50,219 bases of DNA. Source: Shigella phage phi2457T. The number at the start of each line of letters is the position of its first letter. Within the stretch, counting starts at the first letter, position 1. Positions 1 to 50,219 of the stretch are shown piece after piece. The position numbers and the translations under genes were made by a program. The stretch lies in sequence record MH917278. One strand, written 5' to 3'. The notes under the pieces were generated by a model. The model saw nothing but the letters and a program-made list of their open reading frames with translations, did no database searches and had not been told where the DNA came from.

Positions 1-101
1 GTTGCATGGTGTGCAACTGTTGATGTGATTTTTGCTTAGAATGCAATGATTGTGAGAGGGAGGATTTAGTGTTACCCGGTTCGCCTGGTGGTCATCTCCA
101 T

Positions 102-120
102 TTTTAGCAAAACGTGCTAT
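102..120 (-). promoter_or_regulatory. conserved intergenic element copy (reverse orientation), ATAGCAC-N5-TTGCTAAAA
   Basis: Plus strand reads ttttagcaaaacgtgctat, reverse complement ATAGCACGTTTTGCTAAAA; matches the consensus repeated throughout the window. Confidence 0.4.
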
Positions 121-206
121 CGATTACACTTTAACTTGTCACGACTGTAATATTTGTCTAGAATCGCACTTGTGACAAAATTACGCACTGTGACGCATCA
201 CAATAG

Positions 207-285
207 ACATATAGATATATGTATATATATAATATATATAGTGTTTTTTTTATTTATATATATAGATAATCATATTGTAATAGTT
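207..285. repeat. AT-rich tract with TATATAGATAAT motif (shared with 30996-31057)
   Basis: Near pure A/T run atatagatatatgtatatatataatatatata...atatatagataatcatattg in noncoding left end. Confidence 0.5.
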
Positions 286-436
286 GTGTATAGCCGTCTT
301 ACATTGTCTAGCGTACTGTTGGCATATTTCTACCTGCATGTTTATATATACAGTACTTTTTTGAGGGCTATATATTTCTATAGTGACTCTAGACAGCTAG
401 ACAAATATTACACGGCTTAAAATTGGCTTGCAGTCG

Positions 437-465
437 TTGACAGCTCTACGTCGCTCTGTCACAAT
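437..465 (+). promoter_or_regulatory. candidate sigma70-type promoter upstream of first ORF
   Basis: Perfect TTGACA at 437-442, 17-bp spacer, TGtCACAAT extended -10-like at 457-465; by eye only. Confidence 0.35.
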
Positions 466-523
466 GGCAATTGTTGACATGTTATGACACCATTTACACA
501 CCAATAGACAAAGAGGGCACATT

Positions 524-1039
524 ATGAGCAATACCAATCAGGAATTAAAAATCACCGATATGATTCGACTAACCTGCGATGTAATGTACCGCGACAAAGG
601 TATGACCGAGTTCTCTTTCGTTGCTGATGATATGGCCATCGAGGCCGCGCGATTCTACTTCCGGGGCCAGGAGGTAAGCGATGCCGATCTTGAATCTGCC
701 GCTGCCGGATGGGTGGACCAGAACCAGGGGGAGGTAGAGAAGAGATTCAAGTCCGCTTTCATTACTCCGATCATTACCCGGCACTTTTGCAAGTACGGCA
801 AGGTGGCAAAGGTGAAGGTGGGCCGGAATGACGCCGCAATCACAATGATAACCGTTATCGTTACAGACGAAGAGGTTCCGGTTAAGAAGCGCCGTAGCCG
901 GAAAAAAGTTAGCCTGGCAGACTGCCTGGATTCGTTTGATGTTGATGTTATCAAGCTATCCGATAGCGAGTTAATGGTTCGTGATGTGAATGAGATCGTG
1001 CGACAGATGAAAGCACATATTGAAAAGTGTGGACTGTAA
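524..1039 (+). CDS. hypothetical protein (171 aa)
   Basis: ORF track; ATG preceded by aagaggg SD; first ORF after noncoding leader. Confidence 0.5.
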   Translation: MSNTNQELKITDMIRLTCDVMYRDKGMTEFSFVADDMAIEAARFYFRGQEVSDADLESAAAGWVDQNQGEVEKRFKSAFITPIITRHFCKYGKVAKVKVGRNDAAITMITVIVTDEEVPVKKRRSRKKVSLADCLDSFDVDVIKLSDSELMVRDVNEIVRQMKAHIEKCGL

Positions 1040-1053
1040 CGCCGATAGGTGAA

Positions 1054-1071
1054 ATAGCACTTTTTGTTAAA
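1054..1071 (+). promoter_or_regulatory. conserved intergenic element copy
   Basis: atagcactttttgttaaa immediately after stop of 524..1039. Confidence 0.45.
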
Positions 1072-1129
1072 GCCCGGTCGAGCGGATCGGGTATTATCTT
1101 CTCATCGACACGATACAGAGGAATCGAAG

Positions 1130-1324
1130 ATGGAAACGCAAATTGACGTAGTGGTTGTTCAGCGCGACTCAACTCATGAAAAGGGTCTGTTCAAGAAAGG
1201 AACCGAAATCACGATCGACATTGAGGATATGGTTGCATATCACTCGGGCCTTACCTGGAACGTGGTGCGCGTAGGCAGCGACTACAAACTCAAAGGCTTT
1301 AACACTTACTTTGCAGAGGTTTAA
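1130..1324 (+). CDS. hypothetical protein (64 aa)
   Basis: Internal ATG of ORF 1064..1324 (METQIDVV) preceded by gaggaatcgaag SD; upstream part of the ORF overlaps the conserved element. Confidence 0.45.
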   Translation: METQIDVVVVQRDSTHEKGLFKKGTEITIDIEDMVAYHSGLTWNVVRVGSDYKLKGFNTYFAEV

Positions 1325-1326
1325 TC

Positions 1327-1797
1327 ATGGCGACAATTACCGTATTTCTTGCTAAAGATGAGATTGATGGCGAAATGTCATTCTTCGCGTTTGAGCACAA
1401 GACCGGATCGCACTGGCATATGTACAGCCACTACACGGTCATCGATATCAACTCATACCGCGCAAACTCACTTACTGAAAAGCTGGGTTGCTTCATTGGA
1501 GCTATCAAGGTGAACAATGGCTGCGAGTGGGCAGATGAGCACGAAGATCGCCGCATGTGCAATATGATTAACCCGGTCTATCTTGAGTCGTTCGATCTTG
1601 ATGCTGATGTGGCTATTAAGGTGAGAAAGTCGGGTGAGTTGTTGCCAGGGATGCGTGTGCTGACTGGTTACTCGGGCCGTAAGGTGTGGCGCACTGTATC
1701 CAAGATTCGCCAGCGTTCGGCAACATGCTATAGCGTGTTCTTTGATGACGGCTGGAATGAGGTTGCTGGTAGTAACGTGAAGTATCTTACCAAATAG
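1327..1797 (+). CDS. hypothetical protein (156 aa)
   Basis: ORF track; SD gagg upstream; stop codon TAG lies inside the conserved element at 1794. Confidence 0.5.
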   Translation: MATITVFLAKDEIDGEMSFFAFEHKTGSHWHMYSHYTVIDINSYRANSLTEKLGCFIGAIKVNNGCEWADEHEDRRMCNMINPVYLESFDLDADVAIKVRKSGELLPGMRVLTGYSGRKVWRTVSKIRQRSATCYSVFFDDGWNEVAGSNVKYLTK

Positions 1798-1813
1798 CAC
1801 GAATTGTTAAAAC
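1794..1813 (+). promoter_or_regulatory. conserved intergenic element copy
   Basis: atagcacgaattgttaaaac; followed by hairpin ggggta/tacccc with ctatagt in the loop, then leader catcaaaacgagatacc and SD. Confidence 0.5.
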
Positions 1814-1875
1814 AGGATCGGGGTATCTTGCTATAGTTACCCCATCAAAACGAGATACCAACCAGAGGATTCACC

Positions 1876-2106
1876 ATGTCAATCATCAAGAACCAACAAG
1901 CCATCGACTCGACCAGCCACAACTGCTTTGCTATTTTCATCACTCGCGACAACAAGCGATTTGCTGTCAGGGCGGTACCGGGTGGGTACAAAACATACAT
2001 GGAAAATAACGGAAAGTGGGTGCGCTGCGAAAACCTTGCAAACTTCTTGGTATGGAATGGCGAGTTTCAAGGTCGTGATGATATCAGCACTTTAATTGAG
2101 GAATAA
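1876..2106 (+). CDS. hypothetical protein (76 aa)
   Basis: ORF track; SD agagga 8 nt upstream. Confidence 0.5.
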   Translation: MSIIKNQQAIDSTSHNCFAIFITRDNKRFAVRAVPGGYKTYMENNGKWVRCENLANFLVWNGEFQGRDDISTLIEE

Positions 2107-2112
2107 ATAATC

Positions 2113-2340
2113 ATGCCACGTTACAGTAACCTAACCAAACTAGTCCGCGTAAACGGGCACATGATCCCGGCAAAATCTACTCACTGCGCGAAAGGCGCAA
2201 AGCACGGATTATATTTCAAGTGGCGCGGTCAATGGAACTTCACGGCGGTGAGTAATTTTTACATGCGCGTGCCTGGAGACGATCCGCAATCAGTAGTAGA
2301 AAACTCAATCGGTGACAACAAGATCGAGGTACTAAAATGA
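2113..2340 (+). CDS. hypothetical protein (75 aa)
   Basis: ORF track; SD gagga upstream. Confidence 0.45.
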   Translation: MPRYSNLTKLVRVNGHMIPAKSTHCAKGAKHGLYFKWRGQWNFTAVSNFYMRVPGDDPQSVVENSIGDNKIEVLK

Positions 2341-2443
2341 ACTTCAATACAATAGCTCTATGGTCTGCCGTCTGGTTCTTCTGCATGGGTCACGTCATGG
2401 TCGGTATCGTGGTAATGCTTCTCCTGTGTGCGGGAGCGTTCGA

Positions 2444-2617
2444 ATGATGCGCATTCTGATTTGCATGATGGCGGCGGTCGCCCTGGCTATCCTGGTAGTG
2501 TCCGGCTGTGGCGAGGTCAAAGAGCGATGCCATGAAACCGGGAACCAGGTTACTACTTTCGTGATGGTTGGCAACGTATTGCTACCAATCACATCAAATG
2601 AAATTACTTGCGAATAG
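2444..2617 (+). CDS. putative small lipoprotein (57 aa)
   Basis: Internal ATG of ORF 2360..2617 preceded by gggag; N-terminus MMRILICMMAAVALAILVVSGC has signal peptide plus lipobox-like LVVSGC. Confidence 0.35.
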   Translation: MMRILICMMAAVALAILVVSGCGEVKERCHETGNQVTTFVMVGNVLLPITSNEITCE

Positions 2618-2626
2618 GATTTAACA

Positions 2627-2818
2627 ATGGCTGATTTTATGCACCAAATGATTGCAGTATTCAAAGGTAGCGAAGATGAGGAAGTAAAGGAATGCTTTAC
2701 CTTCAACAAGTCTTATAGCGCGTCGCTAACCAGCTTCGGGAACATCTCATTGCTTGATGATAATGGCGACCCCTGGATATTCGACGAAGATACTGATTGC
2801 TTCGAAATTAAAGAATAG
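2627..2818 (+). CDS. hypothetical acidic protein (63 aa)
   Basis: ORF track; stop TAG lies in the conserved element at 2815. Confidence 0.45.
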   Translation: MADFMHQMIAVFKGSEDEEVKECFTFNKSYSASLTSFGNISLLDDNGDPWIFDEDTDCFEIKE

Positions 2819-2834
2819 CACTTTTTGTTAAAAC
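2815..2834 (+). promoter_or_regulatory. conserved intergenic element copy
   Basis: atagcactttttgttaaaac, hairpin ggggtt/aacccc with gatatagt in loop. Confidence 0.5.
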
Positions 2835-2888
2835 TCAATTCCGGGGTTGCGATATAGTAACCCCATCGATAACGAACGAGGATTTATC

Positions 2889-3095
2889 ATGAAACTGCGG
2901 TGCATTGAATCAAATCAAATTAACTACTCAGAAGGCTTCGAATATGTCGCTCAAATCGATAGCTTTACAAACAAAAGCGGAGAGGTTATTGATGTGGTTC
3001 ATGGAGTGTATACGTGGTTCTACTTTGACAAGAAAGCTCTAACAGCAACTAAGCGCAATGGCGATGTGGTGGCTAAATTTAAACGTGAACAATGA
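2889..3095 (+). CDS. hypothetical protein, member of small paralogous family (KC(I/V)...G.IY motif)
   Basis: Internal ATG (MKLRCIESNQ) with SD gagga; N-terminal motif shared with ORFs 3107, 4856, 8516, 42579, 46453. Confidence 0.45.
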   Translation: MKLRCIESNQINYSEGFEYVAQIDSFTNKSGEVIDVVHGVYTWFYFDKKALTATKRNGDVVAKFKREQ

Positions 3096-3106
3096 GGATT
3101 GAAATC

Positions 3107-3595
3107 ATGAAAATTAAATTACTTTGCACTGGCGGTTACAAGGGCTTTACTCGCGACCTGGAATCTGACCCTATTATCGTTGACGCCGTGAAGTGCAATG
3201 ATAGCATTGGCGGCTACCGCGTCAAAGTCGATGACCTGGTTAAAGCTGGCGTGTACGATCTCAATTGCGGCCTATCGGTTAGTCCGGTATTTGGCCCGGC
3301 TGACTTCAACGAGAAGGACGGAACTATGTTCTTTTTCGATTGGGAAGTGCGGGCAAACATCAAGCCTCGCAAGGTTCGACTTCTCAACAATGGCGGTTAT
3401 CCTATGCTACCAGGTTATGAGAATCGCACATTCCCGGTTATTGTTGACTTTGAAGAAATAACCACACACTTAGCTTATATCAACGGTGAACAGCTTCATG
3501 CTGTTGGATTCGTGGGAGGTATGAATCAAGAGGCGCTGTGCTTCTTCCATCGCGAATCAGAGCCGTTCGATATTGAGTGTGAGCTAGTCTACTAA
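3107..3595 (+). CDS. hypothetical protein (162 aa)
   Basis: ATG with SD gagga 8 nt upstream; N-terminus MKIKLLCTGGYKGF resembles the paralogous family. Confidence 0.5.
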   Translation: MKIKLLCTGGYKGFTRDLESDPIIVDAVKCNDSIGGYRVKVDDLVKAGVYDLNCGLSVSPVFGPADFNEKDGTMFFFDWEVRANIKPRKVRLLNNGGYPMLPGYENRTFPVIVDFEEITTHLAYINGEQLHAVGFVGGMNQEALCFFHRESEPFDIECELVY

Positions 3596-3611
3596 GCACG
3601 AATTGTTAAAA
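3594..3611 (+). promoter_or_regulatory. conserved intergenic element copy
   Basis: aagcacgaattgttaaaa, hairpin ggggatt/aatcccc. Confidence 0.45.
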
Positions 3612-3660
3612 GGGGATTCGTCCTGACTGGTACAATCCCCACATCGACCACCAAGAGGAA

Positions 3661-4152
3661 ATGATTATGTTGAAATTAAACGAGATTAAATTCCCTGTAG
3701 TTTTTAACACCATTAGCTGCGGTAAAATAACCTGCCACAGCAAAGATCGTGCAACTGATTCGTCATTCAATGAGTGTCACCCGTCGATTGTTGGTAATCT
3801 CATTGAGCTTCATAACAATCACAATCCTGATAACATCCCATCTCTTCCATATTATGTTGAGAGTGCCGGGCCTGGTTGGAAAGTTGGTCGGGCCATCTTT
3901 CATGAATCAAAGCCAGAAATCAAGCCATCGCTACAGTGCACTCAGATCGAGAATATGCCACTTAGCGCAACGCTAAAAGGTGTCCAGATTAGCAGCGATT
4001 CTTGGGTTGAGATTACCGCGACACCAAAAACTATTGAGGTGCACGACGATATCATCACGCTTCTATTGCATCACGGCGGCTTCAAGAACAAGACGGTATC
4101 AGGTGAAATCAGCATTAAGCGCGGAACGCTTGTCCGCTATGAGGTGAAATAA
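3661..4152 (+). CDS. hypothetical protein (163 aa)
   Basis: ORF track; SD aagagga upstream. Confidence 0.5.
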   Translation: MIMLKLNEIKFPVVFNTISCGKITCHSKDRATDSSFNECHPSIVGNLIELHNNHNPDNIPSLPYYVESAGPGWKVGRAIFHESKPEIKPSLQCTQIENMPLSATLKGVQISSDSWVEITATPKTIEVHDDIITLLLHHGGFKNKTVSGEISIKRGTLVRYEVK

Positions 4153-4301
4153 TGGCTGCATGGGTATTGATTATCTTGATGAGCACCGGGCCGGATCACG
4201 TATACATGGAAAGTCAGCAAGCATGTAACAAGGCTCGGGAAGTGATTGCAGAAAACAAGCCGTTCGGATACGAAGTAAAAACAATGTGTGTTAAACGATA
4301 G
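4152..4301 (+). CDS. putative small membrane protein (49 aa)
   Basis: ATG overlaps previous stop (ATAATGG); hydrophobic N-terminus MAAWVLIILMS; stop TAG is the TAG of the conserved element at 4298, as for neighbouring genes. Confidence 0.3.
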   Translation: MAAWVLIILMSTGPDHVYMESQQACNKAREVIAENKPFGYEVKTMCVKR

Positions 4302-4316
4302 CACGAATTGCTAAAC
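4298..4316 (+). promoter_or_regulatory. conserved intergenic element copy
   Basis: atagcacgaattgctaaac, hairpin aaggcca/tggcctt with gatatagt in loop. Confidence 0.5.
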
Positions 4317-4381
4317 CTTCCGCAAGGCCATTTGATATAGTGGCCTTATTGAAGCACGGCAACCAATCAGAGGAATCAGCT

Positions 4382-4588
4382 ATGGCTACACGACTCACGC
4401 AGTGGCAGATTTACGACAAGGCTTCACGCCTTCGTGAATCACTTCGAGGTCTGACACCGAACGATCGCATAGAAATCATCGGTCATGCATTGCACGAACT
4501 AACGCCGCATGACGTAACCTATCATTCTTGCGGCAATAAATTTTGGAACGTAACATTCGAGGTGAAGGAAGATGAGCAAAACTCATAA
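4382..4588 (+). CDS. hypothetical protein (68 aa)
   Basis: Internal ATG (MATRLTQ) preceded by conserved leader aaccaatcagaggaatcagct. Confidence 0.45.
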   Translation: MATRLTQWQIYDKASRLRESLRGLTPNDRIEIIGHALHELTPHDVTYHSCGNKFWNVTFEVKEDEQNS

Positions 4589-4859
4589 ATTAAAAATCGC
4601 CACGGTACATTTCATTGGGGTAATGAACGGAACAAAAACGGCAGAGTTCCGCATCAATGACCGCAACTTCCAGCCTGGAGATATCCTGGAGCTATGCGAG
4701 TTCGATCGTGACGAGTTTACCGGGTGGGAAGTTCACGCCAGGGTGTCCGATGTTACAGACGTGACGCCATACATCAATCGCGGGTATGACGATCAGGAAT
4801 GCGACTTCACGCAATACGTGATGTTATCAATCAAACCTTACAGGAAGGTTAGACCATGA
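4572..4859 (+). CDS. hypothetical protein (95 aa)
   Basis: ORF track; SD gaagga; overlaps neighbours by a few nt (translational coupling). Confidence 0.45.
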   Translation: MSKTHKLKIATVHFIGVMNGTKTAEFRINDRNFQPGDILELCEFDRDEFTGWEVHARVSDVTDVTPYINRGYDDQECDFTQYVMLSIKPYRKVRP

Positions 4860-5494
4860 AATTTGAATGCGTATCAAGTGACGGAACGGGATTTAAGTGG
4901 GGAAAAATCTACGAAGGCGCTCGCGTCAATAACGACAGCTTCGTTGTCGTGGATGAGCACGGTAGCAATGTGAACATCATCCGTCGTCACGAATACCAAG
5001 AAATTTTCCTGCCGTATGGCGGTAGTTCAAAATATATCTTCCATCGAATCGTGGATGGTGTTAAATTTAACGACGTAATCGAAGCAATCAACCAACTGCA
5101 TAATAAAGAGGTAAAATTTATGAAATTCGAATGTATCAGTGATAACACCAAAAAATTTACCGTCGGCAAAATTTACGACGTTCCCTCTGAGCACGCTAAG
5201 CACACGGCTGTAATTACCGACGACACGGGCCGCAACCGCATTGCAACCGTAACTCACAACGGCGAGGGTCTTCGCTGGAATAGCGGCGGCACTAAGTTTG
5301 CAACGTTCGGCAAGAAGCGCAAGCGCACTTTTTGCGTAAATGGCAAGGTTACAGCAAACAAGATCCACAACGTCAAGCCATCGGAAGTTGATCGTAAGCC
5401 AGCGACGAAGTTTGAAGAGAAAGCAGATTTGTCTGGTCTGGCTATCGCTCTTGTTCTCCTGGTCGCTTCTATTTCGCTGATGTTCATCATGTAA
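4856..5494 (+). CDS. membrane-anchored protein with internal tandem duplication of the paralogous small domain
   Basis: MKFECVSSDGTGFKWGKIYEG... repeated as MKFECISDNTKKFTVGKIYDV...; C-terminal hydrophobic segment LAIALVLLVASISLMFIM. Confidence 0.5.
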   Translation: MKFECVSSDGTGFKWGKIYEGARVNNDSFVVVDEHGSNVNIIRRHEYQEIFLPYGGSSKYIFHRIVDGVKFNDVIEAINQLHNKEVKFMKFECISDNTKKFTVGKIYDVPSEHAKHTAVITDDTGRNRIATVTHNGEGLRWNSGGTKFATFGKKRKRTFCVNGKVTANKIHNVKPSEVDRKPATKFEEKADLSGLAIALVLLVASISLMFIM

Positions 5495-5642
5495 TGTTAA
5501 CGGGGAATCGGCTCTGAACGGTTCCCCTTTCTTTTGGAGAAAATTCTATGCCAGACTTTGATAACTGGAAAAACGAGCCGCCATCATTTCAGGAGTTGCT
5601 ATTCTGCCTCCTGGTTCTGACAATATCTCTTAAGGGTGTTTT

Positions 5643-5861
5643 ATGGCTACTATCATGACAGCGGAAGATGCAGCGCGTGACGCAGTGGAAGGGATGCGCC
5701 CAAATACCTCCAGAATCGCACACTACTACAATTTTGACGTGTCGGCAGTGCAGCTGGTCCATGAAATTTTAAGGCTTCCACAAGTCGATTCAGCGCGACT
5801 GGTGACGTGCTTAAAAAATTATTTTTGCATCACTATTAAAACGAATAGCACGAATTGCTAA
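5643..5861 (+). CDS. hypothetical protein (72 aa)
   Basis: ORF track; weak SD; 3' end overlaps the conserved element. Confidence 0.35.
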   Translation: MATIMTAEDAARDAVEGMRPNTSRIAHYYNFDVSAVQLVHEILRLPQVDSARLVTCLKNYFCITIKTNSTNC

Positions 5862-5864
5862 AAC
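5845..5864 (+). promoter_or_regulatory. conserved intergenic element copy
   Basis: atagcacgaattgctaaaac, hairpin ggggaat/attcccc. Confidence 0.5.
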
Positions 5865-5918
5865 CTATCAAGGGGAATGCGCTATGATTCCCCTACACCA
5901 ACGAACGAGGGAACACTC

Positions 5919-6365
5919 ATGAAACATTTGATTTGCATTGATACACCTAACAATGAACACACCCTGCACGGCATTGGAATGTTCAAAGGCCACTACATGA
6001 CAGCAAGCATTTATGATGCGCATCGAGGCGATGGCGATCTAATGATTACTTCAAAAGAAGTTAATCCGTACATCATGCAGAATCTCGGGAACAATGAGTA
6101 TATGGCTTACGGCTGCAACGCGGTGTACAAGCATATCAAGATCCGCAAGCGCGTAGTTCGCGCATTCAAGAAGATTGCAATTAAATACTGGAAGATGAGC
6201 AAGAAGGACGCCGGAACATGGGCGCGTAACGTTGCTGATTCATACTTCTATCGTAACGGTGAGTCGTGCTACTTTTTGATCGATGATATTCATGACAATT
6301 ACGGCGGCTCATTCAGTCAGGAAGAGTTTGATAGCTGGGCTGAATACGAGATCAGTTGCTGGTAA
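5919..6365 (+). CDS. hypothetical protein (148 aa)
   Basis: Internal ATG (MKHLICID) after leader acgaacgagggaacactc. Confidence 0.5.
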   Translation: MKHLICIDTPNNEHTLHGIGMFKGHYMTASIYDAHRGDGDLMITSKEVNPYIMQNLGNNEYMAYGCNAVYKHIKIRKRVVRAFKKIAIKYWKMSKKDAGTWARNVADSYFYRNGESCYFLIDDIHDNYGGSFSQEEFDSWAEYEISCW

Positions 6366-6384
6366 TAGCACTAATTGCTAAAAC
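6365..6384 (+). promoter_or_regulatory. conserved intergenic element copy
   Basis: atagcactaattgctaaaac, hairpin aagggcat/atgccctt with gatagaa loop. Confidence 0.5.
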
Positions 6385-6448
6385 TTGCTCAAGGGCATTT
6401 GATAGAATGCCCTTCGTTGAGTTAAGCAACCAATCATAGGAATAAATC

Positions 6449-6982
6449 ATGGATAAAATTACCATTTGGGGTCAAACTATCAACCTGTTTCTCGGCACGC
6501 GACGCGTGGCAATCTTTGACTTTGACGGAACGCTTAGTGATGGATCAAAGCGCCTTCACCTGTTGCCGACAAAGGATTTGCACTTAACTGAAAGCTGGTC
6601 TGAGTTTAACCGAGCGGCAATATTTGATAACCCAATCCAGAGCACGATTGAGGTTATGAACTCTATGTTTGCTGCCGGGTATCACGTAATAGTTTTAACC
6701 GGGCGAAGTGATGAGGTTCGTTACGCATCTGAGTTATGGCTTAAGCATCACGGTGCGAGATATGATTACTTAGTCATGCGACCGCACACAGACAACAGGA
6801 AAGACACGGTGATGAAAGAAGAAGCGGTGCGAGCGATCGGTATTGAAAACATCCTGGCAGCTTGGGATGACTCACCGCAAATTATTCCATTATTCCGGTC
6901 GCTTGGAATAACAACATATGCGGTAGTTGACTATGGCGATAACATTCACGATCATTTAAAATCGCACGGGGTAGAGAAATGA
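6449..6982 (+). CDS. HAD-superfamily phosphatase-like protein
   Basis: Motif I FDFDGTL, motif II-like VLTGRS, motif IV-like WDDSP; resembles the phosphatase domain of polynucleotide kinase/phosphatase or a nucleotidase. Confidence 0.55.
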   Translation: MDKITIWGQTINLFLGTRRVAIFDFDGTLSDGSKRLHLLPTKDLHLTESWSEFNRAAIFDNPIQSTIEVMNSMFAAGYHVIVLTGRSDEVRYASELWLKHHGARYDYLVMRPHTDNRKDTVMKEEAVRAIGIENILAAWDDSPQIIPLFRSLGITTYAVVDYGDNIHDHLKSHGVEK

Positions 6983-7090
6983 ACCTATACGAATTTATTG
7001 CAGCACATCCGGTATTGACGGTTATCATCCTGCTAATCATCAATCACACCATCATCAATATGGCAAAATTATTTTTAGGGAGATACTAAC

Positions 7091-7663
7091 ATGAAAACAG
7101 CTATCATTTTAAACGGCGCTCCTGGAGCAGGCAAGGACACTATCGGATGCATCCTGGCTGACACTTACGATCATGTAGCTTTGCGCAGCTTCAAAGCACC
7201 AATGTTTGAGATTGCTCGGGCAATCCTGGGTGAGGCTAACTACGAGTATTTCATGTTCTTGTATGGGAACCGTATATACAAAGAAGAGCCAGATTCCATC
7301 CTGAACGGTAAAAGCCCGCGCCAGTTTATGATCTGGATTAGCGAGGAAGTCATTAAGCCACAGTTCGGAAATCGCTTCTTCGGCATGCGAGCGGAAAGCA
7401 AGGTCAAAGAATCAGACTCCCTTTCGGTATTTACTGATGGTGGATTCAAAGATGAGGTATTGCAGATGATTGAAGGTGATATCCAGGTCAAGCTATGCCG
7501 AATCCACCGCAAAGGCTGCAACTTTGACAACGACAGTCGTGATTATATTTACCTGGAAGATATGATCGGGGTTAATGGTTATCAGGAGTGTGATTTCTTC
7601 TCTGTCGAAGGTCATCCAGAAATTACCGCTCAGCACATAGCCGCTACGTTCATCAACAAATAG
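7091..7663 (+). CDS. P-loop nucleotide kinase (dNMP-kinase-like)
   Basis: Walker A GAPGAGKDT at N-terminus; size ~190 aa typical of small NMP/dNMP kinases. Confidence 0.5.
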   Translation: MKTAIILNGAPGAGKDTIGCILADTYDHVALRSFKAPMFEIARAILGEANYEYFMFLYGNRIYKEEPDSILNGKSPRQFMIWISEEVIKPQFGNRFFGMRAESKVKESDSLSVFTDGGFKDEVLQMIEGDIQVKLCRIHRKGCNFDNDSRDYIYLEDMIGVNGYQECDFFSVEGHPEITAQHIAATFINK

Positions 7664-7679
7664 CACGAATTGCTAAAAC
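7660..7679 (+). promoter_or_regulatory. conserved intergenic element copy
   Basis: atagcacgaattgctaaaac with downstream gatatagt. Confidence 0.5.
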
Positions 7680-7735
7680 GTCGGTGGGGTGATTTGATAT
7701 AGTTACCTCATCGACAACGAAGAGAGAAAATCGAA

Positions 7736-7945
7736 ATGATGGTATCAACTGATAAGTTTTTCACTTGCACTAAAACTTCTGAAGTATTCGAACTCGTTCA
7801 TACTGATAACGGTGATTTCATGCATGACGGTTGCGACGTTTTCATTGAAGTGAAAGAAAGCGACTATGATGACGGAGTTTATTACAACCCGGCAGTTAAC
7901 ACTCAGTTTTTTACACCGATCGAAGATGAAGGAGAAGAGGCATGA
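7736..7945 (+). CDS. small acidic protein (69 aa)
   Basis: ORF track; Asp/Glu-rich (DYDDGVYY, EDEGEEA). Confidence 0.4.
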   Translation: MMVSTDKFFTCTKTSEVFELVHTDNGDFMHDGCDVFIEVKESDYDDGVYYNPAVNTQFFTPIEDEGEEA

Positions 7946-8286
7946 TTACGATTAACCTATCAGAGAAGCAAGCTCGTGAAATCCTTGATGCGATCGGCGA
8001 CCAATTGCACGTAAAAGGAGCAACTGCCGAGTTGCTCAACCAGATCGAAAAGCAACTTACTCCTGTTTCAACGAATCAAGCTGAGTTTGCAGCCTGGAAG
8101 AGCGAGCGCATCCTGCCAAATATCATCAAGGCATGGAAGCGCAAGCATAAAAAAGAAATCAATGTTGATGACTTATTTTCTGATGAATTAAGTCCTTCAA
8201 AGGTTGCTCAATATCAGTTGCGATACATGGAATCAGTTTGCAATCAGGTCTTAAATGTCAACTTTTCATTCGGGAGTGGTAAATAA
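7942..8286 (+). CDS. hypothetical protein (114 aa)
   Basis: ORF track; ATGA start/stop overlap with upstream gene; SD gaagga. Confidence 0.45.
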   Translation: MITINLSEKQAREILDAIGDQLHVKGATAELLNQIEKQLTPVSTNQAEFAAWKSERILPNIIKAWKRKHKKEINVDDLFSDELSPSKVAQYQLRYMESVCNQVLNVNFSFGSGK

Positions 8287-8516
8287 TGTTTGGTTTAAGT
8301 GAAGCGGAATGGAACGTGGTAAAGCGCGCGGCGAAGGAATTGAATAAATTTGTTAGCGGAATGAAGAAGGAAGATCGCAAAAACGAAAAGATTATGATTG
8401 ATGTGATCTCAACTCATCACAAAAAGGTTGAGCTACTCATCGACCGCTACAAGTTTGTATGGACCGCCGGATATATTGCAGGGCGCGTAGGTAACAAAGA
8501 GGGTGATTACGAATAA
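8286..8516 (+). CDS. hypothetical protein (76 aa)
   Basis: ORF track; SD gggag; TAATG coupling. Confidence 0.4.
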   Translation: MFGLSEAEWNVVKRAAKELNKFVSGMKKEDRKNEKIMIDVISTHHKKVELLIDRYKFVWTAGYIAGRVGNKEGDYE

Positions 8517-8719
8517 TGGCTAACTTACCGAAGAAAGGCGATCAGGTTCGATGTGTTACATCACGCAATGGTGATGCTTTCTCAGCGGGATGCTTGTATG
8601 ACGTTGAAAAAGTAAGTAAAGCAAAGAGACTCGTATTTGTATACGGAGACGATGGAAATATTCATGAGATTGACTACCCGCAGGATATTACTAAGGGCCA
8701 ATTTGAAATTAATGATTGA
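8516..8719 (+). CDS. hypothetical protein, paralogous-family-like (67 aa)
   Basis: ORF track; VRCVTSRNGDAFSAGCLYDV resembles the KC(I/V)...G.IY motif. Confidence 0.4.
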   Translation: MANLPKKGDQVRCVTSRNGDAFSAGCLYDVEKVSKAKRLVFVYGDDGNIHEIDYPQDITKGQFEIND

Positions 8720-8883
8720 CCTGAATCTCTGAGCGGTGATAGTATTAATCCCGTAGACAGACGAGGCGCAAATAAGCGCAACGCGTGAGACGATTCTCAC
8801 ACTTCCAGCTAACAAGCTCGGTTGCATAGTGGTTAAGCAACGCCGCAGACCCGTAAGCGGCAACAATTCAAGAGGATTGCGTA

Positions 8884-9045
8884 ATGCAAAATATCAAAAA
8901 CGAATCAGTCAAAATCGAAATTAAAGTAACTCGCAACGGCAAAACAACTCGTTATAAAAAGCGGTTAAATCATGGAGAGGCTGTTATTGGTCGCATCGAT
9001 GGCGTTATGATTAAGGCGCAAGAAGATGAAGCGATTCAAAGTTAA
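8884..9045 (+). CDS. hypothetical small protein (53 aa)
   Basis: ATG with strong SD aagagga; below ORF-track length cutoff. Confidence 0.3.
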   Translation: MQNIKNESVKIEIKVTRNGKTTRYKKRLNHGEAVIGRIDGVMIKAQEDEAIQS

Positions 9046-9212
9046 ATTGATCATTCGAAAGATGGGGATGTTTTGCCAATCATGCAAACAATCTTTCGAG
9101 ACTGAATTATCGGCAACCAGTCAGGCAGAAGCCATCGCGAAAGCAAAAAAACTTTCCGGCGCAAACCTTGACACTCACAAAATAAACATTGAATTAATTA
9201 AGGAGATCTAAC

Positions 9213-9440
9213 ATGGAAATTTTTTTATGGATTATCGCTGGTATCGTTATTTTTGGTGCTGGTTTATTTTCTGGCTTCGCACTTGTGGCGGCAGCAATTG
9301 CGATGGACGCGAAGGATAAAACTGGTGTATGGCTTACCTACTCACCAAAGAAGGATCAATGGGAAATGACTGGCGATCTTGCTCACTGCTACTCTAAAGC
9401 TCAGACCCACCCTAAAGGCATTAAACGACGATTATCGTGA
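9213..9440 (+). CDS. small membrane protein (75 aa)
   Basis: SD aaggag; N-terminal hydrophobic segment IFLWIIAGIVIFGAGLFSGFALVAAAIA; followed by terminator. Confidence 0.5.
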   Translation: MEIFLWIIAGIVIFGAGLFSGFALVAAAIAMDAKDKTGVWLTYSPKKDQWEMTGDLAHCYSKAQTHPKGIKRRLS

Positions 9441-9448
9441 TAAATACT

Positions 9449-9471
9449 AACCCGCTACGGCGGGTTTTTTT
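9449..9471 (+). terminator. rho-independent terminator
   Basis: Hairpin cccgctacggcggg followed by TTTTTTT. Confidence 0.65.
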
Positions 9472-9490
9472 ATGCCTGCAATATGGTAAA

Positions 9491-9509
9491 ATAGCACTAA
9501 ATGTTAAAC
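9491..9509 (+). promoter_or_regulatory. conserved intergenic element copy upstream of terminase small subunit
   Basis: atagcactaaatgttaaac preceded by ctgcaatatgg -10-like. Confidence 0.45.
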
Positions 9510-9524
9510 AAAGAGGGTATATTT

Positions 9525-10049
9525 ATGAGTGAACCTAAGAACGCTCCCGTAGTTCAGGGTGGTAATTTCAAAGAGCTATACAAGAAAAAGTTCGGCACTG
9601 TTCTTGCGAAGAATCGGACCATGACGCCTGAGCAATTATTCGATCTATCAGTTAAGTATTTCGAATGGGCTGAGGACAATGCGATCAAGGCGTCTGAATC
9701 AGCCAGCTTTCAGGGTGGCGTGTACGAATCTCTTGTTCATAAGCCTCGGGTGTTCACCTGGACAGGGTATCGACTATTCATCGGTGCAAGTGAGGCCGCT
9801 ATCATTAAGTGGAAGCGAGAAGAGGAATATAGCGAGGTTATGGAGTTCGTGGAATCTGTAATCAACGAGCAAAAATTCCAACTTGCCGCCAACGGTGTTA
9901 TTAACGCCTCCTTTATCGGCAAGGATCTCGGGATCGATAAGCCAGCCTCAATCAATATCGAAAACTCAGCAGCTTCAGCATCTACCTCTGTTGCCACCAC
10001 TGAGGATGCAATGAAAGAGGCAGTGAACAGCATTCTTGACATGCTTTAA
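9525..10049 (+). CDS. terminase small subunit (putative)
   Basis: Position immediately upstream of terminase large subunit; ~175 aa; SD aaagaggg; identity by synteny only. Confidence 0.5.
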   Translation: MSEPKNAPVVQGGNFKELYKKKFGTVLAKNRTMTPEQLFDLSVKYFEWAEDNAIKASESASFQGGVYESLVHKPRVFTWTGYRLFIGASEAAIIKWKREEEYSEVMEFVESVINEQKFQLAANGVINASFIGKDLGIDKPASINIENSAASASTSVATTEDAMKEAVNSILDML

Positions 10050-10088
10050 CGTTACGGGCGCGAAAGCGCCCATGAAGGAGATTTAATT

Positions 10089-11657
10089 ATGATTCAATGG
10101 GAAGACCTCGACGCAACTCAGAAGTTAGCGATCAAGAAAATGAGTGAGGCGAATTTCGAAAAGATGATTAGGATCTGGTTCCAGCTTATGCAGGCTCAGC
10201 AGTTCCAGCCTAACTGGCATCACCTTTATTTATGTCACGAAGTTGAGGAAATAATTGCAGGTCGACGCGGGAACACTATCTTTAACGTCACGCCAGGTTC
10301 GGGTAAAACCGAGGTGTTCTCAATTCACCTTCCTGTTTACGCAATGCTCAAGTGCAAGAAGGTACGAAACCTTAACGTTTCATTTGCAGATAGCCTTGTA
10401 AAGCGTAACAGTAAGCGAGTTCGTGAGATTATCAGCAGCAAAGAGTTCCAAGAGTTGTGGCCCTGTAAGTTCGGCACATCGAAAGATGAAGAGATGCAAG
10501 TTCTTAACGAAGATGGCAAGGTCTGGTTCGAGCTAATATCCGCAGCAGCCGGAGGTCGAATCACAGGTTCGCGTGGTGGCTATATGATGCCGGGATTCTC
10601 CGGGATGGTAATGCTCGACGATATAGACAAGCCTGACGATATGTTCTCAAAGGTTAAGCGTGAGCGTACTCACATGCTATTGAAGAACACCATACGATCC
10701 CGTCGTATGCACAACGAGACGCCGATTATCGCAATCCAGCAGCGACTGCACGCGCAGGATTCAACTTGGTTTATGATGAATGGAGGTATGGGTATTGAGT
10801 TTGACCAGATCTCGATCCCGGCACTGGTGACTGAAGAATACGGAAAGACACTTCCTGACTGGTTGCAGCCTTATTTCGAGCGCGACGTTTTGTCGTCTGA
10901 GTATGTAGAATTGGATGGTGTTAAGCATTATTCATTCTGGCCCAGCAAGGAGAGTGTTCACGACCTATTGGCTTTGCGCGAAGCGGACCAGTACACCTTT
11001 GATTCTCAGTACCAGCAGAAGCCGATCGCACTTGGCGGCTCCGTGTTTAACTCGGAATGGTGGACTTATTACGGCAGCAGTCTTGACGCTAACGAGCCAG
11101 ATCCGGGCAAATATGATTACCGTTTCATCACTGCCGATACCGCTCAGAAGACAGGTGAACTAAACGACTACACGGTGTTTTGCTTATGGGGTAAGAAAAA
11201 CGATAAGGTTTACTTTATCGACGGCATTCGCGGCAAGTGGGAAGCGCCTGATATGGAGAAACAATTTACCGCCTTCGTGAATCAGGCATGGAGGCACAAT
11301 AAATCAATGGGTGTGCTTCGCAAAATCTACGTGGAAGATAAGGCGAGCGGGACGGGCTTGATTCAGAACTTAAGGAAAAAGACTCCGATCTCAATCACAC
11401 CATTGCAGCGTAACAAAGATAAAGTTACCCGAGCTATGGATGCTCAGCCAGTAATTAAGGCCGGGCGCGTGGTTCTTCCAGAAGAGCACCCTATGCTTGC
11501 GGAAATCATCGCAGAACATAGCGCCTTCACTTATGATGATACTCACCCTCATGATGATATTGTCGATAACTTCATGGATGCGGCGAACATCGAATTGCTG
11601 ACCATTGATGATCCTATCGAGAGAATGAAGCGACTCGCTGGGATGGTTAAGCGGTAA
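10089..11657 (+). CDS. terminase large subunit
   Basis: 522 aa; N-terminal ATPase region with P-loop-like VTPGSGKTEV and acidic DDIDKPDD, C-terminal nuclease-like region; followed by portal. Confidence 0.85.
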   Translation: MIQWEDLDATQKLAIKKMSEANFEKMIRIWFQLMQAQQFQPNWHHLYLCHEVEEIIAGRRGNTIFNVTPGSGKTEVFSIHLPVYAMLKCKKVRNLNVSFADSLVKRNSKRVREIISSKEFQELWPCKFGTSKDEEMQVLNEDGKVWFELISAAAGGRITGSRGGYMMPGFSGMVMLDDIDKPDDMFSKVKRERTHMLLKNTIRSRRMHNETPIIAIQQRLHAQDSTWFMMNGGMGIEFDQISIPALVTEEYGKTLPDWLQPYFERDVLSSEYVELDGVKHYSFWPSKESVHDLLALREADQYTFDSQYQQKPIALGGSVFNSEWWTYYGSSLDANEPDPGKYDYRFITADTAQKTGELNDYTVFCLWGKKNDKVYFIDGIRGKWEAPDMEKQFTAFVNQAWRHNKSMGVLRKIYVEDKASGTGLIQNLRKKTPISITPLQRNKDKVTRAMDAQPVIKAGRVVLPEEHPMLAEIIAEHSAFTYDDTHPHDDIVDNFMDAANIELLTIDDPIERMKRLAGMVKR

Positions 11658-11711
11658 TAAATGAGATATAATCAAGGCTGTCAATTGACGGCCTTTTTTA
11701 TTGGAGGAAAC

Positions 11712-12995
11712 ATGAAAATTGTTAAGCATGATGGATATAACGATATCTTTAACGGCGGTGCGGACGGCTCACCTAAGCCATTCTTTATGTCCGACGCATC
11801 ATATCACGTCGGCTCTTTCTACAACGATAACGCCACAGCAAAGAGGATTGTAGACGTAATACCTGAAGAAATGGTTACGGCTGGATTTAAAATATCAGGC
11901 GTCAAGGATGAAAAAGAGTTCAAATCTCTGTGGGATAGTTACAAAATTGATCCTAGCTTGGTTGATGTTCTTTGCTGGGCGCGCCTATACGGTGGGGCGG
12001 CTATTGTAGCAATCATTAAAGACAACAGAATGCTAACCAGTCCAGTTAAACCTGGAGCTAAACTTGAAGGTGTGCGTGTTTACGATAGGTTCGCAATTAC
12101 AATCGAAAAAAGAGTAACCAATGCGCGATCGCCTCGCTATGGTGAGCCTGAGATCTATAAGGTGTCGCCCGGTGACAACATTCAACCTTACTTAATCCAC
12201 CACACGAGAATTTTCATTGCTGATGGTGAGAGAGTTACCCCTCAGATGCGGAAGCAGAATCAGGGGTGGGGTGCTTCAGTTTTGAATAAGTCACTGATTG
12301 ATGCAATCTGCGACTACGACTATTGCGAATCACTTGCGACTCAGATCCTGCGGCGTAAGCAACAGGCGGTATGGAAGGTCAAAGGTCTTGCCGAAATGTG
12401 CGATGATGACGATGCTCAGTATGCTGCGCGCCTGCGACTTGCTCAGGTTGATGACAACTCCGGAGTAGGCCGTGCGATCGGTATCGATGCTGAGACGGAA
12501 GAATACGATGTTCTAAACTCTGATATCAGCGGAGTGCCTGAGTTCTTATCGAGCAAGATGGATCGTATTGTTTCCCTTTCCGGGATTCATGAGATTATCA
12601 TCAAAAATAAGAACGTAGGCGGCGTATCAGCGAGTCAAAACACAGCACTTGAGACTTTCTATAAGCTGGTAGATCGTAAGCGTGAGGAAGATTACAGGCC
12701 TCTTCTTGAGTTCTTGCTGCCGTTCATTGTTGACGAGCAAGAGTGGTCGATCGAGTTCGAGCCTTTATCCGTTCCGAGCAAGAAAGAGGAATCAGAGATC
12801 ACGAAGAATAACGTTGATTCGGTTACGAAAGCTATCACTGAGCAAATCATCGATCTGGAAGAAGCTCGCGACACGTTGCGATCTATTGCCCCTGAGTTCA
12901 AACTCAAGGATGGTAATAACATCAACATTCGCGAACCTGAAGAAACAACCGAACCGGAACCGGGATTAGGGGAGAAGTTAGAAGATGAAAATTAA
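11712..12995 (+). CDS. portal protein
   Basis: ~427 aa ORF directly after terminase; internal ATG with SD ggagga; acidic C-terminus; synteny. Confidence 0.8.
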   Translation: MKIVKHDGYNDIFNGGADGSPKPFFMSDASYHVGSFYNDNATAKRIVDVIPEEMVTAGFKISGVKDEKEFKSLWDSYKIDPSLVDVLCWARLYGGAAIVAIIKDNRMLTSPVKPGAKLEGVRVYDRFAITIEKRVTNARSPRYGEPEIYKVSPGDNIQPYLIHHTRIFIADGERVTPQMRKQNQGWGASVLNKSLIDAICDYDYCESLATQILRRKQQAVWKVKGLAEMCDDDDAQYAARLRLAQVDDNSGVGRAIGIDAETEEYDVLNSDISGVPEFLSSKMDRIVSLSGIHEIIIKNKNVGGVSASQNTALETFYKLVDRKREEDYRPLLEFLLPFIVDEQEWSIEFEPLSVPSKKEESEITKNNVDSVTKAITEQIIDLEEARDTLRSIAPEFKLKDGNNINIREPEETTEPEPGLGEKLEDEN

Positions 12996-13746
12996 TGGCG
13001 TTGCTACTCAGTGGCGCTATCCTGAAATGAGCGAGCGCGCAATGTCGCGCTCCCTACAGGATATTGCAGCCAAACTAACTGAAAAAATGCGTGACGAATT
13101 AAAGCTGATGAAATTTGATGCTACCGACGAAGAGATAGATCAGGCAGAAAGGTCATTGCTTAATTACGTTGAATCACTCATCGCGCCGATTATCGGTTCT
13201 CTATCATCCGTTGCGCTCACGATCTATAAATTCAACTCTAAGCAGTGGCTGCGCATCGCTCGCAATGCTGGAGGTAAGAAGAATCAAGCCGTGATGCTAC
13301 TTGCCCTGATTGGTCCTACCGCTGCCGAAAGTTGGTACTCAGGACAATATAATCTGTGGCGATCGCAGGTGACTACTTCTATCAGGAAATTTGCCGCCAA
13401 CATGGTTACTGATTTCACTGATAAACTTCGTGCGGCATCCGGTCAGGGCAAAAGCAAGGATTTTGTTGTTGAGCTTGCTAAGGAGCGATTTGGTATTTAC
13501 CGGAATTGGGCCAAAAATAGAGCATCGGGAATTGTCGGAACCTGGAACAGTAGACTAATGCGGCAGCGCATAAAAGACGCTGGTGTCTCTTATTATTTCT
13601 GGCGAGGGGTGATGGATTTACGCGAACGTGAAAAACATGTAAGATGGGAAGGTAAGCGTATAGCGGTAGATTCCGATCACGTATTTCCGGGTGAAGAATA
13701 CAATTGCCGCTGTTGGGCTGTTCCAGACTTTTCCACAGGAGATTAA
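12985..13746 (+). CDS. head morphogenesis protein (SPP1 gp7 / Mu F-like minor capsid)
   Basis: 253 aa after portal; conserved C-terminal region ending ...VFPGEEYNCRCWAV typical of this family. Confidence 0.65.
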   Translation: MKINGVATQWRYPEMSERAMSRSLQDIAAKLTEKMRDELKLMKFDATDEEIDQAERSLLNYVESLIAPIIGSLSSVALTIYKFNSKQWLRIARNAGGKKNQAVMLLALIGPTAAESWYSGQYNLWRSQVTTSIRKFAANMVTDFTDKLRAASGQGKSKDFVVELAKERFGIYRNWAKNRASGIVGTWNSRLMRQRIKDAGVSYYFWRGVMDLREREKHVRWEGKRIAVDSDHVFPGEEYNCRCWAVPDFSTGD

Positions 13747-13748
13747 AA

Positions 13749-14861
13749 ATGAAGGCAAAGCAAAGATTCGATTCAGTAAAAATCAAGGCGCACTTTGATG
13801 ATAATGGTTTTTTGGTTGACCGCCCCATTGTGGCACGAATCGGTGCTCAGGTTTACAAGACTCCCCACGGCGATCGAGTTGAGTTCCGTCCGGCGTCCGA
13901 AGTTTTCAAGCAAGATTCCTTGCAAAGTTTTGCAGGCAAGCCGATCACAGTCGGTCACGTAACGGTAACCCCCCAAAATGCTAAGGACGTTGTTGTAGGA
14001 TCGTGCGCTGGCGCTGGTATTGCTTCAGGTGTTGGAGTTGAAGTCCCTTTGAGCATTTACAGCGACTACGCGATCAGCAAGGCTAAAGCAAAAGAAGCTG
14101 GTGAATTATCTGTTGGCTACACGTCAGTAGATATTGATAAACCGGGATGGGGTTCAAATGAGACTGGAGAATATATCTTCGAAGAGGATATGAAACAGGA
14201 CGAAGAGCCGCCTGAAGGTTGGGTTAAATTCGATGCTGTACAGACTAATATCAAGGTCAACCATATTGCTCTGGTTTTTAAAGGTCGCGCGGGAATTGCC
14301 AAATTAAATCTTGATGCTGAGCAGGAATTCCCGTATGATAATAACGTTCAATTAACTAACGAGGACAAGCAAATGAAGAAAATTAAGATCGACTCAGTTG
14401 ATGTGGAAGTAACCGAAGATGTTGCGAACCATATCGAAAAATTAACCGCGCAGATTGCCACCATTCAGGGCAAAGCTGACGGCTTCGAAGCTGAGCGCGA
14501 TGCGCTGAAGGTTAAGGTTGACTCCCTGCCGGAACTGGTGAAGGCCGAAGTAGAGAAGCAAAAAGCTGACGCCGCAGCGCGTGCTGAAGTAACCGCAGTA
14601 GCGGAAACCGCAGGCGTTAAGCATGATGGTCTTGATATCAAAGACGTTAAGGTCGCTGTTGTCAAAGCTATGCTTGATAAAGATGTTAGCGAAAAATCAG
14701 ACGCATATATCGACGCTATGTTTGATGTTGCTAAGGATTCTGATATTATGGCTATTCAGCGTAAGGCGGTAAAAGGCGATTCTATCGAAGGTGGTAAGCC
14801 GGAAGAGAAAAACGACGCCGCGCCTGTTACGCCAAATTCACGTTTAAGCAAAGTAATGTAA
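13749..14861 (+). CDS. putative scaffolding / prohead core protein
   Basis: Position between head morphogenesis and capsid genes; C-terminal half Ala/Lys/Glu-rich and predicted coiled coil. Confidence 0.5.
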   Translation: MKAKQRFDSVKIKAHFDDNGFLVDRPIVARIGAQVYKTPHGDRVEFRPASEVFKQDSLQSFAGKPITVGHVTVTPQNAKDVVVGSCAGAGIASGVGVEVPLSIYSDYAISKAKAKEAGELSVGYTSVDIDKPGWGSNETGEYIFEEDMKQDEEPPEGWVKFDAVQTNIKVNHIALVFKGRAGIAKLNLDAEQEFPYDNNVQLTNEDKQMKKIKIDSVDVEVTEDVANHIEKLTAQIATIQGKADGFEAERDALKVKVDSLPELVKAEVEKQKADAAARAEVTAVAETAGVKHDGLDIKDVKVAVVKAMLDKDVSEKSDAYIDAMFDVAKDSDIMAIQRKAVKGDSIEGGKPEEKNDAAPVTPNSRLSKVM

Positions 14862-14872
14862 GGGGAAATATC

Positions 14873-15349
14873 ATGGCACAGATTAATGCATCTTATCAGC
14901 GAGACATGGCTATTGCGCTTCCGGGTATGGTTGCGGATACTTCGAAGTATAATATTGATGGCGCTTGCGTCGTTAACGAAGGTGATGTTTTTGTTGGCGC
15001 CGCCGTACAGGTTGTTCAAGCCCAAGCCGTTGATGGCCATAAATTGGTTAAGGCTATGGAATCGTCTAAAGTGCCGTATGGCGTAGCTATTCGATCTCAC
15101 TGGCAGACTGTGAATAAAGATAATCAGATGATTTACGAAGATGGCGGCGCTATCAACGTGATTACCTCCGGTAGAGTTTGGATGCTTTCCAAATCAGAAG
15201 AGGCGCCAACTTTCGGGACCGCTGTAAAACTTGACGTTGACGGTCAAGAGAAATCTGACGGTACGATCGAAACCACTTGGACCTACGCTGGCGGTTGGAC
15301 CAAATATAAAGACATTCAGCTTGTTGAAGTTCAGTTGCATCAACTGTAA
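14873..15349 (+). CDS. capsid-associated structural protein, paralogue A (decoration-like)
   Basis: Shares N-terminal domain with the next gene (DTSKYNIDGACV / DTSNYNIDGSCV; PYGVAIRS / PYGIAFRS); located before major capsid. Confidence 0.5.
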   Translation: MAQINASYQRDMAIALPGMVADTSKYNIDGACVVNEGDVFVGAAVQVVQAQAVDGHKLVKAMESSKVPYGVAIRSHWQTVNKDNQMIYEDGGAINVITSGRVWMLSKSEEAPTFGTAVKLDVDGQEKSDGTIETTWTYAGGWTKYKDIQLVEVQLHQL

Positions 15350-15364
15350 TTAGTGTTTAATATG

Positions 15365-15396
15365 GGGACTATCCTTTTTGGATAGTCCTTTTTTTA
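15365..15396 (+). terminator. rho-independent terminator
   Basis: Hairpin ggactatcc/ggatagtcc followed by TTTTTTT. Confidence 0.6.
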
Positions 15397-15409
15397 TGGA
15401 GAAAATACT

Positions 15410-16177
15410 ATGCCTTACGAAAATTTAATGTTACGCCCGGCGTGCCCTGGTAATCTTTCGGATACTTCAAACTACAATATTGATGGATCTTGTGTTGCTA
15501 AAGGTGATATTGAGTTCGGCGCTGCTGTTAAAGTTGTCGGTATTGTTGACGGAGTTAAGGTTGTTTCCACGCTTACTGATGGTGCAACACCTTACGGAAT
15601 CGCTTTCCGTTCCCAATATGAACACCTGAGCGGTAAAATCCTCGACGGTGAAGTTTGCAACGTCGTTTCTCATGGTCGAATGTGGACGCTCACTTCTCTT
15701 GATGAAGCTCCGGCCTTATTCTCAAAGTTGCAATTTGGATCTGGTGGTGTTGTTACTGGTAGCTCTGGTTCCGTAGGTTGGACATTTGCTGGTGGGTTTG
15801 TTAAGCACGAGGACGGGTACATTATTGAGGTACAGGTTAAGCGAAATGCCTTCATTGTTCCACCTCCACCCCCTCCTGTGGTTCTTGTTGAGTCTGCGAC
15901 GATTACAACTAACAAGGAGAGTCCTCAGCCAAACAATGCACCTGTGCAATTTAACGTTGCTGTAAAACCTGACAACGCCACCGATAAAACTGGCCTGTGG
16001 TCTGTTGATGCTGAAAATATTGCGACAATAGATCCAAAATCTGGCGTTCTTACTCCAATTGGTGGAGATGCAGCAGGTAGCGTAAGCGTAAATTGGACGG
16101 CTAACGATTCCAGCAAAACTAAAGAATCGATCACTTATGTCTTTGATGCTGTGCCAGCCGAAGAAGAAGAGTCATAA
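15410..16177 (+). CDS. capsid-associated structural protein, paralogue B, with poly-Pro linker and C-terminal Ig-like domain
   Basis: N-terminal domain paralogous to 14873..15349; PPPPPPVVLV linker; C-terminal ~90 aa resembles bacterial Ig-like (Big_2-type) domain. Confidence 0.55.
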   Translation: MPYENLMLRPACPGNLSDTSNYNIDGSCVAKGDIEFGAAVKVVGIVDGVKVVSTLTDGATPYGIAFRSQYEHLSGKILDGEVCNVVSHGRMWTLTSLDEAPALFSKLQFGSGGVVTGSSGSVGWTFAGGFVKHEDGYIIEVQVKRNAFIVPPPPPPVVLVESATITTNKESPQPNNAPVQFNVAVKPDNATDKTGLWSVDAENIATIDPKSGVLTPIGGDAAGSVSVNWTANDSSKTKESITYVFDAVPAEEEES

Positions 16178-16196
16178 CACAAAAACACTTTGACGC

Positions 16197-16215
16197 TTTA
16201 ACAAAAAGTGCTATT
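16197..16215 (-). promoter_or_regulatory. conserved intergenic element copy, inverted relative to local transcription
   Basis: tttaacaaaaagtgctatt (reverse complement AATAGCACTTTTTGTTAAA) upstream of major capsid gene. Confidence 0.4.
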
Positions 16216-16220
16216 ATTGA

Positions 16221-16248
16221 AGCCGTGAACATAATCACGGCTTTTTTT
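16221..16248 (+). terminator. rho-independent terminator
   Basis: Hairpin agccgtga/tcacggct followed by TTTTTTT. Confidence 0.6.
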
Positions 16249-16269
16249 ATTAACTAAGGAGAAGTAATC

Positions 16270-17229
16270 ATGACTACTAAAAAATTTGATGAAGCAGATA
16301 AAAGCAATATTGAAATGTACCTGATCCAAGCTGGCGTAAAACAGGATGCAGCAGCAACTATGGGTATCTGGACCGCTCAGGAGCTACACCGCATCAAGAG
16401 CCAGTCTTACGAAGAGGACTACCCGGCAGGATCTGCTCTCCGTGTATTCCCGGTTACAACCGATCTCTCTCCGACCGACAAGACGTTTGAGTACATGACC
16501 TTTGATAAGGTTGGTACTGCGCAGATTATCGCTGACTATACCGATGACCTGCCTCTGGTTGATGCGCTTGGCACTTCTGAGTTCGGAAAGGTGTTCCGCT
16601 TGGGTAACGCGTACCTGATTTCAATCGACGAAATCAAAGCAGGTCAGGCAACTGGTCGACCGCTGTCAACCCGCAAGGCAAGTGCGTGTCAGCTAGCGCA
16701 TGACCAACTGGTTAACCGTCTGGTGTTCAAAGGCTCCGCACCGCACAAGATCGTGTCTGTGTTCAACCATCCGAACATCACCAAAATTACCTCAGGTAAG
16801 TGGATTGATGGAGTTAGCCAAAAACCAGAAACGGCTGAAGCTGAACTAACTCAGGCCATCGAAACCATCGAGACGATTACTCGCGGACAGCACCGAGCAA
16901 CCAATATTCTGATCCCGCCGTCCATGCGTAAGGTTTTGGCTATTCGTATGCCTGAAACCACTATGTCTTATCTGGACTATTTCAAGTCTCAGAATGCTGG
17001 TATCGAAATTGACTCTATCGCAGAACTTGAAGATATCGATGGCGCTGGAACTAAAGGCGTGCTGGTGTACGAAAAGAATCCGATGAATATGTCCATCGAG
17101 ATCCCGGAAGCATTTAACATGCTGCCAGCACAGCCGAAAGATCTGCACTTCAAAGTGCCTTGCACCTCCAAGTGTACTGGCCTTACAATTTATCGTCCGA
17201 TGACTATTGTCTTAATCACTGGCGTGTAA
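16270..17229 (+). CDS. major capsid protein
   Basis: 319 aa; strong SD aaggagaa; position after scaffold/decoration genes and before connector genes; flanked by terminators. Confidence 0.75.
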   Translation: MTTKKFDEADKSNIEMYLIQAGVKQDAAATMGIWTAQELHRIKSQSYEEDYPAGSALRVFPVTTDLSPTDKTFEYMTFDKVGTAQIIADYTDDLPLVDALGTSEFGKVFRLGNAYLISIDEIKAGQATGRPLSTRKASACQLAHDQLVNRLVFKGSAPHKIVSVFNHPNITKITSGKWIDGVSQKPETAEAELTQAIETIETITRGQHRATNILIPPSMRKVLAIRMPETTMSYLDYFKSQNAGIEIDSIAELEDIDGAGTKGVLVYEKNPMNMSIEIPEAFNMLPAQPKDLHFKVPCTSKCTGLTIYRPMTIVLITGV

Positions 17230-17236
17230 TATTATA

Positions 17237-17263
17237 GGGACTAACTTAGTTGGTCCCTTTTTT
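17237..17263 (+). terminator. rho-independent terminator
   Basis: Hairpin gggacta...tggtccc followed by TTTTTT. Confidence 0.55.
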
Positions 17264-17278
17264 ATTGGAGAAATCAAA

Positions 17279-17566
17279 ATGGCTAAAGAAAAAACTGTTG
17301 TTATCGTAAACGTTGGTGTGGCGCTTCAGATGTTCCGTCTTGAAGATGGCTCATTCGCAAAGGTTCTCCCGGATGAAGAGGTGACACTCCCAGCATCCGC
17401 ACTTGAATTGCCTGGGCTGCGTTGCTTGATTGCTCGCGAAGAAATCGAAGTAAAAGACGACAGTGCCACCAACCGGAAAATCCGCGCAGAGATGGCTAAA
17501 CTTAAAAAGCCTGATCCGTGGGATAGTAAAAGTGTTAAAGAACTTGAGGACGGCGGCGAATATTAA
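17279..17566 (+). CDS. hypothetical protein (95 aa), terminator-flanked
   Basis: ORF track; SD ggagaaa; terminators on both sides. Confidence 0.4.
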   Translation: MAKEKTVVIVNVGVALQMFRLEDGSFAKVLPDEEVTLPASALELPGLRCLIAREEIEVKDDSATNRKIRAEMAKLKKPDPWDSKSVKELEDGGEY

Positions 17567-17570
17567 TCAT

Positions 17571-17598
17571 CAAGGCGCTCATGTAGCGCCTTTTTTTT
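17571..17598 (+). terminator. rho-independent terminator
   Basis: Hairpin ggcgct/agcgcc followed by TTTTTTTT. Confidence 0.6.
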
Positions 17599-17611
17599 GT
17601 GGAGTTTGGTT

Positions 17612-18022
17612 ATGAATCAAGAAACTTTAATTTCAGTTGTTGAGCAAGTGCGAAAGCTGGTCCCTGCACTTCGCAAAGTTCCAGATGAAACTCTTTATGC
17701 ATGGGTTGAAATGGCTGAGCTATTCGTATGCCATAAGACCTTCAAAGACGCATACGTCAAAGCGCTTGCTCTTTATGCTTTACATCTTGCTTTCCTTGAC
17801 GGAGCACTAAAAGGTGAAGATGAAGATCTGGAATCTTACTCACGACGCGTTACGTCTTTCTCACTGAGCGGTGAGTTTAGTCAGACTTTTGGTGAGGTTA
17901 CGAAAAACCAGTCAGGAAACACAATGCTTTCGACGCCGTGGGGTAAGATGTTTGAACAACTTAAAGCGCGACGCCGTGGTAGGTTCGCATTAATGACCGG
18001 ACTCCGTGGAGGATGCCACTAA
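17612..18022 (+). CDS. head-tail connector / head completion protein (putative)
   Basis: Position after major capsid; internal ATG with SD; identity by synteny. Confidence 0.45.
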   Translation: MNQETLISVVEQVRKLVPALRKVPDETLYAWVEMAELFVCHKTFKDAYVKALALYALHLAFLDGALKGEDEDLESYSRRVTSFSLSGEFSQTFGEVTKNQSGNTMLSTPWGKMFEQLKARRRGRFALMTGLRGGCH

Positions 18023-18393
18023 TGAACTACTCACAAATTGAAAGAATGGCTCGCAAAGGCGTGGCTTTCTTCACAGATCCATCAAGACCTATGAACCTGA
18101 TAAGGGAAGGTGAATATGGATACGATGAAAATGGATTCGAGATTCCACCGATGGAACAGGTTATTCCAATATCTGGAGCCACTCGCAGACCAAATGCTCG
18201 GGAGGTTGACGGAGAAACAATACGCGCCTCCGACCTTTTGGGGATCTTCAATAATGATCATGAAATAAACGAAGGCGACTATATAGAGATTGACGGTGTT
18301 CGTCATGTTGTAGTTGACGCTCGTCCGGTTCAGGCGTCATTAGAACCTGTCGCCTATCGTCCAGTATTAAGGAGGGTATCAGTCGGTGGCTAA
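18022..18393 (+). CDS. head-tail joining protein (putative)
   Basis: TAATG coupling to upstream gene; synteny. Confidence 0.45.
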   Translation: MNYSQIERMARKGVAFFTDPSRPMNLIREGEYGYDENGFEIPPMEQVIPISGATRRPNAREVDGETIRASDLLGIFNNDHEINEGDYIEIDGVRHVVVDARPVQASLEPVAYRPVLRRVSVGG

Positions 18394-18829
18394 TTATCAG
18401 ATTCGTAGATTTCAAGGTGAGATTGATGCGTGGATTAAGGCAGCAGAGAGCACTCTTGAGCACGCTATTGAGATATTTGTAAGAGATGTGCATAGCGCTC
18501 TTGTTAGCCGATCTCCTGTCGATACTGGGCGTTTTAAGGGTAACTGGCAGATAACTTTTAACGAAATACCCAGCTACGCATTAAACCGATATGATAAAAC
18601 TGGCGGTGTAGTACGCGGTGAGGAACAGGCAAAGACTTATGGCATGTTCAGCCGTGGAGGTGCGATAACCTCGGTTCACTTTTCAAACATGTTGATTTAT
18701 GCAAACGCACTTGAATACGGTCACTCACAGCAAGCGCCAAGCGGCGTAGTAGGATTGGTGGCGTTGAGGCTGCGATCGTATATGTCTGGTGCAATAAAGC
18801 AAGCAAGGAGACAACAAAATGCACTATGA
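18386..18829 (+). CDS. head-tail adaptor, HK97 gp10-like (putative)
   Basis: Sequence ...DTGRFKGNWQ... resembles HK97 gp10-family neck proteins; synteny. Confidence 0.5.
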   Translation: MANYQIRRFQGEIDAWIKAAESTLEHAIEIFVRDVHSALVSRSPVDTGRFKGNWQITFNEIPSYALNRYDKTGGVVRGEEQAKTYGMFSRGGAITSVHFSNMLIYANALEYGHSQQAPSGVVGLVALRLRSYMSGAIKQARRQQNAL

Positions 18830-19217
18830 GTTATCAGCGGCGGCTAGAGCCGCATTTCTGTCAAAGTACAGAGATTTTCCTCACTACATGGAAAACCGCA
18901 ACTTCACACCACCGAAGGATGGCGGTATGTGGCTTAGATTTAATTACATAGAAGGCGATACACGTTATCTATCCATTGACAGAAAATGCAAGTCTTACAT
19001 TGCTATCGTGCAAATTGGAGTGGTTTTCCCTCCAGGATCAGGGGTTGACGAGGCAAGATTGAAAGCAAAAGAGATTGCTGATTTTTTCAAAGATGGTAAA
19101 ATGCTTAACGTTGGTTATATTTTCGAGGGTGCAATCGTGCATCAAATTGTTAAACACGAGAGCGGGTGGATGATTCCGGTTCGCTTTACAGTACGAGTAG
19201 ACACAAAGGAGACTTAA
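18819..19217 (+). CDS. tail completion / tail terminator protein (putative)
   Basis: Position immediately before major tail protein. Confidence 0.45.
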   Translation: MHYELSAAARAAFLSKYRDFPHYMENRNFTPPKDGGMWLRFNYIEGDTRYLSIDRKCKSYIAIVQIGVVFPPGSGVDEARLKAKEIADFFKDGKMLNVGYIFEGAIVHQIVKHESGWMIPVRFTVRVDTKET

Positions 19218-19218
19218 T

Positions 19219-19887
19219 ATGCACTTACCAAATGGCGCGCAAATTTTCGTGGAAACCTCTCGCGGAGAAGAGATCGAGGCGACCGCTGTCACTAACGCAA
19301 AAAATCCTGTTGCTACAGTTGCATCTAAGGGCGACTTGGCGAAAGGTGATTACGTTATTGTAACTCAGTCAACTTGGGCTAAGATGGTTAGTCGAGTACT
19401 AATTGTTACTGACGCCCAAGAAACAAGCATTACTCTTGCTGGGATTGACACTACTGATGCTCTTGTTTTCCCGGCTGGCGGTACAATGAGCTTTGCAAAA
19501 ATTACTGGCTGGACTGAGATCCCTTGCGTACAGGAGATTGGTCAGGACGGCGGCGAGCAGCAGTATTACACTTATCAGTGTTTGTCTGACGATAAAGAGC
19601 AGCAGATCCCGACGTTTAAGTCTGCAATCTCGCTAACGTACACCTTCGCGCACGAATTTGATAACCCTATCTATCCTATTCTGCGTAAGCTGGATTCTTC
19701 TGGTCAGGTAACTGCGGTTCGGATGTATGTTCCAAAAGCGAACGAGATGCGCATGTGGGCTGGTATCTTGTCTTTTAACGACATTCCATCTACGCAAGTA
19801 AACGAAATGGAAACGGTACAACTCGCCGTATCCCTGAAGGGTGATTTCACTTTCGTTTCATCCGCTCTGGCATCACCTGGTGCCTAA
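19219..19887 (+). CDS. major tail protein
   Basis: 222 aa directly upstream of the G/G-T chaperone pair and tape measure; followed by hairpin. Confidence 0.6.
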   Translation: MHLPNGAQIFVETSRGEEIEATAVTNAKNPVATVASKGDLAKGDYVIVTQSTWAKMVSRVLIVTDAQETSITLAGIDTTDALVFPAGGTMSFAKITGWTEIPCVQEIGQDGGEQQYYTYQCLSDDKEQQIPTFKSAISLTYTFAHEFDNPIYPILRKLDSSGQVTAVRMYVPKANEMRMWAGILSFNDIPSTQVNEMETVQLAVSLKGDFTFVSSALASPGA

Positions 19888-19898
19888 ATCATATCCAC

Positions 19899-19922
19899 AG
19901 GGGGCTTGCGCCCCCTTATTCA
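19899..19922 (+). terminator. terminator-like hairpin
   Basis: agggggcttgcgccccct followed by a weak T-rich tract. Confidence 0.4.
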
Positions 19923-19960
19923 TTTCTGTAAAATCATCGTATCAAGTTTGCACTATTCTC

Positions 19961-19980
19961 TTTTAACAAAAAGTGCCATT
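19961..19980 (-). promoter_or_regulatory. conserved intergenic element copy, inverted relative to local transcription
   Basis: ttttaacaaaaagtgccatt upstream of tail chaperone gene. Confidence 0.4.
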
Positions 19981-20000
19981 AACCAATCAGGAGAAATATC

Positions 20001-20318
20001 ATGGCTAAATTTAATTTCGTTCTTGGTCAACTTCCAGACTTCAAACTTCCAGTCACCTTCACCATGCCTAACGGTGAAGATGCAACGATCATTTTCACTG
20101 TACGCCACCTTTCCAGTAAAGAAGTTCAGGATATGTATGCCAACCAGGGAGAAATGAACGACAGCGAGTTCATTACCAAGATCGCGTCAGGATGGAACCT
20201 TGAAGAAGAATTTAACGAAGAAAATGCGCGAAAACTGGTTCAGTATTATCCTTCAGCAGCGTACAACCTGACAGCAACTTACATCAAGGCTCTCGCCGGA
20301 CACCGCGCAAAAAACTAA
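20001..20318 (+). CDS. tail assembly chaperone (lambda gpG-like)
   Basis: 105 aa ORF between major tail and tape measure; ends with slippery A_AAA_AAC two codons before the stop. Confidence 0.7.
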   Translation: MAKFNFVLGQLPDFKLPVTFTMPNGEDATIIFTVRHLSSKEVQDMYANQGEMNDSEFITKIASGWNLEEEFNEENARKLVQYYPSAAYNLTATYIKALAGHRAKN

Positions 20319-20635
20319 AAAGGGCGGTCTATCTGTTATATCAGAAGCCGCCAACAGAGGAACAATTGCGATCGGTTGGTTTAAGTCTTTCAGACTATGA
20401 AGACGAGGAACCTGAAACGATAATTGGCGACGCTGAAATGGTGAAGGCTTGGAATGTTTTTACATCAATGCTCACTCAGTGGAGAAGTTCAGGCGCTGGC
20501 GCTTATGGTCTTGACTATAATGTTTTGCCTATGTTGTTTAAAATCTATAAAATAGAAGATGAAGAACTGGCATTGCAGGACGTTAGGATCATGGAAGCGA
20601 AAGCGCTTGAAATGATTGCTAAGCAGAATAACTAA
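20001..20635 (+). CDS. tail assembly chaperone G-T fusion via -1 programmed ribosomal frameshift (predicted)
   Basis: Heptamer A AAA AAC at 20309-20315 in frame 0; the -1 frame is open from 20309 through ORF 20366..20635 with no intervening stop. Confidence 0.6.
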
Positions 20636-20658
20636 GCCGCCGTCTGGCGGTTTTTTTG
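20636..20658 (+). terminator. rho-independent terminator
   Basis: Hairpin ccgcc/ggcgg followed by TTTTTTT. Confidence 0.55.
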
Positions 20659-20674
20659 TATATAAGGGGGTTAT

Positions 20675-23548
20675 ATGGTTGATAAGGTAGCAGGTCTATC
20701 GCTTGACGTTGATGTTTCGACAGTGCAGCGCGCCGTCAAGTCATTGAAAGAGTTTTCAAAAGCTAACGACCAAGCCGCTGACTCTATGGGGTCTTTAATC
20801 AATGAGGCCGAGGTTGCAAAACAGAAGGCTAAAGAGCACGCTGAGCAACTTAAGCGCCAGCGCAAAGAGTACGAGGCTGTAGAAAAGGCAATCGATCCTA
20901 CAGTATCAAAAATGGAAAGGCTGAAGATTGCATCTCAGCAGCTTGATAAACTCTGGCAAAAGGGCGTTGTTCCAGATGAAACATTTTTCCGTTTGGGTGA
21001 AATGCTGGACATGCAAAATGCAAAACTTGCTCGCAGCCGAGCCATGCTTACTGAAGAGGGGCAGGCAGCATTGCAGGAAGCGAAAGCAAAAGAGCAGGCA
21101 GCAGCGAAAAACAAAGCGTTCATGGATTCCCTGAACAGTCAGGTTAACGCTATTGGCAAAACTCACGCAGAGTTAATGGAACTGAAAGCGGCTCAGCTTG
21201 GACTATCAAATGAAGCAGCGCCACTGATCGCAAAACTGAAAGAGCAGGGTCGAGCCATGAATGCCGCAGGTATTAGCGCGGGGCAATATAGGCAGGCAAT
21301 GCGAATGCTTCCTGCACAGATTACCGACGTCGTTACATCTCTTGCGTCCGGTATGCCAGTTTGGATGGTTGCCATCCAGCAAGGTGGTCAAATCAAGGAC
21401 TCGTTCGGCGGGATCGGGAATACGTTTAAGGTATTGCTCAGCTATATTAATCCGGTCACAGTTGGTGTTGGTGTTCTTGTCGGCTCTTTAGGTCTTCTTG
21501 CGAAAGCTGGTTATGACTCTTACAAGTCAATAACTGATATGCAGAAGGCTCTTGTTGAGACTGGAGGTTATGCAGGAGTCACGGCTGAAGAACTTGATTC
21601 TGTTGCTAAAAAGGTGTCTCAGACGAGCAATTCAACAATTTCAAGCATTCGTGAGATTGTTACTGAACTTGCCAGTACGGGGAAGTATACGCGAGAGCAG
21701 ATTCAGAACATCACAAAGGCTACCGCTGAGTGGTCGACAGCAACCGGTAAATCAGCAAGTAAAATCATCGCTGAGTTCGATAAAATCGCAAGCGATCCTG
21801 TAAAGGGTCTGGCTAAACTTAACGAGCAATACAACTTTTTAGAAAAAGGGCAACTGACATATATCGATACGCTAAGCCGTACTAAGGGTGAAACAGAGGC
21901 AGTGTCTGAAGCCACGAAATTATTCGCCGATGTAATGGAAAAACGAATGAAGTCGATCGCTGATAATGCTACCCCTCTGGAAAAAATGTGGAACGATATT
22001 AAGCAGTGGGCCTCTGATGCGTGGGGGTGGGTTGGGGATCATACTCTCGGAGCATTAAACCTGATTATTGACGTAGTTCAGGGTACGGTAATTCAGGTAA
22101 AAATGATTCTGGCGAAGGGTGATGAGTACATCTCAAACTTTATAGCCTCTGCAATTAAGGCTACGCAGTCTCTGCCTGGAATGAGTGATTTCGGCGCTGA
22201 TGTACTAAAGGAACAGGAGAATATTGTAAAAAGTTCTCGTGACAACTACGATCAGTTAGCTTCAGAGCTTGATGCCATCAACGCCCGTGTTGAAAAAGGT
22301 GAGATGGGATACATTGAAGCAATGAAGCAGCGCCGTACTCTTGAAAAGCAGTATAGCCAGGAAACTAAGGACGCCATCAAGGAAGAAGCTAAAGAGATCG
22401 AAAAGCGAAACCGTGAACGAAATAAGCAGTCGAAAATTTTACGCTCACCTACAGAGCAATTCGATAAGGAGTTAATTTCACTCAAAGCGCAGCTTAAGGT
22501 TTTGCAGGAGCACAAGGAGATCGGGCAAAAAATATCAGCACAGAGAAAGGCGCTTTTTACGACTGAGGCTACAATTGCTGTTCTTCGAGAAGCTAGTTCT
22601 AAGCGTCAGCTATCTGCGGAAGAAAAAGCACTACTTGCAAACCAAGAGAAGGTTTTAGAGCTTGCGAAACAAAAGGCTGAGATTGGCGATCAGATTGTTA
22701 AGCAGCAGCAGTTGAACGCACTTACCGATAAATCACTGAAATTTGTCAATGATTTGACGGCAGCTACAGAGCAGCTAAACGCGTCTCGCGGGATGAGCAC
22801 TCGAGAAATGGAACGACAAGCGGAACTGGCTAAGATCACCACTGACTATATTAATGCAGGTGGCAGCGAAGGAGATGAAAAACTCCAGAACATGATCAAG
22901 GCACAAAATGATTACTATGCTGCGGAAGATGCCAAGCGCGCTGACTGGTTAGCTGGTGCTGAAAGCGCATTTGCAGATTACGGCGATTCTGCAATGGATA
23001 TGTACGGCAACGTGTATGATATCGCGTCAAGTTCACTTAACGGAATGAGTGATATGATGACCCAATTCCTTACTACAGGTAAGGCAAATTTTGAGGACTT
23101 TGCGAAAAATATCATTAGCATGATTATCAAGATGATTGCTCAGATGGTAATCTTCAATACGATCTCAGGCATGACGGGAGGTAAGACATGGAGTTTTGCA
23201 AGTGGATTGACCTCTAGCGCTTCTGCGGCATCACAGGCAACTCCTACGCCTGCCGTCTCTGGTTTTAGGTCTTTATCTTCAGGCGTTGCCGTTACCTCGC
23301 TTGCTGCCGCTGCGGGTAGTGTTGCAACCTCTGGATTTAACGCATCTAAATCCGCACCGAAGGCAGCGAACCAGTCAGCAGGCGGGACGGTCGTTGATGT
23401 TAGGGGTATGGAGGTTAAAGTTGACAACGGTTCAGATCCGAGAGGAATTTCTCAGGGCGTAGAAATGATGTTCAAAAAAATGATTCGAGAGTCTTGTTCG
23501 CAGGGCGGTGAGGTTTACAATTACATTCAGGAAAAAACAGGAGGCTAA
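20675..23548 (+). CDS. tail tape measure protein
   Basis: 957 aa, Ala/Lys/Glu/Gln-rich coiled-coil sequence with hydrophobic segments near 21400 and 23100; position after G/G-T. Confidence 0.9.
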
Positions 23549-23550
23549 TA

Positions 23551-23904
23551 ATGGCGACACTTGACACTTTCAGTTGGTGTACGCAGGTTCAAGGGGGCGG
23601 CGGCTCCCTTACCACTACCAACAATGACAGATCCATACAGTTTGGAAACGGCTACATGCAGCTTGCATCTTCTGGATTTAACACCACGCGACGCGAGTAT
23701 TCAGTTGTCTATGCTGGGGAAGATTTCATGTCTGTTTACGACTTCTGCAACTCTCACCGCATAAAGCCGTTCGCATGGACTCCACCGGACGGTAAGATCG
23801 GGGTATGGGTAGTCAAGCCTAACAGCTTGGGTGCGAAGCCAGTATCACGCGACGTGATGGAGATTAACGTCACGTTTATGGAGCAGTTTACATCTATGGA
23901 GTAG
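23551..23904 (+). CDS. minor tail protein (lambda gpM-like)
   Basis: 117 aa directly after tape measure; synteny with lambda M-L-K-I-J. Confidence 0.6.
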   Translation: MATLDTFSWCTQVQGGGGSLTTTNNDRSIQFGNGYMQLASSGFNTTRREYSVVYAGEDFMSVYDFCNSHRIKPFAWTPPDGKIGVWVVKPNSLGAKPVSRDVMEINVTFMEQFTSME

Positions 23905-23916
23905 CACCTCATGACA

Positions 23917-23942
23917 AAAGCCCGCCTTGCGCGGGTTTTTTT
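23917..23942 (+). terminator. rho-independent terminator followed by -10-like element
   Basis: Hairpin cccgccttgcgcggg + T7; downstream gtagctgtagaatgg. Confidence 0.6.
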
Positions 23943-23983
23943 GTAGCTGTAGAATGGTTGCAGGCAAACAAGAGGAAAAATCA

Positions 23984-24766
23984 ATGAGCGAAAACAAAAA
24001 ACTGTATGATGAAGAAAGCGGAAAGAGCCTGTTTCATAACTGCCTGCAATCACTGTATCCTGGAGAGATTATCACTCTGATCGAAGTGGATGGTAGCAAG
24101 TTCGGCGCTCAGGTGTATCGATTCCACGGAGAGAATATCCAGTACACTCCAGAGGAAATCATGCAGGCCCAGCAAACTGGAACGCTGCCGCCGAAAGAAA
24201 TTACATTCCGTGGGGAGCAATATGGAGCGCGCCCGTTCGGCATATCCGGGATCTCGTTTGATAGTTCCGGCAAGGCAACAAAACCACAGTTGACGGTGGC
24301 GAACATTGATAGCAGGGTATCTGCAATGATTCGATCATATAACGGATTGATGCAAGCTAAGGTGACAATCTGGATCACTCAAAAGGACTTAATTCAACCT
24401 GACGGCTCAATAGCTGACGGCGCTTACCGCAAACTGGTATACTATATCGAACGCCCGAGCTATGTCGATAAGAGCGTCGCCCGATTCGATCTCACGTCTC
24501 CGTATGATATGGATGGCATCATGATCCCGTCTCGACTAACGCAAAGCGTTTGCTATTGGGCGCAGCGGGGGTGGTATAAAACCGGGAAAGGCTGCGGATA
24601 CAACGGGCAAAACGGTTATTTTGACAAAGACAATAATCCGGTAGACGATCCTGCTTTGGATTTCTGCCCAGGTACGGTAACGGCCTGCCGCCTGCGATTC
24701 GGCGCAAACAATGAACTGGATTTTGGCGGCTGCGCGGTTGCTTCACTACAGAGGAAAAATCAATGA
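23984..24766 (+). CDS. minor tail protein (lambda gpL-like)
   Basis: Internal ATG with SD aagagga; Cys-rich C-terminus (CYWAQ...CGYNG...CPGTVTAC...GGC) like the Fe-S binding region of gpL. Confidence 0.65.
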   Translation: MSENKKLYDEESGKSLFHNCLQSLYPGEIITLIEVDGSKFGAQVYRFHGENIQYTPEEIMQAQQTGTLPPKEITFRGEQYGARPFGISGISFDSSGKATKPQLTVANIDSRVSAMIRSYNGLMQAKVTIWITQKDLIQPDGSIADGAYRKLVYYIERPSYVDKSVARFDLTSPYDMDGIMIPSRLTQSVCYWAQRGWYKTGKGCGYNGQNGYFDKDNNPVDDPALDFCPGTVTACRLRFGANNELDFGGCAVASLQRKNQ

Positions 24767-25497
24767 TTAATGCAAAAATTAAACTTGAAATCATGACTCA
24801 CGCTCAAGAAGAATACCCCCGCGAATGCTGCGGGGTAGTTACCCAAAAAGGACGCGTGCAAAAATACCATCGCATTGATAACGTGCATCGCGATCCTGAG
24901 AATCATTTCATGATGGACGCAGTGCAATACGCATGTATTGAGGATGACGCAGACTCAACCACGATTGCGATCGTTCACAGCCACACAGGAGACGGGGCTA
25001 CAACTCTTCCCAGTGCGCACGACACATGCATGTGCAACGAGATGGAAGTTACATGGATTATTGTTAGCGTACCGGAAGGAGATATGCGATTTGTTAAGCC
25101 TGAGAAATTACCTCTGATTGGTCGACCGTGGTCGTTAGGATCATTTGACTGTTACGGGCTAGTAATGGCGTGGCACAAAGAGCACGGCGTAGAGTTACGC
25201 GATCGCCGATTGAATTTTGAATGGTGGAAACCTGAGTACGGAATTAATCTCTATCAGGATTATTACAAGCAAGATGGATTCGTTGAGATTCCAGATCAGA
25301 ATAACCCATCATTCGGGGATATGGTAATCATGCAGATAGGGCAAAATGTTCCGGTATGGAACCACGCAGGGATTTACCTGGGTGATAATCAGATCTTGCA
25401 TCACGCCTTTGGCAAACTTTCGCGACGTGATATCTATTCCGGCTGGTATCAGGATCATACTGTTTTAATTGTTCGCCATAAGGATCTTAAATTATGA
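24763..25497 (+). CDS. tail assembly protein (lambda gpK-like; JAB/MPN plus NlpC/P60 domains)
   Basis: JAMM-like motif HSHTGDGATTLPSAHD and C-terminal Cys/His region typical of NlpC/P60; ATGA overlap with L. Confidence 0.7.
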   Translation: MINAKIKLEIMTHAQEEYPRECCGVVTQKGRVQKYHRIDNVHRDPENHFMMDAVQYACIEDDADSTTIAIVHSHTGDGATTLPSAHDTCMCNEMEVTWIIVSVPEGDMRFVKPEKLPLIGRPWSLGSFDCYGLVMAWHKEHGVELRDRRLNFEWWKPEYGINLYQDYYKQDGFVEIPDQNNPSFGDMVIMQIGQNVPVWNHAGIYLGDNQILHHAFGKLSRRDIYSGWYQDHTVLIVRHKDLKL

Positions 25498-26093
25498 ATG
25501 ATGTAAAAGTAATCAAATTATCCGGTTCACTTGGAAGGCGCTTCGGCGTCTTTCACAGATTCGCCGTTGACTCTTACCCGGAAGCTATCCGGGCGCTATC
25601 CAGTCAGGTTGATGGATTCAAAGAATATATGCAAAGTGAGGTCGGATCACGTAGCAAGTTTGCAATATTTGTGGATGGCGTTAACGTTGGACACCATGAA
25701 GAGGAAAAATTCAAGTGTGCCAAAGAGATAAGGATTGTTCCGATCCCGACTGGTTCTAAGTCAGGCGGTCTATTCCAGGTTGTATTGGGTGCGGCAATAA
25801 TGGTTGCTGCGTTCTATACTGGCGGCGCATCTCTGGCGTTAATGGGAACAATGTCCTCGTCTCTGTTTATGATGGGCGGCGCTATGGTGCTGGGCGGCGT
25901 GATGCAGATGATTTCACCGCAGCCTGGAGGCGCAAATTTTGAGGTTCAGTCAAGCAAGAATAAACCTTCTTACGCGTTCGGTGGTGCTGTCAATACTACT
26001 GCGGCGGGATACCCTCTCCCGATCCCATATGGATATCGCGCCGGAGGTGGCGCAACTTTCTCGGCAGGTTCTTATGCCGAGGATATGAGTTAA
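25494..26093 (+). CDS. tail assembly protein (lambda gpI-like)
   Basis: 199 aa with Gly/Ala-rich hydrophobic C-terminal half; position between K and J homologues. Confidence 0.6.
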   Translation: MNDVKVIKLSGSLGRRFGVFHRFAVDSYPEAIRALSSQVDGFKEYMQSEVGSRSKFAIFVDGVNVGHHEEEKFKCAKEIRIVPIPTGSKSGGLFQVVLGAAIMVAAFYTGGASLALMGTMSSSLFMMGGAMVLGGVMQMISPQPGGANFEVQSSKNKPSYAFGGAVNTTAAGYPLPIPYGYRAGGGATFSAGSYAEDMS

Positions 26094-26097
26094 AATT

Positions 26098-26122
26098 AAC
26101 CCGCCTTGCGCGGGTTTTTTTT
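26098..26122 (+). terminator. rho-independent terminator followed by TGTATAAT
   Basis: Same hairpin cccgccttgcgcggg as at 23921, + T8, then cgcctgtataatg. Confidence 0.6.
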
Positions 26123-26170
26123 CGCCTGTATAATGAGTCCACCGATAAATAGCACAAAAAGGTAAGCATC

Positions 26171-29100
26171 ATGATTCAAAAAGTGATAAGTGGATCTAAA
26201 GGTGGATCACAAAAGCCGCATAAGCCAGTTGAGATGGAAGATAATCTAATCTCAATCAACAAAATCAAGATTCTTCTGGCAGTATCTGATGGCGAGGTTG
26301 ACGAAACATTCAACCTTAAGCAACTGATGTTTAACTCAGTCCCGGTGCAAAACGAGGATGGCTCTTTTAACTTTGAGGGCGTAACAGCAGAGTTCAGGCC
26401 GGGTACGCAGACTCAGGAATACATTAAGGGCATGGAGGATAGCTCCAGCGAGGTAACTGTAAACCGTGAGATTACTACCGATAATCCATACACGATCTCA
26501 GTAACCAACAAGACGCTGTCGGCAATCCGTATTAAAATGTTCATGCCTCGCGGCGTACGCATTGAAAGCAACGGCGATAAAAACGGCGTTCGCGTTGAGT
26601 ACGAAGTGCAGCAAGCGGTTGATAGTGGTTCGTTTGAGACTATTCTTACTGACGTAATCGAAGGCAAAACAATGTCAGGTTACGATCGAAGCCGTCGTGT
26701 AAACCTGCCAAACTTCAATAACCAGGTTATATTCAGGATTGTTCGAAAGACTCCAGATTCTGATAATTCAAACGTTGTTGATGCGATTCAGGTAAAGAGC
26801 TATGCCGAGGTGATTGATGCCAAATTCCGTTACCCTCTGACAGGTCTTCTTTTCGTAGAGTTCGACTCGAAGATGTTCCCAAACCAGTTACCTACGATCT
26901 CAATTCGTAAGCGATGGAAGATTATAAACGTTCCGTCAAACTACGATCCGGAATCACGAACTTATAACGGAAATTGGGATGGCACTTTTAAGAAGGCGTG
27001 GACTAATAATCCGGCTTGGGTTCTTTATGACTTGATGATTAATCAGCGTTACGGACTGGATCAGAAAGAGCTTGGAATATCTGTCGATAAATGGGCGCTA
27101 TATGAGGCGGCGCAATATTGCGACCAGATGGTTCCTGACGGGAAAGGCGGTACGGAGCCTCGCTACCTTTGCGACGTGATAATTCAGTCACAGACTGATG
27201 CGTACAAGGTGATTCGAGACATTTGCTCAATCTTCCGTGGTATGAGCTTCTGGAATGGCGAAAGCATCTCGGTAATCATCGACAGACCGCGTGAGCCTGC
27301 TTACATCTTCACTAACGACAACGTTGTTAATGGTGACTTCTCCTATACGTTCGCAAGCGAAAAGAGTATGTACACGACGTGTAACGTGATGTTTGACGAC
27401 GAGCAAAACATGTATCAACAGGACGTTGAGCCAGTATTCGATCGTGAGGCGACTCTGCGGTTCGGTAATAACGTAACCAGCATTACAGCGATCGGTTGCA
27501 CACGTCGAAGCGAGGCCAACCGACGTGGGAGATGGATTCTGAAAACCAACCTCCGCAGCACTACGGTAAACTTCGCTACCGGTCTTGAGGGTATGATCCC
27601 GACAATCGGAGATGTTGTGGCAATAGCTGATAACTTCTGGTCAAGTAACTTGACGATGAACCTATCAGGGCGCTTGCTCGAAGTGTCTGGAAGTCAGATT
27701 TTCTTGCCGTTCCGGGTGGATGCACGCGCGGGTGACTTTATTATCGTAAATAAGCCAGATGGCAAGCCCGTGAAGCGCACAATCTCAAGTGTTAGTGCGG
27801 ATGGTAAGACTATAGAGGTTAACATTGGCTTTGGCTTTCCTGTGAAGCCTAACACGGTATTCGCTATCGACCGCACAGACATTGCGTTACAGCAGTACGT
27901 CGTGACAAAAATCGATAAGGGTGATGACGATGAGGAATTTACCTACAAGATTACTGCGGTTGAGTACGATCCTAACAAGTACGATGAGATTGATTACGGT
28001 GTTAACATAGACGACAGACCGACGAGTATCGTTGAACCAGACCAGATCCCTAGACCGGAAAACGTGCAAGTGTCATCTGAGTCACGAATCGTCCAGGGGA
28101 TGAGCGTAGAGACGATGATTGTAAGCTGGGATAAAGTGCCGTACGCAGTTTTCTATGATGTTCAGTGGAGAAAGGATAACGGCAACTGGCAAAATGTACC
28201 ACAGACAGCAAACAAAGAGGTATACGTTGAAGGTATTTACGCTGGCAACTATCAGGTTCGCGTTCGCTCCGTAGCTGGTTCCGGTACGACTTCAGGATGG
28301 TCAAATATCGTAGCTGCGACGCTGACGGGCAAACAAGGTGAGCCGGGTCGACCGATTAACCTTACAGCTACGGATGATGTTGTTTTTGGTATCCGTACAA
28401 AATGGGGGTTCTCTGATGGTTCTGGAGATACGGCCTATACAGAGTTGCAACAGTCACCGGATGGAACGGTTGACAATGCGAGTTTACTCTCTCTGATCCC
28501 GTATCCGCAGCATGAGTATTATCATTCACCGATGCCGGGCGGGAATATTGTGTGGTATCGGGTAAGGACGGTTGATAGGATCGGTAACGTGTCTCAGTGG
28601 ACTGATTTTGTCAGAGGTATGGCATCAACAAACGTTGACGATATCATTGGGGAGATTTCTGTCGATATCGAAAACTCGCCTGGTTACGAGTGGCTTGTTG
28701 ATAACGCAACCGACAACGCGGCGCAGAACGCAGCTAACGCAGAGGCAGCAATAGAAAACGCGCTCGCCAATGACAAAGACGCGATCTATATGAAGAAGGA
28801 GAACGGAAAACGAAAGGCTGAGTACACGAAATCACTGAAACTTATTGCTGATGAGACGCAGGCACGAGTGACGGCGATCGAGCAATTGAAAGCAAGTTTT
28901 GGCGATCAGATTAGCGCAAGCAATAGTGAATTGCGTGAAGTTATCGCAACTGAGACAGGGGCGCTATCTCGTGAGATTGACCAACTCAAGGCAGAGATTG
29001 GTGATGATATTCAGGCAAGTTTGACCGATATCCGTGAAGCCATCGCGAACGAGACTGAGGCGAGAACGCAAGCTGACTTAACGTTAAGCGCGCAACTTGG

Positions 29101-29620
29101 GAATAACGAGGCAGCACTTTCTCAAAAACTTGACTCGTGGAGTAACGCCGATTCGACTGGTGCAATGTACGGCGTCAAGCTGGGCCTTAAGTATAATGGT
29201 CAGGAATACAGCGCAGGTATGGCTATGTCTCTGATTGGTTCTGGTGCGGCTGTTAAGGCTCAGATTCTTTTTGAGGCATCTCGATTTGCAATCATGACTG
29301 GCATGAACGGTCAGACTCAGTACCCATTCGTTGTTGAGAATGGCCAGGTTATTCTAAGTAGCGCGATCATCAAGGATGGCTTTATTACTAATGCCATGAT
29401 TGGAAACTGGATTCAATCTAACAATTGGGATGGGAATAATGGATGGGCCATAAACAAGAATGGCGACGCTTCATTCATGAATGCAACAGTGAGGGGTAGA
29501 ATTTACGCAAATAACGGAGAGTTTGCATTTAACGGAACAAATAACACGGTTCAGATAAACAATAACGGTATCACGGTCAACTTACCTAACGGGGGTCGAG
29601 TGGTTGTTGGTGTCTGGTAA
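26171..29620 (+). CDS. central tail fibre / host specificity protein (lambda gpJ-like)
   Basis: 1149 aa; position after I; FN3-like region and C-terminal coiled-coil with repeated units (ELREVIATETGA / TDIREAIANETEA). Confidence 0.85.
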   Translation: MIQKVISGSKGGSQKPHKPVEMEDNLISINKIKILLAVSDGEVDETFNLKQLMFNSVPVQNEDGSFNFEGVTAEFRPGTQTQEYIKGMEDSSSEVTVNREITTDNPYTISVTNKTLSAIRIKMFMPRGVRIESNGDKNGVRVEYEVQQAVDSGSFETILTDVIEGKTMSGYDRSRRVNLPNFNNQVIFRIVRKTPDSDNSNVVDAIQVKSYAEVIDAKFRYPLTGLLFVEFDSKMFPNQLPTISIRKRWKIINVPSNYDPESRTYNGNWDGTFKKAWTNNPAWVLYDLMINQRYGLDQKELGISVDKWALYEAAQYCDQMVPDGKGGTEPRYLCDVIIQSQTDAYKVIRDICSIFRGMSFWNGESISVIIDRPREPAYIFTNDNVVNGDFSYTFASEKSMYTTCNVMFDDEQNMYQQDVEPVFDREATLRFGNNVTSITAIGCTRRSEANRRGRWILKTNLRSTTVNFATGLEGMIPTIGDVVAIADNFWSSNLTMNLSGRLLEVSGSQIFLPFRVDARAGDFIIVNKPDGKPVKRTISSVSADGKTIEVNIGFGFPVKPNTVFAIDRTDIALQQYVVTKIDKGDDDEEFTYKITAVEYDPNKYDEIDYGVNIDDRPTSIVEPDQIPRPENVQVSSESRIVQGMSVETMIVSWDKVPYAVFYDVQWRKDNGNWQNVPQTANKEVYVEGIYAGNYQVRVRSVAGSGTTSGWSNIVAATLTGKQGEPGRPINLTATDDVVFGIRTKWGFSDGSGDTAYTELQQSPDGTVDNASLLSLIPYPQHEYYHSPMPGGNIVWYRVRTVDRIGNVSQWTDFVRGMASTNVDDIIGEISVDIENSPGYEWLVDNATDNAAQNAANAEAAIENALANDKDAIYMKKENGKRKAEYTKSLKLIADETQARVTAIEQLKASFGDQISASNSELREVIATETGALSREIDQLKAEIGDDIQASLTDIREAIANETEARTQADLTLSAQLGNNEAALSQKLDSWSNADSTGAMYGVKLGLKYNGQEYSAGMAMSLIGSGAAVKAQILFEASRFAIMTGMNGQTQYPFVVENGQVILSSAIIKDGFITNAMIGNWIQSNNWDGNNGWAINKNGDASFMNATVRGRIYANNGEFAFNGTNNTVQINNNGITVNLPNGGRVVVGVW

Positions 29621-29624
29621 CAGA

Positions 29625-29650
29625 AAGGGGCCGATTGGCCCCTTTTTTTA
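29625..29650. terminator. bidirectional terminator between convergent genes
   Basis: Hairpin ggggccgattggcccc flanked by A-run and T7. Confidence 0.65.
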
Positions 29651-30613
29651 ATACATGTTCGGAGTGAAAGGAATTGGCATTGAAATGTTTATATTGAAGG
29701 GGAATTGCGCTCCGCTTTGGGTGGAATAATTACCTACTCTTGTTCCTGGGGCGCTTCTCACGTTACCTCCGCTCATACACACGCCCTTGTATCGAATGTT
29801 ATTATATCCACCTGTAACTCTGCATATCGTACCTGTTCTTAGTATTGGGAAAAATCCACCACACCACTGCCACCCGTCATTTATCGCCATAGTCCCGCCG
29901 AGAACGAAGGGGCGTCTAACGCTTGAGAAGACGATCTGACCAGCAGGATTACTCATGGTTATTCCTGGCCCTGGGGGTGGTGGAGTGTTATTAAATATTA
30001 CGAGTTGCACGTATACGCTAGCGCCAACGTCATCAATCCCGTTATAGTTTGCATCCCTGCACCATATTGTATTGCCGTCAGATTCAAGTGTTACGTTTGG
30101 ATTATCCCACATACCGAAAGGAACGCCCTGCACTGGCAACTGAGCCTGACCGTTAACCTGAATCCCCCCAACAAATGCAGCGCTCATCAATCTGGCGTTA
30201 TTCGGTATAGCTGCGAAGTTCGTTGAATCGTTAACAAGTATCCCCTGATTTCCAGCCTGAGCGGGGAGGATTTCGTAGCAGTTTCCATAAAATCTCATCC
30301 TCCTTCCACCGTGCCCGTTAAAATTACCTACCGTTATTCGTCCGGTTGAATCATTTACCTTCTGAAAACTAGTCAAATAATACACCTCCGGGATGTAATC
30401 CATATCGTCTATGTAGATAGCCTGAGATGGAAGGCAAAAAGCGGTAGATCCTGGACTCATTTGCAGACCAAAATCAAAAACCGATCCAGATGAATCAACC
30501 CCGTCAGCCTGTATAGGTCCACACCATGACGGGGCGCGAAGCCCTGAAGTTATCTCCATTGCCGGGCGACCGTCGTTTAGGTTTATATATATTCCTTGCC
30601 CCATAATTACCAC
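29648..30613 (-). CDS. putative receptor-binding protein (T5 pb5-like role, inferred)
   Basis: 321 aa Gly/Asn-rich beta-type protein co-transcribed downstream of a lipoprotein gene, convergent with J; inference from arrangement. Confidence 0.4.
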   Translation of the reverse strand: MVIMGQGIYINLNDGRPAMEITSGLRAPSWCGPIQADGVDSSGSVFDFGLQMSPGSTAFCLPSQAIYIDDMDYIPEVYYLTSFQKVNDSTGRITVGNFNGHGGRRMRFYGNCYEILPAQAGNQGILVNDSTNFAAIPNNARLMSAAFVGGIQVNGQAQLPVQGVPFGMWDNPNVTLESDGNTIWCRDANYNGIDDVGASVYVQLVIFNNTPPPPGPGITMSNPAGQIVFSSVRRPFVLGGTMAINDGWQWCGGFFPILRTGTICRVTGGYNNIRYKGVCMSGGNVRSAPGTRVGNYSTQSGAQFPFNINISMPIPFTPNMY

Positions 30614-30837
30614 TCTTTAGTTTTGATTGACACCTTGCCGCTAAAGTTGCCCTGATCGTCGTCGGATGACAGACCTTTGAATCGCATATCAATTTCGCCA
30701 GCAGGAACCTTTTGACCATCAACGAATCGCATCATGCAAGAACCGTATGCGTAAGTAACGCAGTCGCCATTTTTAAGATTCTGAGCACAACCAGTCAGGA
30801 TGAATGCCGCAGCGATAATGGTGATTAACTTTTTCAT
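30607..30837 (-). CDS. superinfection-exclusion lipoprotein (Cor/Llp-like)
   Basis: 76 aa; signal peptide MKKLITIIAAAFILTGC with lipobox LTGC; adjacent to putative receptor-binding gene. Confidence 0.6.
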   Translation of the reverse strand: MKKLITIIAAAFILTGCAQNLKNGDCVTYAYGSCMMRFVDGQKVPAGEIDMRFKGLSSDDDQGNFSGKVSIKTKEW

Positions 30838-30915
30838 TTGTATGTCCTCGTCGTTAGTGTGATTTCATTGTATGTCGCATTTACTTTTATTGCAATAGCG
30901 CGATTACAATTTTTT

Positions 30916-31259
30916 CGTGTAACAGGTGTCTATTTTTGTAACCGAAACGGGTGTTACAAAATCAACCCCATCCGACCGCAGGTGGATATGATAAAAACTC
31001 TATATAATATATATAGATAGATAATATTTAATTTTAGCTTTATATATATAATTATTGTTGTGTAACAGTTGTATATCGTGTAACAGGTGATTTGATTGAT
31101 TCGTCAAATTTCTATCATATTTGTTCAAAATATAATCAATCTTGATTCTATTCATGGATATCTTTGTATTTCTAAGAAAAAGCGGTTACAAGTATTACGC
31201 AATAGACACAACATAAAAACAGGATTAAGTAATTGATTCCGTTGGCGCTGGTTGTAACT
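30916..31259. repeat. iteron-like cluster of TGTAAC/GTTACA repeats (candidate origin or regulatory hub)
   Basis: cgtgtaacaggtg at 30916 and 31077; tgtaacag 31061; ttgtaacc 30937; gtgttacaa 30951; ggttacaag 31184; gttgtaact 31251; includes AT-rich tract 30996-31057. Confidence 0.5.
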
Positions 31260-31363
31260 TGAGCGATATAGACACGCAATTACACACCAATTACATGTAT
31301 TCGATTGACTAAACGCTGTTAATGGCTATAATGGATTCATCGTAAACGAGGGAGATAAACGAA

Positions 31364-32428
31364 ATGTTCCAGGTATTCACATCAAGTCAGCTTTCTAATG
31401 ACGAGTATCATAGCAACGAAGGTTGGGCGGCAGAGTATGTAAGCGGTTCTAGCCTTGCAGAAATTTATCAGACTTGCCCGGCTAACTGGCGATTCAAGAA
31501 GAACGAGACTACTAAAGCGCTGGATTTCGGCACTCAGTCGCACACTAACTTTGAGAGTCGAGATCTGTTTACTGCAACGTATGCGCGTTGTCCTGCTCCG
31601 TCAGAGTTTAAAGATCTTATTACTTCGCAAACGGCACTGGCAGCAAAATTAAAATCTTTTGGCCTGAAAGGCACATCCGGTAAGCAGTACCCTGACCTCA
31701 TCAAAATGATGGTTGATTGCGGTGAAGATCTCAATGTTCAATATCTTATTGAACTGATTGCTGAAGCTGAGGCGCGCGCTGAAGGAAAGCAACTGGTTGA
31801 CGCTGATAAATATGATGCCTGTATGAAGATGAGGGCCATTCTTGAGCAAAACCCAGATCATGAAGCGTGCATCAATAGCGAAACTGCGCAGCGTGAGATC
31901 TCAATTTTCGGTGAGATATCCGGCGTCAAGGTTAAGGTTCGACTTGACCATTTGGACTACAAAGAGAATGTTCCAGGTCGTGTGCTGACTGGTTATGATG
32001 AGAATGGCGATCCGGTATTTGAAGACGTGATTTTTCCTGAAGCTCTGATTATCACTGACTTCAAAACCACGATGAGCGCCAACCCGTTAGAGTTCCCGAG
32101 ACTGGCATACAATCACGGGTATTATCTTAAAATGGCCTTACAGCATGACCTATTGCGGCGTGCAATTCAGGCTGGAGCATTTGAAGGAAACTTCCCGGAA
32201 GATATTCCGATCGTAGTTCGATTGCTGGCACAGGAGAAAAAGGAACCTTACATTGCCCTTGCTTACCGCATGACTATGGAGCAAATCAGAATAGGTCGCA
32301 ATCAGTATATTAGCGTGGTCCACACTTATAAGGCTTGCTCTGAGATGGACGTTTGGCCAGGATATGCTGGCGACGCAAGCGAGATCGAACTTGAAACGCC
32401 GTCATGGGTACGATATCAAAACAAGTAA
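31364..32428 (+). CDS. putative recombination exonuclease (PD-(D/E)XK-like)
   Basis: 354 aa directly upstream of ERF and SSB genes; motif IITDFKTT consistent with D-x-K nuclease signature; assignment tentative. Confidence 0.45.
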   Translation: MFQVFTSSQLSNDEYHSNEGWAAEYVSGSSLAEIYQTCPANWRFKKNETTKALDFGTQSHTNFESRDLFTATYARCPAPSEFKDLITSQTALAAKLKSFGLKGTSGKQYPDLIKMMVDCGEDLNVQYLIELIAEAEARAEGKQLVDADKYDACMKMRAILEQNPDHEACINSETAQREISIFGEISGVKVKVRLDHLDYKENVPGRVLTGYDENGDPVFEDVIFPEALIITDFKTTMSANPLEFPRLAYNHGYYLKMALQHDLLRRAIQAGAFEGNFPEDIPIVVRLLAQEKKEPYIALAYRMTMEQIRIGRNQYISVVHTYKACSEMDVWPGYAGDASEIELETPSWVRYQNK

Positions 32429-32502
32429 ACGGCACAAATAGCTAAACAAATAATTAATGAGGTGTTATAATGCACCTCATACACCAATCAGGAGAAGTTA
32501 AG

Positions 32503-33150
32503 ATGCAATTATCACCGGAAACAAACGAAATCCTCCCAGCACTGTTTAATGCTCGCAATAAATTCGCGAAGGCAAAGAAGGACGCCAAAAACAATCACCT
32601 GAAGAACTCATACGCAACTCTTGATGCGATGATGGCGGCAGTTAGCCCAGCGTTAACCGATAACGATATCATGATCCTGCAATCAATGCTGGATACCAGT
32701 ACAGAAACGACTTTCCATCTTGAAACTATGCTGATTCACAAATCAGGGCAGTGGGCCAAATTCTTCATGATGATGCCGATTGCAAAACGCGATCCTCAAG
32801 GTGTAGGTTCCGCAATGACTTATGCTCGACGCTACTCTCTCGCTGCGGCGCTTGGTATTAGTCAGAGTGACGACGATGCGCAGCTTGCAGTGAAATCCGT
32901 CAAGGACTGGAAAAAAGAACTTGATGCGTGCGAAGATATCGAATCACTGAAGGATGTATGGGCCAGCGCCTACCGTCAGACTGACACAGCGAGCAAATCA
33001 ATAATTCAGGATCATTACAACGCACTGAAGGCGAAGTTTGAGATCGGCAAGGCTCGCGGCATTCGCCCGGCGCAACCGGAACAGAAAAAACAGGTTGAAG
33101 CAACGAGCGCGAAACCTGTACAATCTCAATCAATCACCAACTTTGAATAA
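32503..33150 (+). CDS. ERF-family single-strand annealing protein
   Basis: Internal ATG after leader accaatcaggagaag; N-terminal region (LPALFNARNKFAKAKKDAKNNHLKNSYATLDAMM) resembles ERF recombinases; adjacent to SSB. Confidence 0.6.
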   Translation: MQLSPETNEILPALFNARNKFAKAKKDAKNNHLKNSYATLDAMMAAVSPALTDNDIMILQSMLDTSTETTFHLETMLIHKSGQWAKFFMMMPIAKRDPQGVGSAMTYARRYSLAAALGISQSDDDAQLAVKSVKDWKKELDACEDIESLKDVWASAYRQTDTASKSIIQDHYNALKAKFEIGKARGIRPAQPEQKKQVEATSAKPVQSQSITNFE

Positions 33151-33196
33151 CAATGCGGGCGGCTTCGGTCGCCCATAAATTTTAGGAGAGAAAATC

Positions 33197-33610
33197 ATGC
33201 ATATTATTACTGGCGAGATCCGAAAAGAACCTAAGATTCTTGAACGTAACGGAGGGAATACTTATATAATCGAACTGGCAGAGAGCTACAAGCCTCGAGA
33301 TGGAGATCGAGAATACACCAACTACACATTCTTTTTTAGCGACGGTGGAAAGCCTGGCCTTGCTGACTGGTATCGTGAAGCGTTCCAGGTTGGTCGCGTC
33401 GTATCAGTATCATGCGAGACGTTGAAGATCTCATCACGTGAACACAATGGAACGGTTTACAATTCATTGCAGGCCGCTGACTTCCCGAAGTTGGTATTTA
33501 GTCAACGAGGACAAAGCAATCAACAACGATCACCGCAGCAACAACAGCGAACGCAATCACAACCACAGCCAAATCCTCAATCAACTTTCGATGATGATAT
33601 CCCGTTCTAA
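33197..33610 (+). CDS. ssb: single-stranded DNA-binding protein
   Basis: 137 aa, Gln/Pro-rich linker and acidic C-terminal tail FDDDIPF typical of SSB. Confidence 0.8.
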   Translation: MHIITGEIRKEPKILERNGGNTYIIELAESYKPRDGDREYTNYTFFFSDGGKPGLADWYREAFQVGRVVSVSCETLKISSREHNGTVYNSLQAADFPKLVFSQRGQSNQQRSPQQQQRTQSQPQPNPQSTFDDDIPF

Positions 33611-33612
33611 CA

Positions 33613-33640
33613 AAAATCCCCGCAATGCGGGGATTTTATC
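33613..33640. terminator. bidirectional terminator
   Basis: Hairpin atccccgcaatgcggggat flanked by A-run and T-run, between convergent genes. Confidence 0.65.
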
Positions 33641-35423
33641 ATTTGGACTTCAACATTTTTATCTCTTCTTGTAACTCTTCAACTTTCTTTATTGTATCCT
33701 GTAAAGCTCTCATAGTGTCAAGCAATAAAGGAGTTGTATCAAGCTCAAGCCTTTCAACTTTTGGCCCGTTTAGCTCGTGGCTCTCATACATCCTTCTCTT
33801 AACATATAGATTGTCGATCTCTTCTATCTCCTGAGCTATGACACCTCGCCTTACCCTTTCTTGCTCATCATCGTTAAAGATAAAGTTCCTAAATCTCATT
33901 GATTTTATGTTGTTGTATGCAATGCTTGATTCATCATCCTTTATGCTGTGCTTTATATTTCTGTCAGATGCCGGAATCTGTTGGAAACTTCCAGCCCCTT
34001 GCGGTCCAGCGTAAGATATTTGCCCTGAAGCCATAAACCTGAAATGCATTTGCAAACCAATATTGCCTGCCCCATCCCTATCTTGAGCACCTACTGATAT
34101 TTGTGCCCTGGGCCATTCAGGATTGCCCGTAGTCATCATGCCAAAAGCTACGCCGCCAACATACCCTTGACCCCTTGTATCACACGATCCAGCAATAAGT
34201 GATTGATAGTTTTCAGCGCCACTATCGGCAGTGTAAGCATTACCCTGGAAGCATGAAGCAGACCACATCTGGTTGTAACCCATAGATGTTTTCTGGCATA
34301 AAAACTGATTAGCTCTAAATCTATTGTTAGTCTCGAAGTAGTTTGCCCCTTCATAAAATAATAAAGCCCCAGCATAACCATTATCGCTATGTTCTTTTCT
34401 GACGTAAATCCCTGGTGTGGATATTCCATCAGGTGACATAATCATCAATGATGACAATATGGACTGACTACCCCAATTAGAACCGTTCCATGAGTTCCTT
34501 CCTGCCCCTATAGCTCCCGTGGTGTTAACAGTAAGAAAGTTAACAGCATCATTTTCACCTAACCCAATATTTTTTCTTGACTCTTTTTTATCATCAAGAC
34601 CAGCTAGATTGCCATCCTTAGTTAAAAGATTTTCAGCATTGATGCTGTTAGCTGCGTCTTTTGCTTCTTGAGCACTTACCGCAGCAGCATCTTTTGAGCT
34701 TACCGCTTCGTCACGCGCTGCCTGAGCGTCGTTTTTTGCAGAGGTAGCCGTTTGTGCTGCCGTTTGAGCGTCATTAACGTAACCTGACAGATCGCCTTTC
34801 GCGTCATTAATTGCCTGAATCGCCGCCGCTTCTTCTGAGTCAATGTGAGTGATGGATGAATTTTCTTTTTGCTGCACATCGGTTATAGCCTGATCCTTAG
34901 CCGCATTGATGCTACCGACAGCACCGTCAACAATCTGTTGCGTCTGATTCTTGATTGAGTTAGTTTCATCGCGTGCAGCGTTGGCTGCGTCACGCGCTAA
35001 TTCAGCCTGATTTTGCGCAGCTTGAGAATCAGATTTCGCCTGATTCACATCAGCAACTATTTGCTCAAGTTTATTCATATCAAGCTGATTTATCAGGTCT
35101 ATAGCTTCCGCAATCTCAGTCTCTTTGCTTTGATAGTATCGCAGAGTCTCGGCGACGTTTTGAGCTAATCCGTTAACGGTTAGAGAGTCATTAAGTAGGA
35201 TCACATACTTACCGTCATCGGCAGTCTGACCATCAGTAGAGATAGCCTTTAATTCTGTATCACTAACGATATCGCTAATCACAGCCAGCTTAATTGGTTG
35301 CTCAAGGAACACGATAGTTGCACCTACGCGAATAAGAGCAAGCTGATCTTTCCATTTTGTATCGGTTCCGTGAACCGTTCCGTCTGCATCCATTGATGCA
35401 GTACCGCGTCTGTATAAAGCCAT
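33639..35423 (-). CDS. side tail fibre with C-terminal S74-type intramolecular chaperone domain
   Basis: 594 aa; Ala/Gln/Asp-rich coiled-coil repeats; C-terminal region SDRNIKHSIKDDESSIAYNNIKSMRFRNFIFND...RRGVIAQEIEEID matches the auto-cleaving chaperone-of-endosialidase domain. Confidence 0.75.
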   Translation of the reverse strand: MALYRRGTASMDADGTVHGTDTKWKDQLALIRVGATIVFLEQPIKLAVISDIVSDTELKAISTDGQTADDGKYVILLNDSLTVNGLAQNVAETLRYYQSKETEIAEAIDLINQLDMNKLEQIVADVNQAKSDSQAAQNQAELARDAANAARDETNSIKNQTQQIVDGAVGSINAAKDQAITDVQQKENSSITHIDSEEAAAIQAINDAKGDLSGYVNDAQTAAQTATSAKNDAQAARDEAVSSKDAAAVSAQEAKDAANSINAENLLTKDGNLAGLDDKKESRKNIGLGENDAVNFLTVNTTGAIGAGRNSWNGSNWGSQSILSSLMIMSPDGISTPGIYVRKEHSDNGYAGALLFYEGANYFETNNRFRANQFLCQKTSMGYNQMWSASCFQGNAYTADSGAENYQSLIAGSCDTRGQGYVGGVAFGMMTTGNPEWPRAQISVGAQDRDGAGNIGLQMHFRFMASGQISYAGPQGAGSFQQIPASDRNIKHSIKDDESSIAYNNIKSMRFRNFIFNDDEQERVRRGVIAQEIEEIDNLYVKRRMYESHELNGPKVERLELDTTPLLLDTMRALQDTIKKVEELQEEIKMLKSK

Positions 35424-35443
35424 AGCGTAAACTCCTTAAGTAA

Positions 35444-35462
35444 ATAGCACGAATTGCTAAAC
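35444..35462 (+). promoter_or_regulatory. conserved intergenic element copy within an extended inverted repeat
   Basis: atagcacgaattgctaaac followed 27 nt later by inverted half gtgctat; lies between two minus-strand genes. Confidence 0.4.
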
Positions 35463-35499
35463 ACAGATTTTATCATTGTGCTATTGGTCTTGCAACGGG

Positions 35500-35526
35500 C
35501 AATAAAAAACCGCCCGAAGGCGGTTA
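35500..35526 (-). terminator. rho-independent terminator (minus strand)
   Basis: Hairpin accgcccgaaggcggt with A6 on plus strand (T6 on minus) after the primase-like gene. Confidence 0.6.
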
Positions 35527-36459
35527 GAGTAGGTCACTTGCTGAGAATAACTTAGCTTGCATTCCTGAACGGTATCCTCCAGGATTCGGGATGATTATTT
35601 TTAATTGCCGGTCGTCAGCCATGTATAAAGTATCCTTATCTGAAGGTTCGCACGCCACTCTTACCTCGCGATCTCCTTTGTATCTGTACGCAACCATTTC
35701 GAGATTTTCAGGAGTGAAGCAGGCCCACACCTCTTGCTTTGTGTGAAATGCAATATGCTGAGCATCAATCCAATTAAGGCATAAGTAGATCGCTTTTTCA
35801 GTTTTACCAGTCACAGCAACCGAGCAACTTGTGTATTTCTTAGCGTAAAATGACTCCCTTCCTTCCTCGTCAATAATCAAAATATTGCAAAACTCGTCAT
35901 CAAGCCCGTCCTCATGCACAAGTTGACACGGGATAGTGTGAAATACGCTCTCCCCGCCATCGTCGCGACGTTTTACGCCAACGTCGAATGATTCAGTAGG
36001 TAGCGATTCAAACATGCTTAGAGGCGTCTTTACGCGCTTCTCTGTGCGCTCCATGACTTTCATCACCGCTTCATGATCTGCCATCATGACATTGACACCA
36101 GATACCGGAGTTCGGCGCGCTTTCTTGTTTGCCTTGACGATGTATTCCTGCGGAACTTTTCCGAGAAATCTTCCCAATATATTTATGCATTCGCTATACG
36201 GCATACCAGTTAATTTCATCAACCAACCGATCCCGGAGTCGTTACCGCATGAGTTGCAGATTGCACCGCCGTCTCCTGGGGTATTCAGGTTGTCGGTCCA
36301 GCGAAAACGGTCTTTACCTCCACAGTTGGGGCAAGGTTGGTGCTTCTTGTTGAATACCTCGTTAGGCAATCCGCAGACTGACTGAAAAGCCTCACGCCAT
36401 AACCCCTTCATATACGGCAAGACGTCCTCTTTCTGAAACATCATAAACTCTTCGTTCAC
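35524..36459 (-). CDS. putative DNA primase (zinc-binding N-terminal domain)
   Basis: 311 aa; CPNCGGKDRF...CNSCGN zinc-ribbon near N-terminus; adjacent to helicase gene. Confidence 0.45.
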   Translation of the reverse strand: MNEEFMMFQKEDVLPYMKGLWREAFQSVCGLPNEVFNKKHQPCPNCGGKDRFRWTDNLNTPGDGGAICNSCGNDSGIGWLMKLTGMPYSECINILGRFLGKVPQEYIVKANKKARRTPVSGVNVMMADHEAVMKVMERTEKRVKTPLSMFESLPTESFDVGVKRRDDGGESVFHTIPCQLVHEDGLDDEFCNILIIDEEGRESFYAKKYTSCSVAVTGKTEKAIYLCLNWIDAQHIAFHTKQEVWACFTPENLEMVAYRYKGDREVRVACEPSDKDTLYMADDRQLKIIIPNPGGYRSGMQAKLFSASDLL

Positions 36460-36473
36460 TTCCAGATCTCCAA

Positions 36474-36512
36474 ATAAAAAACGCGTAGAAGGATGTTAAC
36501 CCGCTACGCGTC
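36474..36512 (-). terminator. rho-independent terminator (minus strand)
   Basis: Hairpin acgcgtag...ctacgcgt preceded on plus strand by A7. Confidence 0.5.
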
Positions 36513-36519
36513 GTTTGTT

Positions 36520-36972
36520 TTAACTAAAAATGCTATTCGTCGTTCCAATATCTTCCTTCTTCACGACTCGCATAAACTTCTTGTTTTTGCATCGCTTCTC
36601 AAGGCACTTTCCGTTCCCATCAAACTTCAGATCGAATCGTAGCCATGCCGCCCGGAATCCTTTGCAACCCTGTCGGCGGTAAGCACGATGCGCTGCTTCA
36701 GCGCCTTGCCATGAAATCATATTGCGATCTTTCCAGCCTTGCACCGTCTGATTGCTAACTTTTAGAGCCTTTGCGCAGGCCGCAGGACCACCGTAATATT
36801 CGATAAGAGCATCCAATCGCGCTCTCAGTCCTGCGCGCGTTTCTTCTTTATGGATATAAAATCCGCAGCGCTGGCGAGGCTTTTTATCTTTACCGCGTCG
36901 TGTTCCGTTGTTACCATTGATGTGACGTTTATCGATTTCACCAGTAGACTCTGCGATACGTTTCATATTCAT
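36520..36972 (-). CDS. HTH DNA-binding protein (Cro/YdaS-like)
   Basis: Internal ATG with SD caggag; segment CAKALKVSNQTVQGWKDRNMIS looks like a helix-turn-helix. Confidence 0.45.
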   Translation of the reverse strand: MNMKRIAESTGEIDKRHINGNNGTRRGKDKKPRQRCGFYIHKEETRAGLRARLDALIEYYGGPAACAKALKVSNQTVQGWKDRNMISWQGAEAAHRAYRRQGCKGFRAAWLRFDLKFDGNGKCLEKRCKNKKFMRVVKKEDIGTTNSIFS

Positions 36973-36985
36973 CTTAATTCTCCTG

Positions 36986-37005
36986 TAGCACTTTTTGCTA
37001 AAAAC
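36986..37005 (+). promoter_or_regulatory. conserved intergenic element copy upstream of helicase
   Basis: tagcactttttgctaaaaac in divergent region. Confidence 0.45.
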
Positions 37006-37066
37006 GTTTACTGTATGCCGTGTATTATATCGTAAACGATACAACGATTCAAAGGATTAAATAGCC

Positions 37067-39085
37067 GTGACAATTAACATCAAAAAGCAAATCGCATTAC
37101 TTGGCGAGGACTATATAAAACGCACTCAAGAACGATTCACTGTTGGTGAGGTCGTTCCGTATCCGTACCAGGTTGTTGCTTATGCTGAGATCGCAAAACG
37201 CCTATCAAATTATGAGCATCCATTCTTTGTTAAAGCGTCAGTATCGGCGGGTAAGACCATCATTTTTGCTATGGTTGCAAAGCAGTGTCAAAAAATGGGC
37301 TTGAAAATGCTTGTGCTGGCACGCCAGGGTGAGATTGTCGATCAGGATAGTGAAGAGATCGACAATTTCGGGGTGACTAACTCTATATTCTCAGCGTCAC
37401 TTGGAATCAAGTCTTGCTACTTCCCGATCGTGGTAGGCTCTGAGGGTACTGTTGCAAATGGTTTAAATAATGAGCTAGCTGATTTTGTCCCTCACGTAAT
37501 CGGGATAGATGAATGTCACCAGGTGGATTGGGAAGACCTTGCACAAGCCATAGATGGCAAGGAAACGATGGAACAGATGCGGGAAGAGAAGGGAAAAATC
37601 ATTATGAATGGGGAGGTTCCTCTGATTGGTAATGATGGGAAGCCTCTACTTGGAACTAAGCGAAGCCAATACACGATCGTAATCATGGAAATGATGCGCC
37701 GCTGCAAAGAAACTCACGGTCACGACCTCAGAATATTTGGTATGACTGGATCTGAATTTCGTGGCGTAGTTCCTATTCTTGTTGAGAATCCAAAGGCGTT
37801 AGGCTTCTGGCGTGAGCGCGTTACTGATATAGACACCAACTACCTTATTGAGTTTGGCTCAGTTGTTCCTACTATATTCGGCTCGACGGACGGAGTTCAC
37901 TACGATCTTGATAAATTTAAGGCATCAAGCGAGGATGGGGTACAGGACTTTACAGAGAAAGATATGAAGGCAATGGAAGATGAGATCCTTCATGATAAAT
38001 CTCTTACTCAGCGAATCATGCAAATGGTTGCTAAAAAGGCTGAAGAGCGTAACGCAGTCCTGATTACATGCGCTGGGGTGCGTCACTGCAAAGAGGCGGC
38101 AGCGGCACTACCGCCTGGAAGCACATATGCAATTATTACTGGCGACACAGACACTAAAACGCGCAAGAAGATTCTTGATGATGTGAGGGCAGGGAAAATT
38201 AAATACACCTTTCAGGTCATGGCGCTAACTACTGGCGTTAACGTTCCAAACTGGGATTTCAGTGTAATACTTCGCAAGATAGGATCTCTCACCTTGCTGA
38301 TTCAGCTTTTGGGTAGGGGTATGCGACTTCTTAAATCATGGCAGGTTGCTGAAGGGATGGTTAAGCAAGACCATCTTGTATGGGATTTCGCAGGCACGAT
38401 GGATGAGTTGGGGCAGCTTTATTTCGATCCTATACTTGAGCAGGCTCAGTTCCAGAAGCGATTTGAGAACGGAAAAGACCCGAAAAAGTGTCCGAAATGT
38501 GGTTGCGTAAATAGCTTCTACGCTCGCCGATGCGTTAACGTTATCGACGGTGAACGCTGCGATCATTTCTGGACTTCTCAGATTTGCGAGGACCAGGTTG
38601 ATGAACGTACCGGGAAAATTCTTGTTAAAGGGTGCGGTGCCGAGAATGACGTTGTTGCCCGAGTCTGTCGCTGTTGCGATGTTTCTCTTGTTGATCCTAA
38701 CCTTAAGTTATCCGGTAAGGCGTACACTAAGAATGACTGGTACGAGGTCAAGAATTTTGAAGTTACGTTAACCAAAAACCAAAATGGTGTGATATACAAA
38801 TACACACTTATTAACGACGATGGTGATGAGTTCAAGGCGTATGAAAAATTCTTCCCTGAGTCAGACTCTAAGATTTGCGGTACGCTATGGAAAACGAAAG
38901 GAGTATTACCTCACGTATCAGATCCTAAAATGCGTCGCTACTTTATCGGAATGAAGAACGCTATCAAGATCGTGCAATACGCTCATCATATAGCGCATCC
39001 GGTACGCGTTACTCATAGACGCAACCAGAAGAAAGAAGATATTATTTCACGCAAAGATTTCGGTATGGAGGATATCCCGGAATGA
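37067..39085 (+). CDS. superfamily-2 DNA helicase
   Basis: 672 aa; Walker A SAGKT, DEAH-type motif IGIDECHQV, Cys-rich zinc-ribbon near C-terminus; GTG start inferred from ORF track. Confidence 0.75.
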   Translation: MTINIKKQIALLGEDYIKRTQERFTVGEVVPYPYQVVAYAEIAKRLSNYEHPFFVKASVSAGKTIIFAMVAKQCQKMGLKMLVLARQGEIVDQDSEEIDNFGVTNSIFSASLGIKSCYFPIVVGSEGTVANGLNNELADFVPHVIGIDECHQVDWEDLAQAIDGKETMEQMREEKGKIIMNGEVPLIGNDGKPLLGTKRSQYTIVIMEMMRRCKETHGHDLRIFGMTGSEFRGVVPILVENPKALGFWRERVTDIDTNYLIEFGSVVPTIFGSTDGVHYDLDKFKASSEDGVQDFTEKDMKAMEDEILHDKSLTQRIMQMVAKKAEERNAVLITCAGVRHCKEAAAALPPGSTYAIITGDTDTKTRKKILDDVRAGKIKYTFQVMALTTGVNVPNWDFSVILRKIGSLTLLIQLLGRGMRLLKSWQVAEGMVKQDHLVWDFAGTMDELGQLYFDPILEQAQFQKRFENGKDPKKCPKCGCVNSFYARRCVNVIDGERCDHFWTSQICEDQVDERTGKILVKGCGAENDVVARVCRCCDVSLVDPNLKLSGKAYTKNDWYEVKNFEVTLTKNQNGVIYKYTLINDDGDEFKAYEKFFPESDSKICGTLWKTKGVLPHVSDPKMRRYFIGMKNAIKIVQYAHHIAHPVRVTHRRNQKKEDIISRKDFGMEDIPE

Positions 39086-39498
39086 TTACAGATAAAGGCG
39101 ATTACTTAGAGTTTTACGAGCGAGATCCTAGCGACACGCGAAAGGAGGACGCTCATCAAGTAGACTGCGTGTCCTGGTTGAAATACAATTTTCCTCAGCT
39201 TCTATTTTGGCACACAGTTAACGAAGGTGAAAAAACAATCACTTCGGCACTTAGGGATGAGCAGGCTGGATTACTTAAAGGCGTATCAGACTTTGTTATT
39301 CTGATTGGTATAAACTCACGTTACCCGTTCGCAGCTATCGAACTCAAGCGGGTTAATAAGTCCGGCAAAGGAAAGGCATCACCAGTCAGCGATAAGCAAA
39401 GGGAGTTTCTCAAAAAGGTTCGGGATCGCGGTGGATTCTCTGCCGTTGCATACGGATTTGAGCAATTCAAGCTGGCAATATACGATTTAACGAAATAG
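39082..39498 (+). CDS. VRR-NUC domain nuclease (putative)
   Basis: 138 aa; ...AAIELKRVNKSGKGKASPVSDKQREFLKKVRDRGGFSAVAYG resembles VRR-NUC; ATGA overlap with helicase. Confidence 0.5.
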   Translation: MITDKGDYLEFYERDPSDTRKEDAHQVDCVSWLKYNFPQLLFWHTVNEGEKTITSALRDEQAGLLKGVSDFVILIGINSRYPFAAIELKRVNKSGKGKASPVSDKQREFLKKVRDRGGFSAVAYGFEQFKLAIYDLTK

Positions 39499-39513
39499 CA
39501 CTTTTTGCTAAAC
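39495..39513 (+). promoter_or_regulatory. conserved intergenic element copy
   Basis: atagcactttttgctaaac then hairpin and leader caccgaaacgagagga. Confidence 0.5.
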
Positions 39514-39565
39514 ATGCCGGAATGGATTCTGGCATTATTATCTCACCGAAACGAGAGGATTAAAA

Positions 39566-40279
39566 ATGAAAGACTTTAATGATATCGAAACCATTGATTT
39601 TGCTGAAACTGGTTGCTCATTTACTCGCGAAGCAATAGCATCAGGCGGTTATTATCAGGCATTGAAAACCCCAACCTGCAAAGAGATTTCAGGACGTCGA
39701 TACAAGGGAACCAATACGCCGGATGCTGTTCGTGATTTATGGTCAACTCCACGAGAGGTTATCGCATATCTTGAGGGGCGCTACGGAAAATATGATCTAG
39801 ACGCTGCGGCAAGCGAAGAAAATAAAGTTTGCGAGAAGTTTTATTCCCAGGAAACAAACTGCTTAAAACGTTGGTGGGGTAAAAATAAGCACGTATGGTT
39901 AAATCCTCCTTACAGTCGACCTGATATATTCGTCAAGAAAGCGATTGAGCAAATGGAGCACAACAACCAGATCGATATTCTTTTACCTGCCGATAACTCG
40001 ACGGCGTGGTTTACTGAGGCTCGACAGCACGCGGCTGAAATCATCTGGATTGAAGCTGATTTGACTGAGGATATTGACGGAAATGAATACGCACGATCCG
40101 GTCGTCTGGCTTTCATATCAGGTGAAACTGGAAAAGCCGTAGACGGCAACAATAAAGGTTCGGTTATTTTTATTATGCGCGAACTTAAAGAAGGTGAGAC
40201 GCAACAGACTCACTACATCCCAATCACAAGCATTTGTCCTTCCGTTAAAAACAAACGAGCAAAGGTGAGAAAAGTATGA
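39566..40279 (+). CDS. dam: DNA N6-adenine methyltransferase (Dam-like)
   Basis: 237 aa with catalytic DPPY-type motif NPPYS; typical phage Dam size. Confidence 0.75.
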   Translation: MKDFNDIETIDFAETGCSFTREAIASGGYYQALKTPTCKEISGRRYKGTNTPDAVRDLWSTPREVIAYLEGRYGKYDLDAAASEENKVCEKFYSQETNCLKRWWGKNKHVWLNPPYSRPDIFVKKAIEQMEHNNQIDILLPADNSTAWFTEARQHAAEIIWIEADLTEDIDGNEYARSGRLAFISGETGKAVDGNNKGSVIFIMRELKEGETQQTHYIPITSICPSVKNKRAKVRKV

Positions 40280-40527
40280 TGAGCGAAAAAATGGTTCCTG
40301 TTAAATTAACTGATCAAGGGTTATGGCTTCTTTATCGCGCTACGTGCTGCGAAATTATGGAGAGAAACGGATTAACTCAAGATGTTATTGGTTGCGATTT
40401 ATGGGAGTTTACAAGTTCTCTTGATATGTCGTTCGATGAGATAAAGAATAAACACATAGAGCATTGGCCTTCAATCATTCAGAAAGACGTAGAAGAACTT
40501 AAATCCGACACGATCTTACAGCACTAA
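40276..40527 (+). CDS. hypothetical protein (83 aa)
   Basis: ORF track; ATGA overlap with dam. Confidence 0.4.
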   Translation: MMSEKMVPVKLTDQGLWLLYRATCCEIMERNGLTQDVIGCDLWEFTSSLDMSFDEIKNKHIEHWPSIIQKDVEELKSDTILQH

Positions 40528-40537
40528 TTGCTAAAAC
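40519..40537 (+). promoter_or_regulatory. conserved intergenic element copy
   Basis: cagcactaattgctaaaac overlapping stop codon, then hairpin acccg/cgggt and tatagt. Confidence 0.45.
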
Positions 40538-40593
40538 TACCCGGCGAAAGTCGGGTATAGTTATTTCATCAAAACGAAATGAGGAATAATAAG

Positions 40594-40803
40594 ATGGCAC
40601 GCATTAACGCAAACTTTTTCAATATCGCTCAGCAGTCTGCAAAAATGGCTGTTCATATCACTGAAAAGCAAGGCGGCAATTTTGATTGGGATATTGCTAT
40701 GAACTTCCTTAAAATGGCTTACTATCGCTGCTCAGTCAAAGATGTTGAGTGTTTTATTGAAAGCGTGGAGAAATTAACCAATGTTGATAAAAAAACAAGG
40801 TAA
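40594..40803 (+). CDS. hypothetical protein (69 aa)
   Basis: Internal ATG (MARINANFF) with SD gagga. Confidence 0.4.
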   Translation: MARINANFFNIAQQSAKMAVHITEKQGGNFDWDIAMNFLKMAYYRCSVKDVECFIESVEKLTNVDKKTR

Positions 40804-41053
40804 ACGCGAGGTTTGGGAGCACGCGAAGGAATGCGGAATCTCAGACGATATAGCACTAATAGCGAAATATTTCGATATAAAGGATGTTAGCATTATATCA
40901 AATGGCAAGATTTCATTTATGGAAGATATGCCGAGAAAAATGCATAGAGTGCCAGCAACTCCGTCACTTGAGTTTTATCGTGAAGAAGGAAAGAGAATTG
41001 AGCGAGAACGAAAAGCAGCAAAAAACAACAAGCCTTCCAGGCTTAAATATTAA
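40781..41053 (+). CDS. hypothetical protein; possibly 5' part of a frameshifted gene continuing to 41285
   Basis: ORF 40781..41053 is overlapped in the +1 frame by ORF 40884..41285, which lacks a credible start after 41053. Confidence 0.3.
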   Translation: MLIKKQGKREVWEHAKECGISDDIALIAKYFDIKDVSIISNGKISFMEDMPRKMHRVPATPSLEFYREEGKRIERERKAAKNNKPSRLKY

Positions 41054-41363
41054 CGCAGAAGATTATCATACTATCTGGATCGGAAAAAAGCAGGTTAAGA
41101 AAATCCCTTTCTCTGATTGGTTGCCTCCTGACTTCGTTAATGTGCTTTGCACTATCGGTATGGAACATGAGTTGCGTATAGGTTACTACTCACCTGGCAG
41201 AAACAGTATGATGCTTGAGGTTGACGGAAAGCTGGTTGAGTTTAAATCGTCAGATCTAGGATTCTGGTTAAAGGCTGTGGCATGAATCTTTATTTTGCTG
41301 TAGTATTAACACCGCTAATTTCATTTTCAGTAATGTATTTCATTATCATGTAAGGATTAAAAT

Positions 41364-42515
41364 ATGTCACAAGCTAAAATCACTACCGAGCAACTTATCG
41401 AAGAGCGCATGAGCGGCCTTACACTTCGCGAGATCGCGGAAAAGTACGGTATGCACATCCGCACAGTTGAAGCGCGTCACGCCAAACTTGCAAAAGAAGG
41501 TCACTTCCACGGTAACGAGCATGTTGCTAAGAACGTACCGGAAGGATTCATGGTAAAAGGAACATCAACGATGATTCGCGGCGATGGGACCGAGGTAGTG
41601 CGATGGGTTAAGACCGATCAGGACCGAGAGAAGATTGCTGCAATGATGGAAGCAGCGCGTATTGCATTCTGTGAAGACTTGCCGCGAGCAAAACCAACCG
41701 AGCTACTCACCTCGCAAGGGCTTACAACCGCTATTGGCAAGCTGGCACTCTACCCGGTGTTCGATCTTCACATTGGCGCGCTTGCTCACAAGCATGAATG
41801 CGGAGAGAACTACTCTACAGACGTAGCGGAAAAAGTGCTGAATGACTTCTTTAACTACGCGATCGATATTGCCCCGAACGCAGAGAAGGCTGTTCTGTTA
41901 ATCGGAGGCGACTTCCTTCACTCAGACGGTCTTGATGCTGTTACCCCGGCAAGTGGTCACGTTCTGGATCAGGATTCACGATATGCGAAATTGGTGCATG
42001 TGGCTATTCGATCGGTGCGACGAGCTATCGACAAAATGCTGACTAAACACAAAGAGGTCGAAGTTCAGGTTATCGAAGGGAACCACGACCAGGCCGGAAT
42101 GATTTGGCTACGCGCTGCAATGGCTGCATACTATGAGGACGAGCCGCGAGTATTCGTTGACGTTAGTCCTATGATTCTGCATAAGACCCGCTGGGGAAAT
42201 ACCTTGTTGGGATACACTCACGGTCACACGATGAAAAAGGCAGACACGCGACTTGCAGCGATGGCAGCAGATTTCCGCGCAGATTTTGGTGAAAGCAAAT
42301 ACGTGTACACGCATAGCGGACACTGGCATCATCAGACAATTACTGAACACTCGTTAGGTATTGATGAAGTGCACGGTCAGTTAGGCGCGAAGGATGCATA
42401 CGCAGCACGCGGAGGGTGGCGCTCATATCGCCAGGCGGCGGTAATTGTTTACGATAAGCAATTTGGGGAAATCGGTCGTTTCATCTATCGTCCAGAAATG
42501 ACAGGATCGCACTAA
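41364..42515 (+). CDS. metallophosphoesterase-family protein with N-terminal HTH domain
   Basis: N-terminus LTLREIAEKYGMHIRTVEARH (HTH-like); phosphoesterase motifs DLHIGALAH, GGDFLHSDG, EGNHD (GNHD as in Mre11/SbcD-type enzymes). Confidence 0.5.
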   Translation: MSQAKITTEQLIEERMSGLTLREIAEKYGMHIRTVEARHAKLAKEGHFHGNEHVAKNVPEGFMVKGTSTMIRGDGTEVVRWVKTDQDREKIAAMMEAARIAFCEDLPRAKPTELLTSQGLTTAIGKLALYPVFDLHIGALAHKHECGENYSTDVAEKVLNDFFNYAIDIAPNAEKAVLLIGGDFLHSDGLDAVTPASGHVLDQDSRYAKLVHVAIRSVRRAIDKMLTKHKEVEVQVIEGNHDQAGMIWLRAAMAAYYEDEPRVFVDVSPMILHKTRWGNTLLGYTHGHTMKKADTRLAAMAADFRADFGESKYVYTHSGHWHHQTITEHSLGIDEVHGQLGAKDAYAARGGWRSYRQAAVIVYDKQFGEIGRFIYRPEMTGSH

Positions 42516-42526
42516 TTGATAAAAAC
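42507..42526 (+). promoter_or_regulatory. conserved intergenic element copy (degenerate)
   Basis: tcgcactaattgataaaaac then gggtatagt and leader catcgaaaacaaagagga. Confidence 0.4.
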
Positions 42527-42578
42527 ACCAGAAGGGATTCGGGTATAGTAACAACATCGAAAACAAAGAGGATATATC

Positions 42579-42755
42579 ATGAAGCGAGTTAAGTGCATCC
42601 GAAATGATTCCAAAACGCTTCCATTCCGCGTAAATCAGATCTATAGTGTCGGTTATGATTTCGGAGGTGGATTGTTTGAGATTTACGATGGTAGAGGTTC
42701 AACAATCAAAGCTCCTATGAACGGTCATTACCTGGAATTTATTGAGCTAGATTAA
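42579..42755 (+). CDS. small paralogous-family protein (58 aa)
   Basis: ATG after conserved leader; MKRVKCIRNDSKTLPFRVNQIYSVGYDFGGG matches the KC(I/V)...G.IY family motif. Confidence 0.4.
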   Translation: MKRVKCIRNDSKTLPFRVNQIYSVGYDFGGGLFEIYDGRGSTIKAPMNGHYLEFIELD

Positions 42756-42873
42756 CAATATCATTCATAACCTTACGGGCTGGCATGGTTTACATGCTGG
42801 CCTTTTTGCGTTGTGTCAAATATATTTGAGGGTTAAAATCAACTCACTTGTTCAAAAAATAAATGGTGATATT

Positions 42874-43089
42874 ATGAAAGAGTTTTTAACTGCGGCGACG
42901 TCCAGCACTGGCGGTGCTTCACTAGTCGGTGCCGCTACTGGGCAACTTTATATTGCTGGCGCTACATTCATTTGCTTTCTTCTTTTTGGCGTATGGGGCG
43001 CGTACTGGAAGTATCGAGATAGCAAGGCAATCCAGGAGGCGCTAAACGATGGCGATCTTAATAAGGCGCTTAGGATTAGGGGGCGATAA
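42874..43089 (+). CDS. holin (pinholin-like, two TMDs)
   Basis: 71 aa; TMD1 Gly/Ala-rich [21 protein letters not shown]2 [15 protein letters not shown], charged C-terminus; directly upstream of endolysin. Confidence 0.55.
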
Positions 43090-43577
43090 TGGGATTAAAA
43101 AATAACGTTATAGGCGCATCGATCGGGGCTGCTTTGACTTTGACACCTACACTACTGGAACGAATCGAAGGGATAGAATACGAAGTGTATTACGATATAG
43201 CCGGAGTCCCTACAGTATGCAGCGGAATAACCGGGCCGGACGTCATACCTGGCAAGAAATACACTAAGCGAGAATGCGATGCATTACTGATAAAACATAT
43301 CGGCGTCGCTCAGCGATACGTTGACAAGAAGGTTAAGGTTGAAATTCCGGTAACGATGCGCGCCTCACTCTACAGCTTTACTTTCAACGTTGGTACTGGC
43401 GCATTCGGATCTTCTACAATGCTTAAGCTAATCAATCAGAGTAAGCACAAGGAGGCGTGCAATCAGTTATGGCGATGGGTATACTACTACAATCCAAAAA
43501 CAAAAAAGCGCGAAGTGTCTAGAGGACTCAAGAACCGACGCGCTGAAGAATACGCGTATTGCGTTAAGGAATTATGA
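43089..43577 (+). CDS. endolysin, lysozyme (T4/P1 lysozyme-like) with SAR-like N-terminus
   Basis: Catalytic region [23 protein letters not shown] matches the E-D-T signature of phage lysozymes; N-terminal [17 protein letters not shown] is weakly hydrophobic and Gly/Ala-rich. Confidence 0.8.
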
Positions 43578-43978
43578 TGAAACTGAAGAAAACGTGCATT
43601 GCGATTGCAGTGGCTGTTGGTGTTATTTCTCTATCCGGTTGCTCGACGGCATCTGCTCTGAGCGGTTTACTTTCTGACTCCCCGGATGTTACTGCGCAGG
43701 TTGGCGCTGAGAACACTAAGCAACTGGCGGGAGTTACTGCAAAGGCCGACGATAAGCGAGAAGTGAAGGTGAGTGATTCAAATATTGGCAAGATTGACTC
43801 ATCCGTCAAGAAGTCTGTGGAAGTGTCAACCATTCAGGCTAACACGGTTAACGCTGAAAGCATCACGGTAACAAAACCGGGGAACTGGTACGATGCAATT
43901 GTAGGGTGGACTCTCGTTTTTATTGGCCTGTTGATGATTTATTTTTCACTTCGTAAGAACGGAAAAAAGGAGGCTTAG
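43574..43978 (+). CDS. unimolecular spanin (u-spanin, T1 gp11-like)
   Basis: N-terminal lipoprotein signal with lipobox LSGC plus C-terminal [16 protein letters not shown] in the same polypeptide; last gene of lysis cassette. Confidence 0.7.
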
Positions 43979-43993
43979 CCTCCTTTTCTTTTA
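43962..43993. terminator. bidirectional terminator
   Basis: Hairpin aaggaggcttagcctcctt flanked by A-run and T-rich run between convergent genes. Confidence 0.6.
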
Positions 43994-44206
43994 TGCGTCT
44001 TCCCACATATAACTTTCGTTCGTGAGTTTTGCGTATTCGCGAACCTCAATCTCGCAGGTGTCGCCGTACATCTCAGCGACCTTCTTCTCGTTCGCTACCG
44101 CCGTTTCTTCAGTCCATCCATCATCCTTGCTGTAAAGGGTAGGAATCTCACTACTAGTGCCGTTAGAGTGGTTGTAAACGCGAACTACTAAAAATTTGTC
44201 AGCCAT
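43991..44206 (-). CDS. hypothetical protein (71 aa)
   Basis: ORF track; preceded on minus strand by conserved element, hairpin acccgatc/gatcgggt and SD. Confidence 0.4.
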   Translation of the reverse strand: MADKFLVVRVYNHSNGTSSEIPTLYSKDDGWTEETAVANEKKVAEMYGDTCEIEVREYAKLTNESYMWEDA

Positions 44207-44270
44207 GATGTTTTCCTTCAGGTCGTTTAATTTCGATGAAACAAATATACCCGATACGAGATCGGGTGTT

Positions 44271-44288
44271 TTAACAAAAAGTGCTATT
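44271..44288 (-). promoter_or_regulatory. conserved intergenic element copy (minus orientation)
   Basis: Plus strand ttaacaaaaagtgctatt = reverse complement AATAGCACTTTTTGTTAA. Confidence 0.5.
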
Positions 44289-44395
44289 TGTACCTTTTTA
44301 CGTGAAGGAGTAACTCCCCCTCCTTATCGCAAAGATTATGCTCGCTTTCGTTACTGGACCTCATTGAAGTGAGTAACAGACTCAACAACCCTTGC

Positions 44396-44803
44396 TCAAA
44401 TTCTTCTTTCGTAAGCTGGAGCCTTGCGCACAATTCGACGTTCCGATCTATCAATGTTTCTACGTTCGCCAAACAAATCTTCATCACTCATCTCTCCAAT
44501 GTGCATCATTTCCCACGTATACCGATTGTTGTAGCCATCAATACACATCAGCTTCATCATTACCGGGCGCTTAATCTTTCCCTTGCACCAGTAAACTCCA
44601 TCCTTGCGATCTAAGTAACCCTCAGTCACGCAACGAGCGCAAAACTCCTTAGATAGCGCGCTTGTAAATTCACGGCGAGTCATTCCAGCAGCCTTAGCAA
44701 AACGCTCACTTTCCTTGTGGGCGTATATAAATTTCGCTATGTGCTGTCGAGTGTATTTGTCGTAACCTTCGCAGAACCTGAACAGATCTAAAAGAAGAAG
44801 CAT
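44396..44803 (-). CDS. hypothetical Cys-containing protein (135 aa)
   Basis: ORF track; translationally coupled to upstream gene; several Cys (CARCV, WCKG, MCIDG). Confidence 0.4.
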   Translation of the reverse strand: MLLLLDLFRFCEGYDKYTRQHIAKFIYAHKESERFAKAAGMTRREFTSALSKEFCARCVTEGYLDRKDGVYWCKGKIKRPVMMKLMCIDGYNNRYTWEMMHIGEMSDEDLFGERRNIDRSERRIVRKAPAYERRI

Positions 44804-44807
44804 ATTA

Positions 44808-46376
44808 TTAACCCATCAGTCGAGGATTGATGAAAACAATATCATCAATGCGGCAAGTGTAGTTCATCTCTTCGAGCGTGATCAGCAGGCTATCTATTCT
44901 CTCAGATACTTTCTGTTGACCGTTGAACGGAGTAACGTTCCGGCACTTTGCAACGATGCTATGAATAGGAGCGCGCCCTTTATTCTTCTTTGCGATCTCA
45001 GTGATAACATCAATCAGCTTACGAGATTCAGCCTCATCACCAGCATACCCGGCAGCGCTGGCAGACGACAGATAAGTCCTGGAAAGCTCATTGAAGATCA
45101 TGATTGCTTCCTGCATCGTTTCAAGGTCAATCTCACGGTTGGAACGGTTCGGTGATTCACCCTCCCAATTCTTGATCGTGTGGAGAACTGAAGCAATACG
45201 CAAGGCGTGCTTATCGAACTTTCCGAGATGACCGCGTAGCATTGAGTGAGAGTATTTCCCACCTGCGGCGAAATCCGGCTCCATCGCCTGACGCGCAAGG
45301 TTTAATTCACGCATAGCATTACGACTTACAGAAAGAACAACGTTTTCCTCCTTCATAATGTTGTGCACGAGTCGATAATATTTACTCACCAATCCTCGAT
45401 CTACTTCCTTATACAGTGCATCACCATTTTCATCGCAAAGGATACGAGTACCTAAAAGAGGTTCCTCACGAACAAGAAGGAAGCGCTCAGATACGCCGAT
45501 GCCTCGTTGGCCTGCGTCCATGATACCCTTGATTGTTTCATCCTGCGCAATAACGCAGATGGAACCGACCGGGCAAAGGGACAAGTTGTTATCCTGGTTG
45601 GAACGCGCCACCTCCATATGGTTTTTATCCCACGCCTTAAGGATAAGCTCACTATTTGATTTCTTGTCTGAACCCCCATAAGTCAGGCCGAGCAATGTAT
45701 TGATTGCTGTCGCCTCATCAGAGATTACGGAGAAATGACCTTGAACAGCAGCTACTTTCGCTAGACCTTCTGGTGTAGGATCTGATACCGCGAAAACAAT
45801 ATCAGCCATCTTCTTGATTTTCTCTTCCAGTTTTTCTTTGTCCTCGTATAGCGCTGCCGTCGTGTTACCCTTCGGGTCGTTCTTAATTTCCTTCTCGACC
45901 TGACGTAGCTGACTGGTTAAACGGATACGTTCCTTTTTTCGCTCTTCATTCAGTCGCTGAATCTCTGCGCGCATAGGCGTAATCGCTGCGGAGTTAATCG
46001 CAGATTTACCTGTTGACGGTGGCTGGCTGATTACCATGTAAAGAGCGGTTGGTTGTTCTTCTCCGTGATATTGCACCCAAAACTTCCCGAGCATCGCGGC
46101 TGAGATGCACCCAATGAAATGAGCGTACGCAGACGAAACAGGGAACTGTACAGACTCGGCCTTTGCTTTTGCATATTCGAATACCAGGTTATCGCCACCT
46201 AACGAAATCAGAGGGAACTTATCGTTGCCGCTATTGATATCGATCGGATCTTGCCAAAATGAAACTGAGTCACCATAGCTGTTTTCACGAATTGCGATCG
46301 CCACCGGATTAACTCCAGTACTATTGGCGATCTCAATAATCTGTTGGTAATTCAGTTTTGGCTTAATATTAAACAT
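44808..46376 (-). CDS. large early protein with P-loop-like motif and central coiled coil (function unknown)
   Basis: Internal ATG (MFNIKPK) with SD aaggag; PPSTGKSA motif; Lys/Glu-rich coiled-coil segment; conserved element and hairpin upstream. Confidence 0.5.
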   Translation of the reverse strand: MFNIKPKLNYQQIIEIANSTGVNPVAIAIRENSYGDSVSFWQDPIDINSGNDKFPLISLGGDNLVFEYAKAKAESVQFPVSSAYAHFIGCISAAMLGKFWVQYHGEEQPTALYMVISQPPSTGKSAINSAAITPMRAEIQRLNEERKKERIRLTSQLRQVEKEIKNDPKGNTTAALYEDKEKLEEKIKKMADIVFAVSDPTPEGLAKVAAVQGHFSVISDEATAINTLLGLTYGGSDKKSNSELILKAWDKNHMEVARSNQDNNLSLCPVGSICVIAQDETIKGIMDAGQRGIGVSERFLLVREEPLLGTRILCDENGDALYKEVDRGLVSKYYRLVHNIMKEENVVLSVSRNAMRELNLARQAMEPDFAAGGKYSHSMLRGHLGKFDKHALRIASVLHTIKNWEGESPNRSNREIDLETMQEAIMIFNELSRTYLSSASAAGYAGDEAESRKLIDVITEIAKKNKGRAPIHSIVAKCRNVTPFNGQQKVSERIDSLLITLEEMNYTCRIDDIVFINPRLMG

Positions 46377-46432
46377 CACAATAAACTCCTTAGTTGACGG
46401 TGTAAATGATACACCGACAATGGTACACGCGT

Positions 46433-46450
46433 TTTGCAAAAAGTGCTATT
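46433..46450 (-). promoter_or_regulatory. conserved intergenic element copy (minus orientation)
   Basis: Plus strand tttgcaaaaagtgctatt; hairpin cggtgta/tacaccg lies between it and the gene start. Confidence 0.45.
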
Positions 46451-46452
46451 GG

Positions 46453-46869
46453 TTATAAGTATTTGGCCTCAAAGGTTGTGCCGTCTGCGATACTAAAACC
46501 AACCTCTTCGCGAAATAAGGTCCAGCGACAACCATCTTCATCAAAGATGTAACCAGCTACGCCACCGAGAGCGCGACCGCTTTCAACCTGGTAACGCTTG
46601 CCAACTTTGAATGATTTTTTCATTGGGTTGCGATGGTCAAGCCCGGTGCACTTGAGCGTCTTTGTTTTCAACTCAGTGAACTTCGCGAAGAAGATTTCAT
46701 CAGATCCGTGAATCTGTAATTCATCATGCTTTTCAAGTTTTAAATACTTGCCGCATTTTAACTTGATTTCACGAGTGCCATCATAGCGCTCACGACCTTT
46801 GTATAGGTTGTTTACTTCAAATCCTGTGATTTTATCTGCGTGAGTGCATTTCAGTTTGATGGATTTCAT
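46453..46869 (-). CDS. paralogous-family protein (138 aa)
   Basis: MKSIKLKCTHADKITGFEVNNLYKG matches family motif; conserved leader caagataaccaatcaggag upstream. Confidence 0.45.
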   Translation of the reverse strand: MKSIKLKCTHADKITGFEVNNLYKGRERYDGTREIKLKCGKYLKLEKHDELQIHGSDEIFFAKFTELKTKTLKCTGLDHRNPMKKSFKVGKRYQVESGRALGGVAGYIFDEDGCRWTLFREEVGFSIADGTTFEAKYL

Positions 46870-46931
46870 TTCGTTAACTCCTGATTGGTTATCTTGAATA
46901 AGGTCACTTTATCAAATGACCTTACGGCAAT

Positions 46932-46951
46932 ATTAACAAATCGTGCTATTT
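46932..46951 (-). promoter_or_regulatory. conserved intergenic element copy (minus orientation)
   Basis: Plus strand attaacaaatcgtgctattt; hairpin ggtca/tgacc downstream on minus strand. Confidence 0.45.
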
Positions 46952-47162
46952 ACCAGGGAATATAATCGTCGTCGTCCTCATCAATATCATCGCCAGGTAA
47001 CTCGAAGTTTGGATTATATTCGCTTTCTGCGTCCATATCCATATTCCCTAGAGCGTCCTCAAGTGTGATTTCTTTATATGCAACCTTGATACACCATTCC
47101 GCACTAAGCCCGGCATCAAGAGCGGCAAAATAACGAGTCCAGAAATTATCCCGTTCCATCAA
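46950..47162 (-). CDS. small acidic protein (70 aa)
   Basis: ORF track; C-terminus ELPGDDIDEDDDDYIPW strongly acidic. Confidence 0.4.
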   Translation of the reverse strand: MMERDNFWTRYFAALDAGLSAEWCIKVAYKEITLEDALGNMDMDAESEYNPNFELPGDDIDEDDDDYIPW

Positions 47163-47387
47163 TTAACTCCATGAATTAATGTAAATTGAGTTAGCCTCAA
47201 GCGTAGCGCGCACATCAGCATCTGTTGCATTTACTAAGCGCGAGCCTGGCGTGCTGCCGATAACGTTATTACCGTTACGAGTCTTAGTTACCGTCATTGA
47301 AATAAAACCGGAAGACTTATCCATTTTGATAACTACACGGCCTTTCGCGTTCAGGTGCTTGATGATATTCTCAACTTTAATGCTCAT
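47163..47387 (-). CDS. hypothetical protein (74 aa)
   Basis: ORF track; SD aaggaa upstream. Confidence 0.4.
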   Translation of the reverse strand: MSIKVENIIKHLNAKGRVVIKMDKSSGFISMTVTKTRNGNNVIGSTPGSRLVNATDADVRATLEANSIYINSWS

Positions 47388-47446
47388 CTTTAATTCCTTT
47401 GTTTGTTTGGTGTGGGAGTAATATACCTTACTCCCGGTTTGTTGTC

Positions 47447-47465
47447 TTTAGCTATTCGTGCTATC
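47447..47465 (-). promoter_or_regulatory. conserved intergenic element copy (minus orientation)
   Basis: Plus strand tttagctattcgtgctatc; hairpin gggagta...tactccc downstream on minus strand. Confidence 0.45.
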
Positions 47466-47607
47466 AGTACTCAGAAATTACTTTGCACTCTTTGATTGTG
47501 CCACCTAGAACTACTTTCTGCATCATTGCTTTTTGATGGCTATCGTAAACGCGAACATTTTTTACGCTGTTAAATTTGCCAGTATAGAAAGTGTGAATGT
47601 AAATCAT
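47464..47607 (-). CDS. possible small ORF (47 aa)
   Basis: ATG overlaps stop of upstream gene (ATGA); below ORF-track cutoff; coordinates approximate. Confidence 0.2.
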   Translation of the reverse strand: MIYIHTFYTGKFNSVKNVRVYDSHQKAMMQKVVLGGTIKECKVISEY

Positions 47608-47924
47608 TTTTTACCGTCCCAAGTTTGATACGCCGTCACCAGGTTGATGCTATGGTCGAACTCATCAATGCTGAGAGATCCGATTCGAACCAATTCTTTT
47701 TCATGCTTAATATCAATCATCCTGCTATATGGATGACCTGGCACGTATTTGAAAAGTCGCTTGCTGTCGGCAATGTCAGCGTTGATCCCGTAGAATCTAC
47801 CTACCGCTGCCTTCACGCGCTCCATGATATTTTTTTCGTGAATTGCCGCCGCGTTATTCAGTGCCGCAACCGTGCTTCCGTTAATCTTCGGTGACTTCGT
47901 TGTGATCTTGTAAGTGTGGTTCAT
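47604..47924 (-). CDS. hypothetical protein (106 aa)
   Basis: Internal ATG (MNHTYKITT) with SD aggggg; avoids overlap with upstream ORF. Confidence 0.4.
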   Translation of the reverse strand: MNHTYKITTKSPKINGSTVAALNNAAAIHEKNIMERVKAAVGRFYGINADIADSKRLFKYVPGHPYSRMIDIKHEKELVRIGSLSIDEFDHSINLVTAYQTWDGKK

Positions 47925-47940
47925 TATTCCCCCTAACCAG

Positions 47941-48141
47941 TCAGGATAGCTTTCTCGCTTCATCAATGATAACAGGTTCGAGGCGCTCAAGTCGAACGCT
48001 GAACGTGTTCATAAATCCCTCGTTGTTCTTCAATAATTCGAATGCGTCCGTAGCTTCAATGGCGCTACTGCCCATGTAAGCGATCACGCTCTTCTGTGTC
48101 TTGCGTGAGATCGCCACTACGCGGTAAATATTATCACTCAT
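47941..48141 (-). CDS. hypothetical protein (66 aa)
   Basis: Internal ATG (MSDNIYRV) with SD aaggaag. Confidence 0.4.
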   Translation of the reverse strand: MSDNIYRVVAISRKTQKSVIAYMGSSAIEATDAFELLKNNEGFMNTFSVRLERLEPVIIDEARKLS

Positions 48142-48505
48142 ACAATGCTTCCTTAACACGGTCCGCAATGCAGGAGTTAACGGCGATTGAATAGTTAGCT
48201 ACACCCCATAATGCAATATTGCCAAGCTCGGTCCGCATTGATGGGTTGTTTAGCTGAATGATTGTCTCTCCCGTGTCTTTATCGACGAAGCGAGACACGC
48301 CAGAATGGTCCACTACGCGGGTTACTCGGTTCACGCACTCCATTGCATCACTTACACCGTAATAAGCGCTTAGAGCGGCTCTCACTGCCTTCTCTTGCTT
48401 GTTGTAAATCTTGCGCGCAATGTTCTCGATCGCTACGTTCTCTTTCTCGTCAGTCTGGATTGCTGTGCTTGCTGAGAAGTCCAGGTTTATGAATTGCTTA
48501 ATCAT
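48134..48505 (-). CDS. hypothetical protein (123 aa)
   Basis: Internal ATG (MIKQFINL) with SD gaggg. Confidence 0.4.
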   Translation of the reverse strand: MIKQFINLDFSASTAIQTDEKENVAIENIARKIYNKQEKAVRAALSAYYGVSDAMECVNRVTRVVDHSGVSRFVDKDTGETIIQLNNPSMRTELGNIALWGVANYSIAVNSCIADRVKEALYE

Positions 48506-48509
48506 ATAA

Positions 48510-48740
48510 TTACCCTCTGAAACTATCAATAGTGTCGTTGATGTATTTCACTTGCGCCTCAACGTCAGACGTTGCGATATACTGGAATGTATCGTAATCA
48601 TCCCGCAAATCGACAAGCTCGACCTTTGTGTGATGCTCTTTCAGGCCGCCCATGTGACCGTAATGCGTGCGATAGACGATAAATCCCTCATCATTGGCTC
48701 GCTGGATTGCTTTCTTTAATCCGGGATGCTTAATTGCCAT
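48510..48740 (-). CDS. hypothetical protein (76 aa)
   Basis: Internal ATG (MAIKHPG) after conserved leader aaccaatcaggagaatcacc. Confidence 0.4.
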   Translation of the reverse strand: MAIKHPGLKKAIQRANDEGFIVYRTHYGHMGGLKEHHTKVELVDLRDDYDTFQYIATSDVEAQVKYINDTIDSFRG

Positions 48741-48797
48741 CTGGTGATTCTCCTGATTGGTTGATGCGTTAACCATACCCCGATCTCGCTCGGGGCG

Positions 48798-48816
48798 TTT
48801 AGCAATTCGTGCTATT
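48798..48816 (-). promoter_or_regulatory. conserved intergenic element copy (minus orientation)
   Basis: Plus strand tttagcaattcgtgctatt; hairpin ccccgagcgagatcgggg downstream on minus strand; contains stop of upstream gene. Confidence 0.5.
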
Positions 48817-49150
48817 AAGCAATATCGAACTCAGCGGCGTATGCTTCTTTGATGCCAGCTTCACGCATGGTGCGCTTACTGATTTTGCGCGGGAATTTGT
48901 ACTGGCTGTTAGGCATCACCCACCAGAAGCAAGCAGTCTCGCGAACGATTTCATATTTACCGTAACGAGTGAAGGTATCGCGTTCCATATCAGGCTGGTT
49001 AACACAGGTCAGGAATTTAACTGCCTTGTCTTCAGTTTTGATTTCTTCCCAAACGAAGGAGTCCATTCCGTTAACCTTGCAAGCAACCATGATGTACTCA
49101 ACGCCGTTTTCGATTTTGATGATTTCGTTACCGCGATTTTCGTATTTCAT
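48815..49150 (-). CDS. hypothetical protein (111 aa)
   Basis: ORF track; leader catcgaaacgagatacacatcaggag upstream resembles plus-strand leaders. Confidence 0.45.
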   Translation of the reverse strand: MKYENRGNEIIKIENGVEYIMVACKVNGMDSFVWEEIKTEDKAVKFLTCVNQPDMERDTFTRYGKYEIVRETACFWWVMPNSQYKFPRKISKRTMREAGIKEAYAAEFDIA

Positions 49151-49213
49151 TTTCTTGCTCCTGATGTGTATCTCGTTTCGATGAGGTAATTATGCCAAAT
49201 CACACCGATCGAG

Positions 49214-49232
49214 TTTTAACAAAAAGTGCTAT
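49214..49232 (-). promoter_or_regulatory. conserved intergenic element copy (minus orientation)
   Basis: Plus strand ttttaacaaaaagtgctatc. Confidence 0.5.
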
Positions 49233-49920
49233 CCGCGATTGCTTTGAAAAATCCCCTGGGCGACAGAGATCGTATCAACTTAGTTTTGGCAGATTTGCCG
49301 CCTAGCTTACTGTGCTGTGCAGAGTACCCGTCAGGTATGCTTACAGGTTTTCTCTCTGGCATGACAAAATCGTCAGAGGTCCAAAGGCAAGTTTTCTTCG
49401 GGTAAGCATCGCGCGGCGCAATATACATCGGGAACCAGGGGTGTGAGTCATTCTCAGGAAGATAGCCGCCATACTCCCAGGGATTGAAGGAGTGATTTGG
49501 TTTTCTCCAGGCAGATGACAGGACGCTAACCGGATTCTCAATGATGTAAGTCACACCCAGGCTATCGCCAATGTTCGCGGCAATCCTTGCGGTGGCAACG
49601 GCCTTTTCCTGGAATAACGGATCGCGTTCACGCTTTCTTGCGAAGTGGGCGGCACCGCTAACAGCCAGGTCGGTACACGGCGGGAAGGCCATAATGAAAT
49701 CCGGCTTGCCATACACGCCAGCTATAGCATCACGCTCAAACGCTGCGTCAATGAACACGTTCACATACTCAATGTTCGGATGCTCCACCCGGGCATTGTA
49801 CTTTGCATAATCACCGTGATCGGCTCCGTCAAAGTTGAAGCACATCACCTTGTGACCTTGCTTAGCCAGTTCATGACCAGCAAGACCGGAACCGTCGAAT
49901 AGCGACCAAATCAACTTCAT
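49216..49920 (-). CDS. DNA cytosine-C5 methyltransferase-like protein (compact)
   Basis: Motif I-like LFDGSGLAG, motif IV-like FPPCTD (catalytic Pro-Cys), motif VI-like IIENP; only 234 aa so target-recognition and C-terminal motifs are unclear. Confidence 0.45.
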   Translation of the reverse strand: MKLIWSLFDGSGLAGHELAKQGHKVMCFNFDGADHGDYAKYNARVEHPNIEYVNVFIDAAFERDAIAGVYGKPDFIMAFPPCTDLAVSGAAHFARKRERDPLFQEKAVATARIAANIGDSLGVTYIIENPVSVLSSAWRKPNHSFNPWEYGGYLPENDSHPWFPMYIAPRDAYPKKTCLWTSDDFVMPERKPVSIPDGYSAQHSKLGGKSAKTKLIRSLSPRGFFKAIADSTFC

Positions 49921-50060
49921 TTTGCGATCTCCTTTTTGTAGTGATTCAGCTTGTCGATGATTGACTTCGACTTGTTGGCTAGCGCCATGTCAGAGAACAG
50001 AGCCACGCGATAGATGTGTTCGTAACGATTAATGGCCGCGTTGATGTTTGCAATATTCAT
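49920..50060 (-). CDS. possible small ORF (46 aa)
   Basis: ATG after conserved leader aaccaatcagaggaatcgac; stop overlaps ATG of the methyltransferase-like gene (ATGA). Confidence 0.3.
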
Positions 50061-50118
50061 GTCGATTCCTCTGATTGGTTGATGAGATGAATAATACCCG
50101 ATCTACCCGGGTGACGTG

Positions 50119-50135
50119 TGGCAAAAAATGCTATT
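50119..50135 (-). promoter_or_regulatory. conserved intergenic element copy (degenerate, minus orientation)
   Basis: Plus strand tggcaaaaaatgctatt; hairpin and leader follow on minus strand. Confidence 0.35.
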
Positions 50136-50219
50136 CCAATAGTTGCTCATTATTCCACCATCAATGGAATATCTGGAATAATTGCGATCCCGATTGATCT
50201 CGAATGATGAAATGTGATT

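Follow-up and report, generated by a model that had tools for sequence, protein, structure and literature searches.

Shigella phage phi2457T very likely extends its tail assembly chaperone by programmed -1 ribosomal frameshifting of the kind known from lambda G/GT, and the shift would take place at a slippery heptamer, A_AAA_AAC, that makes up the final two codons of a chaperone gene situated between those for the tail tube and the tape measure protein. The site was read in the window, by which we mean the whole stretch of DNA analyzed (50,219 nucleotides, sequence record MH917278), and was compared with homologous loci, in which both a change of reading frame at the heptamer and selection on its nucleotides are evident. 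By sequence identity, the phage is a T1-like coliphage of Drexlerviridae, Tunavirinae, genus Tunavirus, a placement taken from the classification of its annotated relatives. Over 861 bases around the locus, it is 99.9% identical to Escherichia phage AV106 and 91 to 99.5% identical to the other T1-like phages of E. coli and Shigella among the matches listed, with 2 of the 64 matching records at 80 to 90%.

The chaperone gene ends with the zero-frame codons gca (20307), aaa (20310), aac (20313), and taa (20316), as the sequence-only reading had claimed. These codons set the heptamer in X_XXY_YYZ register, with the stop codon immediately behind it. Open from 20216, the -1 frame runs to a stop at 20633-20635 and passes through the open reading frame (ORF) 20366..20635, which was also expected and which lies in that frame (20366 mod 3 = 2, with the chaperone start at 20001 mod 3 = 0). 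Joining the 105 residues encoded in the zero frame (G) to the 106 of the -1-frame segment (T) would give a fusion of 211 residues, close to the earlier estimate of about 210; its coding sequence is join(20001..20315,20315..20635), with base 20315 read twice. The GC-rich segment aagggcggtc, noted earlier behind the slippery site, lies at 20320-20329 and contributes the 5' arm of a hairpin. The features of the locus are collected in the table below.

Features at and around the chaperone frameshift site of phi2457T (positions in the window)
Feature	Position	Strand	Basis or remark
Major tail (tube) protein gene	19219..19887	+	Pfam Phage_tail_3, E 8.6e-70; upstream synteny marker
Terminator-like hairpin in the gap between tail tube and chaperone genes	19899..19916	+	Scan: 7-bp stem with 6 GC pairs, T-rich tail
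Shine-Dalgarno-like AGGAG, 7 nt 5' of the chaperone ATG	19989..19993	+	Direct reading
Tail assembly chaperone gene, G-like, 105 aa, zero frame	20001..20318	+	Phage_TAC_4; phrog_569; phrog_17368
Slippery heptamer A_AAA_AAC, proposed -1 shift site	20309..20315	+	In register; invariance; zero synonymous variation
T-like segment, -1 frame, 106 codons plus stop	20315..20635	+	Open frame; DUF1799; phrog_17368; coding signature from first codon
TAA stop of the zero frame, abutting the heptamer	20316..20318	+	Direct reading
Hairpin, candidate frameshift stimulator	20323..20352	+	Folding, shuffles, synonymous sites of the stem
TTG taken by ORF finders as start of an 89-aa ORF	20366..20368	+	Judged a non-functional start
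Terminator-like hairpin in the gap between T segment and tape measure gene	20634..20653	+	Scan: 8-bp stem plus T run
Tape measure protein gene	20675..23548	+	Pfam TMP_2, E 8.4e-75, and Tape_meas_lam_C, E 7e-25; downstream synteny marker

Proposed earlier to be a tail assembly chaperone, the upstream ORF matches Pfam family Phage_TAC_4 over its full length (E 5.5e-37), and the -1 segment matches DUF1799 (E 2.7e-12, residues 24 to 101 of the segment). Moreover, phrog_17368, a profile of fused proteins with 213 positions, is matched end to end, G occupying positions 1 to 107 and T positions 109 to 212. The ORF list and the Pfam matches give the order tail tube, chaperone, DUF1799 segment, and tape measure. 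Of the two terminator-like hairpins that flank the pair, the upstream one has an annotated counterpart in the T1 RefSeq record and in Stevie, and the downstream one is an annotated terminator in T1 and Stevie. The Pfam families, the synteny, the profile of fused proteins, and the comparative frame switch described below all support the reading of the pair as a lambda-like G-T fusion. Other searches added little: a large protein database searched with the predicted 211-residue fusion gave just two matches, each a T-like ORF that gene callers had extended upstream, and no annotated fusion; a sequence search of solved structures found nothing meaningful (best E 0.084, proteasome subunits); and an AlphaFold2 model of the chaperone alone, made without an alignment, reached a pLDDT of 53.6.

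As a string of bases, the heptamer is within what chance would supply. It is the sole in-register X_XXY_YYZ heptamer within the chaperone gene, but such heptamers number 36 in about 13,260 codon positions genome-wide (0.27% per codon), so that the chance of one in the 100-nt overlap of the two frames before the stop is about 9%, and AAAAAAC itself occurs 11 times on the + strand of the genome. The case therefore rests on context and conservation.

Homologous loci were drawn from IMG/VR, GenBank phages, and bacterial genomes, and about 105 of them were compared at their terminal codons. Seventy-two loci, comprising 65 phage contigs, the window, and 6 contigs from bacterial genomes, end in NNA AAA AAC and a stop, with the heptamer invariant in 72/72 at protein identities down to about 26%; the preceding codon specifies Ala, Val, Thr, Glu, Ser, or Gln and always ends in A. 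Eleven loci, from prophages of Burkholderiales, Pseudomonas, Neisseria, and others at 23 to 30% identity, end instead in NNG GGA AAC and a stop, and the codon before GGA AAC (Leu, Ser, or Val) ends in G in 11/11. The third base of the preceding codon thus tracks the next two bases, the signature expected if the P-site and A-site tRNAs re-pair together. In all 83 loci ending in A_AAA_AAC or G_GGA_AAC, the stop codon abuts the heptamer, and only L130 and L143 carry the heptamer further upstream of the stop, by one and five codons, respectively. The other endings are GCA AAA GTT TAA in 14 Webervirus loci, GCA AAG GTC TAA in 6 Rogunavirus loci, GCA AAG CCC TAA in one metagenome contig (L128), and CAA AAG TAA in phage Ymer. 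With synonymous variation at zero and the preceding third base kept, conservation of the slippery site exceeds what the protein sequence requires.

The same comparison records where the reading frame changes. Among 31 unique G genes of equal length, synonymous entropy in the zero frame averages 1.3 to 1.4 bits through codon 102 and then drops to exactly 0 for codons 103 to 105; past the heptamer, the variable positions shift to the third positions of the -1 frame. The entropy drop and the change of phase together place a change of reading frame at the heptamer, with no dual coding upstream of it. Although the -1 frame overlaps the end of the chaperone gene by 100 nt in the window, the overlap shrinks to 28 nt in one Tunavirus locus (L014) and to 22 nt in phage Ymer. 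In Dhillonvirus (L045; PaulFeyerabend), the -1 frame opens exactly at the heptamer, for an overlap of 7 nt, and in PaulFeyerabend a -1-frame TGA stands directly before AAAAAAC. We also considered a shift further upstream, at the in-register A_AAA at 20231-20234, and rejected it, as the -1 frame is closed there in relatives (the 28-nt overlap occurs within Tunavirus itself) and synonymous sites are unconstrained.

These terminal codons also bear on how many tRNAs would have to slip. In an alternative account, the -1 shift is real but is made by the single Lys tRNA on A_AAA (20309-20312), with AAC not required, and the junction would read ...RAKK-LKR.... Webervirus and Rogunavirus carry only A_AAA or A_AAG at that codon, with one more sense codon (GTT or GTC) ahead of the stop; in Ymer, A_AAG abuts the stop; and in E. 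coli the A_AAG tetramer is among the most shift-prone, A_AAA being less efficient (Sharma et al., PMC4066793). Because these viruses do without the full heptamer, slippage of a single Lys tRNA is evidently enough in the Webervirus and Rogunavirus clades. However, AAC does not vary in 83 loci, among them those with G_GGA_AAC, in which Gly rather than Lys stands before it, so that the Asn codon is the more widely conserved element; moreover, G always precedes GGA, which points to re-pairing by two tRNAs. We therefore regard slippage on the Lys codon alone as unlikely for phi2457T itself, although it may contribute, and favor a tandem shift on A_AAA_AAC.

Whether T might be a gene of its own can be judged from the stretch between the heptamer and the first possible start. 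No ATG, GTG, or TTG occurs in the -1 frame from 20216 until the TTG at 20366. Translation from this TTG as a separate downstream gene, with no frameshift, would use the Shine-Dalgarno-like AGAGGA at 20356-20361, 5 nt upstream, as its ribosome binding site; the records of AV106, LHE71, and many other phages do give two separate coding sequences, and the Pfam DUF1799 match starts downstream of the TTG. Yet in T1 and near relatives, the TTG is replaced by TTA (L057, L058, and L017-L020) and AGAGGA by AGAAGA, and the T1 record begins gp39 at an ATG 150 nt after the G stop, which yields a stub of 56 residues. The 51 nt from the heptamer to the TTG are, moreover, coding in the -1 frame. We compared them in 84 homologous loci, representing 48 unique sequences, in which stops of the -1 frame are found in 0/48 and a zero-frame stop in 48/48. 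Read in the -1 frame, the 17 codons of 20315-20365 have an entropy of 1.22 bits at the third position, compared with 0.43 and 0.38 bits at positions 1 and 2; a single-base codon difference is synonymous in 86% of cases in this frame, whereas the other two frames give 3% and 14%. By this sequence signature, purifying selection acts on these codons as read in the -1 frame, and LKRAVYL, which begins at the first codon past the heptamer, is among the best conserved stretches of the T segment. Separate translation would also leave the zero synonymous variation and the base tracking at the heptamer unexplained. We thus consider a free-standing T gene very improbable, while the arrangement AGAGGA-N5-TTG at 20356-20368 could allow some independent initiation in phi2457T alongside the frameshift.

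Least probable of all is transcriptional slippage, in which RNA polymerase would add one A in the A6 run at 20309-20314 and yield the junction ...RAKK-LKR...: the run does exist and a one-base insertion gives the same frame as a -1 ribosomal shift, but productive slippage in enterobacteria usually needs runs of about 8 to 9 or more, the genome contains 57 runs of at least six A on its two strands (31 on the + strand and 26 on the - strand), and relatives with the same layout lack a homopolymer run, having G_GGA_AAC (the 11 prophage loci), CAAAGG (Rogunavirus), or CAAAAG (Webervirus). Since the G_GGA_AAC and A_AAG variants do without such a run, they argue against transcriptional slippage as the mechanism of the family, and what is conserved is the capacity for tRNA re-pairing, not the length of a run.

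On the favored reading, ribosomal frameshifting at A_AAA_AAC, most ribosomes would terminate at the TAA at 20316 and release the 105-residue chaperone, whereas a minority would slip back one base on the heptamer. In doing so, the Lys tRNA would re-pair from AAA 20310-20312 to AAA 20309-20311 and the Asn tRNA from AAC 20313-20315 to AAA 20312-20314, after which CTA (20315-20317) would be read and the -1 frame continued to 20635. We infer a 211-residue product with the junction ...AGHRAKN-LKRAVYLLYQKPP..., made in small amounts. By analogy with lambda, the common N-terminal part may coat the tape measure protein, and the T part may bring in the tail tube protein. A site of low efficiency would then keep the short form in large excess over the long one, and the hairpin and the adjoining stop codon probably tune that efficiency. 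The sequence-only reading had called the heptamer canonical; it is a proven site in E. coli, but it is canonical mainly for eukaryotic ribosomes and works at low efficiency in E. coli (PMC5009743, PMC4066793), in which A_AAA_AAC is much less shift-prone than A_AAA_AAG (PMC5009743). Such weakness fits a chaperone pair whose long form must be in the minority, and the shift efficiency here may be a few percent or less.

Structure prediction for the RNA downstream of the site, which had been proposed as a check, gave a hairpin at 20323-20352 that folds much better than shuffled sequences. Its outer stem pairs 20323-20328 with 20347-20352, and its inner stem pairs 20332-20335 with 20342-20345; the spacer of 7 nt from 20315 is within the 5 to 9 nt expected for a signal of the dnaX/IS911 type. 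With 45 to 50 nt downstream of the heptamer folded, the minimum free energy is -15.4 kcal/mol (z -4.0 to -4.4), and 0/200 shuffles are as stable. T1 and Stevie-type phages have an even better hairpin, GGCGGTTT with AAACCGCC. Codon choice in the stem was examined in 32 unique sequences encoding Lys-Pro-Pro at the 3' arm: Arg is AGG or CGG in 30/31 (14% of Arg codons genome-wide), Ala is GCG in 30/32 (23% genome-wide), Leu is CTG in 32/32 (21%), and the first Pro is CCG in 31/32 (35%), whereas the Pro codon that follows, just beyond the stem, occurs with all four third bases. These nearly fixed synonymous sites, which run against codon usage, support selection on the hairpin in the clade that bears it.

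Beyond that clade, the hairpin is not a shared feature. Tunavirus, Tempevirinae, Dhillonvirus, and roughly one half of the distant prophages have it, but no fold better than random was found in Rogunavirus, Braunvirinae, some Tempevirinae-like contigs, L090, L087, and the other distant prophages, about half of them; unrelated strong hairpins occur at similar spacing elsewhere, for example, in L142 (z -3.3) and L146 (z -3.5). RNAalifold run on 55 sequences returned no pairs and no consensus structure, and pair counts across relatives showed few double compensatory changes and a paired share of 78.6% of cells, compared with 76.1% for shuffles. We therefore rejected the hairpin as a conserved feature of the whole family and kept it as a clade-specific one, probably a modulator of efficiency and not a required element. 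No Shine-Dalgarno-like stimulator is evident upstream, as 20290-20308 (ctctcgccggacaccgcgc) contains no GGAG, AGGA, or GGGG-like element, and an Rfam scan of 20150-20750 gave three chance-level matches only, far below gathering scores.

The closest functional parallel is the gpG/gpGT chaperone pair of lambda (Levin, Hendrix and Casjens 1993; Xu, Hendrix and Duda 2004, 2013, 2014, as summarized in PMC5009743). The layout is that of lambda, a pair of overlapping ORFs flanked by the genes for tail tube and tape measure, and a -1 shift late in the first ORF would give a minority long form with a shared N-terminal part; the downstream tail genes are of the same kind, the tape measure protein having the lambda C-terminal domain. 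Unlike lambda, which uses G_GGA_AAG, phi2457T has A_AAA_AAC, the heptamer abuts the stop codon, and a stable hairpin follows in this clade. Phage_TAC_4 and DUF1799 are, moreover, the only Pfam matches of the two phi2457T proteins at E <= 0.01, so that the pair, though it appears to function as lambda G/GT does, falls outside the lambda families at the level of sequence.

Nearer relatives have the same arrangement. In Citrobacter phage Stevie (KM236241), the homologous genes are placed alike, the motif (gtA AAA AAC TAA) is identical, and the hairpin is of the same type; the announcement of that phage (PMC4319613) mentions a chaperone frameshift, and one is annotated likewise in E. coli phage U136B (PMC8104045). 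The records of Stevie and of Klebsiella phage Sweeny (NC_049839) contain joined coding sequences labeled as frameshift products, although Sweeny, a Webervirus, differs from phi2457T in having GCA AAA GTT TAA and thus only an A_AAA motif. The frameshift is therefore of a kind already known, with annotated homologous sites in related genera; our literature search found no paper naming the slippery sequence in T1-like phages.

The heptamer is shared with systems of other function. In IS1, A_AAA_AAC is a proven low-efficiency -1 site in E. coli for InsA/InsAB' (Sekine and Ohtsubo 1989; Escoubas et al. 1991, as covered in PMC4066793), and there too only a small amount of fusion is wanted, but the product is a transposase and not a virion assembly factor, and IS1 is not known to have an established stimulator (PMC4066793), whereas phi2457T has a hairpin and an adjoining stop. 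E. coli dnaX (tau/gamma) also combines a -1 shift on an A-rich heptamer with a short spacer and a stem-loop; unlike phi2457T, it uses the far more efficient A_AAA_AAG and an upstream Shine-Dalgarno-like stimulator, and its shorter product makes up about 50% (PMC5009743). The g-t sites of the haloarchaeal tailed viruses HCTV-1, -2, and -5, whose hosts are archaea, include the same pair of AAC-ending heptamers as the phi2457T family (Sencilo et al. 2013, as reported in PMC5009743).

The practical consequence is for annotation. Phages AV106 and LHE71, the Sfin phages, and the T1 reference record carry two separate small ORFs with the fusion unannotated; the 56-residue gp39 of T1 is one result, and RefSeq labels the ORFs "tape measure protein". 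The join given above, or equivalent coordinates in T1 and close relatives, would correct these records. Biologically, the gain is modest: T1-type phages very likely use a conserved tail chaperone frameshift, whose position is now fixed to seven bases. The tabulation of terminal codons is, in addition, a natural experiment on the constraints on a slippery heptamer, in which AAC is kept where AAG would shift better, and it raises for specialists the question of why a weak site beside a stop is preferred.

X_XXA_AAC (A_AAA_AAC or G_GGA_AAC) set against a stop codon spans a very deep divergence, being found in T1-like phages of E. coli and as far away as prophages of Burkholderiales, Pseudomonas, Neisseria, and Gilliamella. 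In the A site, AAC is the codon that viral frameshift sites of eukaryotes typically have, and it shifts poorly in E. coli, which suggests that the adjoining stop may belong to the signal. We tentatively propose, while thinking it somewhat unlikely, that the recoding signal of the Phage_TAC_4/DUF1799 family is this fixed unit, and that the stop may belong inseparably to a bacterial signal of a distinct type; alternatively, the position of the stop is a mere by-product of where G ends. If the proposal is true, the stop could make the ribosome pause while the slippery pair occupies the E and P sites, or could tune an intentionally weak site.

Homologues of the chaperone pair extend to prophage-like regions of bacterial genomes, among them those of Gilliamella, Neisseria, Pseudomonas, Ramlibacter, Paraburkholderia and Comamonas (contigs L128-L148). 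In most of these homologues, the place of the proposed -1 frameshift heptamer A_AAA_AAC is taken by G_GGA_AAC, followed by TGA. Two matches in this set, one in a Fibrobacter MAG and one in a Nitratidesulfovibrio assembly, are 47-53% identical in sequence to the protein of the coliphage, so they may represent phage contigs present as contamination. Two IMG/VR contigs, L073 and L119 (the same locus as L039), have a TGA that ends the chaperone ORF early and a short -1 frame of 24 and 18 codons, respectively, with the motif gcaaaaaactaa retained farther downstream in L119. These arrangements probably reflect sequencing indels rather than biology.

Within the 100-nt overlap of phi2457T, we found a second in-register A_AAA tetramer (cgA AAA ctg, 20231-20234). 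We rejected it as a conserved shift site, since relatives have -1 frame stops between the position of this tetramer and the heptamer. Farther downstream, AGAGGA-N5-TTG at 20356-20368 has the appearance of a ribosome binding site and start codon, which leads gene finders to predict a separate ORF of 89 aa for the T segment; this arrangement is not conserved, its counterpart in T1 being AGAAGA and TTA.

Public records of the relatives contain several annotation faults. In RefSeq, the label "tail length tape measure protein" covers not only the tape measure gene but also the chaperone and the T ORF, and PHROG families 569, 680, and 17368 are likewise labeled "tape measure." The tail tube protein is named "tail fiber" in the T1-like relatives AV106 and LHE71, and the T1 annotation reduces gp39 to a stub of 56 aa.

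Hairpins bounding the chaperone cassette and records with annotation problems
Feature	Location	Context
Terminator-like hairpin with T tail	19899-19916	3' of tail tube gene, 5' of chaperone cassette
Terminator-like hairpin with T tail	20634-20653	3' of chaperone cassette, 5' of tape measure gene
Records with annotation problems	L001 and L002 (819-1487); L127 (873-1507); RefSeq entries matching the locus	

Elsewhere in the genome, A_AAA_AAG, which is the heptamer most prone to shifting in E. coli, lies in register at 43963-43969 within ORF 43574..43978 (134 aa), three codons 5' of the stop; the hairpin aggaggcttagcctcct is found on its 3' side. With its lipoprotein signal (LSGCS) and a hydrophobic segment at the C-terminal end, the product of this ORF resembles a unimolecular spanin. 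A -1 shift here would add only a short tail.

The hairpins on both sides of the chaperone cassette are annotated as rho-independent terminators in the records of T1 and Citrobacter phage Stevie. Partial read-through could produce a stepwise drop in expression from the tube protein to the chaperones and then to the tape measure protein.

Follow-up and report, generated by a model that had tools for sequence, protein, structure and literature searches.

Introduction

In bacteriophage phiX174, genes alternate with terminators that allow partial read-through, and the stepwise falling transcripts are thought to match capsid stoichiometry (PMC9135205). The same genome carries one overlapping promoter-terminator element, which decouples neighbouring genes (PMC9135205). 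For phage T1, it was proposed in 2004 that the late region consists of terminator-flanked 'transcriptons' (Roberts, Martin and Kropinski, as related in PMC11447400), and terminators are also listed for phage TLS (PMC11447400). Genes for an RNA polymerase or a sigma factor are not reported for TLS/T1-like genomes (PMC11447400), and the T1 annotation agrees. That terminators and internal promoters set virion protein ratios is therefore familiar from phiX174, and the same had been proposed for T1. How late genes are timed and dosed by phages that have no polymerase or sigma factor of their own is the question on which the sequence elements described here bear. Members of this T1-like group (Drexlerviridae) often turn up as contaminants in laboratories and are candidates for phage therapy.

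The DNA analysed is a stretch of 50,219 nucleotides from Shigella phage phi2457T (MH917278), hereafter called the window. The phage is a T1-like siphophage with 99.6% identity to Shigella phage Sfin-1/4/5, and its gene order is syntenic with that of T1, which has the same type of genome at about 90% identity. The T1 record (AY216660) annotates rho-independent terminators at 8322-8344 (terS), 19508-19527 (GT/TMP), 22793-22816 (M/L) and 24972-24994 (I/J), and these four correspond in kind and junction to terminators of the window phage. Unlike the modules proposed here, no promoters are annotated at these junctions of T1. Our main reading, to which we assign a probability of roughly 0.7, is that the tail cluster is split by two kinds of element, namely composite modules that combine a terminator with a sigma70 promoter, and plain terminators.

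Results

Intrinsic terminators follow the stop codons of tail genes

The initial annotation of this DNA had placed intrinsic terminators at three sites in the tail operon, and all three are borne out by hairpins followed by tracts of seven or eight T residues that are kept across 11 Drexlerviridae genomes from 10 lineages. Because these aligned genomes are related, counts among them are not counts of independent events. At the junction between the chaperone and tape-measure genes (GT/TMP), the hairpin GCCGCC-GTCT-GGCGG (20636-20650, -11.8 kcal/mol) precedes a T7 tract (20651-20657). At M/L, the hairpin CCCGC-CTTGC-GCGGG (23921-23935, -10.5 kcal/mol) is followed by T7 (23936-23942), and at I/J the same hairpin (26100-26114, -10.4 kcal/mol) is followed by T8 (26115-26122). 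The 15-nt hairpins of these last two sites are identical, as had been stated.

Two further hairpins lie on the same strand. One, CCCGC-TACG-GCGGG (9451-9464) with T7 (9465-9471), separates the small genes of the left arm from the small terminase gene (terS). The other, AGGGGGC-TTGC-GCCCCCT (19899-19916, -14.0 kcal/mol), lies 3′ of the major tail protein gene at V/G. Its T-tract, which begins at 19917, is degenerate (TTATTCATTTC) in the window phage and in T1; T5 to T8 is present in other lineages, and the tract of EcL1 is shorter. All five hairpins, four of them (those at GT/TMP, M/L, I/J and terS) read by eye and the set evaluated with ViennaRNA, have stems of at least 5 bp, loops of 3 to 8 nt and energies between -10.4 and -14.0 kcal/mol. 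A pattern scan likewise places terminators at 20634, 26098 and 9449 on the + strand, and in the structural region it reports + strand terminators at 15364, 16219, 17236, 17572, 20634, 23921 and 26100.

Terminators are found at four corresponding junctions in the 11 genomes. They are oriented in the sense direction and stand directly after a stop codon, and the junctions themselves are unchanged. The stems covary (CCCGC/GCGGG, GGGGC/GCCCC, CCAGC/GCTGG and GGGGAAGC/GCTTCCCC), with double compensatory changes at six of the seven stem pairs.

Promoter-like elements are nested in three of the hairpins

It had also been claimed that each of the three tail terminators is followed by a -10-like hexamer and that no clear -35 is present. 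The first claim holds at M/L, where TAGAAT (23950-23955) begins 7 nt past the T-tract, and at I/J, where the consensus TATAAT (26129-26134) begins 6 nt past it, but not at the third site (see below). The second probably does not hold, because the hairpins themselves contain a candidate -35, TTGCGC, at a spacing of exactly 17 bp from each hexamer (23927-23932 at M/L and 26106-26111 at I/J). This sequence matches the -35 consensus TTGACA at three of six positions (TTG), and the flanking DNA is GC-rich. At M/L, the putative -35 is formed by the loop and the 3′ arm, and the spacer is made up of the remainder of the arm, the T-tract and GTAGCTG. A third such element had gone unnoticed at V/G, where TTGCGC (19906-19911) is separated by 17 bp from TAAAAT (19929-19934). 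When 301,140 positions were scored with an approximate sigma70 matrix, these candidate + strand promoters ranked 10 (I/J), 22 (M/L) and 27 (V/G).

Transcripts are predicted to start near 23962 at M/L, upstream of the L gene ATG at 23984, and near 26141 at I/J, upstream of the J gene ATG at 26171. From the end of the -10 to the ATG there are 28 nt at M/L, 36 nt at I/J and 66 nt at V/G, such that a leader and a ribosome-binding site fit in each case.

The TG said to lie immediately upstream of the hexamers is literally there, but it occupies positions -14/-13 and is thus one base out of register for an extended -10. Extended -10 elements were accordingly rejected for M/L (cTGTAGAAT) and I/J (cTGTATAAT), as the canonical TGnTATAAT requires T at -15 and G at -14. 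The true register is found only at the terS junction and in the M/L modules of ityhuna and grams.

An AT-rich stretch past a T-tract might resemble a -10 merely by chance. Octamers like TGTATAAT are indeed common, and when one mismatch at most is allowed the window has fewer of them than expected (29 against 48); likewise, a general promoter scan of the window yields no more sites than are obtained with shuffled sequences. However, the composite pattern TTGYGC-N17-TANAAT occurs three times in the window against 0.09 expected, which is an excess of about 30-fold, and none of 100 shuffles reaches three. All three matches (19906, 23927 and 26106) are on the + strand and confined to tail-gene junctions, and relatives match at the corresponding positions, with conservation extending across 10 lineages. 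The sequence comparisons thus already contradict a chance origin for the sites at 23921 and 26100, and as a general account we consider chance very improbable.

The putative promoter half is conserved separately from the hairpin

The -10 hexamers at M/L and I/J are invariant islands within diverged spacers. At I/J, TA.AAT is present in 11 of 11 genomes, with variable bases on both sides, and at M/L the hexamer (TAnAAT or TATGAT) is kept in 10 of 11, the entire promoter being absent from KLB19. All 15 modules that were aligned have TTG in the loop, including those with stem arms of swapped sequence. It is separated from the -10 by 17 bp in nine of 11 genomes at I/J and, from a reading by eye, in about nine of 11 at M/L; VAC6 and EcL1 lack the TTG at I/J and retain the -10. 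At V/G, TTGCnn-16/17-TAnnAT was found by hand in eight of 11 genomes, with the variants CATAAT in VAC6, TTTAAT in KLB19 and TTGCTC-16-TATAAT in EcL1. In a separate comparison of 15 Tunavirus genomes, the M/L core is invariant in 14 and deleted in L006, and the flanks vary. The Tunavirus L016 has lost the hairpin at I/J, keeping the T-tract and TATAAT, and therefore the terminator and promoter halves are separable. These modules have a defined anatomy, occur non-randomly, and are conserved with compensatory changes in their stems and fixed spacing.

Conservation of this kind bears on the explanation that the sites are terminators only. If so, they would attenuate one long late transcript, and TAnAAT would not initiate transcription; it might instead act as an A/U-rich leader element that affects translation or RNA decay, or might modulate termination efficiency. 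This would agree with the T1 record, in which terminators alone are annotated at these junctions, and with the TLS work, whose authors saw no convincing promoters there; with a limit of two mismatches, their 2024 re-annotation called none of these sites promoters (PMC11447400). Moreover, the late terminators at 15364, 17236, 17572 and 20634 are clearly promoter-less, and the distance from hexamer to ATG at I/J is nearly constant (34-36 nt in nine genomes). A role restricted to termination or to the leader does not account well for the other features of the modules, however. The I/J hexamer retains exactly the bases important to sigma70 (T-12, A-11, A-9/-8 and T-7), and the TTG stays 17 bp from the hexamer while the distance from -10 to ATG varies among genomes (20-34 at M/L and 29-66 at V/G). 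Likewise, the loop TTG persists despite changes in the stem, and TATAAT outlasts the hairpin in L016. We consequently judge that a function in termination alone is improbable, and we favor the presence of a nested sigma70 promoter.

The chaperone/tape measure junction carries a plain terminator

The hexamer reported after the terminator at 20636 fares differently. This TATATA (20659-20664) abuts the Shine-Dalgarno sequence GGGGG (20666-20670) of the tape-measure gene, whose ATG is at 20675. A start site ~7 nt downstream would fall past the ribosome-binding site, and therefore the element is not a credible promoter and was rejected as a nested one. Its sequence (TGTATATAA) is absent from this junction in the nine other lineages, and chance resemblance is its best description. 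From T-tract to ATG there are 17 nt in the window phage and 13-23 nt across the 11 genomes, and the loops of this promoter-less terminator in the compared genomes are TCTG, TACG, TTCG or GCGA, in contrast to the invariant TTG of the promoter-bearing modules. Judged by these sequences, the site is a plain terminator or attenuator, and expression of the tape-measure and M genes would require read-through.

An extended -10 and direct repeats at the terS junction

For the junction at 9449, the sequence ctgcaatatgg had been singled out. It is present (9477-9487), but the conserved promoter-like element there is instead TGgTAAAAT (9484-9492, hexamer TAAAAT from 9487), a true extended -10 on the + strand located 12 nt past the T-tract. 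TGnTAnAAT occurs at this junction in six of eight genomes; KpNIH2 carries TGaTATACT, and in vojen the element is off by one. There is no TTG -35 at the terS junction, where the corresponding position is occupied by the T-tract.

This extended -10 overlaps a direct repeat (AATAGCACtaaatgttaaac, 9490-9509). A 21-nt direct repeat, aaATAGCACnnnTTGnTAAAA, is known from TLS, T1, Rtp and Rogue1 (PMC11447400), and the window holds ~20 copies oriented with transcription. One + strand copy, AATAGCAC-AAAAAGGTAA (26148-26166), lies in the predicted 5′ leader of J, includes the Shine-Dalgarno sequence and is conserved in nine of 11 genomes; it corresponds to DR8 of TLS, which directly follows terminator T49 (PMC11447400). 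The repeats form a class of element apart from the modules. They are positioned downstream of the -10 in the late modules and upstream of one in the early regions.

Repeats at 9490, 19962-19985 and 26148, each a short way past a late -10 element, could be taken to favor late promoters that depend on a phage factor, where TAnAAT is read independently of a -35 by host polymerase assisted or modified by a T1 protein, and where the loop TTG is incidental. The -35 match is weak (three of six), VAC6 and EcL1 hold the I/J -10 without TTG, and the promoter at the terS junction would be an extended -10 that lacks a -35. Late timing must also have some source, and several small HTH proteins are encoded by the phage. 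On the other hand, T1/TLS are not reported to encode a sigma-like protein or an RNA polymerase (PMC11447400; T1 annotation), and the hexamer is plainly TATAAT-like, unlike TATAAATA. In addition, the TTG and its 17-bp spacing are conserved beyond the needs of the hairpin, and no feature of the sequence demands a factor. We therefore regard dependence on a phage factor as unlikely. The -35-independent late promoters offered as an option by the initial annotation are not needed where the loop TTG is conserved at 17 bp, although the VAC6 and EcL1 sites would suit them. Late promoters of the T4 type were rejected, as the boxes are TAGAATGG and TATAATGA rather than TATAAATA, and no gp55-like sigma is reported for TLS/T1.

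Discussion

The module that terminates and then reinitiates transcription, as first suggested for three tail sites, is retained for M/L (23921-23955) and I/J (26100-26134) on the basis of sequence and comparison, but not for 20636. The same pattern recurs at V/G (19899-19934), and the terS junction (9451-9492) has a variant of it. In our proposal, each composite module at V/G, M/L and I/J would fit both an intrinsic terminator and a promoter for host sigma70 into a single stretch of ~50 bp. Its -35, TTGCGC, would come from the hairpin loop together with the first bases of the 3′ arm; the remaining arm bases, the T-tract and five to eight variable bases would form the 17-bp spacer; and TAnAAT would serve as the -10. 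Arriving transcripts would stop in the T-tract; those newly begun ~20 nt beyond it would carry a brief leader and the next gene's ribosome-binding site. At plain terminators, the T-tract directly meets the ribosome-binding site, and downstream genes would be expressed via read-through only. Expression would thus be stepped down after abundant products (major tail protein and chaperones) and re-set for the tip genes L-K-I and for J. The terminator may also prevent transcription that arrives from upstream from occluding each weak promoter.

We infer from sequence that termination and initiation occur at these sites, how efficient they are, and that they serve stoichiometry; the literature searched yielded no transcript 5′ or 3′ ends for any T1-like phage. 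A role in tuning stoichiometry fits the placement of the signals, which follow the abundant major tail protein and precede the low-copy tip proteins, and the phiX174 precedent (PMC9135205) agrees with it.

Termination and reinitiation might even be physically coupled, with one polymerase binding sigma70 anew and restarting without leaving the DNA. Release in the T-tract would take place ~20 nt upstream of the start, with polymerase already over the -35 in the loop and over the -10, and post-termination 'recycling' of Escherichia coli RNA polymerase has been seen in single-molecule work (PMC6978380, PMC6978322, PMC10372574). We consider such coupling doubtful. If true, it would represent a natural, family-wide use of polymerase recycling, and downstream output would scale with upstream traffic rather than with free polymerase, leading to fixed expression ratios in the tail operon.

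If the modules work as read, they would account for expression of the 20-kb structural region by host polymerase, explain the dependence of the tape-measure and M genes on terminator read-through, and indicate where the late switch may be sought. They would also provide compact (~50 bp) natural insulator parts that combine a terminator with a promoter. Because phiX174 already exemplifies the principle and T1 had been suggested to use it, what the modules add is detail and testability, not a concept, and the arrangement is a tidy, largely ordinary means of dosing each tail protein. In the portions of the T1/TLS literature examined, we did not see a -35 in a hairpin loop with fixed 17-bp spacing, family-wide invariance of the -10, or a division into promoter-bearing and promoter-less terminators.

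In the filamentous phages f1, fd and M13, a strong intrinsic terminator follows the abundant gene VIII, and a weak promoter for the low-copy tip gene III comes next. There, terminator and promoter are adjacent rather than nested as they are here, and the phage family is unrelated. As in phiX174, virion genes of the window phage alternate with terminators, and by sequence a predicted promoter overlaps a terminator; host sigma70 polymerase is used in phiX174 and predicted for the window phage. Transcript maps exist for phiX174, whereas the modules of the window phage are known as sequences. The single overlapping element of phiX174 contrasts with three to four in the window phage, all on one template in which the loop carries the TTG and the T-tract forms part of the spacer.

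Conserved intrinsic terminators between the tail genes

In sequence comparisons, the region from 20000 to 27000 shares 99.6% identity with the Shigella phages Sfin-1, Sfin-4 and Sfin-5 and 91-97% with other members of Tunavirus, and the gene order is that of phage T1. The + strand encodes the major tail protein V (19219-19887), the tape-measure chaperones G/GT (20001-20318 and 20366-20635), the tape-measure protein (20675-23548), and M (23551-23904), L (23984-24766), K (24763-25497), I (25494-26093) and J (26171-29620). No Rfam family matches anywhere in the window at gathering thresholds.

Intrinsic terminators proposed in the initial annotation are canonical at 20636-20657 (chaperone|tape measure, GT|TMP), 23921-23942 (M|L) and 26100-26122 (I|J), and the hairpins of the latter two, noted there as shared, are an identical 15 bases. 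Another terminator is present at 9451-9471, before the small terminase gene (the terS junction). All four carry a GC-rich stem of 5-6 bp, a loop of 4-5 nt and a T7 or T8 tract, with folding energies of -10.4 to -11.8 kcal/mol. In the GenBank record of T1, each of the four homologous places carries an annotated rho-independent terminator, and passages of the TLS paper list the equivalents T28, T44, T46 and T49 (PMC11447400).

We compared these junctions among 11 Drexlerviridae: this phage, T1, phSE-2 (Tlsvirus), BrunoManser (Sertoctavirus), Klebsiella phage K50, Erwinia phage Snitter, ityhuna (Warwickvirus), grams (Hanrivervirus), KLB19 (Vilniusvirus), VAC6 (Webervirus) and Ec_L1 (Eclunavirus). 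Junction distances were parsed automatically, with those for V|G (major tail|chaperone) of this phage and T1, K50 M|L, VAC6 I|J, grams and KLB19 V|G, and EcL1 M|L read by hand. A hairpin with a T-tract occurs at every compared junction in all 11 genomes, except for the V|G T-tract, which is degenerate in this phage and in T1. The stems covary, as evident by changes on both sides of six of seven stem pairs. From these sequence comparisons, the predicted terminators appear to be real.

A candidate -35 element within the terminator hairpin

Each terminator was initially thought to be followed by a -10-like sequence with an upstream TG and no clear -35. The -10 portion of this proposal holds at 23921 and 26100, where TAnAAT is kept, and fails at 20636. 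At I|J, all five specified bases of TA.AAT are the same in each of the 11 genomes while neighboring bases vary on both sides, and at M|L the hexamer is TAGAAT, TATAAT, TAAAAT, TACAAT or TATGAT in 10 of 11; only KLB19 lacks one, its M|L junction running directly into the ribosome-binding site. At both junctions the hexamer is retained despite diverged spacers. Among 15 Tunavirus sequences, changes are located 5′ of the hairpin and 3′ of the hexamer, with none between them in 14.

The TG indeed abuts the hexamer in TGTAGAAT and TGTATAAT, but it occupies positions -14/-13 rather than the -15/-14 of an extended -10, and because of this one-base difference in register we rejected the canonical motif for both the M|L and the I|J site. 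Neither TGTATAAT-like octamers nor sigma70-like sites are generally enriched in the window, and a literal search of papers for AATAGCAC returned unrelated primer matches only.

A -35 candidate is present after all: TTGCGC lies exactly 17 bp upstream of both TAGAAT (23950) and TATAAT (26129), and is formed by the final three loop bases and the initial three bases of the 3′ stem arm. The same arrangement, absent from the initial annotation, occurs at V|G (TTGCGC at 19906, 17 bp, TAAAAT at 19929). The pattern TTGYGC-N17-TANAAT has three matches in the window versus 0.09 expected, a number reached by none of 100 shuffles, and all three are at + strand tail junctions and at the same positions in relatives. 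Across 15 of these composite modules, in which terminator and promoter-like elements share ~50 bp (three junction types, several lineages), the stem arms vary, but no change is seen in the loop TTG, the T-tract or TA..AAT; promoter-less GT|TMP loops read TCTG, TACG, TTCG or GCGA. Scored with an approximate sigma70 matrix, for which we supplied classical consensus frequencies, the three sites rank 10th, 22nd and 27th among 301,140 scored positions.

An alternative is that these sites are terminators only, with the hexamer acting at the RNA level. At I|J, 9 of 11 genomes have the 17-bp spacing, and manual reading puts the number at about 9 of 11 for M|L; T-runs of 5 to 9 are compensated by gaps of 8 to 5. 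The distance from hexamer to ATG varies (20-34 nt at M|L, 29-66 nt at V|G). Therefore, the hexamer is placed relative to the hairpin DNA and not the start codon, favoring a promoter that acts at the DNA level over an RNA leader element. This spacing and the conserved loop TTG lead us to disfavor the terminator-only explanation.

Two relatives carry altered junctions. In the Tunavirus record of phage JMPW1 (5371-5450), the M|L hairpin is joined directly to approximately codon 40 of the L gene, with ~167 nt spanning the T-tract, promoter and L start absent; either a genuine deletion or an assembly artifact could account for this. In IMG/VR UViG_2974611450, the loop and 3′ arm of the I|J hairpin are replaced (CCCGCTCCGCATTCA), and the T-tract and TATAAT are intact, such that terminator and -35 would be dispensable in at least one genome.

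The terS and tape-measure junctions

At the terS junction, the conserved element is not the ‘ctgcaatatgg’ originally singled out, but a true extended -10, TGgTAAAAT (9484-9492). TGnTAnAAT is present in six of eight genomes, including C119 (TGgTACAAT); the exceptions are KpNIH2 (TGaTATACT) and vojen, in which the element is shifted by one base. The -35 position coincides with the T-tract. The segment 9440-9496, containing the terminator and downstream promoter region, is 84-90% identical over 47-57 nt to Klebsiella, Enterobacter and Vibrio Drexlerviridae, in which the flanking genes have no DNA-level match.

At GT|TMP, the T-tract of the 20636 terminator is followed by gTATATAa, a Shine-Dalgarno GGGGG (20666-20670) and the ATG (20675). 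Only 13-23 nt separate T-tract and ATG in all 11 genomes, and GGAGG or GGGGG occupies this interval, without any conserved -10-like hexamer. We rejected a promoter at 20659 for lack of room, overlap with the ribosome-binding site and lack of conservation. A start ~7 nt past this hexamer would yield a transcript without a ribosome-binding site, and ‘TATATA’ is best described as a chance resemblance. The tape-measure and M genes would therefore have to be reached by read-through. The sigma70-like site ranked seventh in the window (20525-20553; TTGCCT, 17 bp, TAAAAT) resides within the chaperone frameshift ORF ~85 nt upstream of this terminator, and is probably fortuitous.

A repeat shared with other promoter-like sites

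The 21-nt direct repeat of TLS and T1, aaATAGCACnnnTTGnTAAAA, contains the palindrome TAGCA-N5-TGCTA. In 16 of 20 copies, a -10-like hexamer occurs exactly 22 nt further on, with none at offsets 16-21. These copies are at 1054, 1794, 2815, 4298, 5845, 6365, 7660, 39495 and 40518 on the + strand, and at 44287, 46449, 46949, 47464, 48815, 49232 and 50134 on the - strand. A true TGn precedes 7 of the 16 hexamers, and a stable hairpin (median z -4.2) is located in the spacer or around the -10. These features resemble a second class of promoter, an early one, with a terminator-like hairpin nested in it; the repeat would be centered near -42. Passages of the TLS paper note the repeat but not the 22-nt spacing (PMC11447400).

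Three predicted late -10 elements are each closely followed on the 3′ side by a copy or half-copy of this repeat, at 9490-9509, 19962-19985 (inverted) and 26148-26166, placed as an operator or leader would be; the one before J contains the Shine-Dalgarno and is kept in 9 of 11 genomes. A single factor that binds the repeat might have opposite effects on early and late promoters. Pfam searches of three candidate regulators gave only a sub-threshold P22 Cro-like helix-turn-helix match (36520-37041 protein), which is not an identification of the repeat binder.

The late sites could instead be -35-independent promoters that depend on a phage factor, given that their -35 is weak, that it is missing from I|J in two lineages, and that repeat copies (at 9490, 19962-19985 and 26148) lie just 3′ of the late -10 elements. 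We consider this improbable, since the sequence demands no factor and neither the T1 annotation nor passages of the TLS paper report a sigma or polymerase gene (PMC11447400).

Two facing repeat copies on opposite strands (35443-35485) adjoin a - strand terminator (35508-35525), between the primase gene and a large - strand ORF (33639-35423). At 16190-16244, a good sigma70-like promoter (TTGACG, 16 bp, TGcTATTAT), annotated as a promoter at the homologous place in T1, stops 1 nt short of a terminator-like hairpin (16219-16244) upstream of the major capsid gene. The -10 of this promoter belongs to a direct repeat in inverted orientation, and transcription is predicted to start inside the hairpin 5′ arm, such that RNAs made from the promoter might evade a hairpin that terminates those arriving from upstream. 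Upstream of the lysis genes (42777-42840), a terminator (hairpin plus TTTTT) is directly followed by TTGTGT, 17 bp and TAAAAT, a further pairing of terminator and promoter in which the two are adjacent rather than nested.

A model for late transcription

We propose that the late region is a chain of units bounded by two signal classes. Plain terminators at 15364, 17236, 17572 and 20634, whose T-tracts run into the next ribosome-binding site, would serve as attenuators. At the composite modules (19899, 23921 and 26100, with a looser form at 9451), incoming transcripts would end and new ones would start ~20 nt further on. The terminate-and-reinitiate module proposed initially is retained for 23921 and 26100, with their conserved TAnAAT and TTGCGC at 17 bp, and withdrawn for 20636. 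Transcription would stop after the abundant major tail protein and again before the low-copy tape measure, with fresh weak promoters preceding L-K-I and the long J gene, and each terminator may shield its weak promoter from occlusion by upstream traffic. This placement fits the expected demand for tail proteins, as drawn from lambda-like tails. Our sequence comparisons establish the anatomy of these signals and its conservation, whereas termination, initiation, their efficiencies and a stoichiometric purpose are inferred. Our literature search found no transcript mapping for T1-like phages; the single RNA-seq paper mentioning Drexlerviridae profiled a T5-like phage.

RNA release ~20 nt upstream of the new start would leave the terminating polymerase already on the nested promoter. 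That it restarts there without leaving the DNA seems quite unlikely to us, though passages of single-molecule studies describe post-termination re-initiation by E. coli polymerase (PMC6978380, PMC6978322, PMC10372574).

Comparison with known systems

The TLS paper cites the 2004 T1 genome paper, in which the late region of T1 was proposed to be made up of ‘transcriptons’ flanked by terminators (PMC11447400). The idea in the initial annotation was therefore already published as an in silico proposal, and the terminators were annotated. For TLS, stricter promoter criteria did not permit a T1-type statement, according to passages of that paper (PMC11447400). To this, the present analysis adds comparative support from across the family, a candidate -35 placed in the hairpin loop at fixed spacing, and the division into promoter-bearing and promoter-less terminators. 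The closest characterized analogue is phiX174, in which, as passages of one paper describe, four terminators between capsid genes cause transcript levels to fall stepwise, and which also has an overlapping promoter-terminator element (PMC9135205). The modules of phi2457T are a well-conserved phage transcription architecture of known type, largely anticipated for T1.

Follow-up and report, generated by a model that had tools for sequence, protein, structure and literature searches.

The two minus-strand genes that follow the central tail fiber gene J of Shigella phage phi2457T very probably form an LptD-type receptor-binding locus of the kind carried by small T1-like siphophages, that is, a receptor-binding protein (RBP) of 318 amino acids predicted to bind LptDE, the essential LPS translocon of the outer membrane, and a superinfection-exclusion lipoprotein of 76 amino acids. 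The window analyzed here, the whole stretch of 50,219 nucleotides of record MH917278, is a complete T1-like genome of a Sfin-1-like Tunavirus. Judged from homology, the combined role of the pair in receptor binding and exclusion is close to certain, and LptD as the receptor of the particular sub-allele found in phi2457T is somewhat less certain. The LptD target is indicated by two independent components, namely an RBP 68% identical to that of phage MSK and a lipoprotein 70% identical to that of Oekolampad, and the main limits on this reading are the identity of ~43% between the RBP and its structurally solved homolog and the absence of the protein from two published virion protein lists. The module as such is already known from genetics (2021), from structures (2025), and from large-scale screens (2026).

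Gene layout and transcription signals

Over positions 29400-31100 the phi2457T sequence shares 99.3% DNA identity with Shigella phage Sfin-1 (Drexlerviridae, Tunavirus) and 90-97% with SH6, pSf-2, Shfl1, DELF2, and ISF001/002, pSf-2 reaching 95.8% across the whole region; the hosts from which these relatives were isolated are mostly Shigella. Its RBP is 98.7-100% identical to those of Sfin-1, DELF2, SH6, and Shfl1 (100% in Sfin-1, four residues different in SH6), and its lipoprotein is 95-100% identical among the same phages. The cassettes of Sfin-1, DELF2, SH6, Shfl1, and pSf-2 show no substantive difference from that of phi2457T. The Sfin-1-type records annotate both genes merely as hypothetical, membrane protein, or lipoprotein, and SH6 is listed among predicted LptD phages by Black et al. 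(PMC13035648). An Rfam scan of the whole window found nothing, and NCBIfam contains no family for either the RBP or the lipoprotein. The features of the locus and its immediate context are as follows.

30607-30837, minus strand: gene of the putative superinfection-exclusion lipoprotein, a 76-aa ORF
29648-30604, minus strand: gene of the predicted receptor-binding protein, 318 aa from ATG 30604, stop codon at 29650-29648
29627-29642, both strands: bidirectional intrinsic terminator hairpin common to J (plus) and the RBP operon (minus), from sequence reading and folding
29425-29620, plus strand: codons of the J C-terminal tip (approximately residues 1086-1149), which goes with the RBP type
30867-30895, minus strand: sigma-70-like promoter (TTGCAA-17-TACAAT) of the lipoprotein-RBP operon
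26171-29424, plus strand: body of the lambda-J-like central tail fiber gene, constant context with 92% DNA identity to T1 J

The two minus-strand ORFs after J, first pointed out in an earlier note on this DNA, are real genes, purifying selection placing both far beyond chance. The RBP gene differs from that of DELF2 at 48 nucleotides, all of them synonymous, with no amino acid change, and its dN/dS against DELF2, SH6, and Shfl1 is 0-0.013, which indicates extreme purifying selection on the RBP; the corresponding dN/dS values of the lipoprotein are 0.014-0.048. The length of 321 aa previously given for the larger product derives from the start chosen by the ORF lister, GTG 30613, and is corrected here to 318 aa. 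The GTG start is ruled out, and ATG 30604 is taken instead, because the homologs begin with MGxGI and a gene of 957 nt is annotated in four other records (Sfin-1, DELF2, Shfl1, and SH6).

The lipoprotein stop codon (30609-30607) lies 2 nt upstream of the RBP ATG at 30604, a spacing that supports the proposed co-transcription of the two genes. An AAAGAG motif is found upstream of the RBP start and a GAGGA ribosome-binding site (30849-30845) upstream of the lipoprotein start. The promoter-like sequence at 30895-30867 on the minus strand matches the consensus at 9 of 12 positions, a score at which such sites are regionally no commoner than chance; it is supported by its location 30 nt upstream of the lipoprotein start and by its identity in T1, and it is part of a constant region common to Cor-carrying tunaviruses. 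The J homolog (1149 aa, 26171-29620, plus strand) runs toward the operon, confirming the convergent arrangement, and the 27-nt gap between J and the RBP gene holds the bidirectional terminator that had been proposed, a GGGGCC/GGCCCC hairpin. Its predicted folding energy is −17.9 kcal/mol on the minus strand (z = −4.1) and −19.5 kcal/mol on the plus strand (z = −4.5), with T-runs following at 29643-29649 on the plus strand and 29626-29619 on the minus strand. A terminator pattern scan of 29300-31500 flagged none; this result was set aside, as reading and folding give a strong hairpin with T-runs on both sides. Oekolampad, Rtp, MSK, and XJA18 share this order of lipoprotein, RBP, and convergent J, and Sfin-1 has the same layout.

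Homologs of the two proteins

The locus downstream of gpJ has been described as a receptor-specificity module and likened to that of T5 (Maffei 2021, PMC8594841; 2026 preprint). Four unrelated protein families at this position track FhuA, BtuB, LptD, or YncD, with >30% identity within a family (2026 preprint), and no exception to the family-receptor rule is reported in at least 12 LptD phages (PMC8594841; 2026 preprint). Structures of the LptD-type locus are deposited as PDB 9rpt, 9rpw, 9rqi, and 9rps (Dunbar 2025). In the cryo-EM structure 9rpt, the RBP of Oekolampad (Bas18) is inserted in the extracellular mouth of LptDE in its open state, the LptDE used being that of Shigella flexneri (PMC12685063). 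Phage Rtp brings about superinfection exclusion through its lipoprotein Rtp45, as related in Dunbar 2025; Rtp45 sits on the periplasmic face of LptDE in the structure 9rps, blocks RBP binding, and displaces the LptD loop EL4 by up to 20 Å, and a Cys30-Cys38 disulfide is described in it (PMC12685063).

The 318-aa protein matches Pfam PF20051/DUF6453 over its full length with an E-value of 1.2e-126 and 422 bits (cut-off 25), its residues 4-295 covering profile positions 1-291 of 291. Against PDB chain 9rpt_C, the Oekolampad RBP on LptDE, it aligns from residues 1-318 to 1-321 with an E-value of 9.5e-67, and this end-to-end match to a solved structure settles the family and lets us infer a fold like that of 9rpt chain C. 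Gln299, the interface residue of the Oekolampad RBP named in the text of that study, aligns with a Gln in the phi2457T protein. AlphaFold2 run on the single sequence gave no usable model (mean pLDDT 33.6). In composition the protein is Gly/Asn-rich, as had been noticed (Gly 13.2%, Asn 8.8%). Its identity is ~43% to the RBP of Oekolampad, 41% to Rtp44, 40% to that of FritzHoffmann, and 67.8% to that of MSK, in each case at 100% coverage. Membership of the LptD-type family is defined in the 2026 preprint by >30% identity and near-complete coverage to members with experimental LptD dependence, and the phi2457T RBP falls inside this definition, Oekolampad and FritzHoffmann both being experimentally LptD-dependent. 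OzMSK, which is near-identical to MSK, fails on two lptD loop-deletion mutants (PMC13035648). JNUWD was considered as a closer LptD-verified relative and rejected: it has a genome of 43 kb, its paper compares it with SU57-type siphophages, and it is not a tunavirus.

The smaller protein is a lipoprotein with the lipobox LTGC, as previously read: the 76-aa ORF starts with MKKLITIIAAAFILTGC, and the lipid-attachment Cys is residue 17. The predicted signal peptide, MKKLITIIAAAFILTG, ends directly before this Cys, which is followed by Ala-Gln, giving Ala and no Asp at position +2. Outer-membrane lipoproteins are sorted by a +2 rule in the Lol system of E. coli. Signal peptide and lipobox take up codons 1-17 (30787-30837), leaving a mature protein of 60 aa. 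The protein matches Pfam PF24052 (8.6e-25, 87 bits, cut-off 27), a profile that gives 128 bits for Rtp45 and 76 bits for the Oekolampad lipoprotein, as well as phrog_4281 (3e-37) and PDB chain 9rps_D, Rtp45 on LptDE (E = 1.1e-9). Its identity to the Oekolampad lipoprotein is 70%, against 41% to Rtp45. Its Cys26 and Cys34 align with the disulfide-forming C30 and C38 of Rtp45, and this cysteine pair is kept by all five PF24052 members aligned, whereas T1 Cor is without it. The likeness to Cor suggested in the earlier note is confined to the signal peptide: the phrog_1119 profile (5.5e-6) covers residues 1-33 only. We therefore rejected membership of the Cor family (T1, phi80, N15), since the mature parts cannot be aligned and the global identity of 36% is due to the signal peptide; conversely, T1 Cor reaches 17.7 bits on PF24052, below the cut-off of 27.

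Taken as a pair, the phi2457T proteins share with Rtp44/Rtp45 and the Oekolampad pair the same Pfam families (DUF6453 and PF24052), the same order and orientation after gpJ, and the shared terminator, with the RBP aligned over its full length, the disulfide cysteines of the lipoprotein conserved, and a similar J tip. The differences lie in the subtypes and in the genomic background. The phi2457T RBP is a distinct sub-allele, 41-43% identical to those of Rtp44 and Oekolampad and closest (68%) to the Rogunavirinae/MSK type. Its lipoprotein belongs with that of Oekolampad (70%) rather than with Rtp45 (41%) and has the signal peptide of T1 Cor. The backbone is that of a Tunavirus, unlike that of Rtp or Oekolampad.

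Predicted mechanism and competing explanations

The homologies suggest how the pair would act during infection. The 318-aa protein would be made late and dock on the central fiber at the C-terminal tip of J. The lateral fibers (594-aa ORF, 33639-35423) would first bind O-antigen reversibly, a step that fits the periodate-sensitive adsorption reported for Sfin-1; in that phage adsorption is insensitive to proteinase K, and LPS is named as the receptor (Sfin-1 paper). These data are compatible with a primary O-antigen step and give no positive support for a protein receptor. The RBP would then insert into the extracellular mouth of the LptD/LptE translocon, leading to commitment to DNA injection. 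The 76-aa protein would be exported, lipidated at Cys17, and sorted, with its Ala at +2, to the inner leaflet of the outer membrane, where it would bind the periplasmic side of LptDE and push loop EL4 outward. Infected cells and debris would then be closed to the RBPs of phi2457T and of other LptD-targeting phages. The proposal that a receptor-blocking lipoprotein stands beside a dedicated host-range RBP is supported by homology, the respective activities having been shown for homologs of both proteins.

The layout had been compared with the llp/pb5 pair of T5. This analogy, which has also been made in the literature, stands as functional logic: in T5 a dedicated monomeric RBP, pb5 (oad), sits at the end of the central fiber, and Llp, a small outer-membrane lipoprotein facing the periplasm, makes the receptor unavailable. 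The analogy does not extend to sequence homology. A phmmer search of all PDB chains at E ≤ 10 matched no pb5 chain, although the pb5 entry 8A8C is in the PDB, and no Llp chain with either protein, and returned just 9rpt, 9rps, and chance matches for the two; Llp membership of the lipoprotein was accordingly rejected. The nearest fold to a model of the OzMSK RBP is a lectin (PMC13035648), and pb5 and LptD-type RBPs are described as structurally distinct (2026 preprint). The T5 receptor FhuA is a TonB-dependent transporter, whereas that of the LptD type is the 26-strand LPS translocon; exclusion at FhuA by Llp works by allostery, whereas the LptD homolog acts by steric displacement of loop EL4. 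The genomic location of the T5 pair also differs from that in phi2457T.

As the receptor, the earlier note had assumed a TonB-dependent transporter (FhuA, BtuB, or others); homology predicts LptD/LptE instead. That the pair combines an RBP and an exclusion lipoprotein but is aimed at FhuA, BtuB, or a similar transporter is now extremely improbable. It would agree with the Tunavirus backbone, whose type species T1 uses FhuA, with a lipoprotein signal peptide identical to that of T1 Cor, and with the weak phrog_1119 match; however, this match stops at residue 33 and leaves out the unalignable mature parts, the FhuA cassette of T1 (ST32/ST31) is without similarity to the 318-aa protein, the alleles for FhuA, BtuB, and YncD belong to protein families that are unrelated (2026 preprint), and neither pb5 nor Llp was found among the PDB chains. 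Just as hard to maintain is the view that the 318-aa protein stays out of the virion as a membrane protein or moron and is no component of the tail tip. This is what its database labels say: RefSeq names it "membrane protein," and phrog_1265 carries the same name in the category moron. The protein is also missing from the published virion LC-MS/MS lists of Sfin-1 (22 proteins) and SH6 (11 proteins). Nevertheless, we reject the label, as the protein has no transmembrane or hydrophobic segment (maximum Kyte-Doolittle value of 0.99 over 19 residues) and no signal peptide. A homolog binds purified LptDE from outside (PMC12685063), its position after gpJ is invariant, and the J tip co-varies with the RBP. 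Absence from both proteomes is not decisive either, because a protein of 1-3 copies per virion is easily missed, and both lists are also without other minor tail proteins.

A different concern applies to specificity within the family. T5-like pb5 homologs at ~30% identity switch between FhuA and BtuB (2026 preprint), so that specificity cannot be read from family membership alone. The allele present in Tunavirus could have drifted to a different or additional receptor, or to another LptDE state or binding mode, a scenario we regard as unlikely. It finds some ground in the ~43% identity to the solved RBP, in the three groupings of LptD-contacting loops described by Black et al. (PMC13035648), in the mostly Shigella origin of the relatives, and in Bas01, which requires NupG besides LptD by way of a GpJ domain (2026 preprint). 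Against it, both components point to LptD, the RBP through MSK and the lipoprotein through Oekolampad; XJA18 pairs a lipoprotein of the phi2457T type with an RBP of the Oekolampad type, implying the same target; the family-receptor rule is without reported exception; and the solved structure was obtained with LptDE from Shigella flexneri (PMC12685063). The preferred reading remains that of a pair directed at LptDE.

Cassette boundaries and exchange

Comparison with T1 delimits the exchanged segment. In T1, the corresponding position between J and the exonuclease VIII gene is occupied by the FhuA-type cassette ST32/ST31 (plus strand) and Cor (minus strand), and the promoter, the ribosome-binding site, and the 17-residue signal peptide of the lipoprotein are those of phi2457T. 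In contrast, the T1 RBP candidates ST32/ST31 are unrelated proteins encoded on the plus strand, mature Cor is unrelated, and the J tip differs; no similarity of ST32/ST31 to the 318-aa protein was detected, and Pfam finds nothing in them. The J proteins of the two phages are 95% identical, and DNA homology to T1 ends at 29424 (around J codon 1085) and resumes at 30788. From there, 112 of 114 bases are identical over the signal peptide (as far as the lipobox Cys codon), the ribosome-binding site, and the promoter. Beyond the Cys codon the match falls to random level, which places the junction exactly at this codon. The exchanged block, as judged from the alignment, is approximately 29425-30787: it takes in the final ~64 codons of J, then the terminator and the RBP gene, and ends with the sequence for the mature lipoprotein.

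Across its final ~55 residues, J matches that of the LptD-type phages MSK and Rtp, not that of T1, and the last 40 are identical to MSK. LptD-specific C-terminal features of GpJ, and a tip that co-varies with the RBP, are reported (2026 preprint); the J tip is presumed to be the docking adaptor for the RBP. The segment with promoter and signal peptide is present in 63 phage records, Cor being carried by about half, and the segment coding for the LptD-type mature lipoprotein has a megablast-level match in 31 records only. Two phages combine the subtypes differently: XJA18 has a lipoprotein of the phi2457T type (92%) with an RBP of the Oekolampad type (42% to the phi2457T RBP), and MSK has an RBP of the phi2457T type (68%) with a lipoprotein of the Rtp45 type. 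RBP and lipoprotein subtypes thus appear to reassort independently within the LptD class, as expected if both bind LptDE on opposite faces and not each other.

These boundaries invite a tentative reading of the locus, which we hold at somewhat less than even confidence, as a standardized socket with an exchangeable plug. The socket, constant across tunaviruses, may consist of the J body, the promoter, the ribosome-binding site, and the 17-residue signal peptide, and the plug, exchanged by recombination, may consist of the J tip, the terminator, the RBP gene, and the mature lipoprotein. A related possibility, put forward with the same reserve, concerns LptDE beyond siphophages. PF24052 lipoproteins are also present in podophages of the Gordonclarkvirinae whose records showed no DUF6453 RBP homolog, and LptDE may therefore be an unrecognized hub of entry or exclusion outside the siphophages.

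The biology of the module having been published between 2021 and 2026, the value of the present analysis lies in the annotation and in the precise cassette junctions. The near-identical genes called "hypothetical" or "membrane protein" in Sfin-1, DELF2, SH6, Shfl1, and others can now be named as those of a predicted LptD-type RBP and exclusion lipoprotein. The assignment predicts that candidate therapeutic Shigella and E. coli phages of the Sfin-1 kind depend on an essential receptor, and that resistance would arise through mutations in the LptD loops EL4 and EL11. The cassette boundaries, together with the extreme conservation of the RBP, could aid host-range engineering, and the socket reading, if true, would supply a precise rule for retargeting T1-like phages.

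Junctions with phage T1 and conservation of the receptor-binding protein

The predicted exclusion lipoprotein of the window (PF24052) is LptD-type, whereas Cor of T1, the Tunavirus type species, is a FhuA blocker, yet the signal peptide and promoter are common to both. At 30788-30837 lies the segment for the 17-residue signal peptide; both this peptide and the promoter upstream of it are essentially the same as in T1 cor, and it is precisely at the codon for the lipobox cysteine that homology between the two genes stops. This signal-peptide identity, broken at the lipobox cysteine, accounts for the "45% identity to Cor" reported earlier for ORF50 of the relative SH6.

In the convergent J gene, which encodes the lambda-J-like central tail fibre, alignment with T1 J around 28934-29061 gives two overlapping segments offset by ~99 nt, and T1 J has 1172 aa against 1149 aa in the window, a surplus of 23 residues. 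The offset and the extra length together suggest an indel in a part of J that is repetitive and coiled-coil-like and lies just upstream of the exchanged tip.

The gene of the receptor-binding protein (RBP), the DUF6453 protein predicted to bind LptDE, was compared with that of the Tunavirus DELF2 over 29651-30604. All 48 nucleotide differences are synonymous (dS 0.26, dN 0), a level of conservation that is unusual for a host-recognition protein.

Upstream motif and lateral tail fibre

The whole window holds three copies of the 12-mer GTGTAACAG[G/T]TG, against a chance expectation of 0.41:

30917-31089, all on one strand: three copies, in the intergenic region that separates the lipoprotein operon from the divergently oriented exonuclease VIII gene

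The motif is kept at the equivalent position in T1, in the close relatives Sfin-1, Shfl1 and DELF2, and in XJA18, a phage with an LptD-type cassette. As a candidate operator, it may be the target of a phage regulator.

A probable further host-recognition component is encoded on the minus strand:

33639-35423, minus strand: lateral tail fibre, 594 aa, N-terminal half coiled-coil

This fibre is probably the primary adhesin, binding O-antigen; such a role would account for the reported periodate-sensitive adsorption of Sfin-1.

Related modules in other phages

While the RBP and lipoprotein genes adjoin in the window, their homologues in Klebsiella Webervirus genomes (among them mtp2, OX335370.1) lie ~10 kb apart:

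20464-21417: RBP homologue, about 30% identity
10772-10951: lipoprotein homologue, 39% identity

The matches listed also place the enterobacterial module, at 38-68% identity, in Campylobacter-labelled phages A118, A131 and A134, Pseudomonas phage PsgS01F and Vibrio phage Vc1. Either the host labels of these records are doubtful or the module is more widespread.

Clear PF24052 (Rtp45-type) lipoproteins are also carried by Gordonclarkvirinae podophages, with further matches in Bas89, Bas90, Bas93, Paul and NJ01:

3441-3722 in the SU10 sequence examined: gp104, PF24052, E 2.6e-36

Among the 60 of 336 matches listed for the DUF6453 RBP there is no record of ~70-80 kb, and the BASEL-2 paper makes no LptD link for these podophages. 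Their lipoprotein genes sit within blocks of small early-type ORFs. The podophages may use LptDE themselves, or may exclude siphophages that target LptD.

Follow-up and report, generated by a model that had tools for sequence, protein, structure and literature searches.

In phage lambda and in the iteron plasmids pSC101, R6K, RK2, P1 and F, repeats bound by the initiator accompany an AT-rich unwinding element. The iterons of these replicons are 17-22 bp long; those of lambda lie within the gene of the initiator, and DnaA boxes are present in the plasmid origins. The virulent Bacillus siphovirus SPP1, which uses pac-type headful packaging, has two origins, oriL and oriR, with initiator repeats beside an AT-rich region. 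It uses G38P, a dedicated origin-binding protein, together with a helicase of the DnaB type and a loader, and its oriL is situated inside gene 38. In P4, two separate cis loci, ori and crr, share the type I iterons TGTTCACC, and ori contains an AT-rich stretch. In the alpha protein of P4, an SF3 helicase and a primase are fused, and the C-terminal domain of this protein reads the iterons. The SaPI origin consists of 6-12 penta- or hexanucleotide iterons, half of them on each side of an AT-rich tract; the SaPI Rep protein, a helicase that loads itself, recognizes the iterons by a C-terminal winged helix, and one type of Rep is SF6/MCM-like (PMC9371898).

The papers that annotated TLS and SU57 report that no origin was found in T1-like genomes (PMC11447400, PMC7718038), and the role of origin is thus unfilled in these phages. 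No described Drexlerviridae origin was met in the literature searched, the 2004 T1 genome paper (PMID 14972552) lying outside its scope. Repeats of another kind, 21-nt direct repeats aaATAGCACnnnTTGnTAAAA, have been described in TLS and T1-like phages (PMC11447400).

Results

We analysed the 50,219-nt sequence of Shigella phage phi2457T (record MH917278), below called the window. It is the complete genome of a T1-like phage (Drexlerviridae, Tunavirus) with approximately 99% identity to Shigella phage Sfin-1. The surroundings of the locus described here are 99.2% identical to Sfin-1 and about 92% identical to T1, and the numbering of the window and that of the T1 record start at the same point. 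The locus, region B, is an intergenic region of 526 bp (30838-31363) between the gene of a Cor-type lipoprotein (cor, 30607-30837, minus strand; Pfam Phage_lipoprotein, E 8.6e-25) and, on the right, the exonuclease VIII gene exo (31364-32428, plus strand), which is followed by Erf and then by an SSB-like gene. Identity across 64 Tunavirus records, including T1 (29851-30375), is 91-99%. Elsewhere the genome encodes a zinc-ribbon DnaG-type primase (35524-36459), an SF2 helicase and several HNH endonucleases.

Exact copies of the hexamer TGTAAC or its complement GTTACA start at 30918(+), 30937(+), 30953(-), 31061(+), 31079(+), 31185(-) and 31253(+). Thus, 7 of the 26 copies in the window fall inside 341 bp (Poisson P 2e-9), and none of 20000 random placements had seven copies in 350 bp. 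The genome-wide total is ordinary, 26 observed versus 20.8 expected. If degenerate copies are included as TGTAA[C/T], region B holds 10 of the 56 window copies; the TGTAAT copies are at 30903, 31279 and 31290, and there is a TGTATA at 31070. The initial annotation of this DNA, made from the sequence alone, had listed at least seven such iterons in both orientations. The number holds, and most of its coordinates are exact, with three (30951, 31184 and 31251, for 30953, 31185 and 31253) off by 1-2 nt. It had also noticed CGTGTAACAGGTG twice, at 30916 and 31077; both copies are there, together with a one-mismatch copy GTGTAACAGTTG at 31060. Allowing up to one mismatch, the 12-mer has no further copy in the window.

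The repeats surround an AT-rich core (30996-31057). The leftmost exact iteron CGTGTAACAGGTG (30916-30928, plus strand) has its TGTAAC core at 30918-30923, and this core is invariant in 16 relatives. Next to it is the inverted pair TTTTGTAAC-N10-GTTACAAAA (30934-30961) with cores at 30937-30942(+) and 30953-30958(-) and with 9-nt arms that are 100% complementary. In 16 Tunavirus sequences the arms are fixed and the variable columns are in the spacer, which is a signature of a protein-binding site. Directly to the right of the AT core, three tandem 9-bp units GTGTAACAG, TTGTATATC and GTGTAACAG are followed by GTG (31059-31089, plus strand, TGTAAC cores at 31061 and 31079). Then come a distal pair on the minus strand (31183-31200), formed by GGTTACAA with the exact GTTACA at 31185-31190 and by the degenerate TATTACGC; the iteron TGTAAC at 31253-31258 on the plus strand; and two degenerate copies of CAATTACA, 11 bp apart, on the minus strand (31277-31295), 10-28 bp upstream of the -35 box of the exo promoter. 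In Tempevirinae, the distal pair aligns with a GAACA pair and the CAATTACA copies align with a GAACA/AAACA pair. The exact hexamers of region B are all located at least 47 bp upstream of the -35 box of exo. Their orientations are + + - on the left of the core (three copies, 30918-30958) and + + - + on the right (four copies, 31061-31258), that is, both directions occur on each side, without a simple mirror symmetry.

A second motif class, ATAGACAC, occurs at 31202-31209(+), 31268-31275(+) and 30926-30933(-), which makes three of the four exact window copies. Its core TAGACA is found 15 times in the genome, six times in region A (see below) and three times in region B. The 21-nt repeat of Drexlerviridae, ATAGCACnnnTTGnTAAAA, was considered as an element of region B and rejected: the window has 26 copies versus 2.1 expected, none of them in 30838-31363.

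The AT-rich core is a candidate DNA-unwinding element of 62 bp. Its position and the hexamers flanking it agree with the initial annotation, which had called it a near-pure A/T run; the actual content is 90% A+T. The 60-mer at 31002-31061 is the second most AT-rich and the second least stable of the window, with a duplex stability about 5.6 sd below the mean. A hairpin or cruciform in the core was rejected, as the folding energy is the same as that of shuffled sequence (z = -0.03). Inspection of the family alignment by eye showed no conserved pair of -35 and -10 boxes inside the core.

Candidate promoters are present at both edges of region B. The predicted sigma-70 promoter of cor, TTGCAA-17-TACAAT (30867-30895, minus strand), the weaker match of the two, was found by a consensus scan, is mostly invariant in Tunavirus, and is annotated likewise in phage SA32RD. 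The strong predicted sigma-70 promoter of exo-erf-ssb, TTGACT-16-TATAAT (31305-31332, plus strand), coincides with the consensus at 11 of 12 positions; it is kept in every genus aligned, and 96% of its columns are invariant in Tunavirus. Both promoters point outward from the edges, away from the AT core, and the layout of T7 type, with a promoter reading into the AT tract, is not found in region B.

Small genes were considered and rejected as the content of region B. The open reading frames 30838-31020(+) and 31000-31155(-) are broken by stop codons or frameshifts in relatives. A third one, of 46 codons (31096-31236), is open in 16 of 16 Tunavirus relatives, and its counterpart in T1 is annotated as CPTT1_049, with a ribosome-binding site. 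It lacks a coding signature: substitutions are distributed over the three codon positions as 9/14/12, without a third-position bias, and about a quarter of the residues vary in a set of sequences with at least 91% identity. Judged by eye, an ORF at a similar place in phage LL5 has no evident resemblance to it. The description of this stretch as gene-free is thus right for two frames and for the absence of coding bias in the third, with the reservation that the third frame stays open throughout the relatives.

Other signals were sparse. A structured RNA was rejected, there being no Rfam match at E up to 1. DnaA boxes (TTWTNCACA) occur neither in region A nor in region B; one match to the IHF consensus (31226-31238) and another that is Fis-like were found. 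Region B contains no GATC versus 2.6 copies expected, which is not significant. The GC skew was discarded as an origin marker, since it tracks gene orientation only. A search of E. coli genomes and plasmids for satellites or decoys found no related sequence.

The genus alignment comprised 16 distinct Tunavirus sequences with 91-99% identity. Invariant columns make up 41 of 42 iteron columns versus 258 of 363 (71%) other columns (Fisher P 2e-5), and in the AT core 95% of the columns are invariant. Judged by this pattern of substitutions, the hexamers are under purifying selection.

Similar regions exist throughout the family. In all the Drexlerviridae genera that were compared (Tlsvirus, Warwickvirus, Webervirus, Rtpvirus, and the unclassified LF82-10), exo is immediately preceded by a noncoding region of 410-500 bp. 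This region keeps company with exo, its left neighbour being cor, the tail protein J gene or the primase gene. With the exo protein, 46 loci of 4 kb were collected from IMG/VR. In 45 of them, whose exo proteins have 50-100% identity, the 60-mer with the highest A+T content in the entire locus has its centre 298-359 bp before the exo start codon.

The multi-genus alignment places the repeats at homologous positions, their sequence differing between the genera. The shared layout has a repeat pair on the left side of the core, directly to the right of the core two or three tandem copies with 9-11 bp spacing, a pair of opposite orientation about 150 bp further, and another pair just upstream of the -35 box of exo. 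TGT is invariant at the left pair and in the tandem copies right of the core, and the bases that follow it vary. The repeat is TGTAAC in Tunavirus, GTAATC/GATTAC (eight copies) in locus L025, TGTAAC together with TGTCAC in L026, GTTAC and GCGTATA in L054 and Rtpvirus, TGTTC/GAACA in Tempevirinae, AACTACAG in LF82-10, and GTAAGAT/ATCTTAC in the Webervirus KP1801, which also has perfect or near-perfect 16-bp palindromes GTAAGATGCATCTTAC. At the position of the tandem units there are two GTAATC in L025, TGTAAC and TGTCAC in L026, and TGTTTC and TGTTCT in LL5. The repeats of LL5, a Tlsvirus, are weak (best k-mer P about 1e-3 to 1e-5). The repeats differ although several of these phages infect E. 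coli, and hence the binder is probably phage-encoded; the comparison suggests that the repeats are probably read by a co-evolving phage protein. By the same comparative evidence, region B is a conserved cis-module rather than a product of chance.

A second locus of this kind, region A, lies between divergent early operons. It is noncoding, has a length of 680 bp, and spans the arbitrary ends of the window (50063-50219 and 1-523); its counterpart in T1 is the left end of the genome. The AT core of region A, at 209-268, is the most AT-rich 60-mer of the window, and its repeats here are TGTGAC, TGTAAT and CTAGACA. The local alignment score of the A and B cores is 54 versus 24.9 +/- 3.7 for locally shuffled sequence, and both cores contain TATATAATATATATAG and the right-edge unit TGTAA[C/T]AGTTGT. 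By this alignment, the core of region A is paralogous to that of region B. In T1, LL5 and KP1801, the two most AT-rich 60-mers are always in regions A and B. KP1801 has 19 copies of GTAAGAT in the genome, ten in region B and four in region A, the two loci being about 16 kb apart. In T1 the repeat of region A is mostly GATTAAC, and it is largely unlike that of region B, as in the window. Regions with mostly different repeats, as in T1 and the window, are awkward for one initiator acting at two origins. In addition, an inverted TGTAAC pair in region A of T1 overlaps a promoter-like -10 box, which is typical of an operator. The initial annotation mentioned neither this paralogue at the left end of the genome, nor the occurrence of the module throughout the family, nor any binders other than helix-turn-helix (HTH) proteins.

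The most plausible candidate binder is encoded on the minus strand at 44808-46439, 13.4 kb from region B and 3.6 kb from region A. Its product (522/543 residues) belongs to Pfam DUF3987 (E 3e-42). DUF3987 proteins are SF6 helicases with a C-terminal winged HTH domain (PMC4889955), and for one of them helicase activity has been demonstrated (PMC11724360). The AlphaFold2 model (pLDDT 89.5) ends in helix-strand-helix-helix-strand-strand, that is, a predicted winged helix, and in a Foldseek comparison with the PDB the best 50 matches were all MCM chains, either MCM2-7 or archaeal MCM. By analogy, we infer that this winged helix is the best candidate for iteron binding.

The alternative candidate is a Cro/C2-like HTH regulator (36520-37044, minus strand; PHROG transcriptional regulator, E 3.5e-76), whose gene is directly upstream of that of the primase. 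The match to Pfam P22_Cro is below the threshold, and the T1 annotation agrees with the assignment. In the window, the promoter region of the regulator gene has no TGTAAC; it contains a unique perfect palindrome, TATCGTAAACGATA, which would be a more natural operator for this protein than TGTAAC. A sequence search of the PDB with the helicase and the regulator gave nothing significant, and no RepA- or O-like family was found among ten proteins scanned. The repeats were compared in five lineages with the winged helix of the DUF3987 protein, the HTH of the Cro-like regulator and two small neighbouring proteins; all diverge in parallel, and co-variation favours none of these proteins as the binder. 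HTH proteins are not the sole candidate binders and perhaps not the best ones.

A further arrangement was observed in the distant phage L085, which keeps the DUF3987 protein (35% identity to that of the window), the primase and the SF2 helicase. Upstream of exo it lacks a large noncoding region, and within 21.5 kb no homologue of the Cro-like regulator is detectable. A noncoding region of 476 bp is situated directly upstream of the DUF3987 operon, about 220 bp from the DUF3987 gene. This region holds the AT-richest 60-mer of the 21.5-kb locus, with GGGGAAG/CTTCCCC on both sides of it (five of the six locus copies, P 5e-11) and with three copies of AGGGTTAA; sequences at its edges, read by eye, look like outward-facing promoters. 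The presence of the helicase and the primase in L085, together with the absence of the regulator and of the region upstream of exo, suggests that the module travels with the helicase and primase set, and not with exo or the regulator.

Discussion

The repeats, the AT core, their conservation, the positional homology across the family, the paralogue and the fold of the helicase are observations. The initial annotation had proposed a replication origin or a regulatory hub. A conserved cis-element is borne out by the comparison, and the choice between the two roles is less clear, since the exo promoter keeps a transcriptional role in play. An origin is the most economical reading, given the MCM-like helicase with a winged helix, the layout resembling that of SaPI, and the module upstream of the DUF3987 operon in L085. 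Specifically, region B may be an origin of the SaPI Rep type, set between outward-firing promoters and present as one of two paralogous copies; by analogy with SaPI, we consider this claim about evenly poised between right and wrong. Binding of a protein to the repeats, the identity of that protein, and the start of replication at region B are all inferred.

Under the origin reading, a phage-encoded sequence-specific protein would bind the hexamers of TGTAAC type on both flanks, the best candidate being the DUF3987 protein with its C-terminal winged helix. The 60-bp core with 90% A+T would then melt, aided by negative supercoiling from the outward cor and exo promoters. The helicase would load itself, the zinc-ribbon primase (35524-36459) would prime, and the host polymerase would copy the DNA. 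Repeat copies near the exo promoter may couple the expression of exo-erf-ssb to the occupancy of the module.

A wider proposal is that T1-like phages possess an origin system of MCM type, in which the MCM-like helicase is loaded at an iteron-flanked AT core at two loci, A and B. It is possible, but we consider it rather doubtful. Loading would probably be as opposed hexamers, with region A close to the operon of the helicase and region B beside the recombination genes. The two regions may be two origins, or an origin with a distant enhancer similar to ori and crr of P4. Such a two-locus system would couple early transcription, replication, and recombination-dependent formation of concatemers, and under it the lineage-specific changes of the repeats would record the co-evolution of initiator and origin specificity. 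Several observations count against an origin: the conserved exo promoter in the module, the location of both copies upstream of early operons, the TGTAAC pair over a promoter-like -10 box in region A of T1, the mostly different repeats of regions A and B in T1 and the window, the weak repeats of LL5, and the distance of 13.4 kb between region B and the DUF3987 gene.

Some of these observations would be expected if the module controlled transcription only. The hexamers would then be operators of a phage factor, for instance the Cro/C2-like HTH protein (36520-37044), which would switch the divergent early promoters (those of cor and exo-erf-ssb at region B, those of the early operons at region A), and the AT core would be merely bendable or insulating DNA. 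Both copies of the module are indeed upstream of early operons, the phage encodes HTH regulators, the conserved strong sigma-70 promoter at 31305-31332 is preceded by two degenerate repeats, 10-28 bp before its -35 box, the TGTAAC pair in region A of T1 covers a promoter-like -10 box, and the 16-bp palindromes GTAAGATGCATCTTAC of KP1801 are typical of operators of dimeric HTH proteins. However, most of the repeats and the AT core are 50-390 bp upstream of the promoters, in a stretch between outward promoters that needs no promoter function, and the extreme AT core with its conserved position is left unexplained. The proposed regulator has the different palindrome TATCGTAAACGATA, and no TGTAAC, in its own promoter region, and L085 keeps the module with no detectable homologue of this regulator within 21.5 kb. 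Moreover, the repeat that the family does associate with promoters, ATAGCACnnnTTGnTAAAA, is missing from region B with all its 26 copies. Taken together, exclusive control of transcription seems unlikely to us, though it is the explanation that most deserves attention beside an origin. The two are compatible, as initiator sites often also regulate adjacent promoters.

A role in packaging or recombination, with region B serving as a pac-like site of the small terminase or as the place of a nuclease break that feeds recombination-dependent replication via exo, Erf and SSB, is quite improbable. It would fit the position of region A, a few hundred bp at most from where the T1 record starts and roughly where the pac cut of TLS has been mapped, as well as the proximity of region B to recombination genes and the presence of several HNH endonucleases. 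However, T1 and TLS give a single submolar pac series from one end, and no second pac site near 30 kb is reported in that work (PMC11447400); the terminase genes are highly conserved, whereas the repeats differ between close relatives; the HNH genes have no link to region B; and the AT core forms neither a hairpin nor a cruciform. Least probable by far is the absence of any cis function, the repeats being a by-product of the small gene 31096-31236 or of AT-rich low complexity. This ORF is open in all 16 Tunavirus relatives, and the T1 annotation gives it a ribosome-binding site, but the 9/14/12 distribution of substitutions, the variation at about a quarter of the residues and the dissimilar ORF at a similar place in LL5, as judged by eye, do not fit a gene, and it spans only one of the seven hexamers. 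Low complexity would hardly produce hexamers that contain G and C, are clustered (P 2e-9), and are under selection.

T1 belongs to the seven classic T phages, and Drexlerviridae, with candidates for therapy in their number, rank with the phages of E. coli and Klebsiella that are isolated most often. The outcome of the present analysis is two candidate loci of a few hundred bp each, a candidate initiator, and natural specificity variants in relatives. If the origin reading is true, these phages would offer a tractable bacterial model for the way in which an MCM-like helicase recognizes an origin and loads itself. The reading would also explain the largest noncoding regions of the compact T1-like genomes and tell which regions must be spared when T1-like phages are engineered.

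Comparison with known systems

The units of region B are 6-13 bp long, intergenic, and not accompanied by a DnaA box, which sets them apart from the iterons of lambda and of the plasmids. No homologue of G38P of SPP1 was found among the window proteins scanned. The 21-nt repeats aaATAGCACnnnTTGnTAAAA of T1-like phages are likewise intergenic, but they are distributed over the whole genome, co-oriented with genes and located upstream of start codons, and form a class distinct from the TGTAAC repeats. The similarity to P4 is clearest in KP1801, where GTAAGAT marks both loci, about 16 kb apart; unlike P4, the helicase here is MCM-like and the primase is separate, and in T1 and the window the two loci have largely different repeats.

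The likeness to SaPI extends to the number of repeats (seven exact hexamers and at least three TGTAAT copies versus 6-12 iterons), to their location on both sides of a central AT-rich tract, here three on the left and four on the right, and to a helicase with a C-terminal winged helix, which in the case of the phage is a predicted fold. SaPI origins have at least two opposed iterons per side, and the order in region B is + + - | + + - +. On the other hand, the SaPI origin is immediately downstream of rep, whereas the DUF3987 gene is separated from region B by 13.4 kb and from region A by 3.6 kb. Here, the repeats on the left are about 35 bp from the core, whereas SaPI repeats abut it; there are two paralogous copies per genome, and the element lies between outward promoters in a virulent enterobacterial phage. 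If confirmed, the element would be of a known kind, and its variant features would be the two copies, the distance from the initiator gene, and the setting between outward promoters.

Noncoding regions

A second large noncoding region (region A, window 50063-50219 and 1-523, continuous across the arbitrary window ends) separates divergent early operons. No other 60-mer in the window is as AT-rich as its AT core (209-268), which is paralogous to the core of region B, the noncoding region at 30838-31363. Region A has its own enriched repeats: four of the five genomic copies of CTAGACA and three of the 12 copies of TGTGAC are located there, together with four copies of TGTAAT. In the T1 record its counterpart is the left end, close to the mapped pac end.

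Region B contains a candidate ORF of 46 codons with a TTG start (31096-31236, plus strand), annotated in T1 as CPTT1_049. This frame is open and free of indels in all 16 considered Tunavirus sequences, and the substitutions among them are distributed evenly across the codon positions. The IHF consensus has a single match in region B (31226-31238, minus strand). No GATC sites were observed in this region against 2.6 expected, a deficit that is not significant on its own; the whole genome has 251 such sites and encodes a Dam-type methyltransferase.

The published 21-nt direct repeat of T1-like phages, ATAGCACnnnTTGnTAAAA, described as of unknown function in PMC11447400, was found at 26 sites in the window at up to three mismatches, whereas 2.1 are expected. 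Examples are 102-120, 44269-44287 and 49214-49232 on the minus strand and 1794-1812 and 5845-5863 on the plus strand. The copies mostly have the orientation of the downstream genes, and none of the 26 falls into region B.

Candidate DNA-binding proteins

The homologue of the T1 "putative ATPase" (44808-46439, minus strand) belongs to the DUF3987 family. AlphaFold2 gave a confident model with a winged helix at its end, and the only structures in PDB that match this model are MCM helicases. The protein is probably the replicative helicase and the candidate initiator. In a close relative (L070, approximately 3089-3241; the IMG/VR version of Shigella phage vB_SsoS_008), the gene appears to be frameshifted just before the winged-helix domain, since the tblastn match changes frame at residues 494-496. 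The cause is either an error in sequencing or a DNA-binding domain that is naturally truncated.

The 94-bp gap between the gene of the Cro/C2-like regulator and the divergent SF2 helicase gene contains a unique, perfect 14-bp palindrome, TATCGTAAACGATA (37028-37041), a likely operator for this regulator.

Similar modules in other phages

A module of the same kind as region B lies directly upstream of the DUF3987-primase-helicase cluster of a distant phage (L085, positions 9307-9782; ENA ERZ28629217, MURP18-1 scaffold_137). Its AT core is flanked by GGGGAAG/CTTCCCC and AGGGTTAA repeats, and the module is bounded by outward promoter-like sequences, as read by eye. Another phage contig encoding DUF3987 (L087, Logan SRR34318142_8690) has four tandem TGTAAG/TGTAAC/TGTAAT units (1380-1470) with start-to-start spacing of 10-21 bp, within a 700-bp noncoding region and adjoining an AT-rich stretch. 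Thus, TGTAA-type repeats may be widespread among phages with the DUF3987 helicase.

Follow-up and report, generated by a model that had tools for sequence, protein, structure and literature searches.

In Shigella phage phi2457T (record MH917278), a T1-like siphovirus, the product of the minus-strand gene between ssb and the primase gene is very probably the lateral (side) tail fibre. The fibre carries a C-terminal Peptidase_S74 chaperone, and its gene occupies an ancestral slot in the phage backbone, where sequence comparisons support a hot spot of host-range recombination. The window, i.e., the whole stretch of 50,219 nucleotides that was analysed, belongs to Tunavirus (T1-like, Drexlerviridae) and has 99.5% nucleotide identity to Shigella phage Sfin-1. 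The first-pass annotation had described a 594-aa side tail fibre with an S74 domain on the minus strand, in agreement with the open reading frame, PHROG 1980 ('tail fiber protein', E 8e-98), Pfam PF13884 and the homologues. Sfin-1 CDS61 is 99.7% identical, and the annotation 'tail fiber protein' is carried by 60+ relatives. The start codon is the first ATG after a stop and is annotated likewise in seven of the eight Tunavirus genomes compared; the phiD2-2 gene has an annotated start further downstream, although it too contains this ATG. The gene, its position, the terminator, the conserved 5' end and the variable 3' end are already in the T1 record and the BASEL, Sfin-1 and TLS papers. Little in the finding is thus new, and its practical value is a precise engineering map, for which the coordinates are given in Table 1.

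Table 1 Features of the fibre locus (positions in the window).
Feature	Position	Strand	Remarks
Exonuclease VIII-like gene	31364-32428		Left of the fibre gene, beyond ssb
Erf gene	32470-33150		Left of the fibre gene, beyond ssb
SSB gene	33197-33610	+	Left neighbour; PHROG 44
Bidirectional intrinsic terminator	33612-33638	both	Common to ssb (+) and fibre (-)
Fibre gene (very probably lateral tail fibre)	33639-35423	-	594 aa, 64.5 kDa precursor; ORF, PHROG 1980, Sfin-1 CDS61
Peptidase_S74 intramolecular chaperone, aa 486-594	33642-33968	-	PF13884, last 109 residues
Distal receptor-binding region, aa 289-485	33969-34559	-	Gly/Ser/Asn-rich
Shaft, about aa 111-288	34560-35093	-	Ala/Gln/Asp/Asn-rich by composition; ends at junction ...KESRKNIGLGE
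N-terminal anchor domain, about aa 1-110	35094-35423	-	Conserved across Drexlerviridae
Shine-Dalgarno AAGGAG	35432-35437	-	8 nt upstream of the fibre ATG; kept in 8 Tunavirus genomes
Repeat core TAGCACGAATTGCTA	35445-35459	+	Near-palindrome TAGCA-N5-TGCTA; about +2 to +16 of the putative fibre promoter
Putative sigma70-like fibre promoter	35467-35495	-	Promoter scan: TTGCAA, 17 nt, TAAAAT, upstream TG
Intrinsic terminator of primase gene	35508-35525	-	-11.8 kcal/mol, then UUUUUU; conserved
Primase gene	35524-36459	-	Right neighbour; PF08273, PHROG 510
Regulator gene (Cro-like protein)	36520-37044		Right, past primase
Helicase gene	37067-39085		Right, past regulator

All four segments of the fibre gene are under purifying selection (dN/dS 0.02-0.20), with a dN/dS of 0.11 for the whole gene between the window and Shfl1, 0.02 for the anchor domain, and 0.02-0.06 across the anchor and chaperone domains. 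In the shaft (aa 111-288), synonymous sites of the window and T1 have diverged beyond the reach of the Jukes-Cantor correction. This bears on the idea of a relic gene, dispensable or in decay and with its product absent from virions, comparable to the frameshifted stf of laboratory lambda. Such a relic would fit the cryo-EM of laboratory T1, in which lateral-fibre density is absent (PMC11945409), and the homologue of vB_SsoS_008, which is split into two separate ORFs. However, the reading frame is intact in the window and most relatives, its catalytic residues are invariant, its promoter and Shine-Dalgarno sequence are conserved, and the protein was detected by mass spectrometry of Sfin-1 virions, so with the constraint on the coding sequence we regard a relic as very unlikely. 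The Sfin-1 LC-MS/MS list that includes CDS61 (PMC6714547) is weak evidence for virion incorporation, because coverage was 10% and non-structural proteins were listed too. The TLS virion has a 78 kDa protein that was related by its authors to the T5 L-shaped fibre (PMC11447400).

The fibre gene lies within a replication and recombination block, as the first-pass annotation had proposed, with the exonuclease VIII-like, Erf and SSB genes on one side and the primase, regulator and helicase genes on the other. The same annotation placed it far from the tail operon, which holds in a relative sense only, as 4 kb separate it from the gpJ homologue, whose end is at 29620. It had also taken the position as a sign of horizontal insertion. 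The slot is common to T1, seven other Tunavirus (JMPW1, SH2, 008, Shfl1, phiD2-2 and Lg3 among them) and the Tempevirinae phage PaulSarasin, in which the order primase-fibre-ssb is likewise found; this argues for an ancestral backbone location and gives no evidence for an inserted cassette. The layout is already annotated in the T1 record of 2004, and the BASEL paper describes both the synteny and the conserved 5' end (PMC8594841, S1C Fig).

A recent insertion of the whole gene as a foreign cassette, with the odd position and strand reflecting that event, would account for a fibre gene that runs opposite to ssb with its own promoter and terminator, and for whole-gene tracts whose similarity to SH2 and phiD2-2 exceeds that of the flanks. 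However, position and orientation are the same in T1 and every Tunavirus examined, and this synteny was already published. In most comparisons, roughly the divergence of the flanks is also seen in codons 1 to ~288, in the promoter region and in the terminator. Of the four gene segments, three have a GC content of 43-47%, against 45% for the window, and the S74 segment alone is lower (37%). We thus consider an inserted cassette highly improbable. The claim that the terminator and the repeat upstream of the gene form the cassette ends likewise fails, as both belong to the backbone and are kept whatever the fibre allele.

The part of the earlier claim that stands is the swapping. When the locus was compared among relatives, T1, JMPW1 and Lg3 aligned with the fibre at 85-91% identity over residues 1-~288, and the similarity broke off at residues 286-290 in all three alleles, with little or none beyond. 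Their tips are unrelated to that of the window phage, and they show no nucleotide similarity to the distal region 289-485. The distal modules found elsewhere carry Phage_tail_C_2 (in T1) or are different S74-bearing tips. In the T1 record and the BASEL 'LTF locus', slot, strand, promoter region and bidirectional terminator are the same, and residues 1-288 of T1 ST26 are 85% identical to the fibre; past residue 288, however, ST26 has an unrelated 440-aa distal part with Phage_tail_C_2 (PF25670, the Lambda Stf/T1-type tip; E 2e-60) and without S74. PF25670 is absent from the window fibre, whose tip is of the Sfin-1/Shfl1/SH2 type with an S74 chaperone. Against SH2, phiD2-2 and Shfl1, tracts of the fibre gene reach 97-100% identity, where the flanks stay at about 90%.

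Judged from these alignments, homologous recombination would usually exchange codons ~289-594, i.e., the gene's 3' half, from the intragenic junction to the shared terminator, and at times tracts of the whole gene. Host-range variation would come from such swaps. In other Drexlerviridae, point changes in a tail fibre alter the O-serotype range (PMC12090712) and exchange of Webervirus receptor-binding proteins switches receptor usage (PMC13463945); O-antigen dependence was reported for the Cronobacter and Webervirus relatives (PMC12090712, PMC13463945). For engineering, the natural swap points are codons ~286-290 (...KESRKNIGLGE) and the shared terminator, and the map also gives the predicted maturation site Ala485-Ser486.

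The fibre gene is likely its own transcription unit, with a putative sigma70-like promoter, a Shine-Dalgarno sequence and the shared terminator. The -35 and extended -10 elements are kept in eight Tunavirus genomes while the spacer is variable, and the terminator of the primase gene sets that gene apart from the fibre unit. The bidirectional terminator noted in the first-pass annotation is a hairpin, AAAATCCCCGC-AAT-GCGGGGATTTT (33613-33637), with folding energies of -17.6 kcal/mol (plus strand, z -5.2) and -17.7 kcal/mol (minus strand, z -4.3); a U-run comes after it on either strand. The T1 record has terminators on both strands at the equivalent site, and the hairpin was found with all fibre alleles compared. 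The fibre leader (35424-35470) showed no RNA structure above shuffled sequences (z-score 0.1).

The N-terminal region is the conserved anchor of Drexlerviridae fibres. A tblastn search with the fibre matched 1174 phage records, and among the matches listed, most cover residues 1-~130 only, Klebsiella Webervirus depolymerases included. Identity over these residues is 46-59% to Webervirus and other Drexlerviridae proteins, and residues 1-163 match Depo32 (GH-K3 gp32, PDB 7VYV; E 2e-42), whose conserved N-terminal anchor domain has been described (PMC10581125). The anchor and helical bundle of Depo32 are homologous to the fibre, and both proteins share the role of an exchangeable side receptor-binding protein of the Drexlerviridae tail. 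Depo32, in contrast, goes on into a beta-helix depolymerase without S74, and the GH-K3 depolymerase gene lies on the ssb strand adjoining gpJ, unlike the gene studied here. An enzymatic tailspike (a polysaccharide depolymerase like the Webervirus homologues) in place of a binding fibre, as the top PDB matches to the Klebsiella phage depolymerases 7VYV and 7LZJ might suggest, is hardly credible, since the similarity to both ends at residue ~163 (anchor and helical bundle), Pfam shows no beta-helix, lyase or hydrolase family in the fibre, and the distal region is just ~200 aa and followed by S74, like T5 pb1 and DT57C LtfA. The shaft that follows the anchor is presumed to be a trimeric coiled coil, and it carries an in-frame deletion in SH2 and phiD2-2.

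The C-terminal domain has the characteristics of an S74 chaperone. Pfam PF13884 matched residues 486-536 with 33.6 bits (gathering cut-off, 22 bits), and the catalytic motif S486-D-R-N-I-K491 starts at the domain boundary, with Lys491 five residues after Ser486; 24 homologues all have S486, D487 and K491. The domain closes the protein, with a helix at 563-593 predicted by AF2 (block pLDDT about 70-84). In an alignment with the C-terminus of DT57C LtfA (PDB 8HQZ_d), its Ser and Lys fall on those of LtfA, and the Ser-x4-Lys spacing equals that of Ser1264/Lys1269 in T5 pb1, in which the S1264A mutation stops cleavage (PMC4690869). The scissile bond is predicted to be Ala485-Ser486, which would give a mature fibre of 51.5 kDa and a chaperone of 13.0 kDa. 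The L-shaped fibres T5 pb1 and DT57C LtfA (PDB 4UW8, 8HQZ) share with the fibre a C-terminal chaperone of the auto-cleaving type and, by analogy, probably the function of binding O-antigen as an accessory fibre of a siphovirus. They are much longer (1076-1396 aa against 594 aa), and neither their receptor-binding domain nor their N-terminal attachment region has detectable sequence similarity to it.

Taken as a lateral fibre, the protein would work as follows. Three chains probably trimerise, the N-terminal ~110 residues would attach the fibre to the tail tip, and residues ~111-288 would form an alpha-helical shaft. The S74 domain, as an intramolecular chaperone, would make the tip fold correctly as a trimer, after which the domain would cut itself off by cleavage catalysed by Ser486 and Lys491. 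The distal tip (289-485) would bind a surface glycan, possibly of the LPS or O-antigen type, in a reversible first contact, after which gpJ-associated receptor-binding proteins would engage the terminal outer-membrane receptor.

Modules ~60% identical to the distal region occur in phage SP1 and on Dhillonvirus-like contigs of 44-45 kb. Sequence and profile searches of the PDB gave no match for residues 289-485, and an AF2 model of residues 262-594 from a 24-sequence alignment had a mean pLDDT of 46 and a pTM of 0.27, unusable for fold search. Phages sharing this tip were isolated on Shigella and rough E. coli K-12 alike, so the fibre may be dispensable, or may bind the LPS core instead of O-antigen.

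Upstream of the fibre gene is a copy of the 21-nt repeat whose consensus, aaATAGCACnnnTTGnTAAAA, was published for TLS (PMC11447400). The copy at 35441-35461 reads TAAATAGCACGAATTGCTAAA and matches the consensus, with the core matched exactly on the plus strand, in line with the inverted copy of a conserved element that the earlier reading had placed here. The window has about 26 copies of the core (40 strand-matches against 7.2 expected; none of 100 shuffles was as high), and at most of them a -10 hexamer stands at a constant distance of 22 nt. The core at the fibre gene is unchanged in seven of eight Tunavirus genomes and has one central change in JMPW1, and the adjoining spacers are variable. 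The published TLS, T1 and Rtp copies run along transcription and lie some 76 nt ahead of the start codons, whereas the fibre-side copy, which starts 21 nt from the ATG, is directed away from the gene and is without a conserved -10 of its own. Its orientation is also opposite to that of the copies preceding minus-strand genes, and no ORF is next to it on the plus strand. A plus-strand promoter at this copy, antisense to primase, was rejected, as its +22 hexamer (TATTGG) is without the final T and is unconserved. Likewise rejected was the previously proposed inverted repeat of AATAGCAC (35443-35450) and GTGCTATT (35477-35484), whose second arm varies in SH2, phiD2-2, T1 and Lg3. The repeat copy sits just downstream of the putative fibre promoter, which is an operator-like position.

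The function of the repeat in T1-like phages is a published open question. Tentatively, and with more doubt than confidence, we suggest that the 15-bp near-palindrome is a site for a dimeric phage or host regulator, for which the Cro-like protein is the best candidate, serving in activation or as an operator. At ~19 promoters in the window, which have a -10 only, the centre of the repeat falls near -42, where it would activate. It would be an operator at the fibre gene, and perhaps at the regulator promoter, where it lies just downstream of a full sigma70-type promoter. If true, this would assign a function to the repeat, and one factor would time lateral-fibre expression opposite to the remaining repeat-bearing promoters. 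Together, the constant 22-nt spacing at most copies and the operator-like placement at the fibre gene bear on the published question of how transcription is controlled in T1-like phages.

The gene order of the whole window agrees with that of the annotated T1 genome. The 3.5 kb around the fibre locus are 99.4-99.5% identical in the Shigella phages Sfin-1, -2, -4, -5 and -6, and 90-95% identical in about 30 further records, mostly Tunavirus (T1-like, Drexlerviridae). The fibre ORF is real: it encodes 594 aa from the first ATG past a stop, and of eight Tunavirus genomes compared, seven are annotated with the identical start; in the eighth, phiD2-2, the annotated start lies further downstream, yet the same ATG is present. 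Every element observed in the first-pass annotation (the ORF, its S74 domain, the neighbouring genes, the terminator and the conserved element) was confirmed.

The position of the gene had been taken as the sign of a horizontally exchanged host-range cassette, which was not borne out. The arrangement of ssb, a bidirectional terminator, the opposite-strand fibre gene and primase is common to T1, JMPW1, SH2, vB_SsoS_008, Shfl1, phiD2-2 and Lg3, and this layout was known from the BASEL paper (PMC8594841), according to which conservation and synteny hold for the recombination genes and primase/helicase on either side of the lateral tail fibre locus, and the fibre gene is common only at its far 5' end, the remainder being highly diverse. 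In PaulSarasin (Tempevirinae), four accessory genes stand between ssb and the lateral tail fibre gene, which is next to primase. The location of the fibre gene is ancestral, and its description as far from the tail operon holds in a relative sense only, because the gpJ homologue ends just 4 kb away. What the gene encodes is the lateral tail fibre already known from T1-like phages, and it carries an S74 intramolecular chaperone; the locus matches published descriptions throughout and is, without any departure from them, already known. In the Webervirus GH-K3, the exo-erf-ssb recombination module (2143-7224) is inverted relative to Tunavirus, so the depolymerase/fibre gene follows ssb on the same strand, facing and abutting gpJ.

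It is the distal half of the fibre that is a recombining host-range module, and the mosaicism anticipated among relatives is present at two scales, distal-module replacement and tract exchange. The flanks and codons 1 to ~288 are 80-98% identical to those of T1, JMPW1 and Lg3, and 33600-34600 has no detectable nucleotide match in these three genomes. Protein similarity ends at residue 288 (T1), 286 (JMPW1) or 290 (Lg3), at the motif ...KESRKNIGLGE, past which T1 carries Phage_tail_C_2, and JMPW1 and Lg3 carry other tips bearing their own S74 domains. Against flanks of ~90% identity, phiD2-2 is 97-100% identical from ~33214 to 35411, SH2 is similarly high over ~33530-34600 and 34720-35411, and Shfl1 has only 10 mismatches within 33562-34161. 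The distal module also occurs on 44-45 kb contigs (~60% identity) and, behind a different N-terminal anchor, in phage SP1 (~59%), and thus moves between phage groups. All four fibre segments are under purifying selection (dN/dS 0.02-0.20 vs Shfl1), and synonymous divergence from Shfl1 is 0.39 in the anchor and declines to 0.065 for the chaperone, a gradient consistent with a mosaic history. Within the shaft (34700-34990), SH2 and phiD2-2 lack ~230-270 nt in frame, and the gap adjoins an internal direct repeat (34705-34741 / 34984-35020, 73% identical), which suggests that shaft length varies through recombination between shaft repeats. In vB_SsoS_008, the fibre (3651-5409) and primase (5510-6398, both in its own coordinates) genes are each annotated as two ORFs, which could reflect frameshifts or sequencing errors.

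The anchor (residues 1 to ~110) matches 1174 phage records by tblastn, including Klebsiella Webervirus capsule depolymerases, and most of the matches listed align only with the first 120-140 fibre residues. Depo32 of GH-K3 (PDB 7VYV) aligns with residues 1-163 (E 2e-42), and the Ala/Gln/Asp/Asn-rich shaft (residues ~111-288) is the counterpart of the helical bundle in Depo32 and the Webervirus depolymerases. The distal region (residues 289-485) is rich in Gly, Ser and Asn, and sequence and profile searches gave no relative of solved structure for it; AlphaFold2 on residues 262-594 gave an unusable model (mean pLDDT 46). Pfam Peptidase_S74 scores above its cut-off at residues 486-536. Ser486, Asp487 and Lys491 are invariant across 24 homologues and line up with their counterparts in DT57C LtfA (PDB 8HQZ_d), and the Ser-x4-Lys spacing equals that of Ser1264/Lys1269 in T5 pb1, which is cut between Thr1263 and Ser1264 and stays uncut as the S1264A mutant (PMC4690869). 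By this analogy, maturation should split the 64.5 kDa precursor into a fibre of 51.5 kDa and a chaperone of 13.0 kDa.

For this very protein, the only direct evidence is virion LC-MS/MS of Sfin-1, which lists CDS61 at 10% coverage in a data set that also holds non-structural proteins (PMC6714547). The authors of the TLS study relate a 78 kDa virion protein of that phage to the L-shaped fibre of T5 (PMC11447400), O-serotype range in Cronobacter was altered by changing two residues of a Drexlerviridae fibre (PMC12090712), and recombinational exchange of receptor-binding proteins switched receptor use in Webervirus (PMC13463945). Two points call for caution: no density for lateral fibres was seen in cryo-EM of laboratory T1 (PMC11945409), and phages with the same fibre tip have been isolated with Shigella as well as with rough K-12 strains as hosts.

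Just past gpJ, 29648-30837(-) encodes a DUF6453 protein (321 aa) and a 76-aa Cor-like lipoprotein. This region is present in Shfl1 and vB_SsoS_008 and lacks a nucleotide match in T1, JMPW1, SH2, phiD2-2 and Lg3; at protein level, homologues are spread over Drexlerviridae and Dhillonvirus-like phages. The region is a second host-range locus that is swapped, the counterpart of the BASEL paper's 'bona fide RBP locus'.

The bidirectional terminator lies in the 28-nt ssb/fibre gap, as the hairpin AAAATCCCCGC-AAT-GCGGGGATTTT with a U-run on both sides (~-17.6 kcal/mol on each strand; z -5.2 and -4.3). At the homologous site, the T1 record annotates a terminator for each strand, and the hairpin is kept in every fibre allele, with 3' homology picking up again there.

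Features of the fibre locus and examples of the 21-nt repeat
Feature	Position	Strand or orientation	Detail
Fibre gene	33639-35423	-	lateral tail fibre
Left neighbours		+	exonuclease VIII-like, Erf and SSB genes
Right neighbours			primase and Cro-like regulator (both -), then helicase (+)
gpJ homologue	26171-29620
S74 intramolecular chaperone	residues 486-594
Shine-Dalgarno	8 nt upstream of fibre ATG		AAGGAG
Primase terminator	35525-35508	fibre gene orientation	upstream of fibre ATG
Predicted sigma70-like promoter	35495-35467	fibre orientation	TTGCAA-17-TAAAAT, TG upstream
Repeat core	35459-35445	read in gene orientation	TAGCAATTCGTGCTA, between fibre promoter and Shine-Dalgarno
Repeat copies, examples	1055, 1795, 2816, 4299, 5846, 6366, 7661, 36986, 39496, 40519, 42507	+
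Repeat copies, examples	44272, 46434, 46934, 48800, 49217, 50119	-

The conserved element noted at the fibre gene is a copy of the Drexlerviridae repeat aaATAGCACnnnTTGnTAAAA, described in TLS in 18 intergenic copies and noted also in T1, Rtp and Rogue1, with its role listed as an open question (PMC11447400). Allowing ≤2 mismatches on both strands, TAGCACNNNTTGYTA occurs 40 times in the window (7.2 expected), at ~26 distinct sites; T1 has 21 matches with ≤1 mismatch (0.6 expected). A TAnnnT hexamer stands exactly 22 nt past the 15-mer core in 19 of 26 copies (background 1.5%) and at any other offset in ≤2, and this fixed spacing is an addition to the published description. The core is a near-palindrome, TAGCA-N5-TGCTA, and if transcription is assumed to start ~7 nt past TAnnnT, it would span ~-49 to -35 with its centre near -42. 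Judged by established promoter architecture, this geometry would be that of a class II activator site where the promoter has no -35.

The copy at the fibre gene is atypical. The 15-mer at 35445-35459 is indeed the core and, as had been proposed, is inverted: it reads along the plus strand, against the gene, and points away from it. The hexamer at +22 reads TATTGG and is not kept among relatives. Relative to the sigma70-like fibre promoter, which is conserved, the copy occupies roughly +2 to +16, and 7/8 Tunavirus genomes have it unchanged next to spacers that vary. A putative operator-like role at the fibre gene is possible. The Cro-like regulator has a similar arrangement (promoter 37052-37024, repeat 36986-37000); at both 35445-35495 and 36986-37052 the core is downstream of a complete opposite-strand sigma70-like promoter, not upstream of a -10. 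Two further copies, 16199-16213(-) and 19964-19978(-), lie between plus-strand structural genes and are by their orientation antisense to the late operon, with T1 counterparts at 15071 and 18835.

Follow-up and report, generated by a model that had tools for sequence, protein, structure and literature searches.

The 50,219-nt stretch of Shigella phage phi2457T DNA in sequence record MH917278 (the whole stretch is referred to here as the window) raises the question of what two putative DNA methyltransferase genes contribute to the phage, and in particular what the less conventional of their products is. The original prediction described a Dam homolog and a protein of 234 aa on the opposite strand that might be an atypical methyltransferase, another kind of base-modifying enzyme or an inactive relic. 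Both open reading frames are present (Table 1). Both genes are already-known DNA methyltransferases of T1-like phages and are correctly named in related GenBank records; they encode SAM-dependent enzymes that are stand-alone (orphan), because neither has an adjacent restriction gene. We consider it very probable that both proteins are active methyltransferases of the expected classes, namely Dam N6-adenine and cytosine-C5. Close or moderately close relatives have already revealed the biology, and the practical value of these assignments lies in annotation and in the choice of phage.

Table 1. Features of the two methyltransferase loci, in window coordinates
Feature	Position	Strand	Basis
Dam-type N6-adenine DNA methyltransferase, 237 aa	39566..40279	+	ORF, profiles, orthology to T1 Dam (ST20)
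83-aa ORF corresponding to T1 ST19, its start overlapping the stop codon of dam	40276..40527	+	ORF; comparison with T1
GC-rich hairpin ACCCGGCGAAAGTCGGGT and, 3' of it, a T-rich tail	40539..40556	+	sequence read, pattern match
Compact Dcm-like cytosine-C5 DNA methyltransferase, 234 aa	49216..49920	-	motifs, fold, homologs
47-aa ORF immediately upstream of the Dcm-like gene, ATGA overlap with its start	49917..50060	-	ORF, overlap read
Ribosome-binding site AAGGAG (Shine-Dalgarno), 8 nt upstream of the Dcm-like ATG	49929..49934	-	sequence read

The window belongs to a T1-like siphovirus (Tunavirus, Drexlerviridae). Phage T1 is collinear with it over most of its length at 85-93% identity, and because this collinearity ends at window position 48506, T1 has nothing equivalent to the final 1.7 kb of the window. 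The segment from 47000 to 50219 is 90-95% identical to the corresponding DNA of phages such as SA12KD, CLB_P3, Sfin-1 to Sfin-6 and LeonhardEuler. The right-end segment that T1 lacks (48507-50219) carries ORFs of 88, 111 and 47 aa in addition to the Dcm-like gene, and the content between the homolog of T1 gene 1 and the methylase also differs from one relative to another, SH6 and pSf-2 having additional small ORFs there. Other segments without a blastn match to T1 of 200 bp or more lie at 300-1793, 2617-3102, 4366-5108, 29058-30788, 33637-34588, 41614-42542 and 43990-44285. These internal segments look like mosaic insertions or replacements; the one at 29058-30788 corresponds to the T1 region comprising the end of the gene 33 tail protein, genes 31-32 and the cor gene, and the one at 33637-34588 falls inside the region of the T1 tail-fibre gene 26.

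The assignment of the first gene was straightforward. The Dam protein scored above the curated cutoffs of both PF05869 (E 4.8e-69, 231.8 bits, cutoff 28.1) and TIGR01712, "phage N-6-adenine-methyltransferase" (E 4.1e-71, 237.8 bits, cutoff 97.05), and it matched phrog_111 with an E of 3.3e-85. The NPPYS sequence that had been recognized as its catalytic motif is found at residues 113-117, where NPPY (113-116) conforms to the (D/N)PP(Y/F) pattern of motif IV. T1 Dam (ST20) is of equal length, also contains NPPY and is identical at 234 of 237 residues (99%); the three substitutions, from window to T1, are I138M, H155N and T212V. The genes are arranged in the same way in both phages, in the order helicase, VRR-NUC nuclease, dam, a small ORF overlapping the dam stop codon and a terminator. 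On sequence comparison, the window protein is the ortholog of T1 Dam.

T1 Dam is reportedly a GATC-specific N6-adenine methyltransferase, as described in the T1 literature of the 1980s to 1990 (Auer, Scherzer and Schweiger); our own literature search on T1 Dam retrieved nothing usable. By orthology, the window enzyme should methylate N6 of adenine in GATC through its NPPY active-site motif. We counted 251 GATC sites in the window against 318 in a Markov expectation, an unremarkable and non-discriminating number that represents no depletion relative to base composition. In T1, the 252-bp ST19 gene lies directly 3' of dam with an overlap like that of the 83-aa ORF in the window. The hairpin that follows would provide a terminator-like end to the dam transcription unit, and the T1 record has a rho-independent terminator annotated at the equivalent place (39998-40024).

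A leftward gene cluster occupies the right end of the genome, and its second ORF is the Dcm-like gene. Because its ATG overlaps the stop codon of the 47-aa ORF (ATGA), the two genes are probably translationally coupled. An equivalent of the 47-aa ORF with the same overlap is found in pSf-2 (gp70, 144 bp), and SA12KD has a longer version. A tblastn search of phage T1 found no homolog of the Dcm-like protein, which makes the gene an accessory one within Tunavirus.

Profile searches with the Dcm-like protein gave a mixed outcome. It matched phrog_757 ("DNA methyltransferase") over residues 1-231 with an E of 4.9e-84. A search of Pfam and NCBIfam returned no match to the protein even at permissive E values, and the C5 DNA methylase family PF00145 was absent at E values up to 1 and up to 10; 16 of 28 close relatives matched PF00145 weakly (best E 1.3e-6). 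No significant match was obtained in the PDB by sequence with either the single protein or a 28-sequence profile, and a 58-sequence profile retrieved M.HaeIII only, at a marginal E of 0.043. The hhalign comparison with E. coli Dcm was also weak (E 0.29, then 0.045), so that it shows the register of the motifs and is no proof of homology.

Homologs of the protein are abundant. They occur in 1,515 phage records. Clustering at 90% identity leaves more than 4,800 clusters with homologs, and at 50% identity an exhaustive HMMER scan found 1,846, of which 824 reached E <= 1e-10. The ortholog in the Tunavirus LeonhardEuler is 98.7% identical, and the BASEL annotation of both LeonhardEuler and KarlJaspers already reads "Dcm-like C5 cytosine methyltransferase". 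That product name, together with the tested homolog from phages K42 and KarlJaspers described below, means that the family, its name and its activity are already known. The protein is thus not the oddity it might have appeared to be, since it belongs to a large, annotated and experimentally studied family. Proteins with 40-55% identity to it are also encoded in several unannotated records labelled "Campylobacter phage" (128-150 kb and 50 kb); these records may be mislabelled or contaminated assemblies of enterobacterial phages.

The motifs on which the cytosine-C5 assignment was first based are present in the predicted order. The FxGxG-like motif I reads FDGSG (residues 8-12), motif IV reads PPC (80-82) and contains the catalytic Cys82, and motif VI reads ENP (128-130) and contains Glu128. 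In profile alignments with E. coli Dcm and M.HaeIII, motif I falls on motif I (LFAGIGG in Dcm, LFSGAGG in M.HaeIII), the PPC cysteine on the catalytic cysteine (FPCQ and PPCQ, respectively) and ENP on the ENV of Dcm. Motif VIII (QxRxR) and the "GN" of motif X are absent from the window protein as sequence patterns. In comparison with canonical C5-methyltransferases (PF00145; M.HhaI, M.HaeIII), therefore, the protein shares the order and register of motifs I, IV and VI and the same fold, but it differs in lacking a PF00145 match, QxRxR and a sizeable recognition domain, and its profile similarity to them is marginal (E ~0.04).

E. coli Dcm has 472 aa, about twice as many as the 234 aa of the window protein, which had been suggested to be too short for a standard enzyme. 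This was correct insofar as there is no distinct target-recognition domain: only ~20 residues (182-200) separate the strand at 177-181 from the C-terminal helices. The length itself is not unusual, as nearly all of the full-length family members listed have ~210-260 aa. Because this is the norm of the family, the short length is not a truncation.

A member of the family from outside Tunavirus has been characterized experimentally. Phage K42 is 95.4% identical to the BASEL phage KarlJaspers and has the same 711-bp dcm gene (10.1101/2023.08.16.553469; the peer-reviewed version is given in later papers as Wang et al., Cell Rep 2024;43:114857). All four K42 escapers of retron Ec86 carried lesions in or just upstream of this gene, expression of K42 Dcm was toxic only when Ec86 was present, and K42 Dcm raised the 5mC content of the Ec86 msDNA as determined by LC-MS (10.1101/2023.08.16.553469). 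The quadruple mutant C82A/E128A/K175A/K176A was inert (10.1101/2023.08.16.553469).

Alignment of the KarlJaspers protein (MZ501090, bas06_0055, 711 bp) with the window protein covers 229 residues at 55% identity (E 2e-87). The two belong to the same compact family (236 and 234 aa), although 45% of their residues differ and KarlJaspers is a member of Tempevirinae whereas the window phage is a member of Tunavirinae. Since the numbering coincides after a 2-residue gap near residue 40, C82, E128, K175 and K176 of one protein correspond exactly to those of the other. Each gene is also on the same strand as, and shortly before, a second helicase gene of ~1.6 kb. From the tested homolog we infer that the window protein is an active, stripped-down cytosine-C5 methyltransferase. 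The suggestion of an atypical methyltransferase was thus well founded, given the C5-methyltransferase fold, the invariant Cys82 and Glu128 and a 55%-identical homolog that makes 5mC, the canonical product of C5-methyltransferases.

We considered the 47-aa ORF as a partner that supplies specificity to the methyltransferase. Such a partner is unlikely to be required because the ORF preceding the KarlJaspers gene is of another size (225 bp) and does not overlap it, and because K42 Dcm alone was sufficient in vivo.

Patterns of conservation bear on the proposal that a C5-methyltransferase lost its recognition domain and left the 234-aa protein as an inactive remnant. Among six Tunavirus orthologs (15 pairs, Nei-Gojobori), dN/dS was 0.03-0.07 with dS up to 0.62, and this strong purifying selection indicates that the protein is not a relic. 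In an alignment of 58 members down to 31% identity, C82, G89, E128, P130, P147, Y173, W180 and P188 are invariant and F79, P80, T83, N129, K175, R217 and G223 are at least 90% conserved; C82, E128, K175 and K176 are all invariant in the closer set of 28 sequences. The most conserved blocks among 222 members are residues 81-90, 121-180 and 221-230. Invariance of the catalytic Cys and Glu, the persistence of the compact length across the 1,846 clusters and the catalytic activity of a homolog of the same length all speak against loss of function, and we regard an inactive remnant as extremely unlikely.

Within the loop between beta-2 and beta-3 (residues 31-38), D31, D34, H35, G36 and Y38 are invariant in the 28-sequence set and less so in distant members. 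These residues have no counterpart among the classic C5-methyltransferase motifs and possibly contact SAM or DNA.

Structural comparison identified the C5-methyltransferase catalytic fold in the window protein. The best neighbour is the catalytic domain of DNMT3A/DNMT3B, with only 14-17% sequence identity; 186 of the 234 residues align with the catalytic core of DNMT3B. DNMT1, M.HaeIII, M.MpeI, DNMT2 and others were further neighbours. DNMT3 enzymes are dimers or tetramers that act on CpG and carry regulatory domains, and because the phage enzyme resembles proteins that act as oligomers, it may itself dimerize.

The same comparison prompted a different reading, in which a C5-methyltransferase fold serves another chemistry or substrate, such as carboxymethyl transfer from Cx-SAM, a step in hypermodification or RNA methylation as in DNMT2. 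The impetus came from two structural neighbours, 8yf3 and DNMT2, of which 8yf3 alone would favor a base-modifying enzyme other than a methylase. All other top neighbours are ordinary DNA 5mC methyltransferases, and the product that LC-MS detected on DNA for the K42 homolog was 5mC. A companion modification enzyme was not recognizable among the annotated gene neighbours in six related phages, all of which are hypothetical, and K42 Dcm needed no partner in vivo. We consider another chemistry or substrate very unlikely; apart from 8yf3, nothing spoke for the corresponding part of the original prediction.

If the window protein is a cytosine-C5 methyltransferase, it would be expected to follow the canonical chemistry of that class. 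SAM would bind at the FDGSG loop and the target cytosine would be flipped out of the helix. The Cys82 thiolate in the PPC loop would then attack C6 while Glu128 of ENP protonates N3, and transfer of the methyl group to C5 would be followed by a beta-elimination that frees the enzyme. K175 and K176 are located on strand beta-7, just before the strand at 177-181, and the K42 study treats them, from a superposition on DNMT3A, as the equivalent substrate-binding residues (10.1101/2023.08.16.553469). Here they would replace the usual arginines of motif VIII. Contacts with DNA would presumably be made by the loop of ~20 residues (~182-200) together with the strongly conserved, family-specific segment 138-176.

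How a C5-methyltransferase of 234 aa chooses its target without a recognition domain is a question of modest interest, and the data do not point in one direction. Whether the target is specifically CCWGG appears to us about evenly balanced. The CCWGG target of K42 Dcm was taken from that of E. coli Dcm and was not mapped (10.1101/2023.08.16.553469). Defense against K42 was lost when the CC in the CCTGG of the msDNA stem was mutated (10.1101/2023.08.16.553469), and a dcm gene is encoded, according to the authors, by 34 of 35 Ec86-sensitive phages from three families (10.1101/2023.08.16.553469). Both observations favor CCWGG, the second because it suggests that diverse members may share a site. 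The window contains 93 CCWGG sites against a Markov expectation of ~100, which is unremarkable and does not discriminate between the possibilities.

Several other observations would fit an active C5-methyltransferase whose target is not CCWGG, and which instead recognizes a shorter or relaxed motif or another cytosine in CCWGG, or prefers hairpin or single-stranded DNA. Strain MG1655, the host in the K42 experiments, carries its own dcm gene, yet the control msDNA had low 5mC (10.1101/2023.08.16.553469). It follows that the phage enzyme does something that host Dcm does not, and the cytosine or context on which it acts may be another one. K42 Dcm was assigned its specificity by name, and the compact protein offers no room for a canonical recognition domain of the kind used for a 5-bp site. 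Under this reading a variable loop (~189-203) sets specificity, and the window enzyme and K42 Dcm could differ in their targets. Across the 222 members, residues 191-200 are among the most variable positions, and no other internal block of the C-terminal half varies more. At least two loop forms exist, GYSxQH in 103 of 222 members, including the window protein, and NPGW in 27 of 222, including the KarlJaspers protein. The window sequence at this target-recognition position is GYSAQH, as opposed to NPGW in K42 and KarlJaspers. With the mutated CCTGG and the 34 sensitive phages weighing against it, a target other than CCWGG seems to us plausible, though we lean against it. Because the loop types differ and the K42 target was assigned by name, specificity can be carried over from K42 to the window enzyme only by inference.

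A broader idea, which we hold as speculative and rather doubtful, is that the compact family reads DNA unlike other bacterial C5-methyltransferases, by means of a swappable loop of ~15 residues and perhaps DNMT3-like dimerization. If this is true, the target of the window enzyme would differ from, or be broader than, the CCWGG assumed for K42 Dcm, and the type of loop would decide which restriction systems the phage evades and which retrons it triggers.

Whichever cytosine is modified, the Dcm-like gene would presumably be expressed early, and a likely benefit would be that phage DNA is methylated in advance and thereby protected from 5mC-sensitive restriction enzymes. In the BASEL study, the methyltransferase genes of Drexlerviridae showed no simple relation to restriction resistance. 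A cost is documented for the K42 homolog, where the methylated msDNA stem-loop of retron Ec86/Eco1 triggers abortive infection (10.1101/2023.08.16.553469). A trade-off between this benefit and the retron cost would fit a dispensable gene with a pattern of presence and absence, as T1 lacks it. Methyltransferases recur as retron triggers, since a phage adenine methyltransferase triggers other retrons (PMC12548924). We set that paper aside as a source on the Dcm-like protein because its enzyme is the adenine methyltransferase of Bas51. A literature search for 5mC in the DNA of T1-like phages yielded nothing usable. For the choice of phage, we predict that a Tunavirus with a Dcm-like gene is cytosine-modified and sensitive to hosts with retron Ec86/Eco1, such as E. 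coli BL21, whereas phage T1, without this gene, should not be affected by Ec86/Eco1 in the same way.

The region downstream of dam contains a short element that is shared more widely. A 38-nt element at window positions 40520-40557 (plus strand), which combines the stop codon of the 83-aa ORF 3' of dam with the hairpin ACCCGGCGAAAGTCGGGT, is 97-100% identical in ~190 records of Klebsiella phages (Webervirus), in which the flanking genes are far more diverged than the element itself. We rejected the idea that these phages have the dam region in common, as the shared part is the terminator-like element without the dam gene. In Klebsiella phage GH-K3, the element is located directly 3' of a compact Dcm-like gene whose product shares 42% identity with the window protein. 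The window has a related hairpin, ACCCGGGTAGATCGGGT, at 50096-50112 (minus strand), ~35 nt upstream of the 47-aa ORF that lies ahead of the Dcm-like gene. The hairpin pattern thus occurs twice in the window against 0.03 expected occurrences, and the shared element is probably a conserved terminator module of Drexlerviridae.
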